Source: Candidatus Cloacimonadota bacterium (GTDB lineage: Bacteria > Muiribacteriota > UBA6191). Taken from it: 64,000 nucleotides of DNA. The stretch spans positions 492,468-556,467 of the forward strand of contig JAGSHD010000001.1 of the NCBI GenBank assembly GCA_023954715.1, written 5' to 3'. The position numbers and the translations under genes were made by a program. The notes under the pieces were generated by a model. The model was given only the letters and a program-made list of their open reading frames with translations. It searched no databases and was not told the DNA's origin. Below are positions 1 through 64,000 of this stretch, one piece after another (positions within the stretch are counted from its first letter, which is position 1; every line of letters starts with the position of its first letter).

Positions 1-1
1 C

Positions 2-1195
2 GAACCCCCATTTTTAAATGTTTGGGTTACATATAACTCTGAGCAATATGAGGTCTATAAAAAACTTGTCAAAACATTTGAAGACCGACATAAAGTAACT
101 ATAAAAGTATCCAAAGAACCTCACGGGGGATTTGGCGACAAACTTTTTTATGCCTGTTCTTCAAATACTGCTCCTGATATAGCACGTTTAGATATTGGTT
201 TAGTCCCAAAATTTGCAGTAGGAAAAGCTCTTGTTCCTTTTGATGATTTAGGTATAAAAGAGCTTGAAAAAGATCTGTTTGCCTCAGCCTTAGACTCAGG
301 TAAAGTACGAGTCGAAGACGGCTCTATTAAAACCTTTGGTATTCCTGATGAATTCACTACTCTAGCCTTATTTTATAACAAGGATCTGTTTGAAGAAGCA
401 GGTTTAGACCCACATAAGCCGCCTAGATCTTGGGATGAGTTCATTGAATACTCTAAAAAACTAACAAAAGATTTAGATGGAGATGGATTGACCGATCAAT
501 ACGCTTTCGCCATGGAAAATACTCTATGGTGGTCCCTCCCATTTCTATACTCCCATGGAGCAAATATCGTTGATGAAAAAAGCCTTACCTGCTTATTAGA
601 CTCAAAAGAAGCTATTCAATCCCTTGAATTTCAATTGTCTTTACATAATAATGGTTTTGAGGCTGGATCGTGGCGAAAAGGAAGCATCACGCCAGACTCA
701 GGGTTTAAAAGCTCGAGGTTTGCTATGATTTTTTCAGGCCCATGGAACCTTGCTAACTTTTCAAGAAGCAATATTAATTATGGTGTAGCACTGATTCCTG
801 GCAACCCTGATCTTGGAATCAAAAGCACAACAAATGTTGGCGGAAATGCAAACGTAATCTTAAAGTCCACAAAATCTCCAAAGCTAGCCTTTAAGTTTCT
901 ATCATATCTTGCCTCAGAAGAAGTGCAAAAAATTCTTGTTGAAAAATTAAATGCTGTGCCAATCCATTTAGGTCTAGAGCGAAATGGTGTTAAGATGGAA
1001 TCTAAAGAATTACAGATATTTGCCGAACAAGCAAAATATGCGGTGGCTCGTCCTAAGATCCCCGGCTATGATAAGATTGAAAACATAGTAAACTCTGAGG
1101 TTGAAACTGCTTTCAATAAAAATAGGACTGCCAAAGAAGCATATCAGCGAGCGTGCAAAAAATTGGACAAAGAAGTGTTTGAAATACTCCGATAA
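2..1195 (+). CDS. Sugar ABC transporter periplasmic substrate-binding protein (solute-binding family 1), 5' partial
   Basis: Frame 2 is open from base 2 through the stop at 1195. The upstream translation (…GIPDEFTTLALFYNKDLFEEAGLDPHKPPRSWDEF…) together with the track ORF 488..1195 looks like MalE/UgpB-type binding proteins. The N-terminus lies outside the window. Confidence 0.8.
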   Translation, partial: EPPFLNVWVTYNSEQYEVYKKLVKTFEDRHKVTIKVSKEPHGGFGDKLFYACSSNTAPDIARLDIGLVPKFAVGKALVPFDDLGIKELEKDLFASALDSGKVRVEDGSIKTFGIPDEFTTLALFYNKDLFEEAGLDPHKPPRSWDEFIEYSKKLTKDLDGDGLTDQYAFAMENTLWWSLPFLYSHGANIVDEKSLTCLLDSKEAIQSLEFQLSLHNNGFEAGSWRKGSITPDSGFKSSRFAMIFSGPWNLANFSRSNINYGVALIPGNPDLGIKSTTNVGGNANVILKSTKSPKLAFKFLSYLASEEVQKILVEKLNAVPIHLGLERNGVKMESKELQIFAEQAKYAVARPKIPGYDKIENIVNSEVETAFNKNRTAKEAYQRACKKLDKEVFEILR

Positions 1196-1209
1196 TAGTA
1201 GAGGTAACA

Positions 1210-3873
1210 ATGAATTTTCGACTAATCATAATCTTATTAATGACTACCCTATGCACATATCAAATTGATGCTAGGGACAAAACTTCTCTTGAAATGCTAA
1301 ATTTAGACCCTAGTATTTTCAATCTACAAACAGTTAAATTTGATAAAGTTTCTCCGTACCCAATTCAGCAAGAATATCTTTTTAAGGATTATAGTAGTAA
1401 TCCAAACAACTTGGGCTCTTACCTTATTAACCTGAATAGCTTTGTAAATACTTTCAGCGAAAAAGAAACACTAGATAATACCAGCTCCCTAATTTATCAA
1501 ATCTTTAATAATCCCCCAAAACAATTTAACAAAAGTACTGTCGAACTCACTAAAGCATTCTATTTTTTGGTACTTCCTGAACAATTTAAAGATGCTAAGT
1601 TACTTGAGGCATTTGTAAAAAAAGTAAAAACTACCAAAACTGGTGCATATAACTGTCTTTTAACAGCCTTAATTTTAAAAAAGAAGTTAAACTCCAAAAA
1701 ACTTGATCTAAAGGTTAAAAGAGACTTTGAAGCGATACTTTTAAAAGCCGTACATGGTACCAATGCCGATGCTATGTTTTTTTACGCTCTCGGAAACTTC
1801 TATTTCAACTTCTTTAAGGATCAAAATACCTTAACCAAACTAAGGCTTATAACATTAAATTATGAAAAGTCTCGTGCTAGAGATCACCGTAATAGAAATC
1901 TATTTGTTTATATCACTTCAAAATACATTGAACTACATACCCATTATCAAGAGCATAACATCAACATGCCTTTTGCGTTTGAAGAGTTAGTATATAAAAG
2001 AGTTATCCTACTTGATCCAAAAAACCCAATGGCCCACAACAATTTAGCCGATCTCTATTCAAACCAAAATGTACAGCTTAAAGAAGCACTAAAAGAAGCA
2101 GAAATAGCCAACAAACTAGAAGAAAACAATCCATCTATCTTAGATACTCTTGGTTACTGTCTTTATAAAAATAAAAAGTTCAAAAAATCAGTAGAAGTAT
2201 TCAAAAAAGCTATTCAATTAGATCCTAGTCAAGCTATAAGCTATTTTCACTTGGCTTCGGCCTATTATGATTTGAAAAAGTTTCCTCTTGCTATTGTTAA
2301 TTTCAAAAAAGCAATTGAGTTGGAACCAAATAATTCACTGACTTTAAATAACCTAGCTTATCTTTATTCAGAGTTAAACCAAAACCTAGATGAAGCACTT
2401 ATTATGAGTCAAAGAGCTCTAAAACGCGCGCCTAAAAACCCAGCTTATCTTGACACTCTTGCTTGGATTTATTATCAACAAGGTCGTTATAAAGAAGCAA
2501 AGACTATACTTGATAAAGTTTTAGTCATAGACCCTGAGTCTGTAGAGTCAAGAGCTCATTTAGATGCAGTCGAAGCAAAATTAAACCCAAATGCAACAAA
2601 AACACCAAAAGTTGAGCATCACGATCATGATCAAGGCAGCCACCCTCAAGAAAAACAAATTTTTAAGTCTAGCTCTAAAAATGCATATGATTTACTATAT
2701 CAGTCGATACTCAATGCAAAAGACTCATATATAGCAAATAATCAAAACAATCTCAAAAAGGCAGATGTTAAAGTCTTTTATGATCAGTTAATCTCAATCA
2801 GCAGTAATCAAGGTGATTACATCAAACTCTATCAGTTTATGAAAGAGTTTGAAACACTCGATCTTAGTAAAAACACTGAAGTTAAAACAACTGAGTCTGC
2901 TCTAAGTCCTCAGTTCAACAGTTTTTATAATTTTTTTCCTGAGAAACCACAACTTTTTGTTCATGCAAAAAAATCTGCTCTTACTAAAATGTACAATAAA
3001 GCATTTGAAATTTGGTCAAAAAACTCTAAGCTGGAGATCGACCTAACATCAATTCAACAAAGAATCATACAAGAGCTCCCAAATCAATTGGCTATCTCAC
3101 TGTATAAACCAAATGCTGATACCAAACTACAAATTCTTGCTTGCTCCAAACTCACTGAACAAAAACTTCAAACCATACATAAAAATCTTGAAATCTTTGC
3201 TGGTCGTCCCATTACAATCCCAGGTAACCAAGATATCCACATAGAGATTCAATCCCTTAATCTCCATACCTATCAGGTAAAGGCTTTTGGCACTAGCATT
3301 TTTATTCATTTGAAAGATCAGCATCTGATTGTGAGCAACTCCATCGTTGCCACAAACAATCTACCTCATGATGATAAAGTATCACTTAATTCTAATGTTA
3401 GCTTTATTAACTTTCTTAAATCCGCAAAAGACTTTAAACATGAAATCAAGCTTTTTTCAGATGATTTTTCTTCTTTTAATCAGGGACTAGACAAACAAAC
3501 TTTAGCCATTATCAAAGAAGTCACAAATGATTTCAATCTCTTAGAAAACATCGCCTCTTATATAGCTTTTTTAAATTTTGATAATAATACTTTTAAAGAG
3601 CTTGAATACATAGGTGCAAAAAGTAGTGATCAAGTAAAGTCCTTAGTTCAATCTATCGAGTCAGCAAGCAAGCATATTGAGGATACTTTACTGAAAAACA
3701 ACTCCCATAAAATTACTTCTGAAATTGTAGTTAAAGATTCTATCATCGAGATTTCAACAGAAATTAGTAATTTAGATCAATTTATTCAAACTATCATAGA
3801 TAAAGTAAAATTAAATTATAAGCACATTGAAAAATTAGTAAAACCTAAAAAGGATAATAATAATGACAAATAA
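1210..3873 (+). CDS. Large secreted TPR-repeat protein (887 aa)
   Basis: N-terminal signal peptide MNFRLIIILLMTTLCTYQIDA. There are several TPR-like units in residues ~260-470 (AYLDTLAWIYYQQGRYKEA and similar). The stop overlaps the hfq start. Confidence 0.75.
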   Translation: MNFRLIIILLMTTLCTYQIDARDKTSLEMLNLDPSIFNLQTVKFDKVSPYPIQQEYLFKDYSSNPNNLGSYLINLNSFVNTFSEKETLDNTSSLIYQIFNNPPKQFNKSTVELTKAFYFLVLPEQFKDAKLLEAFVKKVKTTKTGAYNCLLTALILKKKLNSKKLDLKVKRDFEAILLKAVHGTNADAMFFYALGNFYFNFFKDQNTLTKLRLITLNYEKSRARDHRNRNLFVYITSKYIELHTHYQEHNINMPFAFEELVYKRVILLDPKNPMAHNNLADLYSNQNVQLKEALKEAEIANKLEENNPSILDTLGYCLYKNKKFKKSVEVFKKAIQLDPSQAISYFHLASAYYDLKKFPLAIVNFKKAIELEPNNSLTLNNLAYLYSELNQNLDEALIMSQRALKRAPKNPAYLDTLAWIYYQQGRYKEAKTILDKVLVIDPESVESRAHLDAVEAKLNPNATKTPKVEHHDHDQGSHPQEKQIFKSSSKNAYDLLYQSILNAKDSYIANNQNNLKKADVKVFYDQLISISSNQGDYIKLYQFMKEFETLDLSKNTEVKTTESALSPQFNSFYNFFPEKPQLFVHAKKSALTKMYNKAFEIWSKNSKLEIDLTSIQQRIIQELPNQLAISLYKPNADTKLQILACSKLTEQKLQTIHKNLEIFAGRPITIPGNQDIHIEIQSLNLHTYQVKAFGTSIFIHLKDQHLIVSNSIVATNNLPHDDKVSLNSNVSFINFLKSAKDFKHEIKLFSDDFSSFNQGLDKQTLAIIKEVTNDFNLLENIASYIAFLNFDNNTFKELEYIGAKSSDQVKSLVQSIESASKHIEDTLLKNNSHKITSEIVVKDSIIEISTEISNLDQFIQTIIDKVKLNYKHIEKLVKPKKDNNNDK

Positions 3874-4114
3874 ATCCAAAGTAAACATTCAAGACCAACT
3901 GTTATATCAAGCTCGAAAAGAGCAAACTCAATTAAAGATTTATCTACTTCGAGGACTCATGCTTCAAGGTAAAGTAGTAAGCTATGATGCCTACTCTGTT
4001 TTAATCAAAGGAATGGGTAGATATCAGTTGATATTTAAACATGCCATCTCAACAATAGACTTTCCAGAAGGCATGCAACTTGCTTATACTGAAAGTAACA
4101 AACAAGATTCTTAA
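3863..4114 (+). CDS. hfq: RNA chaperone Hfq
   Basis: Sm1/Sm2 signature: IQDQLLYQARKEQTQLKIYLLRGLMLQGKVVSYDAYSVLIKG…YKHAISTI. The ATG overlaps the stop of the upstream TPR gene (ATGACAAATAA). Confidence 0.9.
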   Translation: MTNKSKVNIQDQLLYQARKEQTQLKIYLLRGLMLQGKVVSYDAYSVLIKGMGRYQLIFKHAISTIDFPEGMQLAYTESNKQDS

Positions 4115-4127
4115 ACTGGAGACCCTA

Positions 4128-4763
4128 ATGATCAAATCATTCATCCGTACAGCAACCCCCTTATTTTTATTAACTTCTATATTTTTACCCACTTCAAGTG
4201 CAAATGATGCCCTAGCCCAAGGAAAGGCTAGCTATGCGGTTTGTGCAAGTTGTCACGGACAACAAGGAGAAGGACAAAAGTTAACCAATTCCCCTAGAAT
4301 TTCACATTTAAGCTCATGGTATTTAACATCGTCTATTAAAAAGTTTAAAACAAACGAAAGAGGTTATCATGCATCTGATACCAACGGTGCACAAATGAAA
4401 GCCATGGCAGCCCTTTTACCAAATTCAAAAGCAATTAACAATGTAGTAGCTTACATTAAAACACTTAGCTCCAAAAAAGCTTTAGATAAAATCGAAGGTG
4501 ACCCAGTAAAAGGCAAGGCACTGTACATGATCTGCTCTTCATGTCATTCTCCTGATGGTACGGGCAACGAAGCTATGAGCGCTCCACAAATCAGTGGTCA
4601 ACACGGCTGGTATATTCAAAACCAACTCAAGGCATTTAAAACTGGTTTGCGTGGGACTCAAAAAGGTGATGCTACTGGTGCTCAAATGGTTCCAATGGCA
4701 AGCACTCTTATAGATGATAAAGCCATTGCTGATGTAGTAGCTTATATACAAACTCTTAAGTAG
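4128..4763 (+). CDS. Diheme class I cytochrome c (c4-like), secreted
   Basis: Signal peptide MIKSFIRTATPLFLLTSIFLPTSSA. Two CxxCH haem-binding motifs (CASCHG and CSSCHS), each followed by a downstream Met ligand region. Start chosen at the ATG at 4128, which is preceded by GGAG. The track ORF starts at 4080, inside hfq. Confidence 0.85.
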   Translation: MIKSFIRTATPLFLLTSIFLPTSSANDALAQGKASYAVCASCHGQQGEGQKLTNSPRISHLSSWYLTSSIKKFKTNERGYHASDTNGAQMKAMAALLPNSKAINNVVAYIKTLSSKKALDKIEGDPVKGKALYMICSSCHSPDGTGNEAMSAPQISGQHGWYIQNQLKAFKTGLRGTQKGDATGAQMVPMASTLIDDKAIADVVAYIQTLK

Positions 4764-4776
4764 TCTTACTTTATAT

Positions 4777-4819
4777 AAAAAAAGAGATGTTTGACATATT
4801 GTCAAACATCTCTTTTTTT
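4777..4819. terminator. Bidirectional rho-independent terminator
   Basis: AAAAAA-AGAGATGTTTGACA-TAT-TGTCAAACATCTCT-TTTTTT. This is a perfect 14 bp stem flanked by an A-run and a T-run, between the convergent cytochrome c (+) and zinc-ribbon (-) genes. Confidence 0.7.
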
Positions 4820-4841
4820 ATGATCTGGAAATTTTTACATT

Positions 4842-5828
4842 TTAAATATATAAAACATAAAAGAAGTATATAAATGAGGCAAAAGTTAATAGTGGAGTAA
4901 TTAACTCACTACTATCCCCTGTATGATATTTTTTAAGTTCGTCACTTGGAGATTTTTGTTTAGAACTTTTCAGCGAGCTCACCCACTGATTGGACTTTTG
5001 TTGACTTAAAACCGTATTTTCAGAAGCTTCTTTACGATTTATTGCAATCTTTGTAGGTTTAAAACTAGGGCTAGCCTTTTCAACAGCTTCTACTTGCTCT
5101 ACAGGTTTTTTAGTTTCAACAACGACTTCTTCTACTTTTTCTTCTATAACTTCTTTTGGCTGAATCGCTATTTTTTTAACCGCGCTTTTAGTGTGCTCAA
5201 TTGTTTTATCTTTAGGAAACAACTGATCTAAATATGCTAAATCTTTTTCAATTTGCTTTTGCCTTTTAGCTTTAATTTGACGTTCAAGCTCTTGAGCCTT
5301 CATTTTTTCAACTTTAATCATATCAAAAGTTGCTTGCTGAGGTTTTACACCTTTAAAAGTAGGTAGCTGCTTTTGTAATAAAAGCTTTTGATCTGGATTT
5401 AAAATGGATGCACGAGATTTTTGTGGTCTAAGCTTTTCTTTAGACTCTAACACCTTAGCTGGTATTTTCAACTCCGGAAGATTTAGCTTTGGAGCACTAG
5501 CCTTTAAAGTAGACGGAGATTTTGGTAATTTATCTTGAATCTCTTTTAACACCTGTTTTTTATCAACCACTCTGTTTTGCTCTACTTTCTGTAGATCAGG
5601 AGATAAAATGCTTCCTTGATTTTGAGAGGATAAAATTCTGCTCTCATCTTGCATAGGATGTGCAATAAATTGTGATGGATTAAATGTAGCCGGCCCCTTT
5701 TTTAAACCTTTGCTTTTTGGTAGAGCTAGTTTAGGGAACCCCGATTGTAATTTCACTCCACATTGGTAGCAAAATCTAGAAGTTTCTTCGTTTCCTGTTT
5801 TACATTTTTTACATATCTTCATAATCAA
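4842..5828 (-). CDS. Zinc-ribbon domain protein with K/P-rich low-complexity linker and C-terminal TM anchor
   Basis: N-terminus is CKKCKTGNEETSRFCYQCG (C4 zinc ribbon). There is a long Lys/Pro/Gln-rich middle region. The C-terminus is hydrophobic (LITPLLTFASFIYFFYVLYI). Confidence 0.6.
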   Translation of the reverse strand: MIMKICKKCKTGNEETSRFCYQCGVKLQSGFPKLALPKSKGLKKGPATFNPSQFIAHPMQDESRILSSQNQGSILSPDLQKVEQNRVVDKKQVLKEIQDKLPKSPSTLKASAPKLNLPELKIPAKVLESKEKLRPQKSRASILNPDQKLLLQKQLPTFKGVKPQQATFDMIKVEKMKAQELERQIKAKRQKQIEKDLAYLDQLFPKDKTIEHTKSAVKKIAIQPKEVIEEKVEEVVVETKKPVEQVEAVEKASPSFKPTKIAINRKEASENTVLSQQKSNQWVSSLKSSKQKSPSDELKKYHTGDSSELITPLLTFASFIYFFYVLYI

Positions 5829-6145
5829 TCCCTATCTATATCATCAATAAGATATTTACATAAAGTAGGCGGTAAAAGCCCACTTCACACAACTCTTGTA
5901 TCGGGAGTAAATGCACAAAATGTAATGGTTTTTTGATTATTTTGTCAATAAAAAGTGACAATTTATTCTATGAGTAGTATTAGATCGTAAATTGGGATCA
6001 GTTTTATTGTAAACAAGCTGAAACTTTCAAAGTATTTTATGCGTATCTATAGTCATCTAATACAAAGAAGTTTATTTGTATAGTAAAGCTGAACTCATTT
6101 CTTTATAATGTAGCTATCTACTCTCATTAACTGTTTAGGATCGCA

Positions 6146-7066
6146 ATGATAAAATTTATATTACTACTAATGTTCTCTGTATCATTTATTCAAGCCAATG
6201 AAGTTTATAATTCTATGCTACAAAAACTAGGCGTAAATTTCACAAATGGTCAAGATCCATACATTGATCAATACAAAAATACAGATGAGTTAGTTCGATT
6301 CCCAGAGTTAATCCAGCAATCTGGTGACTATTGGTTAATTGATAACTATAGAGAAATGCGTTGGAGTAAAGAAGTCCCAAAAAATGGTTTAAAATATAAA
6401 TTTTATAAAAACATTAGCCCTAAATGGACATCTGCTTTGATAGACGTTTCTAAACTCAAATCAGTTCGTTTATACATTTTAAACTTCAGAATTGGATTTA
6501 AAAGTGTATCCTTTCCTGTTGGTCACGTTCAACTAATGTATGAGTTTGAAGATGGTGGAGTTGTTACCCCAGCAGGATCAGTAAACAATCTAGTCCACTC
6601 CTTTGAAGCCTATTTAGACTATGCACAAGACTGGAACCCAATCACTGGGATTAAAGACGAGTACGAGTCTGTTATATTACTAGGGTCTTACAAGGATTCA
6701 ATTGCTAAAGCTCTAACTCGATTTGACGAAATCAAAACATATCAATTACAGCTTTCACCCTCACAAAAAAAAGAGCTTTTAGCTAATTCTCTGAAACTTG
6801 CTGTAGATAAAGAGCAACTTTCTAAAAAATACTACCATACTACTAGAAACTCTTGTGCAACAAATCAAATCACACTTCTAAATCAAATCCTTCCACAAAA
6901 CAAAAAGATCCAAGAGTGGAGTCATATATTTGGTAAAAGGTTATTTAGAACCTTCGGCACCATACTACCAAACAGAGTCTCCAAAAAGCTAAAACGCAAA
7001 TCGCTTATTGTAAAAGACAGTAAGCAATTCCACAAAGACTTAGAAGAGCTTTATAATTCGCTATAA
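6146..7066 (+). CDS. Secreted hypothetical protein (possible DUF4105/Lnb-N-like)
   Basis: Signal peptide MIKFILLLMFSVSFIQA. The YHTTRNSCATNQI motif is reminiscent of the DUF4105 family; this is from memory only and is unverified. Confidence 0.55.
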   Translation: MIKFILLLMFSVSFIQANEVYNSMLQKLGVNFTNGQDPYIDQYKNTDELVRFPELIQQSGDYWLIDNYREMRWSKEVPKNGLKYKFYKNISPKWTSALIDVSKLKSVRLYILNFRIGFKSVSFPVGHVQLMYEFEDGGVVTPAGSVNNLVHSFEAYLDYAQDWNPITGIKDEYESVILLGSYKDSIAKALTRFDEIKTYQLQLSPSQKKELLANSLKLAVDKEQLSKKYYHTTRNSCATNQITLLNQILPQNKKIQEWSHIFGKRLFRTFGTILPNRVSKKLKRKSLIVKDSKQFHKDLEELYNSL

Positions 7067-7677
7067 TGTTGCTTTTTGTATTTTATTAGTGTTGTTTAGT
7101 TAAATTTTTCTAACCCTACTAGATATTAGAATCGATACTAATTAGTTAAAAATGGATATAATATTGCTTTTATATCCATTATAGATAATACAATCAGATA
7201 CGTAATCACTCTTACTGTTCTAATATCACTAGGGTCATTGTCTTGACTTATAACTATTCCTCTATCTGACATTTTCATTCCCAATAAATATCTCACTATC
7301 TCTCGAATAAAAACAAAATTCAAAAATAATATAAAGATCAAATGCAAAAAGCTGATACTTAATCCTAAAGAACATAGTAGGAGCAGTAATATAACTACAG
7401 ATGGTACTGTTATCATTAAATATTGTTGAATCATGGGGACTTTTTGCCTTTACAATGGTATATGTAGTCACACCTACCCTAGTAGCTCAATTTATTACAA
7501 AAATACTTGTAAATCTGCTGTATCTAATGCGGAGTATACATCGTATTCTCCGGCTACCATTCAAAATCTTCAACGTCGGAAAAGGAATCACAAATTAATA
7601 ATCGGTCCTCTGATCTGTCATGCATCAATTTAAAAGCAATAATCCAACCTTTTCTTGGCTTAACAAATTGGGATTGA

Positions 7678-8073
7678 CTACAATCCTTCAATATATTCAA
7701 GAAAATCATCCTGTAAATCTCCACTAAGAACTTGTTCTGAACCATTTTTATGTAATAACTCCAACTCACCTTCAAAACCTTCCAATGAAACACCGTTATC
7801 TAAGATGATAAAAAGTGAAGAAAGAGTATCTACGGACGTTTGCTTAATTATAGAAAATAGTATTAGTTTATCATCTTCCGATAAGCTTCTAAAAAAAGGT
7901 ATCGCTTGTTTGTAATATGGGTCTTTAATTACATCAACTTTTGTATTTTCAAAAAGATTTTTATGTAACTCTAAATTTTCTTCAACTATATTCTTATAGA
8001 TACTTTTTGTAAAATAGTTTGTACTCATGGTATTGGCTAAATCCTTACTTATTTTATTCATCTGGACTAACAT
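7678..8073 (-). CDS. Hypothetical protein (131 aa)
   Basis: 131 aa ORF immediately downstream of, and co-oriented with, the pilin-like cluster. No recognisable motif. Confidence 0.45.
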   Translation of the reverse strand: MLVQMNKISKDLANTMSTNYFTKSIYKNIVEENLELHKNLFENTKVDVIKDPYYKQAIPFFRSLSEDDKLILFSIIKQTSVDTLSSLFIILDNGVSLEGFEGELELLHKNGSEQVLSGDLQDDFLEYIEGL

Positions 8074-8158
8074 TATATTTTTGATATTTTCTACTGTTTT
8101 TTAAATACTTTAAACAGTTGTACACATAAAAAGTTAAAAATATCCTTATGGGCGGTAT

Positions 8159-10165
8159 CTAAATACTAGCCTGCAAAAAGTCCACTAATCGGATATCTTG
8201 TCCGGTTGACTTGTCTTTGAGAAACATAAACTCATCACGATTATCTGTCCCTCTAGCTAATTGAGATGACTCGGAATCTCCCCAAGTTGATTTGGTAAAT
8301 TTTTCTAAAAAATCGGCATTTGTACGTGGAAGCTTGTCTGGTGATATATGAGACATTTTAAGGTATAATTCTTCTTTCCAGGTATTTTGGGGAATATCTA
8401 CCTTTCTCCATTTTCTGGTAGCACCTCCCTTATATGGATCCATAACATGAGCATTGAAATAATAACTAAATCGATTAGACTTATGAATTTTATCCACAGC
8501 AGCTCCGACTTTTCGAATATAACTAATATCAGGCATGGAGTTTTTAAACTCATCTTTCATTTCTTGTAAGGTTAGACCTTCCCCTGTACTAGTATAGTTT
8601 TCTAATTTGCGTTGATTATTCAGATTTCTAATATGCTGTAAAGCCCTTTGTGTGAAAATCTTTACATAGGTTTTTGATGAGTCATTTTCAAATTCACTAT
8701 TATCCCAATTGATATCATTAGCAACATCTTCACCGATTAAATCAGAGATAAATTTTACAGGAGGCTCGTCACCATTACTTAAAAAACGGTCTAACTCCTC
8801 AGCGGTAGTATCATCTTGATTTTCATCACCGTCTACCCCGTTACCATCTTGTTGGTAAGGTAGTGTAACTGGGTAAGAACCTTCAGCAGAGTCAACATTT
8901 GGATCTACCTCAGGATCAGCAGCCGAACCTTGATTGGTCCCGTCCGCACTATCATCTGGTTTTGGATTTTCGTTGTCTTCATTGGTAGGGATAGTCTGAT
9001 CTTTGTTTAAGATTTTTACAACACTACTTAGTTGCACATCATCTTCACCAAAGGCGACTCTGACATTTGCTTTGTTTAAAATATCAACTAATTTCTCTAA
9101 ACTATCTACATTATTGCTGTGAACATAGTCTAATAATTTATGAGTAAAATTCATAGCATTTAAATGACCGGTTTTAGCTACATCAAAAGGTAAATTACTT
9201 GGGTCATTAATACTCATTTTAGTATCATTAGCTAGACCTCCCATTGATTGAAGCATCTCCAAAACATCCGCTTTTTTAAGGTCCTCTTGACTGATCACTT
9301 TTGTATTGAGTTGATCATTTGTACTAAGGTCTAAACCATGCAATAACGAAGCAAAGTCATGTGCTGTAGAATGATCTCCTAATGACTCCGCTCCTTGAAT
9401 CGCTTTGCTTATTTTAGAATTAGCTTTTAAGTCTATTGCTAGTCTTTTTCTTCGTAGACGTTTTCTAATCTTTTGATTAATAAAACTTAACTCTGCCATT
9501 GCAATTAACAAGTCTTTTTGAGTCTCAAAGTTAATTTCTGAAACTTTTTTAGACGCTAAAAACTGTACTAAATCATCAATCTTTGCTGGTAAATTTACGA
9601 AATCTTTAGAAAAAGTAGGATTATTAACAAACTCTAGTAATCGTCTCTTATTAATACTAGATTTATTTGTTATAAACAGTTTTGCTTTAGCATTATTTAC
9701 TGAGGGTGGAGGCGGATCATAACTCAAGTTAGCTTTTACCATAGTTATATTTTGGTTTCCCATGTGATCTTGATAGATACCTTTTGTTAACAAAAACACA
9801 TGTTGAAACTGCCCATTTACCTTGACCTCGGAGGCGAACACAGAGTAAAACCCTTTACCGCCTTCTTCAGTGTAACCATAGTCAACTTTACTAGTATAAT
9901 TCGGACCTGTGTACCACCGAGCCTCATAGTTTGTTAGAGATTGAAGTCGACTTGAATAAGTCTGAAACCCAGCCTGTGCAATATAATAAGATCGTAAATC
10001 ATGCTCAAACATCAAATCTAGTTTACGTTGAGCCCGAATCGATTGATTATATATAGCCCCAAATACTGCCGCCATAAACAATATGACTATAACAATAGGT
10101 ATAACAAAACCACGATTATTTTTATATAGGCTACTCATGAATAGCCACACTATCAAACAATTCAA
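8159..10165 (-). CDS. Large pilus/T2SS-associated protein with pilin-like N-terminal TM segment and acidic (Asp/Glu/Asn-rich) region
   Basis: N-terminus …NNRGFVIPIVIVILFMAAVFGAIYNQS resembles a prepilin hydrophobic helix. Residues ~215-290 are highly acidic (DPEVDPNVDSAEG…DGDENQDD), which is a possible Ca-binding region. It is the last gene of the pseudopilin operon. Confidence 0.6.
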   Translation of the reverse strand: MNCLIVWLFMSSLYKNNRGFVIPIVIVILFMAAVFGAIYNQSIRAQRKLDLMFEHDLRSYYIAQAGFQTYSSRLQSLTNYEARWYTGPNYTSKVDYGYTEEGGKGFYSVFASEVKVNGQFQHVFLLTKGIYQDHMGNQNITMVKANLSYDPPPPSVNNAKAKLFITNKSSINKRRLLEFVNNPTFSKDFVNLPAKIDDLVQFLASKKVSEINFETQKDLLIAMAELSFINQKIRKRLRRKRLAIDLKANSKISKAIQGAESLGDHSTAHDFASLLHGLDLSTNDQLNTKVISQEDLKKADVLEMLQSMGGLANDTKMSINDPSNLPFDVAKTGHLNAMNFTHKLLDYVHSNNVDSLEKLVDILNKANVRVAFGEDDVQLSSVVKILNKDQTIPTNEDNENPKPDDSADGTNQGSAADPEVDPNVDSAEGSYPVTLPYQQDGNGVDGDENQDDTTAEELDRFLSNGDEPPVKFISDLIGEDVANDINWDNSEFENDSSKTYVKIFTQRALQHIRNLNNQRKLENYTSTGEGLTLQEMKDEFKNSMPDISYIRKVGAAVDKIHKSNRFSYYFNAHVMDPYKGGATRKWRKVDIPQNTWKEELYLKMSHISPDKLPRTNADFLEKFTKSTWGDSESSQLARGTDNRDEFMFLKDKSTGQDIRLVDFLQASI

Positions 10166-10637
10166 AGAAGTTTTCTTGCTTAGATTTTACAAGTTTTTTA
10201 TATTTCAAATAAACATCGATGCCCTTATTTGCATTGTTCACTATAATAAAGGTATCGAGTTGAACTTTAGGATTATTTTGCCTTACTAATGATACTTCTT
10301 TTTTATCTGAACTACTTAAATTTTTAGATACAAAAGTATTAGCACTATTTAGATAAAACTGAAAAATTTGACCATCTTTTTTTTGTATGGCACAGTAGTT
10401 TCCTTTTTGCTTATCTTTAATAGGATAGAGAATTTTTTGAGCTCCCTTAAACTCTTGCGTTAAAATCTTTAGTATTCGCTTTCCTTGAGAGAAAGCTACA
10501 ATCTCTTCAATTGATTGCTTACTCATTTTAGCGGGAGAGGTCCGAAGATTAGCCACAAGTAAAAATATGATGCCCATGACACCAATACTCACAGCAATTT
10601 CAACCATCGTAAAAGCTTTTTTGTTTAAAGTTTTCAT
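10131..10637 (-). CDS. Prepilin-type N-terminal cleavage/methylation domain protein (pseudopilin/minor pilin)
   Basis: MKTLNKKAF|TMVEIAVSIGVMGIIFLLVA has a short basic leader, Glu at +5 and a hydrophobic helix. It overlaps both neighbouring genes. Confidence 0.75.
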   Translation of the reverse strand: MKTLNKKAFTMVEIAVSIGVMGIIFLLVANLRTSPAKMSKQSIEEIVAFSQGKRILKILTQEFKGAQKILYPIKDKQKGNYCAIQKKDGQIFQFYLNSANTFVSKNLSSSDKKEVSLVRQNNPKVQLDTFIIVNNANKGIDVYLKYKKLVKSKQENFFELFDSVAIHE

Positions 10638-11335
10638 TTAATTACCGCAATATTACCAACAACGGTCTGTAAAACTAAGGATTTAACCTTAGATTGTTGT
10701 AAGGGATTATGCCATTGAACTTCTACTCTGGCATTTTTAGTATTATTAGAGTCTTTGACATTAAGCAATTCAATATTTAGTCTAAAATGCTTTAGCTCCC
10801 CTTTTAAATTAGGAAAATTATCGTCTATCCCCTTAGTCGAGCTTTCAAACAATTCAAAGTACGGACTTAAACCATAAGTTGAGTCTGGAGAAAAACCCAA
10901 AAACTTTTTATGTGTAGGAATATCATCAAGAGCACTAATGGATGAATCTGCTACAACCTTTTCTAAAACTCTATGAGCTACAAAGTGGGCCAAAGTATAT
11001 TTTTTACTTAAGTCTTGGTATTTTGCATTACCAGAAAACAACCCCCACAACGGAATTAATCCTCCTACCAAAATAACCAAGGCCACCATAATTTCAATTA
11101 ATGATAGGCCTTTTTGCCTAGAAGAATTTACTCTATAGAAACCTTTTAACTTAGACCCAAATACAAATGGTTTTACAGGTGCTTTCTGAATAAATAAAAG
11201 CCCATGTTGATGGGCTTTGTATTTTTTATGAACCTCATCCAACTCAAAACCTAGTTTTGACAAAAATTTATGGTTTTGCTTATAACGGAAAAACCAATTA
11301 TAGATGAGTATATAAACTTTAGCGACTATATTCAT
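10634..11335 (-). CDS. Pilin-like protein with unusually long N-terminal leader
   Basis: Internal …RQKG|LSLIEIMVALVILVGG… is a canonical prepilin cleavage/methylation motif, but it sits ~75 residues from the nearest ATG (MNIVAK…, 11335). No ATG/GTG is closer; only in-frame TTG codons at ~11242/11263 remain as alternatives. The track start at 11386 lies inside the upstream gene. Confidence 0.55.
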   Translation of the reverse strand: MNIVAKVYILIYNWFFRYKQNHKFLSKLGFELDEVHKKYKAHQHGLLFIQKAPVKPFVFGSKLKGFYRVNSSRQKGLSLIEIMVALVILVGGLIPLWGLFSGNAKYQDLSKKYTLAHFVAHRVLEKVVADSSISALDDIPTHKKFLGFSPDSTYGLSPYFELFESSTKGIDDNFPNLKGELKHFRLNIELLNVKDSNNTKNARVEVQWHNPLQQSKVKSLVLQTVVGNIAVIK

Positions 11336-12044
11336 GAACTCTTGAAGATGTATGTGCAACAGAACTTTTCCATTGTAGCTTACCATCTTTTGAGGACTCT
11401 GGAAATTTATAATCCAATATATTAGCTATTTTTTTAACTTGTAATGGAGTATCTGTTACTTCTTCTTGAATAGTTACCTCAGCACCTAAAACAATGTTAT
11501 CTGAAGTATTGGTCATTTTTAATAATGTAGGAGTCTTTAAAGATTGCTTTAAATTTTGAATCTCAACCCCATGATCTGACTCCATTAAAGATACTACTGT
11601 ATCTTCTTCGCTAACTGCTACTTTAAACTTAGTTCCTAAAACACCGGCCACCGCCACTGGAGTTTGTACTGCAAAGTTAGAACCCTTTTTTTCAATGAAA
11701 CAATCTGCAACACCCTTTAGAACATTTGCAAAAACTTTAAACTTTTTACCATCTTGAGGCTGCTGCAAAATAACTGTAGTCTCAGGCTCTAAAAACATAT
11801 CTCCATGCTCATGTACATAAAGATGAAGATAAGCATCTTTCGATACAACAATTTTATCTAATGAAAATAACGACCTTTTATTAATATCTGCAGGTAAGAG
11901 CTTTTGTTTGTTTTCAGAGGATGATGGATAATAAAATATCTCTCCAGACAAATTTTTAATGGTAGCTAAAACCGGACTTTTACTTGTTGGATTGTCACAA
12001 CCAGTAAACAATAAAATAAAGGTTAATAAGATAGTCCATTTCAC
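11319..12044 (-). CDS. FecR-domain lipoprotein
   Basis: The GTG start at 12044-12042 is preceded by AGGAG at 7 nt spacing. Lipobox LLFTGC. The central FKVFANVL…FAVQTPVAVAGVLGTKFKV pattern resembles the FecR domain (PF04773) GT+F.V motif. The track ATG start at 12119 has no RBS. Confidence 0.6.
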   Translation of the reverse strand: MKWTILLTFILLFTGCDNPTSKSPVLATIKNLSGEIFYYPSSSENKQKLLPADINKRSLFSLDKIVVSKDAYLHLYVHEHGDMFLEPETTVILQQPQDGKKFKVFANVLKGVADCFIEKKGSNFAVQTPVAVAGVLGTKFKVAVSEEDTVVSLMESDHGVEIQNLKQSLKTPTLLKMTNTSDNIVLGAEVTIQEEVTDTPLQVKKIANILDYKFPESSKDGKLQWKSSVAHTSSRVHEYSR

Positions 12045-12322
12045 GATAGCACTCCTAAGTACAGAATTTACAAAATATTCCTTATTATAAGTATGATAAA
12101 TAGTTAGTAAAAGTGTCAATGCTTTTCTACAAGTATTTACCTAATTATCAATATATTTCACAAATAATAGCGAGACTATTGCTACTGATAGCATATTTTG
12201 AACTGAAAAGAGACAATTTATTGCGATTTTGCGAACACTTTGAACATAGGACTTAGAAAGTGTATATTTCACACAATCCTTCTTAAACTAAAAAACAATC
12301 TTATCCAAATATAGGTAACACC

Positions 12323-14158
12323 ATGAAAAAGCCCTACAAAGACTTACAAGAATTTATTGCAGTACTAGATCAAAACAATGAATTAAAGCGTATTTCTTTT
12401 GAAGTAGATCCATACTTAGAAATCAGTGAAATTTATCAACGACATATTCAATCCGATAAAGGGAAAGCCCTACTCTTTGAAAAGGTGAAAGGTTCAGATA
12501 TTCCTGTACTAATTAACGCCTTTGGCTCATACGAGCGTCTAGCCTTATCTTTTGGGGGACATTCTTTTCAAGAATATGAAAAAGAGATTGCCTCCCTAGT
12601 AGACCTTAAAGTCCCTAACTCATTGGTTGGCGCTTTGAAAAAAGGTTGGGAGCTAAAAGATATATTCAAATATCCTCCTAAACTTTCTAACAAAAAAGCT
12701 CCTTGCCAAGAAATAGTATACACAGGCGATCAAATCGACCTTACTAAATATCCCGTCCTAACTTCTTGGCCCCAAGATGCAGCTCCTTTTATTACTCTGC
12801 CCTTAGTATTTACTAAATCATTAGATGGTTCTCGAAAAAATTTGGGTATGTATCGTATTCAAATTCACGATGAAAAAACTACAGGTATGCATTGGCAGAT
12901 TCACAAAGATGGATCTCATTTTCACCACGAGTATAAAAAAGCTAAAAAGCGAATGGAAGTAGCAGTAGTTGTTGGCTGTGACCCTCAAACTGTTTATTCA
13001 GCTACGGCACCTCTTCCTCCTATGATTTATGAGTTAATCTTTTCTGGGTTTTTAAGAGGAGAAGCAGTACAAACAACCAAGTGTGTCAGTATAGACATAG
13101 AAGTACCTGCTAACGCTGAAATCGTTATAGAAGGTTATGTAGACCCTGATGAACTTTTACCAGAAGGTCCATTTGGAGATCACACTGGATATTACACTTT
13201 AGAAGAACTCTACCCCGTATTGCACGTAACAGCCATTACACAAAAGAAAAACCCTATATATCATACTACTGTTGTAGGTCAGTCTCCCCAAGAGGATTGC
13301 TATCTCGCTTATGCCACTGAAAAGCTATTTTTACCATTATTAAAGATGATTGCTCCTGAGGTAGAAGATCAACATTTACCATGGGATGGAAACTTTCACA
13401 ATTGTCAGGTCTTTTCTATCAATAAAGAGTATCCTTTTCAAGGCCGTAGACTTATGAGTCATATTTGGGGATTTACACAAGCTTCATTTTGTAAGTGTCT
13501 AATTACCGCCTCTGTAGACGCACCTATACAAGACGATCATAAGTTTTTAGACTACTTTTTAGATCATTTAAGAATCAACCATCATATCTTTATAACTGAA
13601 GGAATCGTAGATGCCTTAGATCACTCTGCCCCCCAAAAATTGTTTGGAGGAAAACTCGGAATTGATATTTCGCATGCTATCGAAGGTGAGCCCTGGTTTG
13701 AAGCACAACCCCCTGTTAAGGGAGTACCACCAAAACTAGAATATATGGACCAAGAGCTTGCTATGCTCAACTCTGCAATTACTGGCTTTATCACTTATGG
13801 AATGCAATCTAACAATCCTGTTATGATTCTTAGGGTTCACAAGCGTACTAACCCAAACATTGGGTCTATACTGTCAAAATCTATATTTTCTAAAGCAAAC
13901 TTAAGTTTTTTCAAGATCTTTATTGTAGTGGACGAAAAAAATCCTGACTTAAGCGATGGTCATCGAATTATGTGGCGAATATTTAACAATATCGATGCCA
14001 ACAGAGACCTCTTTTTAAATGAAGACAGAATGTTAATTGACGCCACTTACAAAACAAAAGAAGAAGGATTTAATCGAGAATGGCCTGATGATTTAGAAAT
14101 GAGCGAAGAAGTTATTAAAAATGTTGATAATTATCAAGAAAAATTCGGTATCTTTTGA
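12323..14158 (+). CDS. UbiD-family (prenylated-FMN dependent) aromatic decarboxylase
   Basis: N-terminus DLQEFIAVLDQNNELKRISFEVDPYLEISEI…ALLFEKVKG…PVLINAFGS is the UbiD signature. Length is 611 aa, about 120 aa longer than canonical UbiD. Confidence 0.85.
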   Translation: MKKPYKDLQEFIAVLDQNNELKRISFEVDPYLEISEIYQRHIQSDKGKALLFEKVKGSDIPVLINAFGSYERLALSFGGHSFQEYEKEIASLVDLKVPNSLVGALKKGWELKDIFKYPPKLSNKKAPCQEIVYTGDQIDLTKYPVLTSWPQDAAPFITLPLVFTKSLDGSRKNLGMYRIQIHDEKTTGMHWQIHKDGSHFHHEYKKAKKRMEVAVVVGCDPQTVYSATAPLPPMIYELIFSGFLRGEAVQTTKCVSIDIEVPANAEIVIEGYVDPDELLPEGPFGDHTGYYTLEELYPVLHVTAITQKKNPIYHTTVVGQSPQEDCYLAYATEKLFLPLLKMIAPEVEDQHLPWDGNFHNCQVFSINKEYPFQGRRLMSHIWGFTQASFCKCLITASVDAPIQDDHKFLDYFLDHLRINHHIFITEGIVDALDHSAPQKLFGGKLGIDISHAIEGEPWFEAQPPVKGVPPKLEYMDQELAMLNSAITGFITYGMQSNNPVMILRVHKRTNPNIGSILSKSIFSKANLSFFKIFIVVDEKNPDLSDGHRIMWRIFNNIDANRDLFLNEDRMLIDATYKTKEEGFNREWPDDLEMSEEVIKNVDNYQEKFGIF

Positions 14159-14302
14159 TATACTATCCGCACAGAAATTGATTAAGTTTTGATAAATTTA
14201 ATCTAATGAGACAGGATATCAACTTCCTTGACTAGCCAATTTAATTAATGATTCTTGTCTTATAATTCTAAATACTAATTTTAACTCAATAAAGTAGGAT
14301 TA

Positions 14303-14770
14303 ATGAAAAGCGTTCTATTCGTATGCCTAGGTAATATTTGTAGGTCTCCAGCAGGTGAAGGTGTTTTGCTAAATTATATTCAACGAGATGGTTTAGGCGA
14401 ACAAATCAAAGTAGATTCGTGTGGTCTTGGTAGCTGGCACATCGGCAAAGGCGCTGATATTCGTATGAAAGAAGAAGCCGAGTCAAGACAAATCGACCTT
14501 CCTTCAACAGCAAGAGTTATCACCATCGATGATTTTTATAATTTTGATTATATGATTCCTATGGACCATAAAAATATCTCTCATATTGAAGGAATCTGGC
14601 CTAAAGATGCAACAGCAACCCTTCTACCATTTTGCGATTTAATTTCTTCTCATAAAGTTGAAAACGTGCCTGACCCATATTTTGGAGTTGAAAATGGTTT
14701 CGAATATGTTATGGATCTCATGGAAGAAGGCTGCGAAGAACTACTAACCAAGATAAAAAAAGAGCTCTAA
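14303..14770 (+). CDS. Low-molecular-weight protein-tyrosine phosphatase
   Basis: P-loop CLGNICRSP near the N-terminus, plus a DP motif in the C-terminal half. Confidence 0.85.
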   Translation: MKSVLFVCLGNICRSPAGEGVLLNYIQRDGLGEQIKVDSCGLGSWHIGKGADIRMKEEAESRQIDLPSTARVITIDDFYNFDYMIPMDHKNISHIEGIWPKDATATLLPFCDLISSHKVENVPDPYFGVENGFEYVMDLMEEGCEELLTKIKKEL

Positions 14771-15472
14771 GTGGATTTATCTAAACTGACAGTCCTCATT
14801 ACAGGTAGCAACACCGGAATCGGTTTTGGATTAGTAAAATATTTCATGGAGCAAAAAGCTACTATCATCGCTTGTTGTAGAAAACGTTCGTATTTCAACT
14901 TATTCTATGGAGAATTCGGTGAAAAAACTAACCAGTTACACCCGTATGCTTTTGATTTAAGCGAAAACTTTGATGACTTTCTTATACAAATCAAAGAAAA
15001 GCACGGTTGTCCCGATATTATAATTAATAATGGAGGGATTTACCTTAACTCTGTTGACTCTTTTGAAGATCATTGGGATCGAGTTGAAAAAAGCATGTTG
15101 GTTAATGTAAAAGCACCCATGAAAATAGTTGACTTCTTTCAAAATGATTTAAAAGAAAAGAAATGGGCAAAGATTATAAATATTTCTTCTAAAATGGGTT
15201 CTTTGAGCGATAATACTAGCGGTGGAGTTTTACCCTATCGTATTAGTAAATCATCTTTGAATATGTTAACAATTAATCAAGCACATCAATTTAGCGAGAG
15301 TCACGTAAAAGTTTTTAGCGTTCATCCTGGTTGGATCAAAACAAAGATGGGCGGAGAAAACGCTTTAGATGAAATACAAACAGCTGTACAAAGAGTATTG
15401 GCTTGCATAAACGATAAATTAGACAATCACCACGGACAGTTTATGTTCGGTGAAGAAGTATTACCCTGGTAA
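14771..15472 (+). CDS. Short-chain dehydrogenase/reductase (SDR)
   Basis: TGSNTGIG cofactor motif. YxxxK candidate (YRISK). GTG start directly after the upstream stop. Confidence 0.8.
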   Translation: MDLSKLTVLITGSNTGIGFGLVKYFMEQKATIIACCRKRSYFNLFYGEFGEKTNQLHPYAFDLSENFDDFLIQIKEKHGCPDIIINNGGIYLNSVDSFEDHWDRVEKSMLVNVKAPMKIVDFFQNDLKEKKWAKIINISSKMGSLSDNTSGGVLPYRISKSSLNMLTINQAHQFSESHVKVFSVHPGWIKTKMGGENALDEIQTAVQRVLACINDKLDNHHGQFMFGEEVLPW

Positions 15473-15488
15473 ATTCAGGGGGGATTAT

Positions 15489-16850
15489 ATGAAAAAATCT
15501 TTAAGAGTTTCAATTCTATCACACAAAGAAGAGCAATTTTTAAAAAAACAACTTGTTGGATTAAAAACTCAACAGTTAAAAGCTCTTAGTGAAAATAAGA
15601 TATTAAACGAGTTTTTACTTACAGTTAGTATCGAAAAAGAAGTTGTAGCGTATTCTTCGAACGGTAATGAGATAATATGGGATGCTAGTTCTGGTTTTAA
15701 TCTTAACCTGCAAGACAACTTTTATGACAATTTTGAAGAGGTTTGTTCGGCCTTAAAGGCTTGTCGAGAAGTCTTTTTTGAAGATTATCTATCAGAAGAA
15801 GATCTTACTGACCTTAAAGGGTTAAGCCTAGTATCTGAGTTTAACGATGATAGTAAAGTAAATGATTCCCCTTCTGTTCAAAAACAAGAGCCAGAAACAA
15901 TCATAGATGAAACCCCTACTGATTTAATAGAGCATGAAACAGATACTGCTTTAGAAAGCTCTCCTCAAGAAGATGAAGACCTATCAGACACCATCGATGA
16001 ACCTAGTGATGTTGACTCAGCCCTAGAGTTAGCTGACCAATTAATTTCTGATGCCCAAGATGAAGATAGCTCCCAAGATGACCCTACAGACGAAATCCCA
16101 TCAGATGAGTCCATTGAAGATGCTCTTAAATTAGCTGATGAGATGATTTCTGAAGTAGAATCTATTGAAAGTGCCGAGGAGTCAGAAGCTCCTGAAGCTT
16201 TAGAAACACTCACATTAGATGTGGAAGATGAAGAGTTATCTCTGCCAGAACCAGTTACACAAGAAGAAGCACCTCAAGAAGAAGAACCTCCCGAAGACGA
16301 GATCGACGTAAATAGTTTATTAGATCGTGTCGGAGAATTAGATAAAACTACACTCTCTGGTAGTAGTGAAGATATCGCAGCAGATGAGTTCGCTAACTTA
16401 ACTCCATCTGATGATCATGAGCTCCATGAAGTGCCTGCTGAAGCAGATGAGGAAGAAGAAGTAGATTTACTATCTAGAATTGGTGAAATCGATTCTAATA
16501 CTTTAGCAGATTCTCACGATGATATTCCTGCTGATGAATTTACTAATTTAGCAGCAGTAGAGGAGACACTTCCTGAAGTCGCTGACGAACCTCAACAAGA
16601 TCCTGTGCCAATTGAGCCAGCTGCTGAAGAGGTCGCCCCTCCTGTAGAGGAAACTCCCGTAGTTGAAAAAGAGCTCTCTCCTCAAGAGATAGCCGAAAAA
16701 GCGCAAAGAGACCTAGAAGCAATCACTGAAGAAATGTATGCCATTGGGATGGACGATGATAAAATCGAAACTCTAATCAATGCTGTACAGGATGGCAAAG
16801 CTACTATAGATTTAGTTCGGCAAACCATTGATAAAGTAAAGAGCTCTTAA
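15489..16850 (+). CDS. Highly acidic (Asp/Glu-rich) protein with internal ~50 aa tandem repeat
   Basis: Start moved to the ATG at 15489, which is preceded by AGGGGGGA. The C-terminal two-thirds is D/E-rich. Repeat units are LLDRVGELDKTTLSGSSEDIAADEFANL and LLSRIGEIDSNTLADSHDDIPADEFTNL. Confidence 0.6.
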   Translation: MKKSLRVSILSHKEEQFLKKQLVGLKTQQLKALSENKILNEFLLTVSIEKEVVAYSSNGNEIIWDASSGFNLNLQDNFYDNFEEVCSALKACREVFFEDYLSEEDLTDLKGLSLVSEFNDDSKVNDSPSVQKQEPETIIDETPTDLIEHETDTALESSPQEDEDLSDTIDEPSDVDSALELADQLISDAQDEDSSQDDPTDEIPSDESIEDALKLADEMISEVESIESAEESEAPEALETLTLDVEDEELSLPEPVTQEEAPQEEEPPEDEIDVNSLLDRVGELDKTTLSGSSEDIAADEFANLTPSDDHELHEVPAEADEEEEVDLLSRIGEIDSNTLADSHDDIPADEFTNLAAVEETLPEVADEPQQDPVPIEPAAEEVAPPVEETPVVEKELSPQEIAEKAQRDLEAITEEMYAIGMDDDKIETLINAVQDGKATIDLVRQTIDKVKSS

Positions 16851-16879
16851 TAGACTTTTACCATACATAAATTATTGAA

Positions 16880-16911
16880 GTGCTGTAAGTAAAAATTACA
16901 GCACTTTTTTT
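16880..16911 (+). terminator. Rho-independent terminator
   Basis: GTGCTGTAA-gtaaaaa-TTACAGCAC followed by TTTTTTT. Confidence 0.65.
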
Positions 16912-16933
16912 ATGTACATCAAAATTTGGGCAC

Positions 16934-16969
16934 ATAAAAAAAAGACTCCTTCACGATAAAAGGAGTCTT
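16934..16969 (-). terminator. Rho-independent terminator (for aconitase gene)
   Basis: On the minus strand: AAGACTCCTT-ttatcgtg-AAGGAGTCTT followed by an 8-T run. Confidence 0.65.
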
Positions 16970-17064
16970 CTTTATTAAGAGCTATAAGCTCTTGTTTTTA
17001 ACCCAAATTCAAATGGTTTAACCTATAACGGTAAAACTAATTGTAGATGAGTATATCAAATTAA

Positions 17065-19326
17065 TTAAGCATTTTTTGAAATCAAGTTTAAGGCACTTCC
17101 TGCTTTAAACCAATCAATTTGAGCTTGATTATAAGTATGATTCACTACACAATCTTCTGAGCTACCATCAGATTGCTTTAAAACCATAGTTAATGGCTTA
17201 CCTGGCTGAAAAGTCTTTAAACCAGTAATAGAAATTTTTGTATCTTCTTTTACTTTGTCATAATCTTTTGGATTGTCAAATGTAAGAGCTAACATACCCT
17301 GCTTTTTTAGGTTTGTCTCATGGATTCTGGCAAAACTTCTAACTACGATTGCTCTACCACCTAAGTGTCTTGGCTCCATAGCAGCATGCTCTCTACTTGA
17401 GCCTTCTCCGTAGTTTTCATCCCCTATAGTAACCCATCCAAGATTATTGGCTTTGTAGTGTCTTGCTACAGCAGGAACTTCACCATATTCACCAGTTAAA
17501 CCATTTTTAATACAATTTGTCTTTTCATTAAAAAAGTTAACCGCACCAATGAAACAATTATTAGAAATATTGTCTAAGTGACCTCTAAACTTTAACCAAG
17601 GACCAGCCATTGAAATATGATCAGTTGTACATTTACCTTTAGCTTTTAACAATACAGCTAAATCCTCATAATCTTCACCATTCCAAGGGTCAAAAGCTTC
17701 TAACAACTGAAGTCTTTCTGAATCAGATTTAACAATAATATCTGTAGTTGGACTAGGAGCCGAGGCCTTGATACAACCATGCTCATCCTTAACAAATCCT
17801 TGTGGAGGTAACTCGTTGCCAGCAGGTTCATCTAATAGAACATCGTTACCCTTAGCATCTTTTACAGTATCTTTTATTGGATTGAAATCTAAACGACCAG
17901 AAAGTGCAATTGCCGTAACCATTTCTGGACTCGCAACAAAAGCGCAGGTATCTGGATTACCATCAGCTCTTTTAGCAAAGTTTCTATTAAAAGAAGTTAC
18001 TATAGAGTTTCTTCCTGTTTTCATATCCATTCTGTCCCACATACCTATACATGGGCCACAAGCATTAGTAAGGATTGTTCCACCAAAATCTTCTAAATTT
18101 TTGAGTAATCCATCACGTTCAATGGTAGCTCTAACTTGCTCAGATCCAGGAGAAACAATAAAACCTGTTTTCGCTTTTAGTCCTTTGTCTAGAGCTTGTC
18201 GAATGATACTAGTTGATCTATCTATATCTTGATAAGATGAGTTTGTACATGACCCTATCAAAGCAACACTTACATCACCAGGGTAGTTCTCTTTTTTTAC
18301 CGCTTCTTTCATTTCTGAAATTGGCCATGCTCTATCTGGAGAAAATGGGCCGTTTAAATGTGGTTCTAAATCACTTAAGTTGATTTCGATAACTTGATCA
18401 AAAAACTCAGATGGATTTTGCTCAACTTCAGGGTCAGCTACTAAACAGTCTGCATATTTTTCACAAGTTGCAGCTACATCTTCTCTGAAAGTAGATTTTA
18501 AATATCTAGACATAGAGTCGTCATAAGGAAAAATTGAAGTGGTTGCACCGATTTCTGCACCCATGTTACAAATAGTTGCCTTACCTGTACAAGATAAAGA
18601 TTTAGTTCCTTCACCAAAGTATTCAACAATTGCACCGGTACCACCCTTAACGGTAAGGATTCCAGCTAATTTTAAGATAACATCTTTTGCAGACACCCAA
18701 CCGTTTAATTTACCAGTTAGTTTAACACCTATTTTTTTAGGCCATTTTAACTCCCAAGGCATACCAGTCATAACATCTACAGCATCTGCCCCACCAACAC
18801 CTACAGCGATCATACCTAGACCACCAGCATTTGGAGTATGTGAATCAGTACCAATCATCATTCCACCAGGAAAAGCGTAGTTTTCTAAAACGATTTGATG
18901 GATGATACCTGCACCTGGTTTCCAGAACTCGATGCCATATTTTTTAGATACACTCTTTAGAAAGTCAAAAACTTCTTTATTTTCATCGTTAGCTCTTGCA
19001 AGATCATCCTTGGCCCCAACTTTAGCTTGAATAAGATGATCACAATGTACCGATGATGGTACAGCAACTTGAGTCTTTCCAGATCTCATGAATTGTAATA
19101 GTGCCATTTGAGCCGTTGCATCTTGCATAGCAACACGATCTGGTGATAAATCAGTATAGTCTACTCCACCTTGAAACGCTCTACTCAAATCTCCATCAAG
19201 ATGACTATAAAGAATTTTATCTACTAATGTTAAAGGTCTGTTGACTACTTTTCTAGCTGCCTCTTGTTTGGCTTTAAACTGGGAATAAAAATTTTCCATT
19301 TGTTTCTCCTTATGAGATGATTTCAT
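17065..19326 (-). CDS. acn: Aconitate hydratase (~750 aa mitochondrial-type aconitase family)
   Basis: Conserved aconitase motifs [21 protein letters not shown] and [10 protein letters not shown]. These supply the three Cys ligands for the 4Fe-4S cluster. Length 753 aa. Confidence 0.92.
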
Positions 19327-19712
19327 CTCTTCAAATTAAACTACAATTATTTGATTTCTTTGGCCAAAATCAAGTCTGTATCTAATTTGAATATCACATT
19401 CTGAGTATAATCTGACTACATTTGGCGTGCAATTAACTCGCGAGCATTATACACTCTTTATATCTTTTTCTCAATCAAATGACTCTACAAAAATCAAAAC
19501 AAAGCATCTCTATTGACTTACCTATATTTTCTTAAGATTGATCTTATAGCAATATCATTTAAAGACTTTACTTGCTAAGATCTTTCTACTTCACTCAAGA
19601 TGACGAAGTTTTGTGGTATAACCATTATTATATACAGAATAAACAGTAAAACCATTTGCAATTGGGTATAGATGCTTTTAGTATATTCAAAGCCCTACAA
19701 AGGATATAAATT

Positions 19713-20807
19713 ATGACAAAGCAATCTCTTTTACCTGACCACTACCAAAAAATACCAGTCTATCGACCCACGGGAGTTCCTCGCGAAATCACTGAAAAAT
19801 TTGGGGAAGACCTCGTCAATTTAGCTTCCAACGAAAATCCATTGGGTCCATCTCCAAAAGCTTTACAAAAGATGCAAAGTGCATTAAAAAACTCCTTTTT
19901 ATATCCAGAACCACTCTTCAAAGGGCTTGCCTCTGCCTTGAGTCAAAAACTAAATATCTCAACTGACCATTTACATTTTGGTAATGGCATCGAAGAAATT
20001 TTAGTACATATTGCCAATGCCTTGATTCATAAAGGCGATCACGTTGTCTTAAGTAATATGACATTCCCTTTATACACTAATAATAATAAATTCAGACAAG
20101 CAAATGAATCTGTAGTCCCATTAGATAAAAACTTTGTTTATGATTTAAAATCCATCAAAAAACAAATTACAAAAGACACTAAACTGGTTTATCTGTGTAA
20201 TTCTAATAATCCTACAGGTACCTATTTTAACAAAGCTGAATTTGATAGCTTTCTTGAAGGTTTATCTCCTGATTTGATTGTTCTTTATGATGAAGCATAT
20301 TTTGAGTATGCAGATGCAGATGATTATCCAAATGGCATGGACTATCTAAATAAACATAAAAACATCATTATCACCCGGACGTTTTCAAAGTTTTACGCTC
20401 TAGCTGGACTTAGAGTTGGCTACTCTATTCAAAGACCTGATTTAACGAAAGCCTTAGATCACGTAAAGTCCCTATACTCTAACAACTTCATTGGAGAAGT
20501 TGGTGCTATAGCTGCCCTGAAGGACTTGGATCATATTAATAAGACCCAAAAAATGAACAAAGATGGTAAGGTTCAATTTTTACAAGAACTAAAAGGTTTA
20601 GATATCATCATTCATCCTACACAAGCAAACTTTTTTATGATTCAAACTAAACTAGATGCTCGTAAACTGGCAGGCGAACTACTTCAACTTGGAGTGATGG
20701 TATGCCCATTGAATGCTTTTGGTATTGAAAATGGTATCAGAGTAACAATTGGGACTAGTCAAGAGAATCAAAGTTTCTTTAAAGCTATAGGGAGTATTTT
20801 ATCATGA
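19713..20807 (+). CDS. hisC: Histidinol-phosphate aminotransferase
   Basis: LASNENPLGPSP…, YPEP, and ITRTFSKFYALAGLRVGY (PLP-lysine region) are typical of class II aminotransferase HisC. AAGGA RBS. Confidence 0.88.
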   Translation: MTKQSLLPDHYQKIPVYRPTGVPREITEKFGEDLVNLASNENPLGPSPKALQKMQSALKNSFLYPEPLFKGLASALSQKLNISTDHLHFGNGIEEILVHIANALIHKGDHVVLSNMTFPLYTNNNKFRQANESVVPLDKNFVYDLKSIKKQITKDTKLVYLCNSNNPTGTYFNKAEFDSFLEGLSPDLIVLYDEAYFEYADADDYPNGMDYLNKHKNIIITRTFSKFYALAGLRVGYSIQRPDLTKALDHVKSLYSNNFIGEVGAIAALKDLDHINKTQKMNKDGKVQFLQELKGLDIIIHPTQANFFMIQTKLDARKLAGELLQLGVMVCPLNAFGIENGIRVTIGTSQENQSFFKAIGSILS

Positions 20808-21397
20808 AGTTTTTGGAAGTGAATGAATCCCTACTGCTAAAAGACTTCTCAAAGTTCCCATCCAAAATGCTTGAAAGCTCCTTTAGAGAATATAAAGTTT
20901 CGATACAGCAAATCAACTCCTTAAGAGCAGAGTTACAAACTTTACGATCACAACAAAAATCAAACTCTAATCTATATCGTGACCGGCTAAAGAGCTTACA
21001 ATTTGAATATAGTAACTTATTTTTGTTAGAGCTTTATTTAAAAAGCTTATCCCAAATTAAATGCACTTTAAATGAACAATTAAATCAAAAAATCACTAAA
21101 AGCTACGGTTCGTTAGATTCATGGAGAAACGACTTTTACCACCTTTCTCAAAGTAGAAATACAGACTACATCGTTTTAACATACAACAAGTCGCTTGACT
21201 GTATTGAAAACCTTACACTCAAATCAGAGTCTGGATTTTCTCCAACACTTACTCCACTTTTGTGTTGTCAACTTCCAAAAACAAGTCATTCTGAGTACTT
21301 TGGTATGGATGGAACTTCATCCTTGATAGAGTCTTTTTTATATCATGCAAACTTTGATTTTGCTTCTCACAACCTACGAAAAGCGCTTGCTAAATAA
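20804..21397 (+). CDS. Fe/Mn superoxide dismutase-fold protein lacking metal ligands (putative pseudoenzyme)
   Basis: It aligns by eye along its full length with SodB (KSYGSLDSWRNDF vs ASFGSFADFKAQF; TPLLCCQL…SHSEYFGMD vs TPLLTVDVWEHAYYIDY; FLYHANFDFASHNL vs FWALVNWEFVAKNL). The His/Asp metal ligands are replaced. The ATGA overlap with hisC indicates translational coupling. Confidence 0.5.
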   Translation: MKFLEVNESLLLKDFSKFPSKMLESSFREYKVSIQQINSLRAELQTLRSQQKSNSNLYRDRLKSLQFEYSNLFLLELYLKSLSQIKCTLNEQLNQKITKSYGSLDSWRNDFYHLSQSRNTDYIVLTYNKSLDCIENLTLKSESGFSPTLTPLLCCQLPKTSHSEYFGMDGTSSLIESFLYHANFDFASHNLRKALAK

Positions 21398-21574
21398 CAA
21401 TTTGGGTTTTATTTAGTGTGAATTTTTCACAAAATATAGCTTAAGTGCTACGAATATGTTTTAAGGTCAAATTTTAGTTATTCTATTCAAAATCAAATCA
21501 TAATATAATTGTTTTCATTGACGAAAAACAAATGAAGCGCAAAAATTGCTTCATTTTATTGGACGTAGCAGTGT

Positions 21575-21598
21575 TAGCTACGAAATTATGCGTAGCTA
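21575..21598. promoter_or_regulatory. Inverted repeat TAGCTACG-n8-CGTAGCTA upstream of EAL gene (candidate operator)
   Basis: Perfect 8 bp arms located 19 nt upstream of the TTG start. A related GCTACGAA copy lies at ~21450. Confidence 0.25.
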
Positions 21599-21616
21599 TC
21601 TAACAAAGGAACTACA

Positions 21617-22900
21617 TTGAAACCTCTAAATTTTGACGAACTACCAAAAGACAATATTACTGGTTTACCTATCTTAACTGACCCTGTCATGGATCACGTT
21701 GTAAGTATTTTTAAAAAGCAACGTTCTCTTGGTATCATTTATCTAGATGTTCATAATTTAACCAAGATCGAAAGTGATTATGGGTACCAAGTTTATGACC
21801 AAGTTCAGTCTGATTTAAAAAATGCTCTAGAAAAGCTAAGAGGGAAATACCTACGAAAGCAAGATTTAGTATTAAAGCTACATAATTATGACGATTCATT
21901 CCTTATTATTCTGTCTAAAAAAAGAAATATTGGTGGTGCTAGACGAAACGACTTAGAAACAATTACTCGTCGATTGCATTCGCAAGTAAGTTCAACAATT
22001 TTCTTTGCTATTTACAAATGGATCAAACAAAAACCTAAACTACGAATCGGATATTCATTTATTGTAAATAATGGTCTTTTAAACCCACAACGGATGATCT
22101 ATAGAGCTATAGATGAAGCTCGTCTAATGTCGAGTTTTCATATCTATAACACCGAGATCAGATACAAAGAGACCTTACAACAAATCATACTAGATGAAGA
22201 TATTCAAAGCGTATATCAGCCAATCATTCATACTAAAACGGGAGAAATATTCTCTTACGAAGCGTTAAGTAGAGGGCCTAAAGACAGTGAGTTTTTTAAT
22301 CCACTGTTTTTATTTGAAATAGCAAAAGAAAGTGATTTATTGTTTGAACTAGATAATGTTTGTAGAAAAAAAGCTGTAGATAACGCTGTAAAACTCGACC
22401 CAAATCTAAAGCTTTTTATTAATGCCCTTCCTTCCACAATCCACGAAACTTATTTCAGAGAAGAGTACCTAAAAGAGTTTTTAACCAAATATAACCTACA
22501 ACCACATAATCTTGTATTTGAGATAACTGAAAGTTTAGCAATCCAAAACTACGAAATGTTCATGGAAGACATCAGAAAATATACAGATGAAGGTTACGAA
22601 ATCGCTTTAGATGACACAGGTACTGGATATTCTAGTTTTGAAACCATCTTAAAAATCAAACCTCATTATATCAAAATTGATATTTCTATGGTTCGTAACG
22701 TAGATACAGACCCATTAAAACAAACTATGATCGAGGCACTGGTTAATATCGCTGAATCCATTGGTGCAAGAACAATCGCTGAAGGGATTGAAACTGTCAC
22801 TGAATACGAAGAAATTATAAAGCTAGGTGTTGACTTCTCTCAAGGTTATTTATTTGCAAAGCCATCTTCACCCTTTCCAGATGTTGATGTGTTTGTTTAA
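21617..22900 (+). CDS. Degenerate-GGDEF / EAL-domain protein (probable c-di-GMP phosphodiesterase)
   Basis: EAL motifs: QPIIHTKTGEIFSYEALSRGP and DDTGTGYSSF. The N-terminal domain is GGDEF-like with NYDDSF in place of GG(D/E)EF. TTG start 8 nt after AAAGGA. Confidence 0.8.
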   Translation: MKPLNFDELPKDNITGLPILTDPVMDHVVSIFKKQRSLGIIYLDVHNLTKIESDYGYQVYDQVQSDLKNALEKLRGKYLRKQDLVLKLHNYDDSFLIILSKKRNIGGARRNDLETITRRLHSQVSSTIFFAIYKWIKQKPKLRIGYSFIVNNGLLNPQRMIYRAIDEARLMSSFHIYNTEIRYKETLQQIILDEDIQSVYQPIIHTKTGEIFSYEALSRGPKDSEFFNPLFLFEIAKESDLLFELDNVCRKKAVDNAVKLDPNLKLFINALPSTIHETYFREEYLKEFLTKYNLQPHNLVFEITESLAIQNYEMFMEDIRKYTDEGYEIALDDTGTGYSSFETILKIKPHYIKIDISMVRNVDTDPLKQTMIEALVNIAESIGARTIAEGIETVTEYEEIIKLGVDFSQGYLFAKPSSPFPDVDVFV

Positions 22901-22922
22901 ACATAGTTTAAAATCGGCCAGC

Positions 22923-25900
22923 TTAGGGCTGTGACAAATAATTGTTTAACTCAGCGATGGAAGCCTCTATTGTATCTTTTAATAAAACCACTTGATCTTG
23001 GGCTCCATCAAACGATTGATTAGTGCCTAGAGTTTCTAGTTCAAAAGCTATGTTTGCTGCTTTCTCTAAATATAAATTTGCTAATGCTCCTTTAACTGCA
23101 TGACTTGAAGATTTCAAACTTTTTGAATCCTTACTTGAAATTGCTATAGCAATAGCATCAATATACTGCAAGTAGTCGTCATTGAAGATTTCTACAATCT
23201 CAGAAAACACCTCAATTATATCTCCATATTGTTCTTGAATTTTATCCTTATTAAAGTAGACTTCACTAACAGACTTTATCTCAATAGTTGACTTAGGAGT
23301 AACACTTGAATCAACTCGTTTCAATGCACTGATTAAATCATTTAAGATAATAGGTTTAGCCACAAAGTCATCCATACCTACTTTTAAATAGCTATCTTGA
23401 TCTTCTTTTTGAACGTTGGCTGTCATAGCTATTATTCTAGGTCGCATTGGTCCATAGTTTTCAATAATGTTTTTGGTTGTTTCTACACCATCCATTCTAG
23501 GCATTTGTAAATCCATCAAAATCAAATCATACTGCTTTATTTTTAAGAACTCTATTGCTTCTACACCATCTTCAGCTATATCTATTGTGTAACCCAGCTT
23601 GAGTAAAAACTGTTGAATAACCTTTTGATTCACCCTATTATCTTCTGCAACTAATATTTTTAAAGGTAATTGCGTAGCTAGACTCTCATCAAATAAACTT
23701 TTACTTTCATTGACTTCCACTACCGTTACGTCCGATTTTTCTAGTTCAATAGTAAAGCAAAATTTTGAACCATTATTAATCTCACTTTCAATCCAGATTG
23801 TACCATTCATTAGCTCCACTAAGTTTTTACAAATTGCTAAACCAAGACCGGTTCCTCCATACTTTTTAGCGATAGATTCATCCACTTGGGCATAAGCATT
23901 AAATAACTTATCTTGATCTGCTTTATCTATACCAATACCTTGATCAATAACTTCAAAGTATAGTTCATTTTGATTATTATCCTGCGATCGTACAGACGTA
24001 TTTAAAACAACTTTACCCTGCTCTGTAAATTTCACTGCATTGCTCAATAGATTAATTAAAACTTGAGATACTCTGTTTGAATCTCCTAAATATGTGCCTA
24101 AAATATCATCACTAATATTATATTCAATATTCAATCCCTTTGCTTTTGCTTTTTGAGAAAACAAAGAAACTGAATAGAAGATGCATTCACTAAGGTCAAA
24201 CGGTACAATATTTAAATCTAACTTACCCGCTTCAACCTTTGAAAGATCCAATATATCATTTAATATAACCATCATGCTGTTAGAGCACTCTCGAATAATC
24301 TTTAACCATTGATCTTGGTCTTGTGTAACTTGTGTATCTTCTAAAAGGGTTAGTACTCCTAACACCCCATTCATCGGAGTACGAATTTCGTGAGACATAT
24401 TCGCTAAGAATCTAGTTTTAATCTGTGCTAACTCCTCAACTTTTTTAGTAGCTATCTCCATTTCATTTTGAATATTTTTCTTTTCTGTAATATCTGATCG
24501 TATGGAGACATAATTAACTACTTTACCTTCTTTATCTCTATAAGCAACAATAGTAGAAAATACCCAGTAAACAGTACCATCTTTTGCCTTATTAGCAATT
24601 TCTCCCGTCCAAACTTTTCCCGCTGATACAGTCTCCCATAGATTTTTAAAAAATACATCATCCTGAATCCCGGTACTTTCCATTCTGTGAGTTTGACCAA
24701 TCCACTCCTCTCTAGAATATTGAGTCTGTTTTAAAAATACATCATTTACGTATACTATCTTACCATCGGCATCTGTAATTGATACGGCAGAATGTTGATT
24801 GAGTGCAAAATTTTGTAGTTGTATCTCTTGAGCATATCTAGCATTTTGTATTGACTCAGACTCTAACTTTTCTTTTTCAACAGATAACTCTTGGGTTTTA
24901 CCATCAACGATATTGTGCAATTCAGAAGCATATCTTTGATAAAAATATAAAATCACAAGAAACATAATACATAAAGTCAGTAAGAGGCAAAGTACAACCG
25001 TTTTGATCTTACCAAACTTTGAGAAGGCTTCTTTTTTATCTATTTCGGTAGTGACTCCAATCTCTAGATCTTCATCCCAAAAATAGCTCCCTAAAACAAT
25101 AACCCCTCGATAATCTCTATAACCATCTAAATTTGTTTTAATTTGATCTTTATCCGGAGCATTTAAAACTTCATTTGCCATAAAAGTTAATGGCAGATTT
25201 TTGACTACTCTAGGATTATCATACTTCGTCAAATCAATCCCAGGGTCACTAATTTTTATATTTAGGATTTCTGAAGCATCATGCGCTAACATCTTTAAAT
25301 GCTTTAACTGATCCGTAAATCTACTCTCGCTAATCAACCACCCATCTTTATTAATGGCATAGGTTTCTCCCGACTCTCCTATTCTTCCGCGCTTTAAAAT
25401 TTTTGTAAAGGTTTTACTCATATCAATCCGAAAGCACAACGCTGCGATTATATTGCCTGCTTTATTACGGATAGGAGCACCAGAAAATAGACTTACATTA
25501 AAAACAGAGTGTAATTCTACCTCACTTTTTATTGGTGTACTTAAAATGGTTTTTCCGTTCCATATTTTCTCAAAAAAGCTTGCTTGACTCTTTAATAAAT
25601 TTACCACACCAATATTAGAGTCTCTTGAGGAGCTTCTATTCAAACAATCCCTTCCAACAATAAAGTAGCCCTTATACTCATATATATTTAAAATCGGTAA
25701 CAAATGGCTTCGTATTTTTTGTTGCAATGGATGATCAACTAATTCAGATTTTGAAACTTCTAAAAGTTCGGGTACTACTTTTTTTAGCTCTTCATACTCT
25801 GACCAAACTCTTACAGTGGCCAATTGCTCAGCTTTCCAGTTATCTAAAGCTTCATCGGTTGTGTTTAAAATTACTTCCAAACTAGATCGAATTGTCTCAT

Positions 25901-26012
25901 TCTCATATCGAACAATCTGTTTAATAATACCTACGGTAACAATCGTAAATATACTAATAACTAATATATTAAGCGCTATGCTTTTGTGACTTTTGAAATA
26001 TTTAAAGCTCAT
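22923..26012 (-). CDS. Hybrid sensor histidine kinase / response regulator with C-terminal Hpt domain
   Basis: N-terminal TM segment followed by a periplasmic sensor region and a second TM. PAS-like region. H-box MSHEIRTPMNGV. HATPase N and G boxes (LLSNAVKFT, DQGIGI, GTGLGLAICK). Receiver domain (ILVAEDNRVNQ…LILMDLQMPRMDG). Hpt motif SSHAVKGALANL. Confidence 0.9.
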   Translation of the reverse strand: MSFKYFKSHKSIALNILVISIFTIVTVGIIKQIVRYENETIRSSLEVILNTTDEALDNWKAEQLATVRVWSEYEELKKVVPELLEVSKSELVDHPLQQKIRSHLLPILNIYEYKGYFIVGRDCLNRSSSRDSNIGVVNLLKSQASFFEKIWNGKTILSTPIKSEVELHSVFNVSLFSGAPIRNKAGNIIAALCFRIDMSKTFTKILKRGRIGESGETYAINKDGWLISESRFTDQLKHLKMLAHDASEILNIKISDPGIDLTKYDNPRVVKNLPLTFMANEVLNAPDKDQIKTNLDGYRDYRGVIVLGSYFWDEDLEIGVTTEIDKKEAFSKFGKIKTVVLCLLLTLCIMFLVILYFYQRYASELHNIVDGKTQELSVEKEKLESESIQNARYAQEIQLQNFALNQHSAVSITDADGKIVYVNDVFLKQTQYSREEWIGQTHRMESTGIQDDVFFKNLWETVSAGKVWTGEIANKAKDGTVYWVFSTIVAYRDKEGKVVNYVSIRSDITEKKNIQNEMEIATKKVEELAQIKTRFLANMSHEIRTPMNGVLGVLTLLEDTQVTQDQDQWLKIIRECSNSMMVILNDILDLSKVEAGKLDLNIVPFDLSECIFYSVSLFSQKAKAKGLNIEYNISDDILGTYLGDSNRVSQVLINLLSNAVKFTEQGKVVLNTSVRSQDNNQNELYFEVIDQGIGIDKADQDKLFNAYAQVDESIAKKYGGTGLGLAICKNLVELMNGTIWIESEINNGSKFCFTIELEKSDVTVVEVNESKSLFDESLATQLPLKILVAEDNRVNQKVIQQFLLKLGYTIDIAEDGVEAIEFLKIKQYDLILMDLQMPRMDGVETTKNIIENYGPMRPRIIAMTANVQKEDQDSYLKVGMDDFVAKPIILNDLISALKRVDSSVTPKSTIEIKSVSEVYFNKDKIQEQYGDIIEVFSEIVEIFNDDYLQYIDAIAIAISSKDSKSLKSSSHAVKGALANLYLEKAANIAFELETLGTNQSFDGAQDQVVLLKDTIEASIAELNNYLSQP

Positions 26013-26239
26013 ATATGATTTTCACTTGTAAAAATGAGAACACTTAAACACATTTGTAATTTTCAATCATTGATCATCGTTCTACTAAAAATACGGATTA
26101 TATAGTAAAGAATCCAATACGATAAAAAAATAGCTTAAAAGTACAAGCTTATTTTATACAAAGCTCTCTACAATTTCATCATTTTTCGACAAATATTTTA
26201 CCTTATATTTGAATATTCAAAAGTTTACAATCAATTTAT

Positions 26240-26260
26240 TTAAGTGCTCAAGGCACTTAA
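26240..26260. promoter_or_regulatory. Perfect palindrome TTAAGTGC-tcaag-GCACTTAA in glgP / sensor-kinase divergent intergenic region
   Basis: 8 bp arms with a 5 nt spacer, inside a 500 bp AT-rich intergenic region. The TTAAGTGC half-site recurs at ~21452. Confidence 0.25.
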
Positions 26261-26512
26261 TCCTATTTCTAGATCGACTCGATACAAAAACTCTTGTATT
26301 GTGAAACTTATGTCAGTATAATTCGCTCAATTATGATGGCTAGGACTATTGATTAAGCATTTTATGCAAATTTGACTTGTGATCTCACTATTTACTCAAT
26401 TCTATGAACTAAGAATATTCAATTTGGATCAGCATCACTACAGATAATACATAAACATGATTGTGCCATTTATTCATCACAATCAACTTATACTATTAAA
26501 GGAGTTTTCTTC

Positions 26513-28966
26513 ATGGGAAATTCATACAAAGAAGAAAGTTTAACTAAATCTTACAACAAACATCTGAAATATACTCGTGCATCTAATTCATACACAACCG
26601 ATCCTTTAGAAAAATATTATACTATGGCACTAGCTATAAGAGACCGTGTCATTAATCGATGGATGGATACTCAAAGTACCTATTATAAAGAAAACCCTAA
26701 AAGAGCATACTACCTTTCTTTAGAATATCTAATGGGAAGACTTTTTGAAAATAATATGATGAACCTTGGCCTAGAAAAAGAGATCCAAAAAGCTTGTGAA
26801 GAGTTGGGCCTCAGTGTTGAAGACCTAATAGATCAAGAAGTAGATGCAGGACTAGGCAATGGTGGACTAGGACGTTTAGCTGCTTGCTTTTTAGACTCCC
26901 TTGCCACACTAAACTACCCAGCAATTGGCTATGGCATTCGTTACGATTTTGGTATTTTTCGCCAAGAGATTCGAGATGGAAAGCAATGTGAAGAGCCAGA
27001 TACATGGCTTAAAAATGGAAACCCATGGGAGATCCCTAACCCACATCATGTAACAACGATCAATTTTGGCGGTTCTATAGTTAAACGACATAAAACAAAC
27101 CAATATGACTGGGTTGATACAGAGCAAGTTTTAGCCTTACCTTATGATACGCCTATTGTTGGATATAAAAATAACTGTGTCAACACACTAAGACTTTGGT
27201 CTGCAACATCAACTGAAGAGTTTGACCTTGAAGGTTTTAATGATGGCGATTATTTCAAAGCTGTACAAAAGAAAAACGAAGCTGAACGAATTTCAAAAGT
27301 TTTATACCCAAATGATAATAATTATGAGGGGAAAGAACTTCGGTTCAAGCAACAGTATTTCTTTGTTTCAGCCTCTGTGCAAGATATCGTAAGACGATAT
27401 AAAAAAACACATGACAACTTTGATCAGTTTGGTTCTAAGATTGCAATTCAGCTAAATGATACACACCCTGCTTTAACTGTTTTAGAGTTAATGAGACTAT
27501 TAATCGATGATGAAGGATTAGATTGGGATAAGGCATGGGAGATTACACAACAAGTTTGTGCCTACACAAATCATACCCTACTCCCAGAAGCATTAGAAAA
27601 GTGGAGTATTGATTTTTTTGAGCGTATTTTACCACGACACTTAATTATTCTTTTTGAAATCAATCGTATATTTTTACGAGATGTTTCTATTAAGTTTCAT
27701 GGTGATCAACAAAAGATTATCGATATGTCATTAATCCAAGAAACACCTGATAAAGCTGTTCGAATGGCATATTTATCTATTGTTGGTAGTCACTCTACCA
27801 ATGGCGTAGCGGCACTCCACTCTGAGCTCCTTAAAAAAGATCTTTTAAAGGATTTTGCCGAGCTCTACCCACAAAGGTTTAACAACAAAACAAATGGAGT
27901 AACCCCAAGAAGATGGGTACACATGTGTAACCCTGATTTATCTAGATTTATCTCTTCTAAAATAGGAGAAGATTGGGTTAAAGATCTAGACAAGCTGCAA
28001 GAGCTTGAAAAACTAACAAAAGATAAAAAAGCTTTAAAAGAGCTAGCTGCTATCAAGCAGATTAACAAAAACAAGTTAGTTAAAATTATAAAAAAGGATA
28101 ATGACTTAGATATTGATCCAAACTCTTTGTTTGATGTACAAATTAAAAGAATTCACGAATACAAAAGACAGTTTTTATGTTTATTACATTCTGTTATTTT
28201 ATATAACAGACTTAAAAAAGATCCATCATTTGATATGGAACCTATGACAGTTATCTTTGGTGGAAAAGCAGCCCCTGGTTACTTTATGGCTAAGTTATGG
28301 ATTAAATTGATCAACTCTGTTGCTGATTTCGTAAATAATGATCCCGATACAAATCATAAGTTAAAAGTAGTTTTTGTCAAAAACTACCGAGTATCTCTTG
28401 CTGAAAGATTATTCCCAGCTAGTGATTTAAGTGAACAAATTTCAACAGCCGGTATGGAGGCTTCTGGTACAGGAAACATGAAGTTTGCCCTTAACGGTGC
28501 GTTAACTATTGGTACAATGGATGGTGCAAACGTTGAAATGGCCGAAGAAATTGGCGAAGAAAACATGTTTATTTTTGGGCTTCGAGAAGAAGAAGTAGAA
28601 GAATACCGTAAAAACGACTCCTACTCTCCTTGGGATATATATAATTCCAATACAGAAATTCGTGAAGCTATTGATCTTATCTCAAGTGGTTTTTTCTCTC
28701 CTGAAGATCCAAACTTGTTTGAACCAATCATTCATTCTTTGTTACAAAAGGGAGATTATTACTTCGTTTTAAGAGATTTAGAAGATTACGATCGAGCAAA
28801 GATGGAAGCAAATTCTCTCTTTAAAAACAAAGGGGAATGGCATAGAAGAGCATTAATTAATATTGCTAATATGGGTAAATTTTCATCAGATCGTACCATT
28901 CGAAACTACGCTGAAGAAATTTGGGATATCAAACCTGTCGAGGTTCAAATCGGAGCTAGTAACTAG
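26513..28966 (+). CDS. glgP: Glycogen/maltodextrin phosphorylase
   Basis: Pyridoxal-phosphate site EASGTGNMKFALNGALTIGTMDGANVEM. 817 aa. AAGGAG RBS. Confidence 0.93.
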   Translation: MGNSYKEESLTKSYNKHLKYTRASNSYTTDPLEKYYTMALAIRDRVINRWMDTQSTYYKENPKRAYYLSLEYLMGRLFENNMMNLGLEKEIQKACEELGLSVEDLIDQEVDAGLGNGGLGRLAACFLDSLATLNYPAIGYGIRYDFGIFRQEIRDGKQCEEPDTWLKNGNPWEIPNPHHVTTINFGGSIVKRHKTNQYDWVDTEQVLALPYDTPIVGYKNNCVNTLRLWSATSTEEFDLEGFNDGDYFKAVQKKNEAERISKVLYPNDNNYEGKELRFKQQYFFVSASVQDIVRRYKKTHDNFDQFGSKIAIQLNDTHPALTVLELMRLLIDDEGLDWDKAWEITQQVCAYTNHTLLPEALEKWSIDFFERILPRHLIILFEINRIFLRDVSIKFHGDQQKIIDMSLIQETPDKAVRMAYLSIVGSHSTNGVAALHSELLKKDLLKDFAELYPQRFNNKTNGVTPRRWVHMCNPDLSRFISSKIGEDWVKDLDKLQELEKLTKDKKALKELAAIKQINKNKLVKIIKKDNDLDIDPNSLFDVQIKRIHEYKRQFLCLLHSVILYNRLKKDPSFDMEPMTVIFGGKAAPGYFMAKLWIKLINSVADFVNNDPDTNHKLKVVFVKNYRVSLAERLFPASDLSEQISTAGMEASGTGNMKFALNGALTIGTMDGANVEMAEEIGEENMFIFGLREEEVEEYRKNDSYSPWDIYNSNTEIREAIDLISSGFFSPEDPNLFEPIIHSLLQKGDYYFVLRDLEDYDRAKMEANSLFKNKGEWHRRALINIANMGKFSSDRTIRNYAEEIWDIKPVEVQIGASN

Positions 28967-29016
28967 CTTTAATAAACTTAGTAGTTCAATTTTTATTGAA
29001 CTACTTCTAAGTAAAC

Positions 29017-29056
29017 TAAAAAAGCCATTCATCAACTTTGATGAATGGCTTTTTTA
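29017..29056. terminator. Bidirectional rho-independent terminator
   Basis: AAAAA-AGCCATTCATCAA-ctt-TTGATGAATGGCT-TTTTT between the convergent glgP (+) and map (-) genes. Confidence 0.7.
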
Positions 29057-29073
29057 ATTGTGGTAGTTTTACT

Positions 29074-29889
29074 TTACTTTTTGAGTGTATCTGGTAATTT
29101 TCCCCATAATTCTTCATTATGAGTTAAAACTTCTACTCCGGTTTCAGTTACAAGCATTGTATGCTCAAATTGAGCTGAGTTTTTACCATCGACAGTAGTC
29201 ACCGTCCATCCATCGGACTCATCTAAAATAGTCTTATATTTACCTAAATTAACCATAGGCTCAATTGTAAAAATCATACCTGGCATTAGCTTTTCACCAC
29301 GATTTGGTCTTCCATAATGTAATACAGTTGGAGCTTCATGGAACTCGATACCTACTCCATGTCCTGTGTAATCTCTAACAACAGAGTAACCTTTCTTTTC
29401 AACGAATTTTTGAATCTTAAAGCCGATGTTTGATAGTCTATTGCCGGGGAAAACTTGCTCGATACCTTTAAAAGTTGCATCAAAAGTAGTTTGAATCAAT
29501 TTTTCATTTTCTTCACTAATTTCTCCGCAAGGAAAAGTATAATTAGTATCACCAAAGTAACCATCTAAGATAGGAGTTACATCTAAATTAACGATATCGC
29601 CTTCTTGCAAGACTCTCTCTGAAGGAATCCCATGACAAATTACATCATTAACAGATATACATAATGACTTAGGAAAGCCATGATAGCCTAATGGAGCAGG
29701 CACAGCACCATGATCTAAGGTAAACTCATAACATAATTCATCGATAGAGTTTGTAGTTACGCCTGGTTTGATAAAATCTTTAAGATATACCAATGTTTTT
29801 GATGCTAATGCCGAGCTTTTCCGAATTCCTTCTATTTGCTCTGCGTTTTTAATATATATACCGGATCTTGTTTTTTTAGTTCTAGCCAT
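29074..29889 (-). CDS. map: Type I methionine aminopeptidase
   Basis: Conserved MAP-I metal-ligand regions (…DIVNLDVT…, HGIGIEFHE, FTIEPM). There is a short basic N-terminal extension, MARTKKTRSG. Confidence 0.92.
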   Translation of the reverse strand: MARTKKTRSGIYIKNAEQIEGIRKSSALASKTLVYLKDFIKPGVTTNSIDELCYEFTLDHGAVPAPLGYHGFPKSLCISVNDVICHGIPSERVLQEGDIVNLDVTPILDGYFGDTNYTFPCGEISEENEKLIQTTFDATFKGIEQVFPGNRLSNIGFKIQKFVEKKGYSVVRDYTGHGVGIEFHEAPTVLHYGRPNRGEKLMPGMIFTIEPMVNLGKYKTILDESDGWTVTTVDGKNSAQFEHTMLVTETGVEVLTHNEELWGKLPDTLKK

Positions 29890-30260
29890 GTTTTCCTCTA
29901 TAGAAATATTTATTATTCAATTAGTACTCTAGTTTTATCCTAAACTTTTAAATGTCTTTTGTTTGCAATAAGTAGTGTACTACACAATATATATACCAAT
30001 TTATTTACTATATGAAAATAGAATTGTCTGTTTGAGCCATCAAATACACTGTCTTTTTACAATATATGACCGTTTTTTGCGAAAATTACACAAAAGTTTT
30101 TAGTTTTTTACAATTCTTGTGGCTTAAATGATAGAATCGGAAAAAATCTATTGAAAAATAAATGTAATTTTTTTTATTTTCATGCAACTTTTGATCAAAA
30201 TATCAGTAGTTATTTCAAGTATGTATTTTATTTAAACTAAACTTTAAGGAGAGCTATACA

Positions 30261-32030
30261 ATGTTACGCTCAGTATTAAGAAATGTATTATTTGGTTCAG
30301 CACTAGTTGTATCAAGTGTATTCGCAGATTTAACACCAGACCAACGAGTAGAAGATTTTGAAGCATTTTGGGCATCTTATAAAAATGCTTATGTATTTTT
30401 TGATTTAAAAGAAGGCGATCACGGAGTGAACTGGGACGCAATCAAAGAAGACTTCATGGCTAAGATGAGAACATCAACTTCTGATTTAGAGCTTTATGCT
30501 GCTGTTACTGAAGCACAAGCTATGTTGCGAGATGGTCACGCTTATAACTCAAGCTTTGCTAAAATTCGTGAAACAGAAAGAATATATTTCCAACGAATCG
30601 GATTAGCTCTTGTTGAAGGTAGAAAAATTGTAATCAATAAAGTTCCTGAAGGTTCTGTATTTGCTGAAAAAGGATTACAAATTGGTGATGAGTTAGTTAA
30701 GTGGGACGGAAAAACAATTCGTCAACTATCTAAAGACGCTAGAAAAAGAAACGCTGCTTCTTCTGAAGGACAATTTTGGAATAGTTTTGCTTCCTCATTA
30801 TATATCCATAGCCCACTTCTTGGTAAACCAGCTAAATCATCTGTAGATTTAGTATTCAAAAAATCTGATGGTGAGCTACTAGAAGTTAAATCAAAATGGC
30901 AATCTGTTGACCCAACAGGAAAGCCAGTTGCTAACACATGGATCGATGATAAAAAAGGTGTAACTCTTGATGAAGCATCTAAAGTAAGAATCACTGGTCC
31001 TCTTCCTCTTGAACTAAGAATCTTCAAAGATTATAACCTAGCTTATTTAAAGATTGATTCTTGGATGAAAACAGAAGATCCAAAGCAACAACTTGAAGAT
31101 ACATTCAAGAAAATTCAAAAAACTGACGGAATGGTAGTTGATTTTCGTGGTAATGGTGGAGGAGTTGGCCCTTGGGGTGTATTATTCTCTAACTACTTAC
31201 TTAAAGAGGGAGATACTAAAAAGGCTAAAAAGAGCTGGATCTCTAAAGTTAAAGACTTATTCAAAGGTAAAAAAGGTAAAGAACAAGGTGAAGTTGCTTC
31301 AAGTGACAAAGTACCTAACGATGTATGGTTTGAAAGAAAACTATCTAAAGTATTCGTAAGAGTAGCTTTTCCACAGTTAACTGAAGACCAATTAAACGAA
31401 ATCTATGCAAGCCCAGAAACAATGCAATATGTATTGAAAAAAGCATTTGGCATGGAAGTAGACTTAGCTGAAATCCAAAAGCATGTTGTTGATGGAGTCA
31501 TCAGTCCTTTTTATGTAAACCTAACATTAAATGATCGAACAAACGACGTACCAACATACACAAAACCAGTTTATATCTTAACTGATGGTGGATGTTACTC
31601 AACTACAGATATCACTCTAGCAATCTTAAAAGATTTCGATCGAATCAAAACAGTCGGAACTCCAAACGGTGCTGGATCTGGATCTCCAATCCCATTTGTT
31701 TTACCTAATTCTGGATTACAAGTATATGTCCCTCATGCAAGAGCATACCCACCATCTGGAACTATGATCGAAGGACGACCAATTACTCCTGACTTCTTAG
31801 TAACTCAAACTATTGAGGATTTGAAAAAAGGAAAAGATACTGTTTTAACTGAAGCTGTAGCTAGAATCATGGAAGAAATCATGCCTACTGCAACTTTTGA
31901 GCAATCAGAAGTATCTGTTGGAGACTTAAAGTCACCTGAAATCGATTGGGGAAATATCCCAACTCCTGATTTTGCAATTCAAGCTACTCTTGAACACCAA
32001 AAGCGTTCAGAAACTAACTTGAAGAAGTAA
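30261..32030 (+). CDS. Secreted S41-family (C-terminal processing/tricorn-core type) peptidase with PDZ-like region
   Basis: Signal peptide MLRSVLRNVLFGSALVVSSVFA. The PDZ-like segment is GLQIGDELVKWDGKTI. The S41-like catalytic region is ILTDGGCYSTTDITLA…K. AAGGAG RBS. Confidence 0.7.
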   Translation: MLRSVLRNVLFGSALVVSSVFADLTPDQRVEDFEAFWASYKNAYVFFDLKEGDHGVNWDAIKEDFMAKMRTSTSDLELYAAVTEAQAMLRDGHAYNSSFAKIRETERIYFQRIGLALVEGRKIVINKVPEGSVFAEKGLQIGDELVKWDGKTIRQLSKDARKRNAASSEGQFWNSFASSLYIHSPLLGKPAKSSVDLVFKKSDGELLEVKSKWQSVDPTGKPVANTWIDDKKGVTLDEASKVRITGPLPLELRIFKDYNLAYLKIDSWMKTEDPKQQLEDTFKKIQKTDGMVVDFRGNGGGVGPWGVLFSNYLLKEGDTKKAKKSWISKVKDLFKGKKGKEQGEVASSDKVPNDVWFERKLSKVFVRVAFPQLTEDQLNEIYASPETMQYVLKKAFGMEVDLAEIQKHVVDGVISPFYVNLTLNDRTNDVPTYTKPVYILTDGGCYSTTDITLAILKDFDRIKTVGTPNGAGSGSPIPFVLPNSGLQVYVPHARAYPPSGTMIEGRPITPDFLVTQTIEDLKKGKDTVLTEAVARIMEEIMPTATFEQSEVSVGDLKSPEIDWGNIPTPDFAIQATLEHQKRSETNLKK

Positions 32031-32138
32031 ATCAAAACTCTTGTGATTCAGCTTACTGAATCACAAAAGGTGCACCGTACATGTACGGTGCAAATCGCTT
32101 GATTTACTTCAAACGATTGTTTAAATAATTCATACTAA

Positions 32139-32172
32139 ATGAGCCATAATTTTATTGTGGCTCATTTTTTTA
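32139..32172 (+). terminator. Rho-independent terminator
   Basis: TGAGCCA-taattttattg-TGGCTCA followed by TTTTTTT. Two further palindromes precede it at 32044-32095. Confidence 0.6.
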
Positions 32173-32339
32173 TCTAAAAATACATCGTTCACTTTACAAA
32201 TCAATTTGACAGAATCCCCTGCAAAGTTTGTAATACTGATCACCACAAACCTTTATTACATTTTATTATAGATTATAGTAACTTTTGTCATACAGGCCCT
32301 ACTAATTTTATAATGTAAAATCTTTAAATAACTATTGAG

Positions 32340-34271
32340 ATGAATATGAACAAAATGACCCATATATTGATGATCTTTTTACTTACCAGCATAAGTTTTA
32401 GTCAGTTTGACTTACCTGCTGGTAGTTCTAGTGTACGTTTTCCAGTTGCACAAAGTACTTCTATAAGTAGTTTTTTCGCAGGTGAACTAGCAAAAATACA
32501 AGATTTGTGGCTACTTGATCCTTCTAACAAAACATGGAAGTACTATTCACCAAATACTCAATCTCAGCACTACACAGATTTCACTAGTTTCTCATCAATT
32601 GAGCCCAATCAATCATACATCATAAAATTAACTTCAGCCCTTAGCTTAAATACACCTTTTACTTTTTCAAGTGTAGATCCAGCAAATATTAAAACAGGTC
32701 TGCAATTAATAAACCTTGAAGACAGCCTAACTAACTTAACAAGTATCACAAGTAGCAATATTAATACTAGAGTGCACTCCATATATAGTCTCTGGAATAG
32801 TAAATGGTATAGACATTTTCATCAGCCTAGTACGGCTATGCTAAAAATACAAAGTTCAAGCTCTATACAAGCTCTTACTACTCTAACTAAACAAGCCGCC
32901 TATTTTTTAAATTTTGCCCCAAACATGACTAAGCTATCCATCGATCGAGTGGTTAACTTTTCAAGTATCCAATCAAATAATAAAGTGATTGTTGGCTCTT
33001 CTATTAATAACAGTGGAATCCCTACCGGTAGTGTTAGCTATTTAGGGCTAAATACAAGCACTTCCAACGGATACTGGTATGCAGATATCTATTACCCTAC
33101 AAATACTAAAAATATCTATTTAGATTTTATTCAAAATCATACAATCAGTGATAAAGTTCATAATTATAGTGCTATCAACTTAAATCAAACTAAGAAAAAT
33201 CATATTAATCTCTCTCCTGCCAACTCTTTGATTAGCTTGTTTCAAAGTAAAAACAAGGGTATATCAACTAGTGAAGTTGCTTCTTTTATACTCTCTCCAC
33301 TTGTTTTAAACAATAATGATCTATTAAATCAAAAGCACTATGATCCATTGAAAATTGATATCAATAGCAATAGTTTTACAGGTGCTGCTTTTACTCAAAG
33401 TGAAACTACAGTCGCTGGATTAGCTCTACAATCAATGAATGAAATTCTAAGTAACACTGTAAACTCTAATGATATAGAAATACTTAAACAAGTTAAAACC
33501 AGTTTTCAAAACTTATCTACAGTTAATGCTAATATCGCAGCCTTTAGCAATCTAATTTTTCATAAGCTTAGCTCATTGAATTCTAACGTATCCTTACAAA
33601 GTAAATTTAACTCTTTAAATGCTCTAGACTCTCAAAACTTAAACTTAAGTTTTTCAAATCAAACCATTAAAACTGACAAATCGTGGCTTAGTAGTCATCG
33701 CTTTTATGTGGGCAACATAGCTAGTAAAATCTCTAAAATTGAAAATCAAACAGCATTTTTAACACCTGTAGATCCATTAAAAAACTATCAGTTCACGGCG
33801 TACCCAAATAGTATCAAGTTTTCAATTTCACCATTTCAAGATCAGCTAACTACTAGTACCAAACTAGAAGTACGCCTTCAGTCGGTAAGCTCTGCTCAGC
33901 ATTTTATTTCTGTAACAGCAGATCATCTTACTATTGAACGAAACGCAGAAGGTCAAATTTTTACTGGTATTAAAAAAGATGTACCATTCACTGTTGAAAT
34001 TAAAACTTCAATCTCTGCTAAAATTGATAGCTTGAATGAAACATTTGATATTAACGACTATTTAATTGGTGACTCAACTTTTATCGAAGTGCCAATTAAA
34101 AACTATATAGATAAAGGTAAAAGCTCTACAATAACTACTAACGCCATCAATAGCTTTGAAGGTCAAAATAACAATTTAACTATCACTCTTAGTGACTTGT
34201 ATTTTAGTCTTCATAATATTAACTCCTTGAAGTTCAATAAAATAAAAATTGAAAATCTCAGAATAAACTAA
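32340..34271 (+). CDS. Secreted Ser/Thr/Asn-rich surface protein (643 aa)
   Basis: Signal peptide MNMNKMTHILMIFLLTSISFSQ. Low-complexity S/T/N-rich composition throughout. No recognisable catalytic motif. Confidence 0.6.
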   Translation: MNMNKMTHILMIFLLTSISFSQFDLPAGSSSVRFPVAQSTSISSFFAGELAKIQDLWLLDPSNKTWKYYSPNTQSQHYTDFTSFSSIEPNQSYIIKLTSALSLNTPFTFSSVDPANIKTGLQLINLEDSLTNLTSITSSNINTRVHSIYSLWNSKWYRHFHQPSTAMLKIQSSSSIQALTTLTKQAAYFLNFAPNMTKLSIDRVVNFSSIQSNNKVIVGSSINNSGIPTGSVSYLGLNTSTSNGYWYADIYYPTNTKNIYLDFIQNHTISDKVHNYSAINLNQTKKNHINLSPANSLISLFQSKNKGISTSEVASFILSPLVLNNNDLLNQKHYDPLKIDINSNSFTGAAFTQSETTVAGLALQSMNEILSNTVNSNDIEILKQVKTSFQNLSTVNANIAAFSNLIFHKLSSLNSNVSLQSKFNSLNALDSQNLNLSFSNQTIKTDKSWLSSHRFYVGNIASKISKIENQTAFLTPVDPLKNYQFTAYPNSIKFSISPFQDQLTTSTKLEVRLQSVSSAQHFISVTADHLTIERNAEGQIFTGIKKDVPFTVEIKTSISAKIDSLNETFDINDYLIGDSTFIEVPIKNYIDKGKSSTITTNAINSFEGQNNNLTITLSDLYFSLHNINSLKFNKIKIENLRIN

Positions 34272-34316
34272 AAAAAGCCCCCTAATTATCCAAGATAATT
34301 AGGGGGCTTATTTATT
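34270..34316. terminator. Bidirectional rho-independent terminator
   Basis: AAAAAA-GCCCCCTAATTATC-caag-GATAATTAGGGGGC-TTATTTATTT. This is a 14 bp G/C-anchored stem. Confidence 0.7.
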
Positions 34317-35092
34317 TAATTACCACTAAAGTTGGCTTGTCTCTTTTCTAAGAAGGCAGATGTACCTTCTGTTTTATCTTTGGTGCCACAAACATAAGAA
34401 AACTCTAAAGTTTCTACATTTAAAGCGCTTTGCAAATCTAGCTGAATACCTACGTTCATAGCTCTTTTAGCTGCTTTAATTGCTAAAGGCCCTCTTGAAG
34501 CTATCAACTTAGCTACTTTTAGAGTCTCTTCAAGCAACGCTTCTGGCTCAATTAACTTGTTGACCAATCCATCCGTTAAAGCCTGCTCCGCACGAATCAT
34601 ATCACCAGTAAATACATACTCTTTTGCTTTACCAATTCCAATCAATCTGCTCAGTCTTTGCGTCCCACCATAACCAGGAATCAAACCAAGACCAACTTCA
34701 GGGAGACCTAACTTAGCTTTAGTAGATGCATACCTAAAGTCACAAGATAAAGCTAGCTCTAAACCTCCACCCAATGCAAACCCATTGATAGCAGCTATAA
34801 CTGGAACATGAAAATCTTCAATTTTTTGAAAGAATTCACGACCCAACAAAGCATTTTTACGACCTTCTTCTGTACCCGCGGTATTCAAACCTGAAATATC
34901 TGCGCCCGCTACAAAAGATTTGGACCCAGCTCCTGTTATAATCAATACTTTTAAGCTTTCTGAATCGGATAGGCTATCAATAAATGCGCTACCTTCTACA
35001 ATCAACTCTGTATTTAAAGCATTTAAAACTTTTTCTCTAGAAACAGTTAAAACTCCAATACCATCATTTTCTTCATATAAAAAATTTTCCAT
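34316..35092 (-). CDS. Enoyl-CoA hydratase/isomerase (crotonase family)
   Basis: Crotonase oxyanion-hole and catalytic regions: LIITGAGSKSFVAGADI and VIAAINGFALGGGLELALSCDFRYAS. Confidence 0.88.
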   Translation of the reverse strand: MENFLYEENDGIGVLTVSREKVLNALNTELIVEGSAFIDSLSDSESLKVLIITGAGSKSFVAGADISGLNTAGTEEGRKNALLGREFFQKIEDFHVPVIAAINGFALGGGLELALSCDFRYASTKAKLGLPEVGLGLIPGYGGTQRLSRLIGIGKAKEYVFTGDMIRAEQALTDGLVNKLIEPEALLEETLKVAKLIASRGPLAIKAAKRAMNVGIQLDLQSALNVETLEFSYVCGTKDKTEGTSAFLEKRQANFSGN

Positions 35093-35115
35093 TATATCTC
35101 CATCTATATTAGTTA

Positions 35116-35652
35116 TTATCTAAAACAAAACTTACTTTTTAAAAAACTCATCAACTGTTTAGTATCCATATCTTCTTCTACTTGAAAGTTGATGTAAAAT
35201 GGATGGTTCTCTTTTAAACCAACCATTAAATACATATCTCCCGCGATCAATTTTTTAGCCTTTCTCACTCCCACCTTGATAAAGTTTATTTTAACTCTTT
35301 CACTGAAGGCTAGCTCATTTACTTTGATGTTAGATACATCTTGACCACTTAAATTAAACTCGGTCCAATCAATAGGAGCATCGGGATAAAACGCTCTCCA
35401 ATAATCTCTTAACAAATCCTCTGAACTAGGAACAATGGAATGAAAGTACTCTTTAGTGGCAATTGAAAAATTAATCCAATTTTTATTTTTCTTCCATTGA
35501 TAAATGACTAAATCGCCCTCTTCTGAATTTTGTGTTTGCTTAAAAGAAGTATCTATTTTTACACCCACGTAAGTCGAGGTCCACGGCTTTTGACATAAGG
35601 TGATAACTGCCAAAATTATGTATAAAACAAATAGTATTATACTCTTGTTCAT
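35116..35652 (-). CDS. Hypothetical secreted/membrane-anchored protein
   Basis: Start set at the ATG (MNKSIIL…), which overlaps the hemB stop as ATGA. N-terminal hydrophobic segment IILFVLYIILAVITLC. Confidence 0.5.
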   Translation of the reverse strand: MNKSIILFVLYIILAVITLCQKPWTSTYVGVKIDTSFKQTQNSEEGDLVIYQWKKNKNWINFSIATKEYFHSIVPSSEDLLRDYWRAFYPDAPIDWTEFNLSGQDVSNIKVNELAFSERVKINFIKVGVRKAKKLIAGDMYLMVGLKENHPFYINFQVEEDMDTKQLMSFLKSKFCFR

Positions 35653-36623
35653 TTTGTAATGCCCCAAGAAACAAAGTCTCTAGCCCAATAACTCAGTATT
35701 AAATCCGCTCCCGCTCTTTTCATAGAAAGTAATGACTCTAAAGCTACGGCTTGTTCATCAATCCATCCTCTTTCAGCCCCTGCTTTTATAATAGAGTACT
35801 CTCCCGATACATTATAACAAGCCAGAGGCAAGTCATATTTATTTTTTATATCTCGTATAATATCTAAATAGGATAATGCTGGTTTTACCATTAATATATC
35901 AACACCCTCTAAAACATCTAAGTCAACTTCTCGAATTGCTTCAAGACGATTTGCAGGATTCATTTGATATCCTTTTCTATCTCCACTTTCAGGAGCTGAA
36001 TCTGCCGCATCTCTAAAAGGACCATAAAAAGCTGAACTATACTTAGCAGAATATCCCATAATTGGTATAGATGAATATCCATTATTATCTAGGGCTGTAC
36101 GTAAGCTATGAACAATACCATCCATCATTCCAGAAGGAGCGATCATATCTACTCCAGCTTGAGCATAAGACAAGGCTAATCGCTGGGACATTTCAAGAGT
36201 AGGATCATTTAAGACATGAGATTTCTCTAAGATCCCACAATGTCCATGGCTCGTATACTCACAAAAACACAAATCAGCTAAAACATAGATTTCATTTCCG
36301 AATCGTTTTTTTAGTGCGGAGATAGCAAGTTGAACAATACCTTTAGAGTCATCTGCTCCACTCGCAGTCGGATCTTTACTTTTTGGGATCCCAAACAAGA
36401 TAAATTTTTTAACTCCACCTAACATCAAACGCTCCACATCTTTCAACATACTTTCGATATCTAAACGATAGTGAGAAGGCATTGATTTAATCTCATGAGT
36501 CCCAACTTCTTCATGAATAAATAAAGGCAAGATAAGATCGTTAATACTCAAACTATTTTCTGCGATCGATTCTCGTAAAATTTTATTTTCTCTTAATCTT
36601 CTTAGTCTTACTTCTGGAAACAT
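35649..36623 (-). CDS. hemB: Porphobilinogen synthase (delta-aminolevulinate dehydratase)
   Basis: N-terminal MFPEVRLRRLR…, active-site Lys regions and overall 324 aa length match HemB. Confidence 0.9.
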   Translation of the reverse strand: MFPEVRLRRLRENKILRESIAENSLSINDLILPLFIHEEVGTHEIKSMPSHYRLDIESMLKDVERLMLGGVKKFILFGIPKSKDPTASGADDSKGIVQLAISALKKRFGNEIYVLADLCFCEYTSHGHCGILEKSHVLNDPTLEMSQRLALSYAQAGVDMIAPSGMMDGIVHSLRTALDNNGYSSIPIMGYSAKYSSAFYGPFRDAADSAPESGDRKGYQMNPANRLEAIREVDLDVLEGVDILMVKPALSYLDIIRDIKNKYDLPLACYNVSGEYSIIKAGAERGWIDEQAVALESLLSMKRAGADLILSYWARDFVSWGITK

Positions 36624-36650
36624 TTCGTTTCTCCTTAATATTTAATTTAT

Positions 36651-37343
36651 TCAACATCTTTCACTGAAATACTCTTGTATGGAGTCAATCAAGGATAGCA
36701 TGTTAGGTTCTTTACTTAGATGGATACAATCAATATTCAAATTTTGTAGTGCTTTTTGTGTGCGCTGTCCCATGCAAAAAGCATCTAAGCTTTTACAATC
36801 ATAACTCTCCAGTGCTTTTGCTTGGCTTGGTGCCAAAACAGCTAAAGCTTTATTATCTTTTGTTTTAAGCCAGTCTTGAAAGCCTACGTCCATTTTTTCA
36901 TAGTGAACTTCATAGCAAATCAAAACATCAATACCACAACAATTATTTTGGGCAATCTCTAACTCATCTTTTGAGTACTCGTTTGAAGCAGGATATAATA
37001 ACTTATCATCCTGTGAAAAACTCTGTGCCATTTGTAAAAAGTTTGAATAACAAATTAGATCAACAATCCCATAAGATTGAAGTCTAGCCTTTGCCCTTTC
37101 ACCAACGCAATGTACAGTCAATGATAGATAGTCCTCTTGTTTCAACTTGGATAAAAAGATATCTACCGCTCTTTTTGAGCATAAAATGACTCCAGTGTAT
37201 TGAGTTAATGAAGTCGAAGAGATGGTAAAATCAATTGCTTCATAGGATACCAATGGAAAATAAACTGTACTTAAGCCATTTTTGAGTAGCAAAGAAGAAA
37301 ACTTTGGTAAAATCTTTTCGTGCCTCAAAAAGCCAATTTCCAT
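36651..37343 (-). CDS. hemD: Uroporphyrinogen-III synthase (probable)
   Basis: 230 aa protein positioned between hemC and hemB, with HemD-like two-lobed composition. Sequence similarity is weak, as is usual for HemD. Confidence 0.65.
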   Translation of the reverse strand: MEIGFLRHEKILPKFSSLLLKNGLSTVYFPLVSYEAIDFTISSTSLTQYTGVILCSKRAVDIFLSKLKQEDYLSLTVHCVGERAKARLQSYGIVDLICYSNFLQMAQSFSQDDKLLYPASNEYSKDELEIAQNNCCGIDVLICYEVHYEKMDVGFQDWLKTKDNKALAVLAPSQAKALESYDCKSLDAFCMGQRTQKALQNLNIDCIHLSKEPNMLSLIDSIQEYFSERC

Positions 37344-37377
37344 TTCTTCTCTCTTTAGATATTATACAAATATAAAA

Positions 37378-38307
37378 TTATTTTAATAAATGTGACATAC
37401 CTCGAACTTTTAAGTCTGTCATTATATTCGCCACTAAATCACTGTCTTCTAGCTCTCTTGTAGCATCTCCTAAACTAACGTACTCTTTGCCGTCTTGGCT
37501 CAATAGAATAGCTTTTAGTATAAACTCATTATCAACTACTTCAGAAAATACTCCCAAAGGAATACTACATCCTCCACCACAAGCCTGAAGAAGCTCTCTT
37601 TCCATTTCAACGCATTTCTCTGTTTCGCTGTGATTTAGTTTTTTAAATAGGTTTATTTGAGTCTTATTATTTAGGGTCTGTATTGCCACACAACCTTGTG
37701 CTACAGCCGGTAAAAAATACCTTGGAGAAAGTTTTTTTACAATAATATCATCACGCTTATCAAACTCTAGTCTTTCAAGTCCTGCTGCTGCTAAACATAT
37801 AGCGTCATACTCACCATCAATCAGTTTTTGCACTCTAGTATTAATATTACCTCGAATATCCTTCATTGTTACATTTGGATTTAGACGTAAAATCTGAGCT
37901 TGTCTTCGTACCGATGATGTACCAACGATACATCCATCAGGCAGTTTCTCAAGCATAGGAGTAGCTTTAGCACCTTTTGGAAAAACTAATGCATCCTTAA
38001 CAGAGCCTCTTTCTAAAAATGATGCCACAGTGAAGGTTTCTTCCATGTCAGTAGGTAAATCTTTTAAAGAATGTACAGCAGCATCTATATCTCCATTGAT
38101 CATTGCCTGCTCTAACTCGTAGGTAAACAACCCTTTAGAACCAATCTCTTTTAAGGGAACATTTAGTATTTCATCCCCTTTTGTAGAAATAATAACTAAC
38201 TCTACTGGACGATCTTGAACCTTTTCTAACAAACTCTTTACGTGATTTGCCTGCCATAGGGCTAGTTCTGATCCTCTTGTACCTAATTTAATTGCTGTTG
38301 AATCCAT
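37378..38307 (-). CDS. hemC: Hydroxymethylbilane synthase (porphobilinogen deaminase)
   Basis: IKLGTRGSELALWQA N-terminus. Dipyrromethane cofactor Cys region (QACGGGCSIPLG). Confidence 0.92.
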   Translation of the reverse strand: MDSTAIKLGTRGSELALWQANHVKSLLEKVQDRPVELVIISTKGDEILNVPLKEIGSKGLFTYELEQAMINGDIDAAVHSLKDLPTDMEETFTVASFLERGSVKDALVFPKGAKATPMLEKLPDGCIVGTSSVRRQAQILRLNPNVTMKDIRGNINTRVQKLIDGEYDAICLAAAGLERLEFDKRDDIIVKKLSPRYFLPAVAQGCVAIQTLNNKTQINLFKKLNHSETEKCVEMERELLQACGGGCSIPLGVFSEVVDNEFILKAILLSQDGKEYVSLGDATRELEDSDLVANIMTDLKVRGMSHLLK

Positions 38308-39248
38308 TTTAGTTCTTCCTCATTAATTGTAGATGCACCTAATCGTCCTACTACCAAACCTGCTGCACTATTTGCTATCTTTGCTGAATTTTCTAGACTT
38401 AAAGAGCAGGTTAAACAAGCCGTTAACACAGATATTACTGTATCTCCAGCCCCTGTAACATCAAAAACCTCTCTAGCAACCGTTTCTATGCGGGTATAAC
38501 CATCTTCATCAAATAGTGCCATACCTCGTTTACCAAGAGTAATGATCAATTGTTTCATCTCAAGAGATTTACGTAGTTTATGACCTTCTAGTTTTAATAT
38601 TTCTTCATTAGCAAGACTCAAGCCAATAGCCGTTTCTGCTTCTAGTTGATTTGGAGTCATGCAAGTAAAAGTTGAATACTTTTCAAAACTTTTTGATTTA
38701 GGGTCTACTGTAATCACTATTTGATGCTCTTTTAGTAGCTTACGAACTCCATCTAAAAAGTCTTCGCTTAACAGTCCCTTGTCGTAATCTGATAAAACGA
38801 TTCCGTCAAAGAGTGATATTTTATCTGAAAGGCTTTGCAGTAGAGTATCTGACTGACTTTTTGACACAAAGTTTGTCTGCTCTCTATCAACTCTAACTAT
38901 TTGCTGTTGCGATGCTCCAACTCTTGTTTTAATCGTTGTTGTACGGTCTTTTGATTGTTGTATAAGGTCTGTATTGACATTATTTTGTTTCAACAAATCA
39001 ATTAACATTTCACCATTGCTGTCGTCGCCAATAATTGACATGATATGCGTCTTAACACCCAATGCTACAAGATTGTTAGCTACATTTGCAGCTCCCCCGA
39101 GAACAATTTCTTCTCGAGTCACTTCTACTACCGGGACTGGAGCTTCAGGAGAGATTCTGCTGACCTTGCCCCAAAGATACTCATCTAGCATTAAATCACC
39201 AATTACTAGGATGTTTCGATTTTTCAATTCATTGATTAAATTTGTCAT
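38283..39248 (-). CDS. PfkB-family sugar kinase, RfaE domain-I-like (D-glycero-beta-D-manno-heptose-7-phosphate kinase)
   Basis: ILVIGDLMLDEYLWGKVSRISPEAPVPVV N-terminus and C-terminal GAGD motif (DVTGAGDT), typical of the HldE/RfaE kinase domain. Overlaps hemC by 25 nt. Confidence 0.75.
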   Translation of the reverse strand: MTNLINELKNRNILVIGDLMLDEYLWGKVSRISPEAPVPVVEVTREEIVLGGAANVANNLVALGVKTHIMSIIGDDSNGEMLIDLLKQNNVNTDLIQQSKDRTTTIKTRVGASQQQIVRVDREQTNFVSKSQSDTLLQSLSDKISLFDGIVLSDYDKGLLSEDFLDGVRKLLKEHQIVITVDPKSKSFEKYSTFTCMTPNQLEAETAIGLSLANEEILKLEGHKLRKSLEMKQLIITLGKRGMALFDEDGYTRIETVAREVFDVTGAGDTVISVLTACLTCSLSLENSAKIANSAAGLVVGRLGASTINEEELKWIQQQLN

Positions 39249-39542
39249 ATTTTACTCTATCTTAAAGTCTGCGTCATTCTATCAGTTCTCAATATATTTT
39301 CAAAGATTAAAATGATTGTTTACATAACATTATTAGTAATTGTATTATGTCGAAATTAATTACTGAGCCACTTAATTTAATATGAAGTCTGAGTCCTAGA
39401 TTAGTGCCATTCCCTTTGCTAACAGTAACTTTACTTTTATCACTGGAATTACACCCTTCATTATGAGATTCTTAGACAATCAATTAACATAGTTGAAGAC
39501 TTACTTTTTTGAGTCGAGTTCTAATATATCTGAGGTAATTTT

Positions 39543-41294
39543 ATGCAATTATTGGGCCGTGATGAAGAAATACTCTACTTCAATAGAGAGTTTGCCAATC
39601 CAAATGGGTTTGCAAACCTCGTGTTTGGACTAAGTGGAGTAGGAAAATCCTATTTGGTAAAACATTGGTCCAGAGTGCAATGTACAAAAAACTGCTTAGT
39701 AAGTCATCATAAATGTGCAGATCCGACTCAAGTACCGCAATATTTTATAAAAACTCTTTCTAGCAATCTCATATCCTCATTAAGTGTTGAAGAACACAAC
39801 TTGTTTCTATTTTCACTAAGAGAAAGCATCGGACAAAACTTTCCTATAAATGAGTGGTGCCAAGCATCAAATCAAGATTACCTCAAAGATGGATATATAT
39901 TTATTCAAATTTTAAGGGCTTTAGTGGTTTCTTTGAATAAAAGTATATTGTTAATTATCGATCAGGCTGAAAAATTAAGTGAAGAAAGCCTATATCTTTT
40001 AAAACAAATCGTAGAATGGAAACCCACTTCTATAAGTATAGTGACTTGTGTGACCAGTAAATTCTTAGGAAAAGAAGGTTTTGAAAAAGAGTTTGCTGAA
40101 AAATTTTACTTTAAAGGGCAAACTACAATTGAGTTAAAGGCTATTTCTAGCATTTTTCAAGATAGCTACTTTGAGTTATACGGAATTAGTCAAGAAGTGG
40201 AAGGTTTACATTTTCAAGAATGTGCCCTATATCAAAAACGACTGTGGCTCATGGAGCAACTAACAATCAACCAAGAAATGCAAGAAGCGTTTCTACATCT
40301 AGCAAAGTTCCCCGATGGATTGCAAGAGTCTGAAAACTTTTACTTTGAGTACTTTTATACCCTTTTAGATTCTCTACCTATCTTAGATGAGATACTTCAT
40401 CTTGAAGGTACATTGATTCGTTTTGATGATGATGTGTATGCACAAGATATTCTTGAAAAGTTTACAGATTCAAAGTTTTGTAGTATTCAAAACACTAAAC
40501 ATAAAGACCTTATCAGATATCATTTATATTTTGATCTTCAATCTAATCCATGTCCAAGTGAAGAAGTCTTTTTAAAACTATTGAAAACATATATGAAATG
40601 TTTAGATTTTAGTAATTTAAACCAACTCTCATCTGCATTTGACCAAGAGAGCGTATACTCAGAACATACCCAAAAATATAGTAAGGCCTGTTCTTTGGTC
40701 TCTAATTTATACTTTAACTATTCAGACCAACTCTTTGAAGAGTATCTTGACTATAGCCAAACTTTAGACAAATCAATCAAAAAAGACATGAGTCAGAATA
40801 TCTATCATTTGCTAAAAGTACACAATAAAGAAGTACTTTTTTATAAACATTTTATTTCAACAGACACACTAGATTCAGATAGCAATTTTCTAAAACAAGT
40901 CATCTGGGCTTATGCACTCAATATGAAGCAAACAGACTTCGAAGTCTTTGAATGCTTTGCTGATTTGATCCATGAAAATTTTTATGCAGGCTCTGTAAAA
41001 GTGTGTAATTACTTTCTTTCAGAAAACAAAATACACTCCAAAGAAGAGTTACCTCAAGAGTATCAAACAGAAGCCTTTTATATCTTAGGCCTAGCGTCTA
41101 TGGAAAACTCCAATTTTGTAGAAGCTAAGCAGTATTTTATAAAAGCTGTTCATCAATCTTTATTAGATCAAGACTTTGATCACCTTTCATCAATTTTGAG
41201 TTCTGTATCGGAAGTATGTACAGAACTAAACGACTTTGAAAGCCAACTAGAAAACTACCGCGAAGCTGTAATTGTTGATCAATTCAGTCTATAA
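39543..41294 (+). CDS. AAA_16/STAND-like P-loop NTPase with C-terminal helical (TPR-like) region
   Basis: GRDEEILYFNREF…LVFGLSGVGKSYLV (Walker A preceded by the GRxxE motif typical of AAA_16). LLIIDQAEKL (Walker B). A ~350 aa alpha-helical C-terminal region. No DNA-binding or effector domain recognised. Confidence 0.6.
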   Translation: MQLLGRDEEILYFNREFANPNGFANLVFGLSGVGKSYLVKHWSRVQCTKNCLVSHHKCADPTQVPQYFIKTLSSNLISSLSVEEHNLFLFSLRESIGQNFPINEWCQASNQDYLKDGYIFIQILRALVVSLNKSILLIIDQAEKLSEESLYLLKQIVEWKPTSISIVTCVTSKFLGKEGFEKEFAEKFYFKGQTTIELKAISSIFQDSYFELYGISQEVEGLHFQECALYQKRLWLMEQLTINQEMQEAFLHLAKFPDGLQESENFYFEYFYTLLDSLPILDEILHLEGTLIRFDDDVYAQDILEKFTDSKFCSIQNTKHKDLIRYHLYFDLQSNPCPSEEVFLKLLKTYMKCLDFSNLNQLSSAFDQESVYSEHTQKYSKACSLVSNLYFNYSDQLFEEYLDYSQTLDKSIKKDMSQNIYHLLKVHNKEVLFYKHFISTDTLDSDSNFLKQVIWAYALNMKQTDFEVFECFADLIHENFYAGSVKVCNYFLSENKIHSKEELPQEYQTEAFYILGLASMENSNFVEAKQYFIKAVHQSLLDQDFDHLSSILSSVSEVCTELNDFESQLENYREAVIVDQFSL

Positions 41295-41310
41295 CCACTT
41301 AGGACTCCTT

Positions 41311-43878
41311 ATGAATACATTTCAAAACCTAAAGTCATATCACCTAGAAAACGGAACGAAAGTATATCTTCAACCTGAAACACACCATAATTTGGTGACT
41401 TTTCAGGTTTGGTATGGTGTTGGCGCACGATTTGAGTCCCCCAAAAATTATGGTGTTTCACACTTTATTGAACATCTGTTTTTTAAAGGCACTAAAAAGT
41501 ACGGCCCTGGAATCATCGATAAAAAGTTAAACGAAATCGGAGCATTTAATAATGCCGCTACTTCAAAAGACTATACCTTCTACTATACTTTTGGTGTGGC
41601 TGATAAGTTTGAAGAAATGTTTGAAATTCAATCAGAAATGTTAATTAACCCAAGTTTTGATCCAGATGAAATCGACAAAGAACGTAAAGTAGTTATAGCT
41701 GAAATTAATAGAGCCAATGATACTCCAGAAAGAATCTTCTATTACCACCTAATGGATCAATTGTATCAATCTCATCCCTATTCTAAACCAGTTCTTGGTT
41801 TTGAAAATATTATAGAAAATATATCTAGAGAAGACATCGTTGAATATCACCAGAGCCATTATCACCCTAACAACACAAATATTGTACTTGTAGGTAACTT
41901 CGATGAAGCCAAAGCTAGATCAATGATTGAAAGTACCTTTGGTAAAATTGCTAATGAGGGCTATCCTGTTGCTAAAACTAAAATGGCTGTGATGCCTGAG
42001 CCTTCTAAAAAAACATACTACTCAAAGATCAAAAGAAACCTTTCTAATTTCGCTTTTATGGGACCAGATGGTAATCAAATTAAAGATATTGTAGCCCTAG
42101 ATTTACTATCTACTATTTTAACGGATGGTAAAAGTTCTAGATGGACAAAGCACTTCAAAGAAGACCTAAATCTTGTAGAGGCTCTGTCTTTTTCCCATTA
42201 TACTTCCCATGATAAAGCCCCTATCTTGATATACGCTAGAGTTAAGGACAATCAATGGCTAGAATATCACAAAGAAATGAAAATCTGCTTAGATAAATTA
42301 AGAAAGTTTTATGTCAGCCGTGAAGAGCTCCACCTAGCAAAACAATACGAGTTAAATCAAAGTCAATATTATTGGCAAAAGATGAGAAATAGAGCCCAAT
42401 CTATTGGCTTTTATGCTTCCATGGATCAGGTAGATGTAATCAAAAATCACAAAACCCTTATTTCAAGTATCACGCAAGAGGATATTATACGAGTAATTGA
42501 AAAATATCTCAGTAGTGAGCCAATTTTAACGCAGATGTTACCTGAAGAGTCTCAAGTAGAGCCACAAACATCTCAAGAAGAAATTCACCCTCTTAAATAT
42601 ACAACAAAAGAAATCTCTACTAATATTACTCACATTCAGTTCGACTCCGGTTTACAGCTTGTATTCAACCAAGATAAATCATCTGAAATTTGCCTTGCTA
42701 ACTTAACTCTAAATAACTTATCTGAGTTCACTAATCGCTTTCCACCTGGGACCTGCTATTTAATGCAAAAGCTTCTATCAAGAGGTACAAGCAGCGCTTC
42801 TCAAGAAAAAATAGCTCAAAGTATGGATCTTTTAGGTGCAAAATATTCAACAATTGCCCCTGCTTCACAAAGTAGAAAAGACACTTATCGAAATCAGCTA
42901 TTAGCTCCACAAAATTCATTCTGGGAAGCATTCAGCACCTTTTGTAGTTTTTTCACTGACGCTAGTTTTCCTGAATCGGAGATACAAAAGTCTAAAGAAA
43001 ATATCCTACAAGAAATTAAAGCAATGCCAGATGCCTTATCAAGTTATTGCATGTATCACCTGTTACAAAACTTTTTTGAAGGCCATCCTTATGAAACACC
43101 TTTCATCGGAACCTCTGAATCAGTATCCCAACTATCTAGAAAAGATATAAACGATTTATATAGTGTCATGTACAATCCACAAAATATGACACTTTTTATT
43201 GGTGGTAACTTCACTTTAGAAGAAGTCATAGAGAAAGCACATCAATTTTTAAACAAAAAGTTGGGAGGACTAAATTACTCTTTAGGTGAGCTAAAAGTAC
43301 CAAATACTTTTGTTTCTAAAAGAGAAAATACTATTGATAGTGTTAGTAGTACCAAAGAGCAATCATATCTCATGCCAGCCTGGCTTGTACCTGGTATACA
43401 GTCTGAGCAATATCCAACAGCATTATTAATCAATGAGATTTTAGGCGGTGGAATGTCTAGTCGATTCTTTCATAATATGAGAGACGAAAAGAGCTATGGT
43501 TACGAAATCGGTTCAAGCTACATTAGTTATAAAAATTATGGAGTTATTTTTGCATATCTAGGTACAGACCCTCATCGGGTGAATGATGCAAGTGAAGACT
43601 TTAAAAAAGAAGTTAGATCTATACAACAGGAGGGAGTGAGTATTGCTGAATTAGGCAAAGCTAAACAACTTCTTCTCTCCAAAAAAGAGCTCTCTCAAGA
43701 AACTATGAGTGATAGACTCTCTTCTTTTGCTAATCTTTTCACCAAAGGAATGTCGGTAACTCAAATACAAAATTACAAACAAAACCTCTTAAATGTAACG
43801 CCAAAAATGATTCAGTCTTTTGCCAAAGAACACCTAGTTAATCCATTTGAACAACGAGTAGAACCAAAAAAACAGTAA
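41311..43878 (+). CDS. Two-domain M16 (pitrilysin) family zinc peptidase
   Basis: The inverted zinc motif HFIEHLFFKGT (HxxEH) is in the N-terminal half, and the second half is also M16-like. Start set at the ATG at 41311 after AGGA (MNTFQNLKSY…), 16 nt after the upstream stop. No signal peptide. Confidence 0.85.
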   Translation: MNTFQNLKSYHLENGTKVYLQPETHHNLVTFQVWYGVGARFESPKNYGVSHFIEHLFFKGTKKYGPGIIDKKLNEIGAFNNAATSKDYTFYYTFGVADKFEEMFEIQSEMLINPSFDPDEIDKERKVVIAEINRANDTPERIFYYHLMDQLYQSHPYSKPVLGFENIIENISREDIVEYHQSHYHPNNTNIVLVGNFDEAKARSMIESTFGKIANEGYPVAKTKMAVMPEPSKKTYYSKIKRNLSNFAFMGPDGNQIKDIVALDLLSTILTDGKSSRWTKHFKEDLNLVEALSFSHYTSHDKAPILIYARVKDNQWLEYHKEMKICLDKLRKFYVSREELHLAKQYELNQSQYYWQKMRNRAQSIGFYASMDQVDVIKNHKTLISSITQEDIIRVIEKYLSSEPILTQMLPEESQVEPQTSQEEIHPLKYTTKEISTNITHIQFDSGLQLVFNQDKSSEICLANLTLNNLSEFTNRFPPGTCYLMQKLLSRGTSSASQEKIAQSMDLLGAKYSTIAPASQSRKDTYRNQLLAPQNSFWEAFSTFCSFFTDASFPESEIQKSKENILQEIKAMPDALSSYCMYHLLQNFFEGHPYETPFIGTSESVSQLSRKDINDLYSVMYNPQNMTLFIGGNFTLEEVIEKAHQFLNKKLGGLNYSLGELKVPNTFVSKRENTIDSVSSTKEQSYLMPAWLVPGIQSEQYPTALLINEILGGGMSSRFFHNMRDEKSYGYEIGSSYISYKNYGVIFAYLGTDPHRVNDASEDFKKEVRSIQQEGVSIAELGKAKQLLLSKKELSQETMSDRLSSFANLFTKGMSVTQIQNYKQNLLNVTPKMIQSFAKEHLVNPFEQRVEPKKQ

Positions 43879-43997
43879 GCTTTTGAGTTTTATTTGGAGC
43901 TTCACCAATCAAACTCATACAAAAATTTATGAATCACTTATGATTTTTGCATGATTGGTCGACAAATATTATAGGATAATTTTCTAATGAGGTTCCA

Positions 43998-44510
43998 ATG
44001 AGTTTAAAAAATATAAGTATCGTTATTTTAATTTTAACATTTTGTAATACAATTTTTTCTTATCCTTATGCATTAAGAAGAGAAATGAAAACGTATTACA
44101 TAGATGATATCTGGTCAGAAGAAATGTTTATCGAACCAGTCAAAGCTTTCGTACAAGACGAATTTGCTAGATATGGTTATCGTCATACTCCTTACAAAGA
44201 TGATGCGGACGTTAGAATACATATTACGATTCATTCTGTAAAAAATAAACCTGATAATATTAAGCCTTTTCTAATTTGGCCAGTTACCGGGCATCAGCGT
44301 AACGTGGGTGAAGCTAGAATATCAGCTAGAATTATAGATAACGAGACAAACAAAGAAGTTTGGGCAAACTCCATTAAGGGTAGATCTATTCAAAGCTTGA
44401 TTTTAGGATGGACATCACGACCACGCAAAGCAAGAATGAGAGCTTTTTATAAATCCATGGGTTTAGTCTTCGATCCATTCTTTGTGCACGACATGCCTTT
44501 GTTTGACTAA
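43998..44510 (+). CDS. Hypothetical secreted protein (170 aa)
   Basis: Signal peptide MSLKNISIVILILTFCNTIFSYPYA. Followed by a terminator. Confidence 0.5.
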   Translation: MSLKNISIVILILTFCNTIFSYPYALRREMKTYYIDDIWSEEMFIEPVKAFVQDEFARYGYRHTPYKDDADVRIHITIHSVKNKPDNIKPFLIWPVTGHQRNVGEARISARIIDNETNKEVWANSIKGRSIQSLILGWTSRPRKARMRAFYKSMGLVFDPFFVHDMPLFD

Positions 44511-44526
44511 AATACATTTAAAAATC

Positions 44527-44557
44527 TAACCACTCTGATTTGAGTGGTTTTTTTTAT
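44527..44557 (+). terminator. Rho-independent terminator
   Basis: AACCACTC-tgattt-GAGTGGTT followed by TTTTTTT. Confidence 0.65.
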
Positions 44558-44682
44558 TCCTAAAAAACATTAGTACTTACATATTTTATCAATACAACCC
44601 AAGCTATGTTAAAATAGTTTTAGTAAATTGTAGCTACCCTTTTGGTACAAAATAAAAATTAAATAATTTTGAGGTCTTCAAT

Positions 44683-45157
44683 ATGGATAAGAAAAAATCT
44701 CCCCAAGATGATAACAACCCAGTATCAATTCTTGGAAAAATAGACAATGATAATGCTTTTCGAGTTAAAATGGCTGAACATAATTTAAACTTTCCACCCG
44801 TTGACGATACAGTCCCTAGTTTACTAAACATGGCGTTGTGCTTTACCTCTTGTAAATGGGGTCAAGGAGAGTGTGGCCATCAGTTAATGGAAAACCTCTT
44901 AGTTACTTTTTCAGAGTCTTTAGTTAAACCCAAATACTTTATTTTCATGGATAGCGCTATCTACTTAGCTACCCAAAACACCCCCGTTGAAAGCGTCAAT
45001 TTTCTGAAGAAAATCGAACAGTCTGGAGCCAAAATTTTGCTAAATCATTCTTCCGTGACCCAATATGGACAATTGGCTTCCATAGAAGTTGGCGAAGTGG
45101 TAAAATTTATGGAAATCGCTCAGATCATGATATCAGCTGATCGATTTATAAACTTTT

Positions 45158-45159
<2 letters not shown>
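44683..45159 (+). CDS. Hypothetical protein, possibly DsrE/YchN-fold
   Basis: The YFIFMDSAIYLA…KILLNHSSV pattern resembles the DsrE/TusD family; this is tentative. Its stop codon overlaps the first bases of the tRNA. Confidence 0.45.
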
Positions 45160-45231
<72 letters not shown>

Positions 45232-45367
45232 CTATATGGCTTCTCTTGATTGTGCTATTATTTCAATATTACAATCAAGCGAAGCCTTTTTTACGTACCA
45301 ATAAAGTTTAACTAGCTAGATACCTTATCATATAAACCACTTCAAAAATATTTATGGACTTATAGCA

Positions 45368-45404
45368 CCAAAAAAAGAAAAACCCCTCGTAAAACGAAGG
45401 GTTT
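45368..45404 (-). terminator. Rho-independent terminator (for NERD gene)
   Basis: On the minus strand: AAACCCTTCG-tttta-CGAGGGGTTT followed by TTTCTTTTTTT. Confidence 0.65.
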
Positions 45405-45417
45405 AATAGAGTTTAAA

Positions 45418-46041
45418 TCAGTGAGCAAAAGATTGATCTATTAACTTTTGAAGCTCTCTTAACTGTCTAGTTGTTAAAGGAACTTTCGCTGTCAATGTAT
45501 CAACATATCTCTCTAGCTCATGTAAATGTAAAACTGGATACTTTTCTTTTCCTAGTTGGAGCTCTGCATCATGATTTGAAAATACAACTACAGGAAGAGT
45601 ATCTACTTTTACCCCTTTGTCTAACATCATAGCTTCAAAAACACGACGTGTTCTATCGATTTGAACAATAGGGCTTTTAAAATCACGTGGATACGCTTTA
45701 CCACTTTCTGATAATTTGATCTGACACCAACCATCTTTTTTTGCTACAATTTTACCTCTGATGTTTTTTGTCTCAATCAAAATAATTCCCTGATGAGTTA
45801 ATAACAAATGATCAATCTCAAAAGTTTTTCTATCAAATCTTGAGGTTAACCCATGATACACTCCAAACACATCTTCTAGATTATCAAGATAGTCACTTAC
45901 TAACTTTTCTCCATAATCCCCAAATTGTTTGATTTTTCGTAATCGTCTCCACTCGACGATCTGTTCTGCATACGTTAAATATAATATATACAAAAACTGC
46001 AATAATATAATGAATACCAACAGTACACTTGTATTTGACAT
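45418..46041 (-). CDS. NERD (nuclease-related domain) protein with N-terminal TM segment
   Basis: …YGEKLVSDYL…FEIDHLLLTHQGIILIETKNIRGKI… matches the NERD core (G.xGE…EIDhlli…GifviEtKn.sG). N-terminal hydrophobic helix. Confidence 0.78.
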   Translation of the reverse strand: MSNTSVLLVFIILLQFLYILYLTYAEQIVEWRRLRKIKQFGDYGEKLVSDYLDNLEDVFGVYHGLTSRFDRKTFEIDHLLLTHQGIILIETKNIRGKIVAKKDGWCQIKLSESGKAYPRDFKSPIVQIDRTRRVFEAMMLDKGVKVDTLPVVVFSNHDAELQLGKEKYPVLHLHELERYVDTLTAKVPLTTRQLRELQKLIDQSFAH

Positions 46042-46062
46042 TCGTTGTCCTAACCTGGAAGG

Positions 46063-47556
46063 TTAATTGTTTTGTACCAACTTTTGTAAACCAGCTTCGC
46101 TTAGTTCCCAAAGCTGTCCTTTAGGCGTGTCCATCACGCTTATTCCTAAAGAGTCTAGCTCTTGCCTTAATCTATCCGATTCGTCATAATCTTTATTAGA
46201 ACGAGCTTCTCCTCGCTTTTTTAAAGTCGACTCTACTTGCTCAATAGTTAAACCAAGTTTTTCAAAATATCTGTTGTGTATCTGTGAAAAGAATTCAGAA
46301 GTACTTCTCTGGCACAACTCAAGAACCTCTAGCATAGGAGCTAAAGTATCAATATATGTTTTTAAAGTGAATATTTTAAATTTTTGCTTAACACCTTTAA
46401 GCTCTAAAACTTCGTTTATAGAAGCAAAACCTTCGTTTATTGCAACCATCGCTTTAGGAATATTAAAATCATCATGCATAGCTACGTCAAAGTTATCTCG
46501 GATACTTTGAGGATGAAAACCTTCCAGTAATTTTTCATCATACTTGCTAGCTGCATCAAGTAGTTCGTTTGCGCTACTCAATGTTCTGTTATAGTAGTAT
46601 AATTTTTTTAACCCTATACCAAAGGTCTTTTCATTAAAGTCGATATTTGATGAATAGTGATTTTGATACACATTCCATCGAATCAACTCATAGTCATATA
46701 GTTTTAACGCATCTTCAATCGTTAAAAAATTGCCTGTAGATTTCGACATTTTCTTTTTTTCTACTGTAAGAAGTCCTGTATGAATCCAGTAGTTTGCATA
46801 ATTACAACCACTTCGCCCTTCTGATTGAGCTATCTCATTTTCATGATGAGGAAATACTAAGTCACGACCTCCTCCATGGATATCAAAAGTATATCCTAAA
46901 AATTGAGATGCCATAACTGAACATTCTATGTGCCAACCTGGTCTACCTTCACCAAAAGGACTGCTCCAATATGCCCCTTCTTTCTTCTCCGACTTCCAAA
47001 GTGCAAAATCTAAAGCATCTTCTTTGTTATCCTCACCATCAACTCGTACATTACATTGCAATGCATCTAAGTTTTGATTAGAAAGTTTTCCGTAATCTGA
47101 CTTTTTTCGTACTCTATAATATACATCACCATCTTCGGTAGCATAAGCAAAACCTTTATCCATTAAATCCTGAATAAAAGCTATAATTTCTGAAATAAAG
47201 TCAGATACTTTTGGTTGATGAGTTGCAGGTCGTACTCGTAAAGCATCCAAATCATCAATTGAACTTTGAATCATTTTTGAAGACAGCTCTAATGGAGTAA
47301 TGCCTAACTCTTCTGCTCTAGCAATGATTTTGTCATCTACGTCAGTGAAATTACGCACATAAGTAACGTCGTAACCACTTAATCCAAGATATCTAACAAT
47401 AGTGTCAAACAATATCGCTTGCATGGCATGCCCGATGTGACATTTATCATAAACTGTTACTCCGCAAGCATAGATACCAATTTTACCATCTTCTAATGGT
47501 TTAAAGAGCTCTTTTTTTCCAGACAAAGTATTGCTTATTTTTAAATCAAGGGACAT
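46063..47556 (-). CDS. cysS: Cysteine--tRNA ligase
   Basis: Class I aaRS motifs HIGH (CHIGHA) and KMSKS (KMSKSTGN), plus CysRS-specific zinc-ligand Cys residues. 497 aa. Confidence 0.93.
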   Translation of the reverse strand: MSLDLKISNTLSGKKELFKPLEDGKIGIYACGVTVYDKCHIGHAMQAILFDTIVRYLGLSGYDVTYVRNFTDVDDKIIARAEELGITPLELSSKMIQSSIDDLDALRVRPATHQPKVSDFISEIIAFIQDLMDKGFAYATEDGDVYYRVRKKSDYGKLSNQNLDALQCNVRVDGEDNKEDALDFALWKSEKKEGAYWSSPFGEGRPGWHIECSVMASQFLGYTFDIHGGGRDLVFPHHENEIAQSEGRSGCNYANYWIHTGLLTVEKKKMSKSTGNFLTIEDALKLYDYELIRWNVYQNHYSSNIDFNEKTFGIGLKKLYYYNRTLSSANELLDAASKYDEKLLEGFHPQSIRDNFDVAMHDDFNIPKAMVAINEGFASINEVLELKGVKQKFKIFTLKTYIDTLAPMLEVLELCQRSTSEFFSQIHNRYFEKLGLTIEQVESTLKKRGEARSNKDYDESDRLRQELDSLGISVMDTPKGQLWELSEAGLQKLVQNN

Positions 47557-47659
47557 AATATCTCCAATAAAATAGAGTAAAACTGCTTGCCATACTATTT
47601 AATGACTTGCTAGTTATAAGGGATTGTATCTAATATTGACTTTGAAGACGTCAATATCA

Positions 47660-47691
47660 AAAAAAAAAGCCTGCTATAATGCAAGCCTAGT
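47660..47691 (-). terminator. Putative rho-independent terminator
   Basis: On the minus strand: GCUUGC-auuaua-GCAGGC (contains one G·U pair) followed by a 10-U run. Confidence 0.5.
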
Positions 47692-47708
47692 TCGATATAT
47701 AAAATAGA

Positions 47709-47939
47709 TTAATACTCTATAATATCCTCAACAATTTTGTAGGCATTATGGTTTACGAGAGTTTTCACATCGTACCATGCAATCTGCTCACAATTTGCAT
47801 CAGATACTGCTTCGTATCTCTCACCTTTGGATAAAACTTCAAAACCAATTTTAAATCCACCAACTGTTTTCAGAACCCAAGTCTTTGCTGTGCAAACCTT
47901 GCCTTCTTCATCTCTTACCTGCATTCTTTTGACTGCCAT
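47709..47939 (-). CDS. Small hypothetical protein (76 aa)
   Basis: Compact ORF with a terminator downstream. No recognisable motif. Confidence 0.4.
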   Translation of the reverse strand: MAVKRMQVRDEEGKVCTAKTWVLKTVGGFKIGFEVLSKGERYEAVSDANCEQIAWYDVKTLVNHNAYKIVEDIIEY

Positions 47940-48127
47940 GATATTCTCCGCTCCATATTATGAGATCATTTCTCGTCATAAAATACCTTAAAACGAATGA
48001 AATTTAAAGAGATTTCTCAATTGTTTTTAGCTATTTTACAAAAATATGCGTAAATAGGCTGTTTTATGTAGATAATATGACAATTTTAAGGGTAAATTAA
48101 ACCAGACTATACGAATGAAACAGTGGT

Positions 48128-48613
48128 TTATACAAAGTTTAAAGCAAGATTCACGTCAATAGTCCCAAACTCTAATATCAAGGGAGCCAATATATTTTGA
48201 TGTGAAAAACTATCCGTTACAGTTACGCCTTGTCCTTCAAAAACACTCGGAGGAGTAATATTCAAGTCATACCCCTGCTCCATCAATTTTGAAACTGCTT
48301 TACCACTCACCATATTACCAAGCTCACCTAAACTAGAACGAACCAATTCATTGGATTCGTTTATCTCTTCAAAGTTCATCAAACTTGCCAATTTTAACGC
48401 TACAGGAATCGGCATGTCTAAAATTACTCTGCCCTCTATTACACCAGTAACACCAATAATGACAGACAAACCAGTGGATTTAAACTCTGGGGAACTTGTT
48501 AAAGATAGTTTGCCTTTTTTGACTGTTGAACCAGACATTTCTGAAATAATTTCATAAGAAGAAGAAAAAAACGGATTCAATATTTTTACATCTACTGCAT
48601 TGGACATGTTCAC
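48128..48613 (-). CDS. CheX-like chemotaxis phosphatase
   Basis: LGELGNMVSG…ITPPSVFEG pattern matches the CheX family (ELxNMI.G … sPP.v). Confidence 0.65.
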   Translation of the reverse strand: MNMSNAVDVKILNPFFSSSYEIISEMSGSTVKKGKLSLTSSPEFKSTGLSVIIGVTGVIEGRVILDMPIPVALKLASLMNFEEINESNELVRSSLGELGNMVSGKAVSKLMEQGYDLNITPPSVFEGQGVTVTDSFSHQNILAPLILEFGTIDVNLALNFV

Positions 48614-49143
48614 CTCGGTAAGCTCAATAGTTTTTGTAATTGAGAAACATCATCTACCCATTCGATCAAATCTAACACAGATTCATCGATGACTCCAAGC
48701 TTTCGCAAAGAGTTAGTAGCATCTAAAAAAGTTTTTTTCCAAACATAAAGCTTTTGATGTGCTTCTCCCACTTTAAAGAGTGTCAATACCATAGCAAGTT
48801 CGTTGAGCGTGCCTAGGTTTCCAGGCATAACAACAAAAATAGATGCATTATCTACCATGACTTGAATACGCTGAATGATATTAGGGGCATTGATCTCGTC
48901 TGTAATGTAGGGATTAGCTCCCTCTGGCCTAAATGTAAATGTTTTAGATGTTACACCATAAACCTTAGCTGAGCCATTAGAAGAACCTACAGATACAGCT
49001 TCCATTACTCCGCCATATCCTCCTGTCATTACATCATAATTTAACTGGGCTAACACTTCGCCACATTGTACAGCTTCAAGATATTCACTTGAGTCCACCT
49101 CAATGGATGAACTACCAAAGACAACTGCTATCTGTTTTGACAT
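48610..49143 (-). CDS. LOG-family (TIGR00730) Rossmann-fold nucleotide-binding protein
   Basis: VVFGSSS, TGGYGGVMEAV and MPGNLGTLNEL (PGGxGTxxE) are hallmark LOG motifs. Overlaps the CheX start by 4 nt. Confidence 0.8.
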   Translation of the reverse strand: MSKQIAVVFGSSSIEVDSSEYLEAVQCGEVLAQLNYDVMTGGYGGVMEAVSVGSSNGSAKVYGVTSKTFTFRPEGANPYITDEINAPNIIQRIQVMVDNASIFVVMPGNLGTLNELAMVLTLFKVGEAHQKLYVWKKTFLDATNSLRKLGVIDESVLDLIEWVDDVSQLQKLLSLPR

Positions 49144-49145
49144 AG

Positions 49146-49541
49146 CTACCTTATTTTTTCAAAACCTAGTTGAGCGAGCTTTTCTTTAATAATATTTTGT
49201 CTAATCGGTTTCGTCAAGAAAACCTGACACCCTCCTCGATAAGAGTCGAAAAAATTATCTGGATCATAAGAGCTAGTGATCATTATAATCTTAGTTTTTT
49301 CGTCTTCTGATTTATCTATTTCGTTAGCTTGGATCTGCTTTAAAATCTCTAGGCCTGAAATATCAGGCATCATTACATCTAGATACACTAGATCAAAAGG
49401 CTCATTTTTTTCTATGGCTTCTTTGTAGGTCGGGATTGCTTTCGTACCTTCAGTTACAATCGTAGCCTCACCATAATCAGATAAAAACTCAGTTAAAATT
49501 TCGCAAATAAACTCTTCATCATCAACAATCAATATTTTCAT
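49146..49541 (-). CDS. Single-domain response regulator (CheY-like receiver)
   Basis: MKILIVDDEEF… The phospho-acceptor region is LVYLDVMMPDISGLE. A conserved Lys is present near the C-terminus. Confidence 0.85.
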   Translation of the reverse strand: MKILIVDDEEFICEILTEFLSDYGEATIVTEGTKAIPTYKEAIEKNEPFDLVYLDVMMPDISGLEILKQIQANEIDKSEDEKTKIIMITSSYDPDNFFDSYRGGCQVFLTKPIRQNIIKEKLAQLGFEKIR

Positions 49542-49559
49542 GATATACTCCCCTTCCTT

Positions 49560-49952
49560 TTACTTTTCAATTTCTGAATCTATTATTCCGTACAACACAT
49601 GAGAGTGAATTGGTTTATTGCGAACCATAGAGTTTTCAAATAGATCTTGAGCACTTTTAAAACAAGGATCCAAATCAACATAAGGTATGCCGCTAATAAA
49701 AACCACTAAACACTTAGCAATCCAAGGACACTCATCCAGCATTTTAACCATTGATTGATAGCCAACGCCATCAGGTAGATTAAAATCCGCAATGATAACA
49801 TCATAAGTCTTTTTAACTACGATCTCTTCGAATTCTGCTACTCGATACACACGGTCAACAGAGACTTTTGAGCCATATCGAAGTAATATTAGCTCACTTA
49901 AAGAATCAGAAACTGCCAATTCATCATCCATAATTAGTATATTTAAACTCAT
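49560..49952 (-). CDS. Single-domain response regulator (receiver)
   Basis: Start set at the ATG (MSLNILIMDDE…) preceded by AAGGA. The acceptor region is VIIADFNLPDGVGY. Confidence 0.72.
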   Translation of the reverse strand: MSLNILIMDDELAVSDSLSELILLRYGSKVSVDRVYRVAEFEEIVVKKTYDVIIADFNLPDGVGYQSMVKMLDECPWIAKCLVVFISGIPYVDLDPCFKSAQDLFENSMVRNKPIHSHVLYGIIDSEIEK

Positions 49953-50249
49953 AGTGTTCCTTGTGTATTGTATGCGTTGATAATAGGTCATCACATCCAT
50001 TTATGCTAAGCTAAAAAACAAGTAAATTCAAGGGTTAATAAGAATCTAGCGTCATAACCCAAATTTATACAATCTATCTTAGCAAATCTCCATTAAGTTT
50101 TCATCATAATTGATACCAAACTAACATTTTTTTGCTTAATAAAGACAAATTTGTAGTATTTATTATGTGTATGATATTTTACCTTCACACGATATAACTC
50201 AAAACTCCTCAAACAAGCCACTTCAGGCTTTTTAATTTATGGGATTCCA

Positions 50250-51674
50250 ATGATTAAGCTTTTCATAATTTTACTTAATTTTATTTTAGTACCAGCTACT
50301 TTCTCTCAAGATAATTATTATATTTGGCACTGGCATCTCAACTATGGTTTCGATAAATCTAGTTTAAAAACACTGCAAAGCATACCTATAAAAGGCCTAT
50401 TCTTACACTCAGGGAAGTTCTCTCGTATAGATAACTCTCCGTCTTTTGAAGGAATTAAAAAACGTGGTAACTTTATCAATGACATTAAAAGCTTAGAAAA
50501 TTATTTCGAAGAAATTCACCTATGTTATACCTTTGGAAACACTAGTACAAACCAATTTGTACGAAAGTATCTCAATACTCAGCCAAAAAAAGCAATTGAC
50601 TATATAACCAACAGAATTTCTGACAATTTCAATTTCTACAAGAGTTTAAACAAAAAGATCCAAGGTATACAAATTGACCTTGAAGGATCTGGCATTAATT
50701 TTGATATTTATAAGCAATTAATTTTAAACATTAAAAAAACTATCAAGCCAAAATATGTTTCTATTACTCCTATGTCCTCTTGGATTAAAAAGACCAAATT
50801 TAAAAAGCTAGTCCGTGAATGTGATTTTATTGTCCCTATGTTGTATGACTATTTTCGTGGAAAAACTCCACAACAAAAATTAAAAGTCACAGACTATCAT
50901 TGGCTTAAATCTATGGTAACAAAATATGCAACTTTAGATACAAAGGTGATTCATGGTCTACCCACTTACTCCTACAGCATATTATATGACCATAAAAACA
51001 AAATGCGAGTCCCATGGGCTGTTTATAATCCAAACTCTGTCACCGAAAACAAGCGTTTTAAATTAACCAACTCCACTTACGGAACATCAAACAATCAAAA
51101 CATGCGAGATCGGGTAATTTCTTATCAATCAATCGGGGACTTTAGTTTTAAGTCCCAAAGCTTTAAGAAAAACTCCACCATGAAATACAACTTTGTTTCT
51201 GCTAGTGCCTTAAGTCAATATATTGAAGCTATCCGTTCAATGAGCTCAGATAAAGACACTAATATTGCTTTTTTTCGATATGGAAAACCCTCGGAGGAGC
51301 TTGTTTTAACTGCAAAAAAACTTAAACAAGCTGTACGATCTAGTTTTCCTGCTACCTTTAAACTCTCCATTAAAAAACTAGCTACAGATAATGGATTTTA
51401 CCTCGTTTTTAAAAACTTAGGTAGCTCTACATACTTTGGTAAAACCGGGTTTAAATTAAAGTTTACCGACTCTACTCTGATGGATTCCAACTCTGATTTT
51501 GACTCTTACACTAACACAGAGTTGATAGAAGATTACTTTCAAAACAGCGAGATATTAGTTACTCCAAAGTTTTTGAAAAATCCGCATTTTTCACTACAGT
51601 TTATATTAGAAAATGGAATCACAATCAATAAAGAAATTTTAATGAATAAAGACCATTTAATTTTGACTAAATAA
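50250..51674 (+). CDS. Secreted GH18-like (chitinase-fold) protein with altered catalytic motif
   Basis: Signal peptide MIKLFIILLNFILVPATFSQ. QGIQIDLEG aligns with the GH18 DGxDxDWE motif, with D→Q at two positions and the Glu retained. A downstream PMLYDY resembles the GH18 MxYD motif. Tentative. Confidence 0.45.
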   Translation: MIKLFIILLNFILVPATFSQDNYYIWHWHLNYGFDKSSLKTLQSIPIKGLFLHSGKFSRIDNSPSFEGIKKRGNFINDIKSLENYFEEIHLCYTFGNTSTNQFVRKYLNTQPKKAIDYITNRISDNFNFYKSLNKKIQGIQIDLEGSGINFDIYKQLILNIKKTIKPKYVSITPMSSWIKKTKFKKLVRECDFIVPMLYDYFRGKTPQQKLKVTDYHWLKSMVTKYATLDTKVIHGLPTYSYSILYDHKNKMRVPWAVYNPNSVTENKRFKLTNSTYGTSNNQNMRDRVISYQSIGDFSFKSQSFKKNSTMKYNFVSASALSQYIEAIRSMSSDKDTNIAFFRYGKPSEELVLTAKKLKQAVRSSFPATFKLSIKKLATDNGFYLVFKNLGSSTYFGKTGFKLKFTDSTLMDSNSDFDSYTNTELIEDYFQNSEILVTPKFLKNPHFSLQFILENGITINKEILMNKDHLILTK

Positions 51675-51690
51675 GTACAAAGGATTAAAC

Positions 51691-52350
51691 ATGGAAGCAC
51701 GTTTTTGGGAAGATAAATGGGAAAATAAAGTTATTGGTTTCAACCAATCTACGGTAAACCCGTTTTTAAAAGAATTTGGAAATTATTTTAAAGAATCTAC
51801 TGGAGATATTTTCGTACCACTGTGTGGTAAATCTATTGATATGCTATATCTACAAGATCAAAGTAAAAAAAATATTATTGGATCCGAACTAGTCGAATCT
51901 GCTGTGATAGAATTTTTTAATGAAAACTCCATCGATTATCAGGTCCAAGCAAAAAATAGTCTAAAAGTTTATACATCTAGCAATTATCAGTTGATTCAAG
52001 GGGATATATTTCAAATTTCAAAAGATCAATTACAATCGGTTCAATGGGTTTATGATCGAGCATCTATTGTAGCTCTGCCCAAAGCCATGAGAAAACAATA
52101 CGCCGAGTTTTTGATACAAAATGTACCCCAAGCCAATATCATGTTTATCTTGTTTGAGTATGATGATAGTAAAAAGCTAATTGGACCTCCGTTTAGTGTT
52201 ACTTCAGATGAGATACAGGAGCTTTTTTCGTCTCATTATTCAATTGAGCTGATCAACTCTCATCAAACAGAGCCAAAGAGACCTAAGTTTGTTGAACAAA
52301 ATATCAAATTAATTTCAGAAAACACTTATATTTTGAAGCCACTTACATAA
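51691..52350 (+). CDS. tpm: Thiopurine S-methyltransferase family protein
   Basis: WEDKWENKVIGFNQ…FVPLCGKSIDM…GPPF closely parallels the TPMT signature (WQDKW…FFPLCGKAVEM…GPPFYV). Confidence 0.85.
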   Translation: MEARFWEDKWENKVIGFNQSTVNPFLKEFGNYFKESTGDIFVPLCGKSIDMLYLQDQSKKNIIGSELVESAVIEFFNENSIDYQVQAKNSLKVYTSSNYQLIQGDIFQISKDQLQSVQWVYDRASIVALPKAMRKQYAEFLIQNVPQANIMFILFEYDDSKKLIGPPFSVTSDEIQELFSSHYSIELINSHQTEPKRPKFVEQNIKLISENTYILKPLT

Positions 52351-52360
52351 CGAGTTACTG

Positions 52361-52621
52361 CTAAATTCCTTGTCTTGGCCTTTTAAAAAAGGCCTCTCTG
52401 ATACTAGATATACCAGTAAACTCTTCATCTTTCACTGAGGTTAAGGGTGAGATGCTAATACACTCCCAGCCTAATCTGCCTAAGTGATTCATCGCCATAA
52501 CGTAATCTCTTAACTCTCGTAATTCACAGGTTTTTTCACTATGGAAAAAAAAGCGAGGTTTGCCAGACTCATCTACCTCACTCGTTAGTTTTCCGTATTC
52601 CCATTTTTGTTCTAATGCCAC
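52361..52621 (-). CDS. Small hypothetical protein (86 aa)
   Basis: Compact ORF with no recognisable motif. Possibly DUF4177-like. Confidence 0.4.
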   Translation of the reverse strand: MALEQKWEYGKLTSEVDESGKPRFFFHSEKTCELRELRDYVMAMNHLGRLGWECISISPLTSVKDEEFTGISSIREAFFKRPRQGI

Positions 52622-52700
52622 AAATTACCACCATATTAAGTTAAAGTAACCAATCAGTACAACATGAGGGACAAAGCCCCTTTTAAAACAACAGTATAAG

Positions 52701-53738
52701 TTATTTAACTGTTAGTTCCATAGACCCATTATACTGAAAAGAGGATTTATATTCTACTAGCTTAAATCCCATTTGGTCAAAAGCATAACAAATCGATTTT
52801 TTTGAAAAATATTGTAAATGCTCACATACTTGCCACATAGGGTCTTGTGTTTTACACAATCTACTCATAGCACTCTCAAAATTAGGTGTAGAAATCCATA
52901 GTTTTCCATTACAAGATATTAATTTTTTTAAATTCTTTAATAATGAGATAGGATCAATCACATGCTCTAGCACATCCCCCATCAAAACTAAGTCATAACT
53001 ATCCTGAAACTCCATATCTTCAATGCTTTGATTATAAACATTTATATCAAAAGTTTTCTTGAGATTGGCGCAGTAACTATCACGTATTTCTACAGCACTT
53101 ACATCTAAACCAAACTCCAACGCTACAGCAACTTGCTCTCCAGCCCCCGCTCCGATTTCCAAACAAGTTTTAATATCTACATCTTGTGTAAGTGTAGATA
53201 ATACTTGCCCAATTTGAGCTAAACGGTGAATTTTTGGCTCTTGAATCACCGATGAATCCGTTTTTGACAGTATATGAGTTAAGTTTTTTGGAATCAAAGA
53301 GGCAAAGATATGTGAACAATCCAAGTTGTTACATTGACGCCATACGCGGATTGGGTCAAAACCATCAATAAAGTTTGCACTAACAGCAATATTATAAACG
53401 GAGTGATCTTTAGCACCACTTGAACAAATAGGACAAGTCTTTATCTCTATTTGCTCCGGTACATGATATAAATAATTTCTATGAGAGATTTCAGCGGGTA
53501 ATAACTGTCCACATAATGCAGCATTTGTTGTAAATGCTAAACGATGATACTTTTCTGATAAAAAGACATCGTTTTTTCTATTATAAATCTCTCCCAAACG
53601 AAAGTAAGCTAAAGCACTAGCTTCAGCAAGATTATAAGTCAATATCTTCTCAAAGGTAGCTTGAGCTTGATCATCTAGCTTTTGTTGTAAAAACGAATCA
53701 GCTAACTGAATTTGACTTTGTATCTCACCCACATTCAT
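52701..53738 (-). CDS. Class I SAM-dependent methyltransferase with N-terminal TPR-like and zinc-ribbon segments
   Basis: CPICSS…CNNLDCSH (putative Zn ribbon). LEIGAGAGEQ (motif I). LVLMGDVLEHV (motif II/III region). Confidence 0.75.
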   Translation of the reverse strand: MNVGEIQSQIQLADSFLQQKLDDQAQATFEKILTYNLAEASALAYFRLGEIYNRKNDVFLSEKYHRLAFTTNAALCGQLLPAEISHRNYLYHVPEQIEIKTCPICSSGAKDHSVYNIAVSANFIDGFDPIRVWRQCNNLDCSHIFASLIPKNLTHILSKTDSSVIQEPKIHRLAQIGQVLSTLTQDVDIKTCLEIGAGAGEQVAVALEFGLDVSAVEIRDSYCANLKKTFDINVYNQSIEDMEFQDSYDLVLMGDVLEHVIDPISLLKNLKKLISCNGKLWISTPNFESAMSRLCKTQDPMWQVCEHLQYFSKKSICYAFDQMGFKLVEYKSSFQYNGSMELTVK

Positions 53739-53741
53739 ATC

Positions 53742-56213
53742 TTACGCCTTTTTAAGTATTAAGTTTAAGAGTTTACCTTTTACATGAATTTTTTTAACTA
53801 TATTCATACCCTCTAGGTAACCTTGAACTTTAGTACTTTTGACAGCAGCTGCAAAAACTGTATCATCATCTGAGTCTTTAGCTACTTTGATTTGCTCTCG
53901 CACTTTTCCATTAATCATAACAGCCATTTGAATCTCGTCTAGTTCTAAGAACTTTTCGTTTACTTCTGGCCATACCTCTAAACTTACTGATTTTGATTGC
54001 CCTAGTGTCTCCCACCATTCTTCACAAATATGAGGTAAAAAGGGAGATAAAATAACAACTAAGTTTTTCAGTACAAAAGATAATACTGCTTGATTTTGTT
54101 TATCAGGATCAACAGCTTTTAAATAATCACTTACGGCGTTGTATAACTCCATGATACGCGCGATTGAAGTATTAAACTGAAATTTCACCACATCAGTTGT
54201 AACACCTTTTAAACTATTGTTATATACAAAAAGTAACTTCTTTTCATCAGAGTTTAAATCATCTCCAAATGCATCACTCACTCCAAAAACATGCTTTTGA
54301 TCTTCAAGAAGCCTTGCTACTCTATCCACAAATTTAGACATGGATTTGATACCACTATCATCCCATGGTCCGCCATCCACATAGCTAAATCCAAAACATA
54401 AATATAACCTTAAAATGTCCGATCCATAATCTTCAACATAGCCATCGGGAGAAACAGAGTTACCCTTAGATTTAGACATCTTTTGTCCATCGGATCCTAA
54501 TATCATTCCTTGGTGAGTTAATGAAGTGAATGGTTCTTCGTGTATAGTATGACCTAAGTCTTTCATTACCATATTTACAAATCTAGCATATAATAAATGC
54601 ATACAGGCATGCTCTGGGCCACCCACATATTTATCAACAGGCATCATCTTATCAGTAATACCTTGCTCAAATGCTTGATCATTATTACCAACGTTAGGAA
54701 ACCTCAAATAATACCAAGAAGAGCACATAAAAGTGTCCAAAGTATCTGCTTCTCTTAGAGCTGGTTTTTTACATTGTGGGCACTCTACATTCATAAAAGA
54801 ATCACAAGCTTTTAATGGAGACTCACCCATTGGCTTAAACTCAACATTTTCTGGTAAAGTAATTGGTAGTTGATCCTCAGGAACAGGTACAGAGCCACAA
54901 TCATCACAATGAATAATTGGAATCGGTGAACCCCAATATCTTTGTCTAGAAATTAGCCAGTCTCTTAATCTAAAATTTACTTTAGCTTCGCCTTTATTCA
55001 TGGCCTGTAAATCATCTGTGATTTGTTTTTTCACATCTAAAGAAGATAAACCATCATACTTTTTGGAATGAATCATTTCACCTGCATCGGTAAAAGCTTT
55101 GTCTAAAGTCCCTTCTGACTCCCCTTTTTTAACAATAACTTGTCGAATCGGTAAATCAAAAGCATTGGCAAAATCAAAATCTCTTTCATCGTGGGCAGGA
55201 ACAGCCATAACTGCACCAGTACCATAAGAAAATAGTACATAATCACTTATCCAGATCGGTACTTTTTCTTGATTAATAGGATTAATGGCATAGGCTCCTG
55301 TAAAAACTCCTGTTTTTTGATCACTGACTGTCAAACGATCTACTTCTGAGACTTTCTTAGTTTGCTCAATATAATCTAAAACAGCCTCTCTTTGAGAGTC
55401 ACTTACGAAGTTTAAAACCTCAGGATGCTCTGGAGCAAATGTGACGTAAGTACAACCATGTAAAGTATCTGGACGAGTAGTAAATACTTTAAAGTCAATA
55501 TCAAGTTTGTCTACTTTAAACTCTATTTCAGTACCAGTGCTTTTACCAATCCAATGCTTTTGCATCGCTAGGGTTTTATGTGGCCAATCTAAACTATCTA
55601 AGTTACTTAACAACTTATCTGCATACTCTGTGATTTTTAAAAACCATTGATTTAGATTTTTTTGAATAACAGATGAATCACATCTTTCACATGCTCCATC
55701 TTTTACTTGCTCGTTAGCCAATACTGTTTGACAACTATTACACCAGTTTACAGGAGCCTCTTTTTTATAAGCTAAGCCATTTTTAAATAACTCTAAAAAA
55801 ACCCACTGTGTCCATTTATAATAGTCTTCTTTAGATGTATCTAAGGCATAGTCAAAATTATATGATACTCCCATTTTTTTGAATTGGTTCATCATATAAT
55901 TAGCATTTTTAGTTGTTGACTCTTTTGGATGTATACCGTGTTTAATAGCAAAGTTTTCAGCAGGCAGACCAAAAGCATCAAATCCCATAGGAAAAAATAC
56001 TTTTTTGCCGTTCATTCTCTGATAACGAGTCCAAGTATCCATCACACCATACTGATACCAATGACCCATGTGTAACTTATCACCAGAAGGATACGGAAAC
56101 ATTACCAACACATAATACTTGTCATCTAGTTTATTTACGTCTACAGAAAATAAAGAGTCTTCTGTCCATCGTTTTTGCCATTTTTCTTCAATTTCATGAT
56201 GGTTATATGCCAT
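53742..56213 (-). CDS. leuS: Leucine--tRNA ligase
   Basis: YVLVMFPYPSGDKLHMGHWYQY (HIGH-type) and KMSKSKGN. 823 aa with an editing-domain insertion. Confidence 0.95.
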   Translation of the reverse strand: MAYNHHEIEEKWQKRWTEDSLFSVDVNKLDDKYYVLVMFPYPSGDKLHMGHWYQYGVMDTWTRYQRMNGKKVFFPMGFDAFGLPAENFAIKHGIHPKESTTKNANYMMNQFKKMGVSYNFDYALDTSKEDYYKWTQWVFLELFKNGLAYKKEAPVNWCNSCQTVLANEQVKDGACERCDSSVIQKNLNQWFLKITEYADKLLSNLDSLDWPHKTLAMQKHWIGKSTGTEIEFKVDKLDIDFKVFTTRPDTLHGCTYVTFAPEHPEVLNFVSDSQREAVLDYIEQTKKVSEVDRLTVSDQKTGVFTGAYAINPINQEKVPIWISDYVLFSYGTGAVMAVPAHDERDFDFANAFDLPIRQVIVKKGESEGTLDKAFTDAGEMIHSKKYDGLSSLDVKKQITDDLQAMNKGEAKVNFRLRDWLISRQRYWGSPIPIIHCDDCGSVPVPEDQLPITLPENVEFKPMGESPLKACDSFMNVECPQCKKPALREADTLDTFMCSSWYYLRFPNVGNNDQAFEQGITDKMMPVDKYVGGPEHACMHLLYARFVNMVMKDLGHTIHEEPFTSLTHQGMILGSDGQKMSKSKGNSVSPDGYVEDYGSDILRLYLCFGFSYVDGGPWDDSGIKSMSKFVDRVARLLEDQKHVFGVSDAFGDDLNSDEKKLLFVYNNSLKGVTTDVVKFQFNTSIARIMELYNAVSDYLKAVDPDKQNQAVLSFVLKNLVVILSPFLPHICEEWWETLGQSKSVSLEVWPEVNEKFLELDEIQMAVMINGKVREQIKVAKDSDDDTVFAAAVKSTKVQGYLEGMNIVKKIHVKGKLLNLILKKA

Positions 56214-56367
56214 GATATCCTCGTACGCTCAAGTTTTAATTTTTATAGTGCCGATCAATAATTTCGAGACTGAATAACACTACATTTTCCAAATAATTTC
56301 GTTATTGCAGATTATATTATCATCATTAAATCAAGGATGAAACCTAATAATTGATGATTAGTATTTT

Positions 56368-56655
56368 TTAAGACCGAAAAACGATATAATCTAGATCTTC
56401 ATGAATGATTAAACCATTTCTAAAAGATAACTCTTGCAGAATTTTTTTGTTTTTTAGGTAAGGTTGAATAAATAAAAGTAACTCATCCAAACTTTCAATT
56501 TCAGATAAGAGATCACAGATTAAATCAATCTCATTTTCGTAGCTTCCCACGTAAAACTCTTCAAAATTTTCTATTTGATCTTCTGGGTAGTGCTCTAAGA
56601 AACACTCTAACTCTCTACTACCAAACTGAGATAGTATCATTTCATTTGCTTGCAT
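56368..56655 (-). CDS. Small acidic hypothetical protein (95 aa)
   Basis: Acidic, helical composition with no motif. It is flanked by ~115-150 nt non-coding gaps. Confidence 0.4.
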   Translation of the reverse strand: MQANEMILSQFGSRELECFLEHYPEDQIENFEEFYVGSYENEIDLICDLLSEIESLDELLLFIQPYLKNKKILQELSFRNGLIIHEDLDYIVFRS

Positions 56656-56773
56656 TTTGATTCCTTCAATAATTTTAATTCATTGAAAGAATCATAAGTG
56701 CTTTAATCAGTTTTAATAAGAATTAGTAAAAGTTTTATACTAGATTAGTAAAACTTATTGTGTTGACTAAATA

Positions 56774-57379
56774 TTAGAGGCCTCTAGGCTCTAAACCCTT
56801 TGCGATCCGCTCTTTGTCGCCATCTCGACTACCCCGTAATGAGTTAATTAGTTTGGTATCAACCAAATGTCCTCTTTGACGATATAATTCATACATAATC
56901 ATTGATGCTGAAACGGAAATATTATAACTCTGAACCATACCAACCATAGGAATATACATTAATTCATCACAAAGTTCTTTTAGCTCTTTACTCAAACCTA
57001 ACTTTTCAGAACCCATCATTACGATCGTCTTTTTCGAAAAGTCATAATCCATAACTGTACCCGCAGTAGAATCCATGTAAGTACCTACTAAAGTATAGCC
57101 CTCCGCTTTTTTTTTCTTTGCAAACTCTACTGGATCTTCTACCTTACAAAAGTCCATCCATCGAGTAGCACTCGCACTAGATTTATGCCCATGATAATCA
57201 AACTCAGGAAACTCATTATAAGTATAATACAAATGAATTTTTGAAATACCTAAACCATCTGCAGTACGAGAAACGGCTGCAACATTATGTGCATCACATA
57301 CATTGTCTAAAAGTATTTCAAAGTCAGGTATCTTATTACTATGATATGCTTCGATCATCTTTTTTCGACGCTCGTTCAC
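56774..57379 (-). CDS. SpoU/TrmH-family RNA 2'-O-methyltransferase
   Basis: NVAAVSRTADGLG (motif 1) and a C-terminal SpoU knot region (LVGTYMD…IVMMGSEKLGLS…YIPMVG…SYNISVSAS). Confidence 0.8.
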   Translation of the reverse strand: MNERRKKMIEAYHSNKIPDFEILLDNVCDAHNVAAVSRTADGLGISKIHLYYTYNEFPEFDYHGHKSSASATRWMDFCKVEDPVEFAKKKKAEGYTLVGTYMDSTAGTVMDYDFSKKTIVMMGSEKLGLSKELKELCDELMYIPMVGMVQSYNISVSASMIMYELYRQRGHLVDTKLINSLRGSRDGDKERIAKGLEPRGL

Positions 57380-58374
57380 TGCATAATCCTTTGAGATTGA
57401 AAATACACACCTTTTAATGCACCACTAAAACCATCCACAACACCTGATTTGCCAATAGCTAGTTCATCACCTAAAGCATCGTCTTCATATTCACAGATGA
57501 ACTCCATGCATTCGTCAATAGAATCTGCATAAACTTCATACTCTCTATAATATTCACATCTTTTTGAATGTGTATGAGAAACCTGCATTGGAGCACAAGA
57601 CTTAACAGATAAATGAAATAGTTTTGTTTCTTCGCCTTTAGGTGTGTTTTTTAACTCTCTCATTAATTGTAAAGCTTGATTTGGAGTCGGGTCTAAGATT
57701 TTTAGACATGGATAGAGATACTTACTAACCAAAGCTTCATCTTCTTTTAAACTTTGTAAAGCCCTAGCTAACTCATAATGCAATTTAAAAGCTAGCAATC
57801 TCAACTCATTGGCTTCCATTTCGTGAGCTACTTCTTGAATTCTTTCAATCTCAGGAGTTAGATCTTCTTTAACCAATTCATGTTTTGACATGGCATTTTG
57901 ACATCCTGCCCACATTGCTTTTACCAACAAGTTAGTTTTTGTATCCGAAGTATCAATAGCATCTAATTCTTTTAAAGCCTCTTCGAACCTAGCAGACTGA
58001 TACAAGATAGTTGCTTTAGCAATCTGAATCGGATTAGTAGGAACTTCGTCAAATGTCTCTAACTTTTTATAAGCAATTAAAGCTTCATCTATATTGCCCA
58101 TATCTCTATGGGTATCTGCTAAGATTCGATAAGTAAAAAAATCGGGCTCACCATTTTCGATCAAGTCTTCTAGGGTTTCAATGGTTAAATCCATTCGTCC
58201 TTGGCCTTTATAAGCCATTGCCAGTAGAAAGTAAGACTCCTTTAAATTAACATCCTTTATCTTACTTGCTAACTTAATTGCTTTACCAAACTCTTTGTCA
58301 TTTAATAGATCTTGAATCTTTAATAAAGACTTTTTTTGAGCTGGATTTAATTTACTTTCTGTGGATGAAGACAT
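57376..58374 (-). CDS. TPR-repeat protein
   Basis: Multiple TPR-like units (YFLLAMAYKGQGRMDLTIETLEDL, ILADTHRDMGNIDEALIAYKKL). The stop overlaps the TrmH start (ATGA). Confidence 0.65.
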   Translation of the reverse strand: MSSSTESKLNPAQKKSLLKIQDLLNDKEFGKAIKLASKIKDVNLKESYFLLAMAYKGQGRMDLTIETLEDLIENGEPDFFTYRILADTHRDMGNIDEALIAYKKLETFDEVPTNPIQIAKATILYQSARFEEALKELDAIDTSDTKTNLLVKAMWAGCQNAMSKHELVKEDLTPEIERIQEVAHEMEANELRLLAFKLHYELARALQSLKEDEALVSKYLYPCLKILDPTPNQALQLMRELKNTPKGEETKLFHLSVKSCAPMQVSHTHSKRCEYYREYEVYADSIDECMEFICEYEDDALGDELAIGKSGVVDGFSGALKGVYFQSQRIMQ

Positions 58375-58571
58375 TGGTTCTCCTGATAAATGTATTTTTA
58401 AACTATCTTAAATATTAACAAATAAATAAGAGAGTTATAATTTTTGAAATTTTTAAAAATATAGGCTAAATTACTTTAAGAGTTATACTCTAAAACAAGT
58501 AGAATTTCCATAAAAGCTCTATTCGAGGATACATATTAGTTCAAGTATCTAAAGTCTGGATAATATTAATC

Positions 58572-58973
58572 TCAACTTGCTGTGACTAGTTTCAATCTCA
58601 CTAATTCTTCTAAAATCTTTGTTTTTGATAGTGGTTTTGTAATATAGGATTCACAGCCTGCTCTAAAGGCAGCCATCAAGTTACTTGAGTCCTTTAAAGA
58701 TGTAGTGATAATGACTTTCGCACCGGTTCCTAGTTTTATTCCGGCAGAGTGTTCAATGGATCTTATTTCTTTCAAGGCATCTAAGCCAGGAAGTTTTGGC
58801 ATACATAAATCTAAACAAATTAGATCATAAGGATCTTCTTCTGAAATTGCCATTTCTACGGCACAAATTGCCTCATCGCCATCAGATGCAATGTCAAGAT
58901 CACCATATCCGTCTAATATTCTAGATAATACTTTACGACATATAAAATCATCATCAACCACCAAAATTTTCAC
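58572..58973 (-). CDS. Single-domain response regulator (CheY-like receiver)
   Basis: MKILVVDDDFICR…LICLDLCMPKLPGLD…. Confidence 0.85.
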   Translation of the reverse strand: MKILVVDDDFICRKVLSRILDGYGDLDIASDGDEAICAVEMAISEEDPYDLICLDLCMPKLPGLDALKEIRSIEHSAGIKLGTGAKVIITTSLKDSSNLMAAFRAGCESYITKPLSKTKILEELVRLKLVTAS

Positions 58974-59218
58974 GACACTACTCCATTTGAAAGTCTGTTA
59001 CAAATATTAATCTTAAGCTCTACCACAAATCAAATGCATTTACTGCTTTAAACCAAACAAAGACACTACAATGTGTACAAATCATAGCTTTTAATGCTTC
59101 TCCAAGTATGCTGATTTTACTTGTGAAGCAATAAAACAAACGATAGACTGGTATATAGCAGGATTTTTACCCCTAGATTAAAAGTATTTTTACATACTTT
59201 AAAACTATACTCAAGAGA

Positions 59219-60565
59219 TTATGTAAATAAAATCTTAAACTTCCACATCAAAAAGTCAATAAACCCCTCTTCACTTAAATGAAACTTTTCTTCACGATTT
59301 GAATTGGAAGCCCAAGACCACATTTTATCATGTTTCCATTCGCAGGATGGTCTGTAAATAACTTTTTTACCTAGATGTATCTCTTTAAATTCAGAGTTTC
59401 TTTTTATAACTTCTTCATGCTGATCTACAAATGTAATTTCTATCTTACCTAAATCTTGATAAACCCCCAAAAAAGCTTCGAGGATCTTATAAAATTCTTG
59501 ATCTCTTTCTGAGCTTTTTTCAAAGATCACCTTGAATTTGAACTTATATCGATCATGAACTTTATCAGAAAACTCTATCAAAAAGGATAAAATTGCAAAA
59601 AAGAAAAATGGATAGATGCTGCACTCATTTTGATTAGGCCATACGGATTGGGAGTAAACAAACAAATGAACCTCTTGCCAGCACTCCTCTAATTGATTGG
59701 TATCTCTCTCATAGTATAGCAGTTCATTTTCAATGTATTTTACATCGAACAAATTCACTTCAGATTCTACTTCTGCGTAAACTAACTCCGAGGATAATAA
59801 ACTTTCAAAGCTACCTTTATTTGTGATTCCTGTGATTCCACCTAAAGGATACTCTCCGATATTTTTCTTTTGCTCTGTATAAGTTGGCTCTATCTCCATT
59901 CTAATTTTTTTTAAAATGGAAACACAACGTTCATAAAAATATCGTTTGGACTCATGACATTTTTTGATACCAAAACGATCAGAATCATTAGCTATATCAA
60001 TAACATGTCTTAGTTCCCATAAATCTTCTCCATTAAAATCTACACAAGCCTCTTCGTAGGCTTGTATCCAAGAGTTTGGATCAAAATAAGGGTGCCACTC
60101 TTGAGTTTCATTCAATTGAGTAAAAATGTCGTCATCTTCTAGCTTATTAATCAGATCTTTTATATACGACGGTTTGACTTCTATATAATTTTCTGGGGTT
60201 TTTAATCTAGAATAAAAAACCTCAATAAATAATTCATAGAACAAAAAGAAGTCATCGCCTTTAAAAAATAAAGAGATTTCTCTACTATCTTTCATAGCTT
60301 GACTAAATTTTACCTTATCCAACCATTGGTTGCGATATTGATCATCCCAATCAAACAAAACTCTCTCAAAGTTGTGAGACTTCGAATCTCTTAGTATTGC
60401 ATATAAATCAAACAAAATACCAGGTAACGGGAGCTGTAGTCCTTTATATAGCATTTTCAAATAGGAATCTAAAAATTGCTTTGTATACTGATCTAGCGCA
60501 AAAAAGCTGTTTCTTAAACTAGATAATACTAAAAACTCTGTTTGAACTTTATTTAACATTGACAT
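59219..60565 (-). CDS. Hypothetical protein (448 aa), downstream partner of AAA_5 ATPase
   Basis: No recognisable domain. Weak candidate D…E-x-K-like residues near the C-terminus (FVDQHEEV…EFKEI). Lies 45 nt after the ATPase gene. Confidence 0.55.
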   Translation of the reverse strand: MSMLNKVQTEFLVLSSLRNSFFALDQYTKQFLDSYLKMLYKGLQLPLPGILFDLYAILRDSKSHNFERVLFDWDDQYRNQWLDKVKFSQAMKDSREISLFFKGDDFFLFYELFIEVFYSRLKTPENYIEVKPSYIKDLINKLEDDDIFTQLNETQEWHPYFDPNSWIQAYEEACVDFNGEDLWELRHVIDIANDSDRFGIKKCHESKRYFYERCVSILKKIRMEIEPTYTEQKKNIGEYPLGGITGITNKGSFESLLSSELVYAEVESEVNLFDVKYIENELLYYERDTNQLEECWQEVHLFVYSQSVWPNQNECSIYPFFFFAILSFLIEFSDKVHDRYKFKFKVIFEKSSERDQEFYKILEAFLGVYQDLGKIEITFVDQHEEVIKRNSEFKEIHLGKKVIYRPSCEWKHDKMWSWASNSNREEKFHLSEEGFIDFLMWKFKILFT

Positions 60566-60610
60566 AATTTTATGGTTCTATTTTAGATTTATGATCTAAG
60601 GTATGTAGCA

Positions 60611-61582
60611 TTATAAGATATTTTGGATCTTTTCTTTTAAAAACTCGATTTCATCTAATTGATTACCTAAATGCTTGAGTAAAATAAAATCTTCTTTTTC
60701 TACTCCACCACCACGCTTAAACAAAGCATGACATCGAATCAAACGATATAGCTTAATGATTTTTCTATCTGAAATCTCTATTTCAAAGTCATGAATTATA
60801 GTTTTTAAGATTCGCTTAAACTCCATATATAGGTTTTTTCCAAAATACAAATCTTCACCAGTTTCTCCTACTGTCATAAGAGATTTTTGAATATGCTGAT
60901 GTAAAAACTCGAAATCATCTAAAGAAAAAACTGTATCAGAAAACTGCTGTTGATTAAAATACTTTCTAGTATCGTTTTCTAAACCTTTGAAAAGTAAATC
61001 ATCCCACTTATCTTCAGTAACTTTTGAAACCTTTAACTTCAATGTGAAACGATCTTTTAAGGCATCTAACTCTGTATGAGTGGGAATCTCATTGGTTGCT
61101 CCAAATAAAACCTTTAGTGGGACAGGATGTGGTTTTCCATCTTGATAAAACTTTCTTTCATTTATGATGGTCAGTAAGGTATTTAAAATAGCTGAATTCG
61201 ATTTGAAAACCTCATCTAAAAATACCAATTTGGCGGTGGGTAGCTTACCCTCTACACGACGATGAAACTCTCCTACCTTTAATCTTTTTAAATCTAAAGG
61301 CCCAATGATCTCTGAGGGTTCAGTAAATTTTGTAAGCATGTATTCAAAATAGTCTTCTTCACTGATGTCTAACAACTTTTTAAACTGACCAATCAATGCA
61401 GACTTACCTGTACCTGGGGTTCCGATAAACAAAATTGGCTCTTGTGCAATTGCTGCTACAATCATCATATCAATCTCTTGTTCTCTTGCAACAAAAGAAG
61501 AGTTTAATCTTGTTTTAAACTCTTGTAATCGCTTTAACACTTCTTCTAAATCCGGCGCCTGATGCTCTTGAAATATATTCAT
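60611..61582 (-). CDS. AAA_5-family ATPase (MoxR/McrB-like)
   Basis: Walker A is ILFIGTPGTGKS. Walker B/sensor is LVFLDEVFKSNSAILNTLLTIINER. GATNEIP…LDALKDRF parallels the MoxR (ATQNP…LDRF) and McrB (GTMNTAD…RRRF) C-terminal motifs. Confidence 0.8.
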   Translation of the reverse strand: MNIFQEHQAPDLEEVLKRLQEFKTRLNSSFVAREQEIDMMIVAAIAQEPILFIGTPGTGKSALIGQFKKLLDISEEDYFEYMLTKFTEPSEIIGPLDLKRLKVGEFHRRVEGKLPTAKLVFLDEVFKSNSAILNTLLTIINERKFYQDGKPHPVPLKVLFGATNEIPTHTELDALKDRFTLKLKVSKVTEDKWDDLLFKGLENDTRKYFNQQQFSDTVFSLDDFEFLHQHIQKSLMTVGETGEDLYFGKNLYMEFKRILKTIIHDFEIEISDRKIIKLYRLIRCHALFKRGGGVEKEDFILLKHLGNQLDEIEFLKEKIQNIL

Positions 61583-64000
61583 TCAGACAACCTCCCATTT
61601 TCTTAGTATTTTAAATAAGTTATTTTTAATTGTATGCTCAAACTCTATAAAATAGTTTTTAAGCGGAATAGACATATCTTCATCTTGTTCAAACATGTGT
61701 ATGAGAAACTCTAAGGTAGCTATCTTAGACAGTGAAAAATGTGTATTTGTTGAATAGTGATCTTTCACTTTAGAAAACTTTCTTACAAATGCATTACCAA
61801 CCCATTTTTTTAATCCTAAACTACAGCTAAAAACTTTATCCATAATTAAACAAAATAGTTCGTAAGACTCTATTTTTTCTAACTTTTGTGAGAAATACAA
61901 TTTTAGCACTGGTTTTAAGTTATCTTTTGATTTAGAAGGCATTAACAAATCATCGTAAATTACAGCAAGCAAAACCCTTACTTTAGCTGAATGAGCATCA
62001 TCACTTAGCTGTTTTTCAAATTTCTCTAATAAGTTTAACAGTTGAGCTGTTTCAAGTCTTTTGGATAATTGATCAAAAATCGGGAGCAATAAGGTATATA
62101 TAATCTTTGATTTATTAGAATCAATAGATACGAGTAAAGCTTCAAAGTCTTCAAATAAACTTTGTAACATTTCATCATTTTCATAAAAACAAGCGATGGA
62201 CAAAAGTCGAGCCAATACACTGCCCTTATGATCATTAGCCACAAGAGTAGGATAGGCCGAGTAAATATCATCAAACACCTTTAAACAAAAGTCTTGGCCT
62301 AATTTAGGTAAAAGATCTAATATGGTTACATAGGCTAGTTTTTTCTTGTAAGATAATCGATCTACTGGAGTTTTTTTATCTACTTCTAATTGTGATAAAA
62401 CAGTAGGTATAGCCTGCAATAGATCTTCTGGAGACCTTTGCGATAAACCAATATATTCATGATACATTTCATTGGTAGCGATGGAAACATCTGGTTCAAC
62501 AATCCTAGATAACTCTATTAATCTTTGAGCTTTATATTTTTCAGTCGAACTTAACTGATCTCTAATTTCGTTGATCTTTTCATCTATTTTCTGATTATCA
62601 ACAGAGTAGAGCTCTTTATCTATTTCTTTTTTATAATATAAATAAAACAGTGCATGTATAGAGTCATTTGTGTAGGCCACCAAATTTTTACTTTGACTTA
62701 AGTTTTTTGAGGCTCCATCTGTATTTTTACTTTTTGCAAAGCCCATGGAGAAAATTAGATGATAAAAAATCTTGTTTTGTACTACATCCATTGTTTCATC
62801 TGAAAAATATCCCACCAAGCTATCAAAAAAGTCGTTGACAGTCTCCTCGCTAGTACCCTGCTCCGTATCGAATTTATATTCTTCTATAAATTTTGGTAAG
62901 CTAGCTAACTCATGTATATTAGCGTCAAATAGCTTCGCTAAAAACTCATCCTTTACTTTTAGCATTAAATAAGAGTCCAAGCCAAAGGACTTATGAAACA
63001 AGCTTCCTAAATTAATTAAACGAATCAATCCCATGGAAGAAATACGAGATTCAAACTCCAATAAAAACTCCGTTTGAACAAAACGGGCTGTATCACTAGA
63101 TAAGTTGGCAAAGTCATTTGTTAACAAGTATCCATAATATTCAAAATTTTCATTAGACATAGCTTCTAAATTTATATTTACCAAATCATCCACTTTAAGA
63201 TTATGGTCCATATCTTTTAAAATTAAGCTAGCAATACTTCCTAGACATAGTTTGTAGTTTTCACTACTCAATGAGTAATATAAAACAATTTCATACAATT
63301 TATAACTTTCATTAAAGTTAGATAGTTTTGCTTCTAATCCCGCTAACTCAAACCAGTTTTTTAACTGTATCTCTTTTGGAGAATTCATTAATTGTTCACG
63401 AATCTCTAAAATACGTTTTTCAATGGCATCTCGTTCAAGGTCCTTTTCTGAGTCATCCATAGACTCCATAATATTTTCTAGATCAATCTCTTGATCATCT
63501 TCTGCATCAACAGTATCAAATTGAATCAAGTTTTCTTCTTGGAAAAATTGTCCTGGATCATCGGGATTAAAATCATATACTCCGATCCGATAGTCATCCA
63601 ATCGAATATTGGACATAAACCGCTCGATGACAGTAGAGTTTTCAGCGAGAACATAATGAACAATCGAATCCAACTCCTTAAAGTCCTGTTCTGACAAAAA
63701 GACTTTTGTACAACTGTCTTCTTTATTCCATAAAATTATGGTTTCTCCATACGTAATTGGAAAAAGACGATCAAATTCACTCCTAGGAAGACTAGGGAAT
63801 AACTTATCATCTATGGGACAATACATAGAGTAATCTTCATACGGCAAGTAATATGCAAAGTCACTAGCTAAAAAACTCGAGCTCTTGTTAGACTCCCAAT
63901 GTTTCAATTTTACAAAAAATCCTTCTATAGGAGTCTGGGCTGCTAGAATTGTAAAGCTTCTACGCTCTTCTGGAGACATCTCAGTAATCCATTTTTCTAA
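61583..64000 (-). CDS. Large hypothetical protein (≥798 aa), 5' partial at window edge
   Basis: The ORF is open to the window end; the upstream in-frame sequence LEKWITE- contains no stop. It is directly abutted by the AAA_5 ATPase gene (1 nt gap). Acidic region near residues 140-180. No recognised domain. Confidence 0.55.
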   Translation of the reverse strand, partial: LEKWITEMSPEERRSFTILAAQTPIEGFFVKLKHWESNKSSSFLASDFAYYLPYEDYSMYCPIDDKLFPSLPRSEFDRLFPITYGETIILWNKEDSCTKVFLSEQDFKELDSIVHYVLAENSTVIERFMSNIRLDDYRIGVYDFNPDDPGQFFQEENLIQFDTVDAEDDQEIDLENIMESMDDSEKDLERDAIEKRILEIREQLMNSPKEIQLKNWFELAGLEAKLSNFNESYKLYEIVLYYSLSSENYKLCLGSIASLILKDMDHNLKVDDLVNINLEAMSNENFEYYGYLLTNDFANLSSDTARFVQTEFLLEFESRISSMGLIRLINLGSLFHKSFGLDSYLMLKVKDEFLAKLFDANIHELASLPKFIEEYKFDTEQGTSEETVNDFFDSLVGYFSDETMDVVQNKIFYHLIFSMGFAKSKNTDGASKNLSQSKNLVAYTNDSIHALFYLYYKKEIDKELYSVDNQKIDEKINEIRDQLSSTEKYKAQRLIELSRIVEPDVSIATNEMYHEYIGLSQRSPEDLLQAIPTVLSQLEVDKKTPVDRLSYKKKLAYVTILDLLPKLGQDFCLKVFDDIYSAYPTLVANDHKGSVLARLLSIACFYENDEMLQSLFEDFEALLVSIDSNKSKIIYTLLLPIFDQLSKRLETAQLLNLLEKFEKQLSDDAHSAKVRVLLAVIYDDLLMPSKSKDNLKPVLKLYFSQKLEKIESYELFCLIMDKVFSCSLGLKKWVGNAFVRKFSKVKDHYSTNTHFSLSKIATLEFLIHMFEQDEDMSIPLKNYFIEFEHTIKNNLFKILRKWEVV

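Follow-up and report, generated by a model that had tools for sequence, protein, structure and literature searches.

The STAND ATPases nearest in design to the protein described here are PH0952 from Pyrococcus horikoshii (PDB ID code 6mfv) and MalT from E. coli, both transcription factors, in which NBD, HD and WHD are followed by an arm and a TPR/SUPR sensor. Each has been described as an inducer-gated oligomerisation switch that depends on ADP/ATP (PMC6468293). In AfsR/SARP, the PknK-type kinases and the TIGR03903 fusion, AAA_16 precedes TPR-like repeats and a kinase, cyclase, BTAD or LuxR output is fused to the same chain. The Avs proteins, bacterial NLR-like antiphage STANDs, also join a STAND core to a repeat sensor; they carry fused effector domains, their genes are found in variable defence islands, and horizontal transfer has given them a patchy distribution. 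As for peptidases, the Sphingomonas sp. A1 heterodimer (3amj), B. halodurans BH2405 (3hdi) and E. coli PqqL (6ofs) form a clamshell of an HxxEH-active and an inactive half. In the PQQ pathway and other RiPP pathways, M16B enzymes act as proteases that process leaders or peptides. The substrates of chambered M16 peptidases are limited to short unfolded peptides, which makes these enzymes poor suicide effectors. We know of no ATPase partner for the three M16B peptidases named, nor, to our knowledge, do M16 clamshells need one.

Within the window (the whole 64,000-nt stretch of DNA that was analysed), genes for a STAND-type ATPase and an M16 peptidase lie end to end on the forward strand (Table 1). 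An initial sequence-only reading had proposed that they form a self-contained sensor-effector module with a flavour of Avs-type defence.

Table 1. Features of the STAND-M16 locus (positions are those of the window; residues are those of the encoded protein)
Feature	Position	Strand	Size	Remarks
Conserved block, divergent PfkB/STAND intergenic region	39275..39335			back-to-back promoter-like sites
Promoter-like site	39303-39276	-		consensus match only
Promoter-like site TTTACA-18-TATTAT	39319-39348	+		consensus match only
Effector-less STAND NTPase gene	39543..41294	+	583 aa	NBD 1-200, HD 203-254, WHD 255-310, arm ~320-440, TPR sensor 441-583; stop codon TAA, 41292-41294
LLGRDEE, hhGRExE-type N-terminal STAND motif	39549..39569	+		residues 3-9
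Walker A, GLSGVGKS	39627..39650	+		residues 29-36
Walker B region, LLIIDQAE	39948..39971	+		residues 136-143
Last sensor helix, L..D..Q...YREAVI..QF	41226..41291	+		residues 562-583; best-conserved part of the sensor
STAND-M16 junction	41295..41310	+	16 nt	AGGA ribosome-binding site, 41301-41304
Four-domain M16B zinc peptidase (fused active and inactive halves), cytosolic	41311..43878	+	855 aa	
HFIEH motif of M16 peptidase	41461-41475	+		residues 51-55
Exported protein, co-conserved	43998..44510	+	170 aa	signal peptide; weak DUF4136 match, E 2e-4, below GA (Pfam)
Terminator-like hairpin and T-run	44528..44549	+		
Co-conserved protein	44683..45159	+	158 aa	DsrE-like, E 0.14, not significant
tRNA-Val(GAC), closing the + strand block	45158..45232	+		Rfam 66 bits; ARAGORN

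The STAND-type ATPase

The first protein matched Pfam AAA_16 at 35.0 bits (cut-off 32.6), and the three motifs named in the sequence-only reading are all present. Matches to AAA_22, NACHT, nSTAND6 and TPR were sub-threshold in Pfam, and TIGR03903 (TOMM kinase/cyclase fusion) matched weakly over the P-loop region. Among 13 family members sharing 24-67% identity, G5 and R6 of the N-terminal motif, a type that Leipe and colleagues reportedly described in 2004 as a STAND signature, are invariant, as are G29, G34 and K35 of Walker A (with S/T36 conserved) and D140 and E143 of Walker B. Residue 141, the second acidic residue of Walker B, is Q in 12 of the 13 and E in the other, which distinguishes the family from PH0952 and MalT.

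The protein was modelled by AF2 with a pLDDT of 89 and a pTM of 0.90. The best PDB match to the model was 6mfv_A (PH0952ΔN, STAND-TPR), which aligned over its full length (E 5e-8, 643 columns), followed by Cdc6/Orc1, SAMD9 and MalT (8bob_C). The order of domains is the one found in PH0952 and MalT, the N-terminal GR motif and both Walker motifs are shared with them, and the C-terminal helical half is TPR-like by structure, so that the sensor region suggested earlier is borne out by both the model and the 6mfv_A match. Identity to PH0952 in the structural alignment is 13%, sequence similarity between the two is undetectable, and no PDB sequence matched the protein at E≤0.4.

Pfam and NCBIfam gave no further match, and neither they nor an AF2 domain map covering residues 1-583 revealed an HTH, DNA-binding or other effector domain, in keeping with the original description; the protein did not fall into a known regulator family. 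These sequence and model data support the view that it is an NTPase of the STAND type whose sensor is a TPR region and which lacks an effector domain. It differs from PH0952 and MalT in having neither an HTH nor any fused output and, compared with the AAA_16-TPR signalling proteins, any output that it has must reside on another polypeptide. By analogy with PH0952 and MalT, an inducer and ADP/ATP probably gate its oligomerisation, so that it would act as a switch. Given that these nearest structural relatives are transcription factors, we considered whether an HTH-less MalT/AfsR-like STAND might control the operon indirectly, through a distinct DNA-binding protein that it would sequester or activate. 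The STAND gene is the first of its operon and adjoins a conserved divergent promoter-like block, in keeping with this idea, but the lack of an HTH or DNA-binding domain in all 583 residues and of any regulator gene within the conserved block makes it distinctly unlikely. In an alignment of the region upstream of the STAND gene in the window and in two related loci (L001 and L008), a block of roughly 60 nt is nearly invariant, the remaining spacer being unalignable; the promoter-like sites near 39275..39335 are no more numerous than expected from shuffled sequence.

Conservation is uneven along the protein. Identity is 32-34% in the NBD and 16-21% in the faster-evolving arm/TPR region apart from its last helix, which is 50% identical to that of distant relatives. 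Taken as a whole, the protein has an evolutionary rate 2-4 times that of its neighbours.

The M16 peptidase and the operon

The 16-nt distance originally given between the STAND stop codon and the M16 gene is correct for the ATG at 41311, but the accompanying length of 868 aa had been counted from a TTG at 41272. Because the AGGA precedes this ATG and all orthologues have the same N-terminus, the start is almost certainly ATG 41311. The product contains two Peptidase_M16 and two Peptidase_M16_C domains (Pfam, E 2e-42 and 9e-62), the HFIEH motif and no signal peptide, the last two just as had been read from the sequence. Both HxxEH and EKERxVVxxEI are conserved and, judged by these motifs, the peptidase is catalytically intact. 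The closest solved structures, by PDB sequence matching, are the M16B proteins 3amj_C (E 1.6e-43) and 3hdi (3e-41). Like PqqL, and with the same pairing of active and inactive halves as all three clamshells, it is a single chain, but one that lacks the signal peptide. In NCBIfam it fell below the cut-offs of the named YfmF/YfmH, pitrilysin and PqqF equivalogs.

The M16 peptidases partnered with a STAND gene constitute a clade without signal peptides (47-88% identity), and the next homologues outside it are ~30% identical, all exported, and have no AAA_16/STAND neighbour. By this distribution, the partnered M16 is a distinct, lineage-specific subfamily and not a ubiquitous housekeeping gene.

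An enzyme of this class next to a TPR sensor could belong to a peptide-signal or RiPP-like module, in which M16 would make or break a peptide read by the STAND TPR and a phenylalanine-4-hydroxylase encoded in related loci (PhhA, see below) may modify an aromatic residue. Peptide-binding TPRs, namely those of the Rap phosphatases, PlcR, LGN and Pins, are among the closest matches to the sensor in structure comparison, the M16B enzymes are processors of leaders and peptides, and the peptidase matches PqqF-like_C_4, if weakly (E 3.6e-5, below GA), as well as PqqF. The PqqF model (TIGR02110) nevertheless scores 40.7 bits where 320 are required, neither the 295-nt upstream spacer nor the rest of the operon contains a conserved small ORF, and the examined loci held no radical-SAM enzyme, cyclodehydratase, other maturase or transporter. 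We therefore regard such a module as unlikely.

A terminator scan found no terminator-like site in the STAND-M16 junction; the first non-coding one downstream of the start of the STAND gene is the hairpin at 44528..44549. In relatives, the equivalent STAND-(PhhA)-M16 gaps are -4 to 30 nt, compared with 69-158 nt to the next gene. That next gene, encoding the exported 170-aa protein, is the most conserved of the block (71% identity to L004, versus 58% for CysS).

Conservation of the gene pair

Of 1.84 billion (1.84e9) representatives, 12 belong to the STAND family, after which the score drops from 116 to 45 bits, and the family occurs in five of 185,579 species genomes. All 12 are from the uncultured deep-sea candidate phylum UBP17, to which records and one paper assign the lineage (the NCBI label is "Ca. 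Cloacimonadota"); an origin in the Bdellovibrionota, as first supposed, was thus not upheld. More than 10 independent assemblies carry full-length homologues (24-67% identity) arranged in the same way. Judged by this conservation, STAND-M16 is a real conserved gene pair and not a chance pair of ORFs.

The conserved order is ECH-hem-PfkB / STAND-(PhhA)-M16-170aa-158aa-tRNA / NERD-CysS, and the left-hand neighbours in the window are indeed the kinase and hem genes noted at the outset (a PfkB-family kinase and hemC/hemD/hemB). STAND-(PhhA)-M16 was found in every locus of the lineage that had sufficient sequence (the window, L001, L004/5, L007, L008/9, L010, L011, L018, L019, L020, L021 and the P0009 contig), so the linkage holds in every related genome examined. 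In most relatives, the gene for PhhA lies between STAND and M16. This is probably the ancestral order, with PhhA lost in the clade of the window; the 16-nt junction is therefore probably derived. PhhA was lost twice, and neither neighbour was disturbed. Together with the two co-conserved downstream genes, it argues against a self-contained two-gene module. By the same comparisons, the core operon is vertically inherited and restricted to UBP17.

All evidence for the pairing comes from this one narrow lineage, and independent recurrence outside it was not seen. Moreover, synteny in the lineage takes in the whole ~13-kb block, from ECH through CysS, and the conserved adjacency is therefore less informative than it would be in shuffled genomes. 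It is quite possible, then, that STAND and M16 are functionally unrelated core genes, neighbours by descent only, with STAND signalling to an unlinked partner. The presence of an unrelated enzyme gene between them in most genomes points the same way, as do the exported 170-aa and the 158-aa proteins, which have no evident functional link to the pair. Set against this are the tight gaps (≤30 nt) in all genomes, the confinement of the STAND and partnered M16 families to the same lineage, and the survival of the linkage through changes on its left: in the P0009 contig, arg genes replace PfkB/hem while STAND-M16-176aa-162aa-NERD-CysS is kept, and the window itself is rearranged left of ECH. A conserved linkage with PhhA intervening, and twice lost, fits operon mates and partners equally well.

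Possible roles of the switch

The suggestion of Avs-like defence, in which STAND would sense an invader and activate M16 as a toxic effector, draws on an effector-less, sensor-type STAND directly upstream of a protease and on the fast evolution of its sensor region, a trait shared with Avs proteins. The other findings speak against it. PADLOC matched neither protein, and the neighbours showed only generic NERD-domain similarity. No relatives turned up among 2.9 million viral contigs. The gene is present in one copy, its housekeeping/core context on a 600-kb contig is fixed, and the relatives' loci displayed no island-like variability or patchy distribution. Unlike Avs, the protein is thus effector-less and bound to a fixed locus in one lineage, and a chambered M16 would be ill-suited as a toxin. 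We consider an antiphage role highly improbable; STAND-M16 has the look of housekeeping wiring passed down by descent rather than of a sensor and effector directed at viruses.

The reading that we prefer, with a probability of about 0.4, is a lineage-specific, ligand-gated STAND switch that is co-transcribed with, and possibly acts on, enzymes of peptide and aromatic amino-acid catabolism, a functional coupling that we infer. The ATPase would be a bare switch: the nucleotide-binding NBD-HD-WHD oligomerisation module, then the arm, then a TPR sensor like those of PH0952 and MalT. The fast-evolving TPR/arm may bind a small ligand; an oligopeptide or a metabolite derived from an aromatic amino acid would be plausible. 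Binding would free STAND from autoinhibition and allow ADP-to-ATP exchange and oligomerisation, as in MalT and PH0952. Because STAND has no effector domain, the oligomer would signal through protein-protein contact with an operon partner. M16 is the foremost candidate: it could be an enzyme that STAND regulates or scaffolds, or one that produces or breaks down the ligand. If this model is true, the switch would have the physiological task of controlling how peptides and aromatic amino acids are turned over in the cytosol. The residual correlation in rate covariation, in 7 genomes only, was r = 0.58 for STAND with M16, matched by 0.55 for STAND with PfkB.

Domain architecture of the STAND NTPase

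The protein encoded by the STAND gene (Table) opens with LLGRDEE at residues 3-9, which corresponds to the hhGRExE motif and in which G5 and R6 are invariant. This motif, lying N-terminal to the P-loop strand, is said to have been defined as a STAND motif by Leipe et al. 2004. Walker A (GLSGVGKS, residues 29-36) retains G29, G34 and K35 in all 13 family members, and Walker B (LLIIDQAE, residues 136-143) likewise retains D140 and E143. The P-loop thus fits the Walker A pattern GxxGxGK[ST]. Atypically for the Walker B pattern hhhhD[DE], however, the second acidic position is replaced by Q141 in 12 of the 13 members, a substitution that would be compatible with slow hydrolysis. Among these members, which share 24-67% identity, further invariant or nearly invariant positions occur in EWKP (residues 158-161), FFFKG (K191 invariant, F190 nearly so) and QKRLWL (W235 invariant, Q231 and K232 nearly so). 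Conservation of the motif residues in all 13 members speaks for a functional nucleotide switch.

The STAND class and the M16B peptidases are both well known. The present family matches no curated model beyond Pfam AAA_16, which the protein passes marginally (35.0 bits versus a gathering score of 32.6); AAA_22, nSTAND6, NACHT, ATPase_2 and TPR matched below threshold, and the sole NCBIfam match was a weak one, in the P-loop region, to a kinase/cyclase-AAA_16 fusion. A PDB sequence search with the family profile returned nothing meaningful (best E 0.44), and the current NCBI label of the protein is only "ATP-binding protein". The domain assignment comes from an AlphaFold2 (AF2) model built from the 13 family sequences (pLDDT 89.2, pTM 0.90), which superseded a poorer 5-sequence run (pLDDT 68.8) in which the P-loop region was unmodelled.

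An effector domain at one end of the protein is general, though not universal, among STAND NTPases. None was found here with Pfam, NCBIfam or AF2: the chain runs from the GR motif to the last TPR helix, and since the AF2 domain map fills residues 1-583, no residues remain for such a domain. Similarly, searches of Pfam and NCBIfam with a limit of E<=1 matched no helix-turn-helix (HTH) family of the LuxR, ArsR or BTAD/OmpR type, so that the protein is not a LuxR/MalT-type regulator carrying an HTH; an indirect regulator of transcription, devoid of an HTH, is retained as a minor alternative. Identity to distant members amounts to 32-34% in the nucleotide-binding domain (NBD) and helical domain (HD), 16% in the arm and 21% in the TPR region, and to 50% in the final helix (YREAVIxxQF). 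The best Foldseek match of the model, along its full length, is 6mfv_A, the structure of PH0952ΔN. The PH0952 crystal construct is the protein minus its ArsR-like DNA-binding domain (PMC6468293); whereas that ΔN form was made artificially, the window protein is naturally of this form. The AAA_16 match, the AF2 map and the 6mfv_A match bear out the sequence-only reading of a STAND-like NTPase that has a TPR sensor but neither an effector nor a DNA-binding domain, and establish the STAND fold and motifs of the family.

Table. Features of the STAND-M16 locus and its relatives. Positions are those of the window unless a locus of a relative (L0xx) is named; domains are in residues of the STAND protein.
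Feature	Position	Strand	Remarks
Left neighbours		-	PfkB-family kinase, hemC, hemD, hemB, 183-aa unknown, enoyl-CoA hydratase (ECH)
STAND NTPase gene	39543-41294	+	583 aa; N-terminus MQLLGRDEE; TAA stop 41292-41294
NBD	residues 1-200		α/β, five β-strands; AF2 model
HD	residues 203-254		AF2 model
Winged helix (WHD)	residues 255-310		H268-283 and hairpin 285-294; AF2 model
Arm	residues about 320-440		helical hairpins; AF2 model
TPR-like repeats	residues 441-583		up to last residue; AF2 model
M16B peptidase gene	ATG 41311	+	855 aa; start 16 nt past STAND stop
170-aa exported protein	43998-44510		right neighbour; signal peptide; sub-threshold DUF4136
158-aa unknown			right neighbour
tRNA-Val(GAC)	45158-45232		begins 2 nt before end of 158-aa ORF
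NERD-domain protein	45418-46041	-	right neighbour; 207 aa; hydrophobic N-terminus; beside cysS in all relatives
CysS		-	right neighbour
phhA, locus L004	11771-12622		
phhA, locus L010	7111-7980		
phhA, locus L011	7128-7970		
phhA, locus L020	7147-7992		
phhA, locus L021	~7772-8620		

The M16 peptidase and its place in the operon

The downstream gene had been read as an 868 aa HxxEH M16 peptidase without signal peptide, beginning 16 nt past the STAND stop. The motif, the spacing and the lack of a signal peptide in the window protein all held, but the length did not: the upstream TTG at 41272, which would yield 868 aa, was set aside in favour of the ATG, which has AGGA just before it (41301-41304) and gives the N-terminus common to all orthologues. 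The protein, a fused M16B peptidase, comprises four homologous α/β domains, two each of PF00675 (Peptidase_M16) and PF05193 (Peptidase_M16_C), as do its orthologues. The active half carries the zinc motif HFIEH (residues 51-55) and, downstream, the glutamate motif EKERKVVIAEI (EKERxVVxxEI), which all orthologues and outgroups share. The closest solved structures are the bacterial M16B entries 3amj_C (E 1.6e-43) and 3hdi. Named NCBIfam equivalogs were rejected, with scores well short of the cut-offs for YfmF (149 versus 285), YfmH (148 versus 250), pitrilysin (67 versus 765) and PqqF (41 versus 320).

All M16 proteins from within the lineage (P0006-P0019, 47-88% identity) are without a signal peptide, whereas the next homologues beyond it drop to ~30% identity and all carry one. 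The partnered M16 thus represents a lineage-specific cytosolic subfamily, and not the ubiquitous housekeeping peptidase that the sequence-only reading had allowed for. The pairing with STAND does not recur outside the lineage within the contexts sampled: no AAA_16 neighbour was present at the three out-of-lineage M16 genes inspected (contexts thrS/DUF6613/rpoB and QueH/TPM). Homologues of the 170-aa and 158-aa genes were not found beside out-of-lineage M16 genes. As a separate observation, genes for exported four-domain M16 homologues of ~860 aa from other phyla (P0022-P0125) repeatedly follow a DUF6613 gene (L012:5060-5857 and L013:5375-5911), which may constitute a conserved pairing of its own.

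Within the lineage, STAND and M16 are encoded on one strand, STAND first, in every locus that reaches M16 (the window; relatives L001-3/L015, L008/9, L004/5, L007, L010/L016, L011 and L018-L021; and the JGI contig of M16 homologue P0009); loci L017 and L022 stop short of it. In most of these loci (L004/5, L007, L010, L011 and L017-L022), a phenylalanine-4-hydroxylase gene, phhA (280-289 aa; Biopterin_H, E 1e-74), lies between STAND and M16, and in the UBP17 relatives its start and stop codons often overlap or abut those of its neighbours. The gene is absent solely from the window clade and the P0009 contig, and no phhA remnant was found in the window. Because these two are not sisters in a neighbour-joining tree of the M16 proteins, the STAND-PhhA-M16 order is probably ancestral, with two apparently independent losses of phhA; given that ancestral order, the 16-nt junction in the window would be, in evolutionary terms, a deletion scar. 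The self-contained two-gene module originally proposed is not supported, since most relatives have PhhA in between and the two downstream genes are conserved together with the pair.

Gaps inside STAND-(PhhA)-M16 range from -4 to 30 nt in all loci, and 69-158 nt then separate M16 from the 170-aa gene. Going downstream, a terminator-like hairpin in non-coding sequence is first encountered at 44528-44549, past the 170-aa gene. Upstream, ~60 nt of the PfkB/STAND spacer (39275-39335) are nearly invariant and overlap divergent promoter-like hexamers, the remainder of the spacer being unalignable; the leader from this block to the STAND start measures about 195 nt in the window and is shorter in L008. 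The operon structure is established. A peptide-signal or RiPP-like module is a minor alternative: neither a conserved small ORF that could encode a precursor peptide, in the 295-nt leader upstream of the STAND gene, nor a maturase among the neighbours was found, which counts against a RiPP/PQQ-type cluster.

Linkage, distribution and functional interpretation

The main rival explanation, that STAND and M16 are merely inherited operon mates, we regard as only somewhat less probable than the preferred reading given below. The entire block from ECH to CysS is syntenic within the lineage, which counts against over-reading the adjacency of the two genes. However, on the P0009 contig arginine-biosynthesis genes replace PfkB/hem on the left whilst STAND-M16-176aa-162aa-NERD-CysS is kept, and the window is rearranged relative to NORP72 (L001) immediately left of ECH. 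Breakpoints therefore occur around the operon and none within it, which favours real linkage. Between the window and L004, identity is 26% for STAND, 48% for M16, 55% for PfkB, 58% for CysS, 63% for ECH and 71% for the 170-aa protein, the most conserved of the block. Corrected distances of the STAND protein exceed those of the neighbouring proteins by a factor of 2-4. Once shared phylogenetic signal had been removed, residual rate covariation was highest for STAND-M16 (r = 0.58, from seven genomes only), a value comparable to the 0.55 of STAND-PfkB.

The family is established as a narrowly distributed one. When 5.8 billion proteins were searched with a word index, five clusters emerged; an exhaustive profile search, covering 1.84 billion representatives, gave 12 members (some fragments), below which scores fall from 116 to 45 bits. 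A scan of 185,579 species genomes gave five loci and the JGI metagenomes another two; IMG/VR viral contigs contained no relatives. The contig that holds the window measures 600 kb. The genomes concerned are labelled "Ca. Cloacimonadota" (NORP72, BROCD023) or "UBP17_UBA6191". NORP72 is a member of UBP17, a little-known GTDB phylum once placed in Cloacimonetes, and a related abyssal MAG is particle-associated (PMC9426571); these labels and this placement displace an earlier guess of Bdellovibrionota.

The analogy to Avs-like antiphage defence drawn in the sequence-only reading fared poorly, and defence remains at most a minor alternative. PADLOC matched no families to the STAND protein, gave only a meaningless hit (E 0.04) for M16, and among the neighbours found only generic similarity, in the 207-aa protein, which resembles MkoA and PglW in their NERD regions alone (E about 1e-5). 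There are no signs of mobility, and the family is confined to one lineage and not patchily distributed across variable islands; the locus belongs to the core, keeps a fixed place and has been inherited vertically. PADLOC, the viral-contig scan and synteny, with the same housekeeping block in all loci, led us to reject a defence origin.

Our preferred, though tentative, reading (probability roughly 0.4) is of a UBP17-specific physiological switch in which STAND acts on an operon partner in peptide and aromatic amino-acid turnover. The arm and TPR sensor would bind a small ligand, and the NBD, HD and WHD together would exchange ADP for ATP and oligomerise, by analogy with MalT and PH0952. Given that STAND has no output domain, it would then signal by contact with a separate operon partner, for which M16 is the obvious candidate. 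The setting would be cytosolic, and it is the ancestral phhA that suggests peptide and aromatic amino-acid turnover. What evidence there is for a functional sensor-protease pair comes from gene order within a single narrow, uncultured lineage. A bolder reading, in which STAND forms an apoptosome-like, ligand-gated platform whose oligomer recruits the chambered M16 and switches it on or gates substrate access to it, strikes us as improbable. If true, it would constitute an undescribed nucleotide and ligand control of an ATP-independent clamshell metallopeptidase in the bacterial cytosol, with sensor and effector as separate polypeptides of one operon.

An effector-less STAND in an operon with a cytosolic M16 was not described in the literature searched. 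Should STAND control M16, it would be the first STAND switch whose separate output is a pitrilysin-type clamshell peptidase. The pair would then offer a handle on how effector-less STANDs, usually ignored in surveys, transmit signals, and UBP17, a deep-sea phylum of which almost nothing is known, would gain one of its few functional hypotheses. Should they be no more than operon mates, what remains is a phylum-specific orphan STAND family, useful for annotation and otherwise ordinary.

Flanking genes

The sequence-only description of kinase and hem neighbours on the left was accurate, a PfkB-family kinase, hemC, hemD and hemB all being found there. In the window (35649-36623), NORP72 and L021, the 183-aa gene and hemD have hemB between them, whereas several other UBP17 loci (L004:6810-8038, L010, L011, L020) lack hemB at this place. 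In NORP72, ECH is flanked on the left by genes for a FecR-like protein and for proteins of 178, 168, 649 and 310 aa (L001:1-4729), which in the window sit ~22-30 kb off, inverted (4800-12000, - strand); these close relatives differ here by a rearrangement or an insertion. A 643-aa Ser/Asn-rich secreted protein encoded at 32340-34271 of the window has no counterpart in the L001 flank. On the right, the tRNA gene is the only Rfam match across the whole window. In NORP72, the stretch from the tRNA position to the NERD gene has gained two genes (L001:15910-16700), one for a 125-aa protein and one for a PhdYeFM antitoxin, which suggests a small variable spot adjoining tRNA-Val.

Follow-up and report, generated by a model that had tools for sequence, protein, structure and literature searches.

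Gene arrangement at the locus

The DNA analysed here (the window) is a stretch of 64,000 nucleotides. Three tightly packed ORFs on the minus strand occupy positions 59219-64000 (Table 1), and the arrangement given in an earlier note on this DNA is confirmed: a 448-aa protein, a 323-aa ATPase and a large protein that reaches the window edge. The gap between the ATPase gene and the 448-aa gene is 45 nt, as that note had stated, but the other gap is 0 nt rather than 1 nt, as the stop codon (TGA) of the large ORF directly abuts the ATG of the ATPase gene. There is a 245-nt gap between the 448-aa gene and the next downstream gene.

The large protein had been described as at least 798 aa long and as extending past the window edge, and this holds. 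From the ATG at 63979 to base 64000 the frame contains no stop codon, so the gene crosses the edge. A Logan contig that is identical over 7686 nt (0 mismatches) extends the ORF by 262 nt, at which point it is still open (892 codons). The full length is 1055 aa, as given by a 100%-identical NCBI protein (P0001); residues 251-1055 are thus encoded in the window, and the ATG of the 798-aa reading is internal.

Table 1. Features of the three genes, with positions in the window
Feature	Position	Strand	Basis or extent
Degenerate vWA partner, 448 aa (N-terminal helical region and ivWA domain)	59219..60565	-	PF19997 and hhalign
C-terminal predicted alpha/beta region of the ivWA protein, residues 289-448	59222..59701	-	
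Best-conserved segment of the ivWA protein, residues 237-288	59702..59857	-	Invariant alignment columns
MoxR-clade AAA+ ATPase, 323 aa	60611..61582	-	PF20030 bpMoxR, 202 bits, E 7e-60
Candidate arginine-finger region LKDRF, residues 175-179	61046..61060	-	Alignment and motif scan
Walker B LVFLDE, residues 119-124	61211..61228	-	Motif scan
Walker A (P-loop) GTPGTGKS, residues 54-61	61400..61423	-	Motif scan and alignment
Large fvmX7-family gene	61583..64000	-	3' 2.4 kb: residues 251-1055 of 1055 and stop codon
C-terminal all-alpha solenoid, TPR/HEAT-like, residues 424-1055	61586..63481	-	
Acidic predicted-disordered linker, residues 381-423	63482..63610	-	pLDDT and composition
N-terminal alpha/beta domain (divergent fvmX7 domain), in-window residues 251-380	63611..64000	-	

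The three proteins

No Pfam family is above threshold for the large protein on its own. However, PF20005 (fvmX7) is matched by 17 of 24 aligned members of its family (best E 4e-91), and when the close subfamily was compared with the fvmX7-positive group, hhalign reported a probability of 100% (E 3.3e-59, 961 columns). These profile comparisons indicate that the protein is a divergent member of the fvmX7 family. A search of 1.84 billion representative proteins for relatives of the large protein gave 35 representatives (50%-identity clusters). The D/E-rich linker (pLDDT < 50 at residues 381-420) is the least conserved part, with 8-19% identity to distant relatives. It is followed by the TPR-like solenoid of 630 aa, which has a conserved motif, DHYSTNTHFSLSK, near the C-terminus (residues 997-1009). 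An AF2 model (pLDDT 78.8) and fold matches, all of them to solenoids, support a role for the large protein as a predicted scaffold.

The AAA_5 assignment of the ATPase was right (PF07728, 82 bits), but bpMoxR is a far better match and a more specific family. The nearest solved structure in a sequence search is RavA (E 1.2e-34), which is also the top NCBIfam match, with a score of 146 bits against the 681-bit cutoff of the RavA equivalog. The ATPase is thus MoxR-type, one of the two alternatives earlier considered, and belongs with the ATPases of FtsH and beta-propeller ternary systems. It has the motif set GTPGTGKS, LVFLDE, GATN and LKDRF, and the Walker B core FLDE (residues 121-124) is invariant in all seven aligned sequences. 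LKDRF is a candidate arginine finger, assigned by position alone; the position matches that given by Kaur et al. for the arginine finger, N-terminal to strand 5 (PMC7159879, section 8). The P-loop of the window copy is standard, whereas two relatives (L012 and L013) have GPPGTAKS, which is the GXXXTAKS variant noted by Kaur et al. for these systems (PMC7159879).

The 448-aa protein matches ivWA (PF19997) with 43.3 bits (cutoff 35), over residues 240-292 only and limited to the first 57 positions of the profile. When the subfamily was compared with 16 canonical proteins of ivWA-helical_N plus ivWA architecture, hhalign aligned residues 4-405 of the query (99.9% probability, E 2e-31). Judged by these sequence matches, the protein is a degenerate vWA protein of the same architecture. 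Its best-conserved segment reads G-YPLGGITG...SEL...LFDVKYIENELLYYERD, has invariant columns in 5- and 6-sequence alignments, corresponds to Pfam ivWA profile positions 1-57 and is kept in the 16 canonical proteins too. The region that follows (residues 289-448) is presumed to be a vWA core without a MIDAS motif. The alignments of relatives show no conserved MIDAS motif and so agree with what had been noted from the single sequence. No beta-propeller is matched, and the chain ends at residue 448. The description of both partners of the ATPase as domain-less does not stand, since the 448-aa protein is above the ivWA threshold and profile-profile comparison places the large protein in the fvmX7 family. 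As for a canonical VWA partner, which the earlier note had taken as the mark of an ordinary MoxR chaperone pair, the partner is of the vWA family but its metal-binding residues are lost.

The cluster in related lineages

The composition of the window's cluster was inferred from relatives, of which L002/L003 share 65-90% identity with the window in its three proteins and the others are more distant. The order, seen in four related lineages for which upstream sequence is available, is a TM peptide, a radical SAM enzyme, a 360-aa protein, fvmX5, an FtsH-like AAA+/M41 protease, fvmX3-analog, the large protein, MoxR and ivWA. The ten-gene set is identical in order in L002/L003, L005 and L013, where the Pfam matches directly upstream of the large gene are fvmX5, AAA with Peptidase_M41, and fvmX3-analog. 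Three further loci (L010, L011 and L012) have fvmX3-analog, the large gene, MoxR and ivWA to the contig limits. The large gene, MoxR and ivWA are therefore found together in all these loci, which bears out the co-conservation that had been suggested as a check, and the large gene, which abuts or overlaps MoxR, is kept together with it in 7 of 8 related loci. The three genes were rightly grouped, but the unit is larger than the proposed three-gene operon, as relatives have about seven further co-oriented genes upstream, outside the window. The functional unit is a cluster of about ten genes that includes the FtsH-like protease, and the three window genes are its 3' end. Other arrangements occur: in L008, a close relative, a 10-kb contig carries fvmX5, fvmX3-analog and the large gene but lacks MoxR, ivWA and FtsH, and some canonical loci (L050, L027) end at MoxR with no adjoining ivWA.

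The peptide of the related lineages is a 50-58-aa single-pass membrane protein; in L003, L005 and L013 it is seen as a small one-TM ORF with conserved Cys and Pro-Leu directly upstream of the gene for the small radical SAM enzyme (Fer4_12, 114 bits). The 360-aa protein occupies the fvmX6 slot relative to the one canonical locus checked (L015), but hhalign does not link it to fvmX6 (23%). The FtsH-like protein has a degenerate N-terminal AAA-like region (no Walker A/B match), then an active AAA+ domain and an M41 metalloprotease (motifs GPPGTGKT, IIVFDE and HEAGH) whose active site is intact; HE[AS]GH is found in 13 of 15 canonical copies. This protein is soluble and has no TM segment.

A metagenome scan with the MoxR alignment gave at least 550 relatives, and many loci are ordered rSAM, fvmX5, FtsH, X3-analog, fvmX7, MoxR, ivWA. 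Among MoxR relatives of 42-51% identity, and counting only loci that extend far enough upstream, 22 of 32 have an upstream fvmX7-family gene and 17 of 27 have an FtsH-like gene.

Evolutionary rates and chromosomal position

Comparison of distant lineages gives identities of 56-60% for FtsH and 53-59% for MoxR, but of only 21-24% for the large protein, 24-31% for ivWA and 24-32% for fvmX5. The flanking proteins SpoU and Ddl are 49-63% and 38-44% identical between lineages. These rates fit constant engines with variable partners.

In every lineage with visible flanks the cluster lies between ddl and spoU (GDPD / ddl ... spoU), and the neighbouring genes are housekeeping genes (LeuRS, methyltransferases, SpoU). 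In place of the defence-island context that was to be looked for, there is thus a fixed position, and this looks like long vertical inheritance and not a mobile island. PADLOC gave no meaningful match for the large protein, ivWA, fvmX5, fvmX3-analog or the 360-aa protein. There was no match to the fvmX7 family in a plasmid search, and none in a phage search for P0001, the only family member searched. Thus no result of the analysis links the system to defence.

Identity of the system and proposed mechanism

FtsH ternary systems are ATPase/protease modules that have been defined by computation only and are thought to act in bacterial conflict (Kaur, Burroughs, Iyer, Aravind, eLife 2020, PMC7159879); their Pfam families are ivWA, ivWA-helical_N, fvmX1-7 and fvmX3-analog. 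By comparison with these families, the window genes are very probably the 3' end of the simple radical-SAM/peptide FtsH ternary system, with the window copy in a divergent subfamily. The account of these systems by Kaur et al. (PMC7159879, sections 8, 21, 22, 24 and 35) agrees with the locus. All three proteins fall in families of these systems (PMC7159879, sections 21-22), so the suggestion of a new chaperone-like system is not upheld: the locus is of a known, computationally defined kind, and what differs is the subfamily. The module is nevertheless, as had been said, uncharacterised and centred on its ATPase, here a MoxR, and our literature search found no published experiments on any FtsH ternary system.

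The tail of an FtsH ternary system, together with a gated-protease mechanism, is the best overall explanation and a likely one. The mechanism as a whole, modelled on Kaur et al. and on characterised MoxR-vWA pairs, is put forward tentatively, as possible rather than probable. MoxR, with intact Walker A and B motifs and a candidate sensor-1 and arginine finger (by position), would probably form a hexameric ring and work with the ivWA adaptor. The metal-binding MIDAS residues of the adaptor are lost, so the client must be held another way, probably through the invariant YPxGGI...ELLYYERD segment. The pair would use ATP to remodel a large complex that has the fvmX7 protein, which evolves fast, as its base; in this protein the TPR-like platform of 630 residues would carry the N-domain and the acidic linker. 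Remodelling may gate the soluble FtsH-like AAA+ protease, by activation or by substrate hand-over, and the output would be proteolysis, deployment of a radical-SAM-modified membrane peptide, or both; a peptide effector of this kind is proposed by Kaur et al. for the simple subtype (PMC7159879). Most likely, the system would be a tightly held 'off' switch, fired by, for example, a signal of an invader or of stress.

Alternative explanations

It is rather unlikely that the cluster is not a conflict system but a housekeeping chaperone-protease pathway of this bacterial clade. In such a pathway, MoxR/ivWA and the TPR-like scaffold would serve the assembly or quality control of some complex of the cell, and the soluble FtsH-like protease would clear failed or surplus subunits. 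The membrane peptide and the ddl neighbour suggest that such a complex is possibly envelope-linked. The constant chromosomal slot, kept though SpoU and Ddl themselves have diverged, agrees with this, as do the housekeeping neighbours and the negative PADLOC, plasmid and (for P0001) phage searches, and, according to section 8 of Kaur et al. (PMC7159879), the MoxR-vWA pairs studied by experiment (RavA-ViaA, NorQ-NorD, CbbQ-CbbO) all serve as chaperones in assembly or maturation. However, compared with the flanking housekeeping proteins, evolution is two to three times faster in the non-ATPase components, the large-protein family is patchy, the MIDAS site used by housekeeping pairs is lost and no candidate client enzyme is encoded nearby. 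Still less probable is a RiPP-like peptide-maturation cluster, in which the radical SAM enzyme modifies the membrane peptide, the M41 protease processes it and MoxR/ivWA/fvmX7 are accessory to folding, insertion or self-immunity; on this reading, the window genes would make up the supporting half of a pathway for a natural product or a signal. The small ORF next to the radical SAM gene, the intact protease active site and the modified-peptide effector of Kaur et al. suit such a cluster, but of 18 related metagenomic loci that reach far enough upstream, only 6 showed an rSAM gene, FtsH and fvmX7 being far more constant, the cluster has no transporter, and over 2500 codons of ATPase and scaffold are a very large outlay for an accessory role.

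RavA as nearest structure and top NCBIfam match would also suit an ordinary two-component MoxR-VWA pair (RavA/ViaA-, NorQ/NorD- or CbbQ/CbbO-like) beside an unrelated large gene. We consider this highly improbable, as the score is far below the RavA equivalog cutoff, the protein has 323 aa against 498 and is without the C-terminal part of RavA, and the partner has no MIDAS motif; moreover, the context data contradict it, as the large gene is co-conserved with MoxR and fvmX and FtsH-like genes accompany the pair in related lineages with upstream sequence. Hardly any credence can be given to the alternative raised in the earlier note, a divergent restriction module of the McrBC kind (type IV) whose reader protein has been split off: only the generic AAA_5 fold is common to McrB and the window ATPase. 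The best ATPase family is MoxR, the 448-aa protein is homologous to ivWA proteins along its whole length, and the bpMoxR and RavA matches and the two hhalign results refute this reading. There was no match to McrB or McrC in Pfam, NCBIfam, PADLOC or the solved-structure search (the best PADLOC matches were to unrelated AAA proteins, with E no better than 2e-4), neither partner gave a nuclease signal in Pfam, NCBIfam or PADLOC, and profile and fold searches found no PD-(D/E)xK, SRA, YTH or other DNA-reader domain in either partner.

Comparison with known systems

The simple FtsH ternary system (vWA-MoxR subsystem 3 of Kaur et al. 2020) has in common with the window the MoxR core and a divergent vWA protein that begins with a helical domain and has lost its metal-binding residues. 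The loci of relatives share with it the FtsH-type protein (degenerate N-terminal region, active second AAA+), fvmX5, fvmX3-analog, fvmX7, the radical SAM enzyme and the small peptide. Unlike canonical members, the window's large protein is below every Pfam threshold, its ivWA protein matches only the start of the profile and its subfamily has a fixed chromosomal position. Kaur et al. stress multicellular deltaproteobacteria, actinobacteria and planctomycetes as hosts (PMC7159879), whereas the host MAGs here are labelled Ca. Cloacimonadota, a group that Kaur et al. do not name.

The closest MoxR family, PF20030, takes its name from the MoxR-vWA-beta-propeller ternary system (subsystem 4), and the MoxRs and degenerate vWA domains of subsystems 3 and 4 are described as closely related (Kaur et al., PMC7159879). 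Subsystem 4, however, has a beta-propeller after the vWA domain and no FtsH-like protein, which the window's relatives carry. RavA-ViaA, NorQ-NorD and CbbQ-CbbO have, as in the window, a MoxR AAA+ engine with a vWA-family adaptor directly downstream, and by analogy the common logic is likely to be ATP-driven remodelling of an adaptor-held client; the fvmX7 scaffold and FtsH-like protease are extra obligatory partners here.

The only literature that we found with experimental evidence for conflict sensing by MoxR-vWA is a preprint on the Esr pathways of Actinomycetales (MoxR, vWA, beta-propeller sensor and kinase/FHA), which supports a role as threat sensor (10.64898/2026.09.08.750141). These differ from the present system in their kinase/FHA signalling and Esx secretion output and have no FtsH-like protease, fvmX proteins or radical SAM peptide, but in both a MoxR-vWA pair is coupled to a variable non-enzymatic sensor protein.

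Gene layout of the module

Three ORFs are packed on the minus strand between 59219 and 64000 (Table). The large ORF ends in a stop codon that directly abuts the start codon of the ATPase gene (GTC TGA ATG), there is a 45 nt gap between the ATPase gene and the gene for the 448 aa protein, and a further 245 nt separate the latter from the next gene, which encodes a response regulator. From the ATG at 63979 to base 64000 no stop interrupts the reading frame of the large ORF, and it is still open at 892 codons in a Logan contig that reaches 262 nt past the window and matches it without a difference along 7686 nt. The NCBI protein P0001, which is 100% identical and belongs to a MAG with the label 'Candidatus Cloacimonetes bacterium', has 1055 aa, and the window therefore encodes residues 251-1055 of the large protein. 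This confirms the description in the earlier note of three closely spaced ORFs, the first of which runs off the edge. A promoter and terminator scan of positions 58300-60700 gave no more sites than shuffled sequence. The sole tRNA gene in the window, tRNA-Val (GAC) at 45158-45232 on the plus strand, is unrelated to the cluster.

Table. Positions of the three ORFs and of features in their products
Feature	Position	Strand or protein	Basis
ivWA-gene ORF, 448 aa	59219-60565	minus	ORF call
MoxR ORF, 323 aa	60611-61582	minus	ORF call
Large-protein ORF	61583 to window edge (64000)	minus	ORF call, runs off edge
Walker A, GTPGTGKS	residues 54-61	MoxR ATPase	motif scan and alignment
Walker B, LVFLDE	residues 119-124	MoxR ATPase	motif scan and alignment
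Candidate sensor-1, GATN	residues 161-164	MoxR ATPase	assigned by position
Candidate Arg finger, LKDRF	residues 175-179	MoxR ATPase	assigned by position
Predicted alpha/beta domain	residues 1-380	large protein	AlphaFold2
Predicted acidic disordered linker	residues 381-423	large protein	AlphaFold2
Predicted all-helical solenoid	residues 424-1051	large protein	AlphaFold2

The ATPase belongs to the MoxR clade

The 323 aa protein matches Pfam bpMoxR (PF20030) with 202 bits (cut-off 27) and AAA_5 with 82 bits, and the nearest solved structure is that of the MoxR ATPase RavA (E 1.2e-34). The module is centred on an ATPase of the MoxR type, one of the two types (MoxR or McrB) named from the sequence alone. 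The cores of the ATPase motifs are invariant in seven relatives and the flanking positions are variable. The match to the RavA equivalog NF010054 reaches 146 bits against a cut-off of 681 and covers positions 8-301 of 498 only, and the window protein does not have the full-length 498 aa architecture of RavA. Its P-loop, like that of other relatives, is the standard GxxGxGKS; the variant GPPGTAKS (GXXXTAKS) is found in the MoxR genes of the related loci L012 (3214-4230) and L013 (9027-9998). Kaur et al. (2020; PMC7159879) draw attention to the GXXXTAKS P-loop as a variant of MoxRs in FtsH and beta-propeller systems.

In L002, the NORP72 MAG as assembled at NCBI, a stretch of Ns (13300-13400) interrupts the MoxR gene, which was for this reason missed in gene calling. 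Loss of MoxR from this locus was rejected, because the Ns in the stored sequence are an artefact and the Logan assembly of the same MAG (L003) is intact.

The 448 aa protein is an ivWA homologue without a MIDAS

Both partners of the ATPase had been described as domain-less. However, the 448 aa protein matches Pfam ivWA (PF19997, 'vWA domain found in the FtsH ternary systems') with 43.3 bits (cut-off 35), residues 240-292 aligning with profile positions 1-57 of 253. We also compared the window subfamily with 16 canonical proteins from metagenomic loci, each with ivWA-helical_N and ivWA by Pfam, using hhalign (99.9%, E 2e-31). Because this alignment spans residues 4-405 of the window subfamily, the window protein has the same architecture of an N-terminal helical region followed by ivWA. 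Kaur et al. (PMC7159879) give this architecture for the vWA component of 'simple' FtsH ternary systems. The assignment of a vWA fold comes from sequence profiles; structural evidence did not confirm it, and the ivWA alignment profiles found nothing among PDB sequences at E up to 10. When the genome collection was scanned with the ivWA alignment, two related MAGs only were found.

The best-conserved segment of the protein is G-YPxGGI ... SEL ... LFD-KY-E-ELLYYERD (residues 237-288). The protein ends about 160 residues past this conserved motif and the predicted secondary structure is beta-alpha-beta. A conserved Asp/Ser MIDAS pattern (DxSxS ... T ... D) is absent from both the subfamily alignment and the canonical ivWA consensus, and the earlier note was right that no such motif is visible in this partner. 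At the expected beta-1 (DxSxS) position five subfamily members have YSQS, YSQN, HTMS, ASTT and RGRQ. This agrees with the statement of Kaur et al. (PMC7159879) that vWA domains of FtsH ternary systems can lose the metal-binding aspartates.

At another locus, L042 (10979-13252), a canonical ivWA protein of 758 aa has at its C-terminus an FGE-sulfatase domain (formylglycine-generating-enzyme-like; 136 bits). Domains of this kind are described as hypervariable effectors in other MoxR-vWA systems by Kaur et al. (PMC7159879), whose passages on the simple FtsH type, as far as consulted, name only NEFF1 and a radical SAM enzyme as effectors and do not mention FGE-sulfatase.

The large protein is a member of the fvmX7 family

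Queried alone, the large protein gave no match in Pfam, NCBIfam, PADLOC or PDB sequences. HMMER, run exhaustively over 1.84 billion cluster representatives, yielded 35 relatives, most of them 1050-1190 aa long. Pfam fvmX7 (PF20005, 'FtsH ternary system domain X7') is matched by 17 of the 24 aligned relatives, with a best E of 4e-91; the closest relatives match weakly. hhalign of the close-subfamily profile against the fvmX7-positive group gave 100% (E 3.3e-59, 961 columns), so this partner too has a family. AlphaFold2, run with the 24-sequence alignment, gave a mean pLDDT of 78.8 and a predicted structure that is scaffold-like. Consensus TPR proteins are matched by the family profile (E 7e-7), and no enzymatic domain was detected in the large protein. 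The acidic linker is its least conserved part.

The motif D-H-Y-S-T-N-T-H-F-S-L-S-K (residues 997-1009; window 61724-61762) is conserved across the close subfamily and lies in the fast-evolving solenoid. D997 hardly varies among the 24 aligned members, and H166 and E1038 are invariant. There are two tandem fvmX7-family paralogues (about 1130 aa each) upstream of a single MoxR gene at two other loci, L027 (1054-7823) and L019 (1368-8523). In L027 a 675 aa DUF4394 and FG-GAP protein is encoded between the paralogues and MoxR, and an unrelated AMP-binding enzyme follows MoxR in place of the ivWA gene.

The genes are part of a longer cluster in relatives

The three genes had been taken as a complete unit, but relatives with upstream sequence have a longer co-oriented cluster. 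In the NORP72 MAG (L002/L003), the BROCD023 MAG (L005) and GCA_964503595 (L013) the genes are co-conserved in the order GDPD (opposite strand), Ddl, an ORF of 50-58 aa, radical SAM, a 357-376 aa protein without a family, fvmX5, FtsH-like, fvmX3-analog, large protein, MoxR, ivWA and SpoU methylase. The loci L010, L011 and L012 have a matching order as far as their contigs extend.

Counted upstream from the large gene, the FtsH-like gene is the second in L002/L003, L005 and L013, and part of it is present in L011. In these relatives its product matches AAA (145 bits) and Peptidase_M41 (143 bits), has no TM segment and carries the motifs GPPGTGKT and IIVFDE and an intact HEAGH. Its N-terminal region of about 280 aa is without Walker motifs and is followed by an AAA+ module with active-type motifs; HE[AS]GH is kept in 13/15 canonical FtsH-like ORFs. 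The fvmX5 and fvmX3-analog proteins of relatives match their Pfam families with 80 and 79.5 bits, respectively. In L003, L005 and L013 the small radical SAM enzyme matches Fer4_12 (114 bits) and has a CxxxCxxC motif, and the 50-58 aa ORF encodes one TM helix, with Cys and Pro-Leu conserved. From these relatives, the window's own genome would be expected to encode the FtsH-like protein, fvmX5, the fvmX3-analog, the radical SAM enzyme and the peptide. A link between the 357-376 aa protein and fvmX6 is not supported (hhalign probability 23%), although fvmX6 takes the same place in L015, the single canonical locus that was compared. The fvmX5 protein of L003 (7048-7629) matches Pfam PglZ at 25.2 bits (cut-off 25; E 1.8e-5); PglZ is the alkaline-phosphatase-like domain of BREX and DISARM, and this may be a hint to the fold of fvmX5.

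A metagenome scan with the MoxR alignment gave at least 550 relatives, and the gene content of 80 kept loci was read with HMMs built from our alignments. The order rSAM, fvmX5, FtsH, X3-analog, fvmX7, MoxR, ivWA occurs in many of the 80. For the MoxR relatives that are 42-51% identical, and within the loci whose flanks are long enough, there is an fvmX7-family gene upstream in 22/32, an FtsH-like gene in 17/27 and rSAM in 6/18. In two canonical loci MoxR is last and unrelated genes follow.

At L008 (1883-6041) the closest relative of the large protein outside identical lineages (P0007, 28% identity) has fvmX3-analog and fvmX5 as its neighbours. There are no MoxR, ivWA or FtsH-like genes anywhere on this 10 kb contig, and fvmX3-analog, the large protein and fvmX5 may for this reason form a sub-module able to exist apart from the ATPases.

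Between the ivWA and SpoU genes of the window (57376-58973, minus strand) there are two genes. One encodes a response regulator that consists of a receiver domain alone (133 aa; Response_reg, 68 bits), and the other, which overlaps the SpoU start by 4 nt, a 332 aa TPR protein. The response regulator is found only in the window/NORP72 lineage and the TPR protein there and also in L010; in L005, L012 and L013 SpoU directly follows ivWA. The pair looks like a lineage-specific insertion adjoining the system and is outside the FtsH ternary system.

Comparison with known systems

The arrangement in the relatives is the FtsH ternary system (subsystem 3), simple type, of Kaur, Burroughs, Iyer and Aravind (PMC7159879), and the idea of a new kind of system is accordingly dropped. 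The window has an ATPase of the FtsH/beta-propeller-type MoxR clade, a divergent vWA protein which by profiles has the N-terminal all-alpha region and is of the kind whose metal-chelating aspartates are often lost, and an fvmX7-family accessory; fvmX5 and fvmX3-analog are found in relatives. The third component of such systems, an FtsH-type protein with two AAA+ copies of which the N-terminal one is inactive and the second active, has its counterpart in the relatives. The effector of the simple type is a radical SAM enzyme with a standalone peptide gene, or NEFF1, and the former pair is present in L003, L005 and L013. The window module is thus very probably a divergent subfamily member of the FtsH ternary systems, a kind already known, from comparative genomics only.

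The earlier note had also raised a McrBC-like restriction module. McrBC consists of a GTP-specific McrB-type AAA+ protein and a McrC-type PD-(D/E)xK nuclease. There is no McrB-type match in Pfam, NCBIfam, PADLOC or the solved-structure sequence search, the best matches being MoxR and RavA, and no McrC or other nuclease family in the 448 aa protein in Pfam, NCBIfam or PADLOC. This protein is homologous to ivWA throughout and we reject the restriction reading. An ordinary MoxR chaperone pair with a canonical VWA partner is very unlikely: the partner is of the vWA family, but RavA-ViaA and NorQ-NorD have a VWA partner with an intact MIDAS, which the window ivWA lacks, and the ATPase falls short of the RavA equivalog. 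The MoxR-vWA-beta-propeller system (subsystem 4) has a C-terminal propeller of about four blades on the vWA protein, whereas no beta-propeller or WD40-type Pfam match was found in the 448 aa protein.

The locus adds a compact, low-GC, divergent subfamily to the FtsH ternary systems and shows vertical inheritance of this subfamily at a single chromosomal site. Automatic annotation calls two of the three proteins 'hypothetical' because current Pfam models under-detect the subfamily, missing the large component wholly and seeing a quarter of the vWA domain. The ten-gene cluster, at about 10.5 kb, can be cloned as a unit and is therefore a candidate for the first functional test of this class; beyond the subfamily, its inheritance pattern and this candidate, existing knowledge is unchanged by the locus.

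Conflict or housekeeping

Kaur et al. (PMC7159879) argue for a conflict role of FtsH ternary systems and describe them as enriched in bacteria with a multicellular habit. Our literature search found no paper with experiments on FtsH-type ternary systems, and the module was rightly called uncharacterised; for Esr, which is another MoxR-vWA sensor pathway, there is experimental evidence of threat sensing (preprint 10.64898/2026.09.08.750141). The hosts here are uncultured MAGs labelled Ca. Cloacimonadota. In all lineages with visible flanks the cluster is in one chromosomal slot (ddl ... spoU) with housekeeping neighbours. With PADLOC, run on six cluster proteins, the FtsH-like protein gave only generic AAA matches (IetA, TRIP13) and the radical SAM enzyme a weak pVip match. 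By tblastn with P0001 and P0024 the fvmX7 family has no match in plasmids, and P0001, the one member compared with phages, has none there either. The fixed slot, the housekeeping neighbours and the lack of specific PADLOC, plasmid or phage matches argue against a typical mobile defence island, and the defence-island context considered earlier was not found.

For the same reasons we keep two alternatives to a conflict role, a housekeeping chaperone-protease pathway, which we regard as unlikely, and a peptide-maturation cluster, which seems quite improbable. It is rather doubtful, too, that the cluster is in this clade an ancient chromosomal pathway fixed between ddl and spoU rather than a mobile anti-phage system. 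The radical-SAM-modified single-pass membrane peptide would then be the trigger or the product of the FtsH-like protease, and MoxR and the MIDAS-less vWA protein, on a TPR-like scaffold of 1055 aa, would gate this soluble protease. If true, the system would be an ATP-gated switch of a new kind, acting in proteolytic signalling or envelope stress, and the invariant YPxGGI...ELLYYERD segment of ivWA would bind clients without a metal, in a manner new for vWA domains.

Proposed mechanism and evolutionary rates

By analogy with characterised MoxR-vWA pairs, and following Kaur et al. (PMC7159879), the MoxR ring and the MIDAS-less adaptor of the FtsH ternary system may use ATP to remodel a complex built on the fvmX7 scaffold. 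This remodelling would gate the soluble FtsH-like protease and/or free the radical-SAM-modified membrane peptide.

Between distant lineages, identity is 56-60% for FtsH and 53-59% for MoxR, in comparison with 21-24% for the large protein, 24-31% for ivWA and 24-32% for fvmX5; the flanking proteins SpoU and Ddl have 49-63% and 38-44%, respectively. This pattern fits constant engines with variable partners. Both ATPases are conserved like housekeeping genes and the rate is two to three times higher for scaffold and adaptor, a contrast that helps to decide which parts are the engine and which the sensor.
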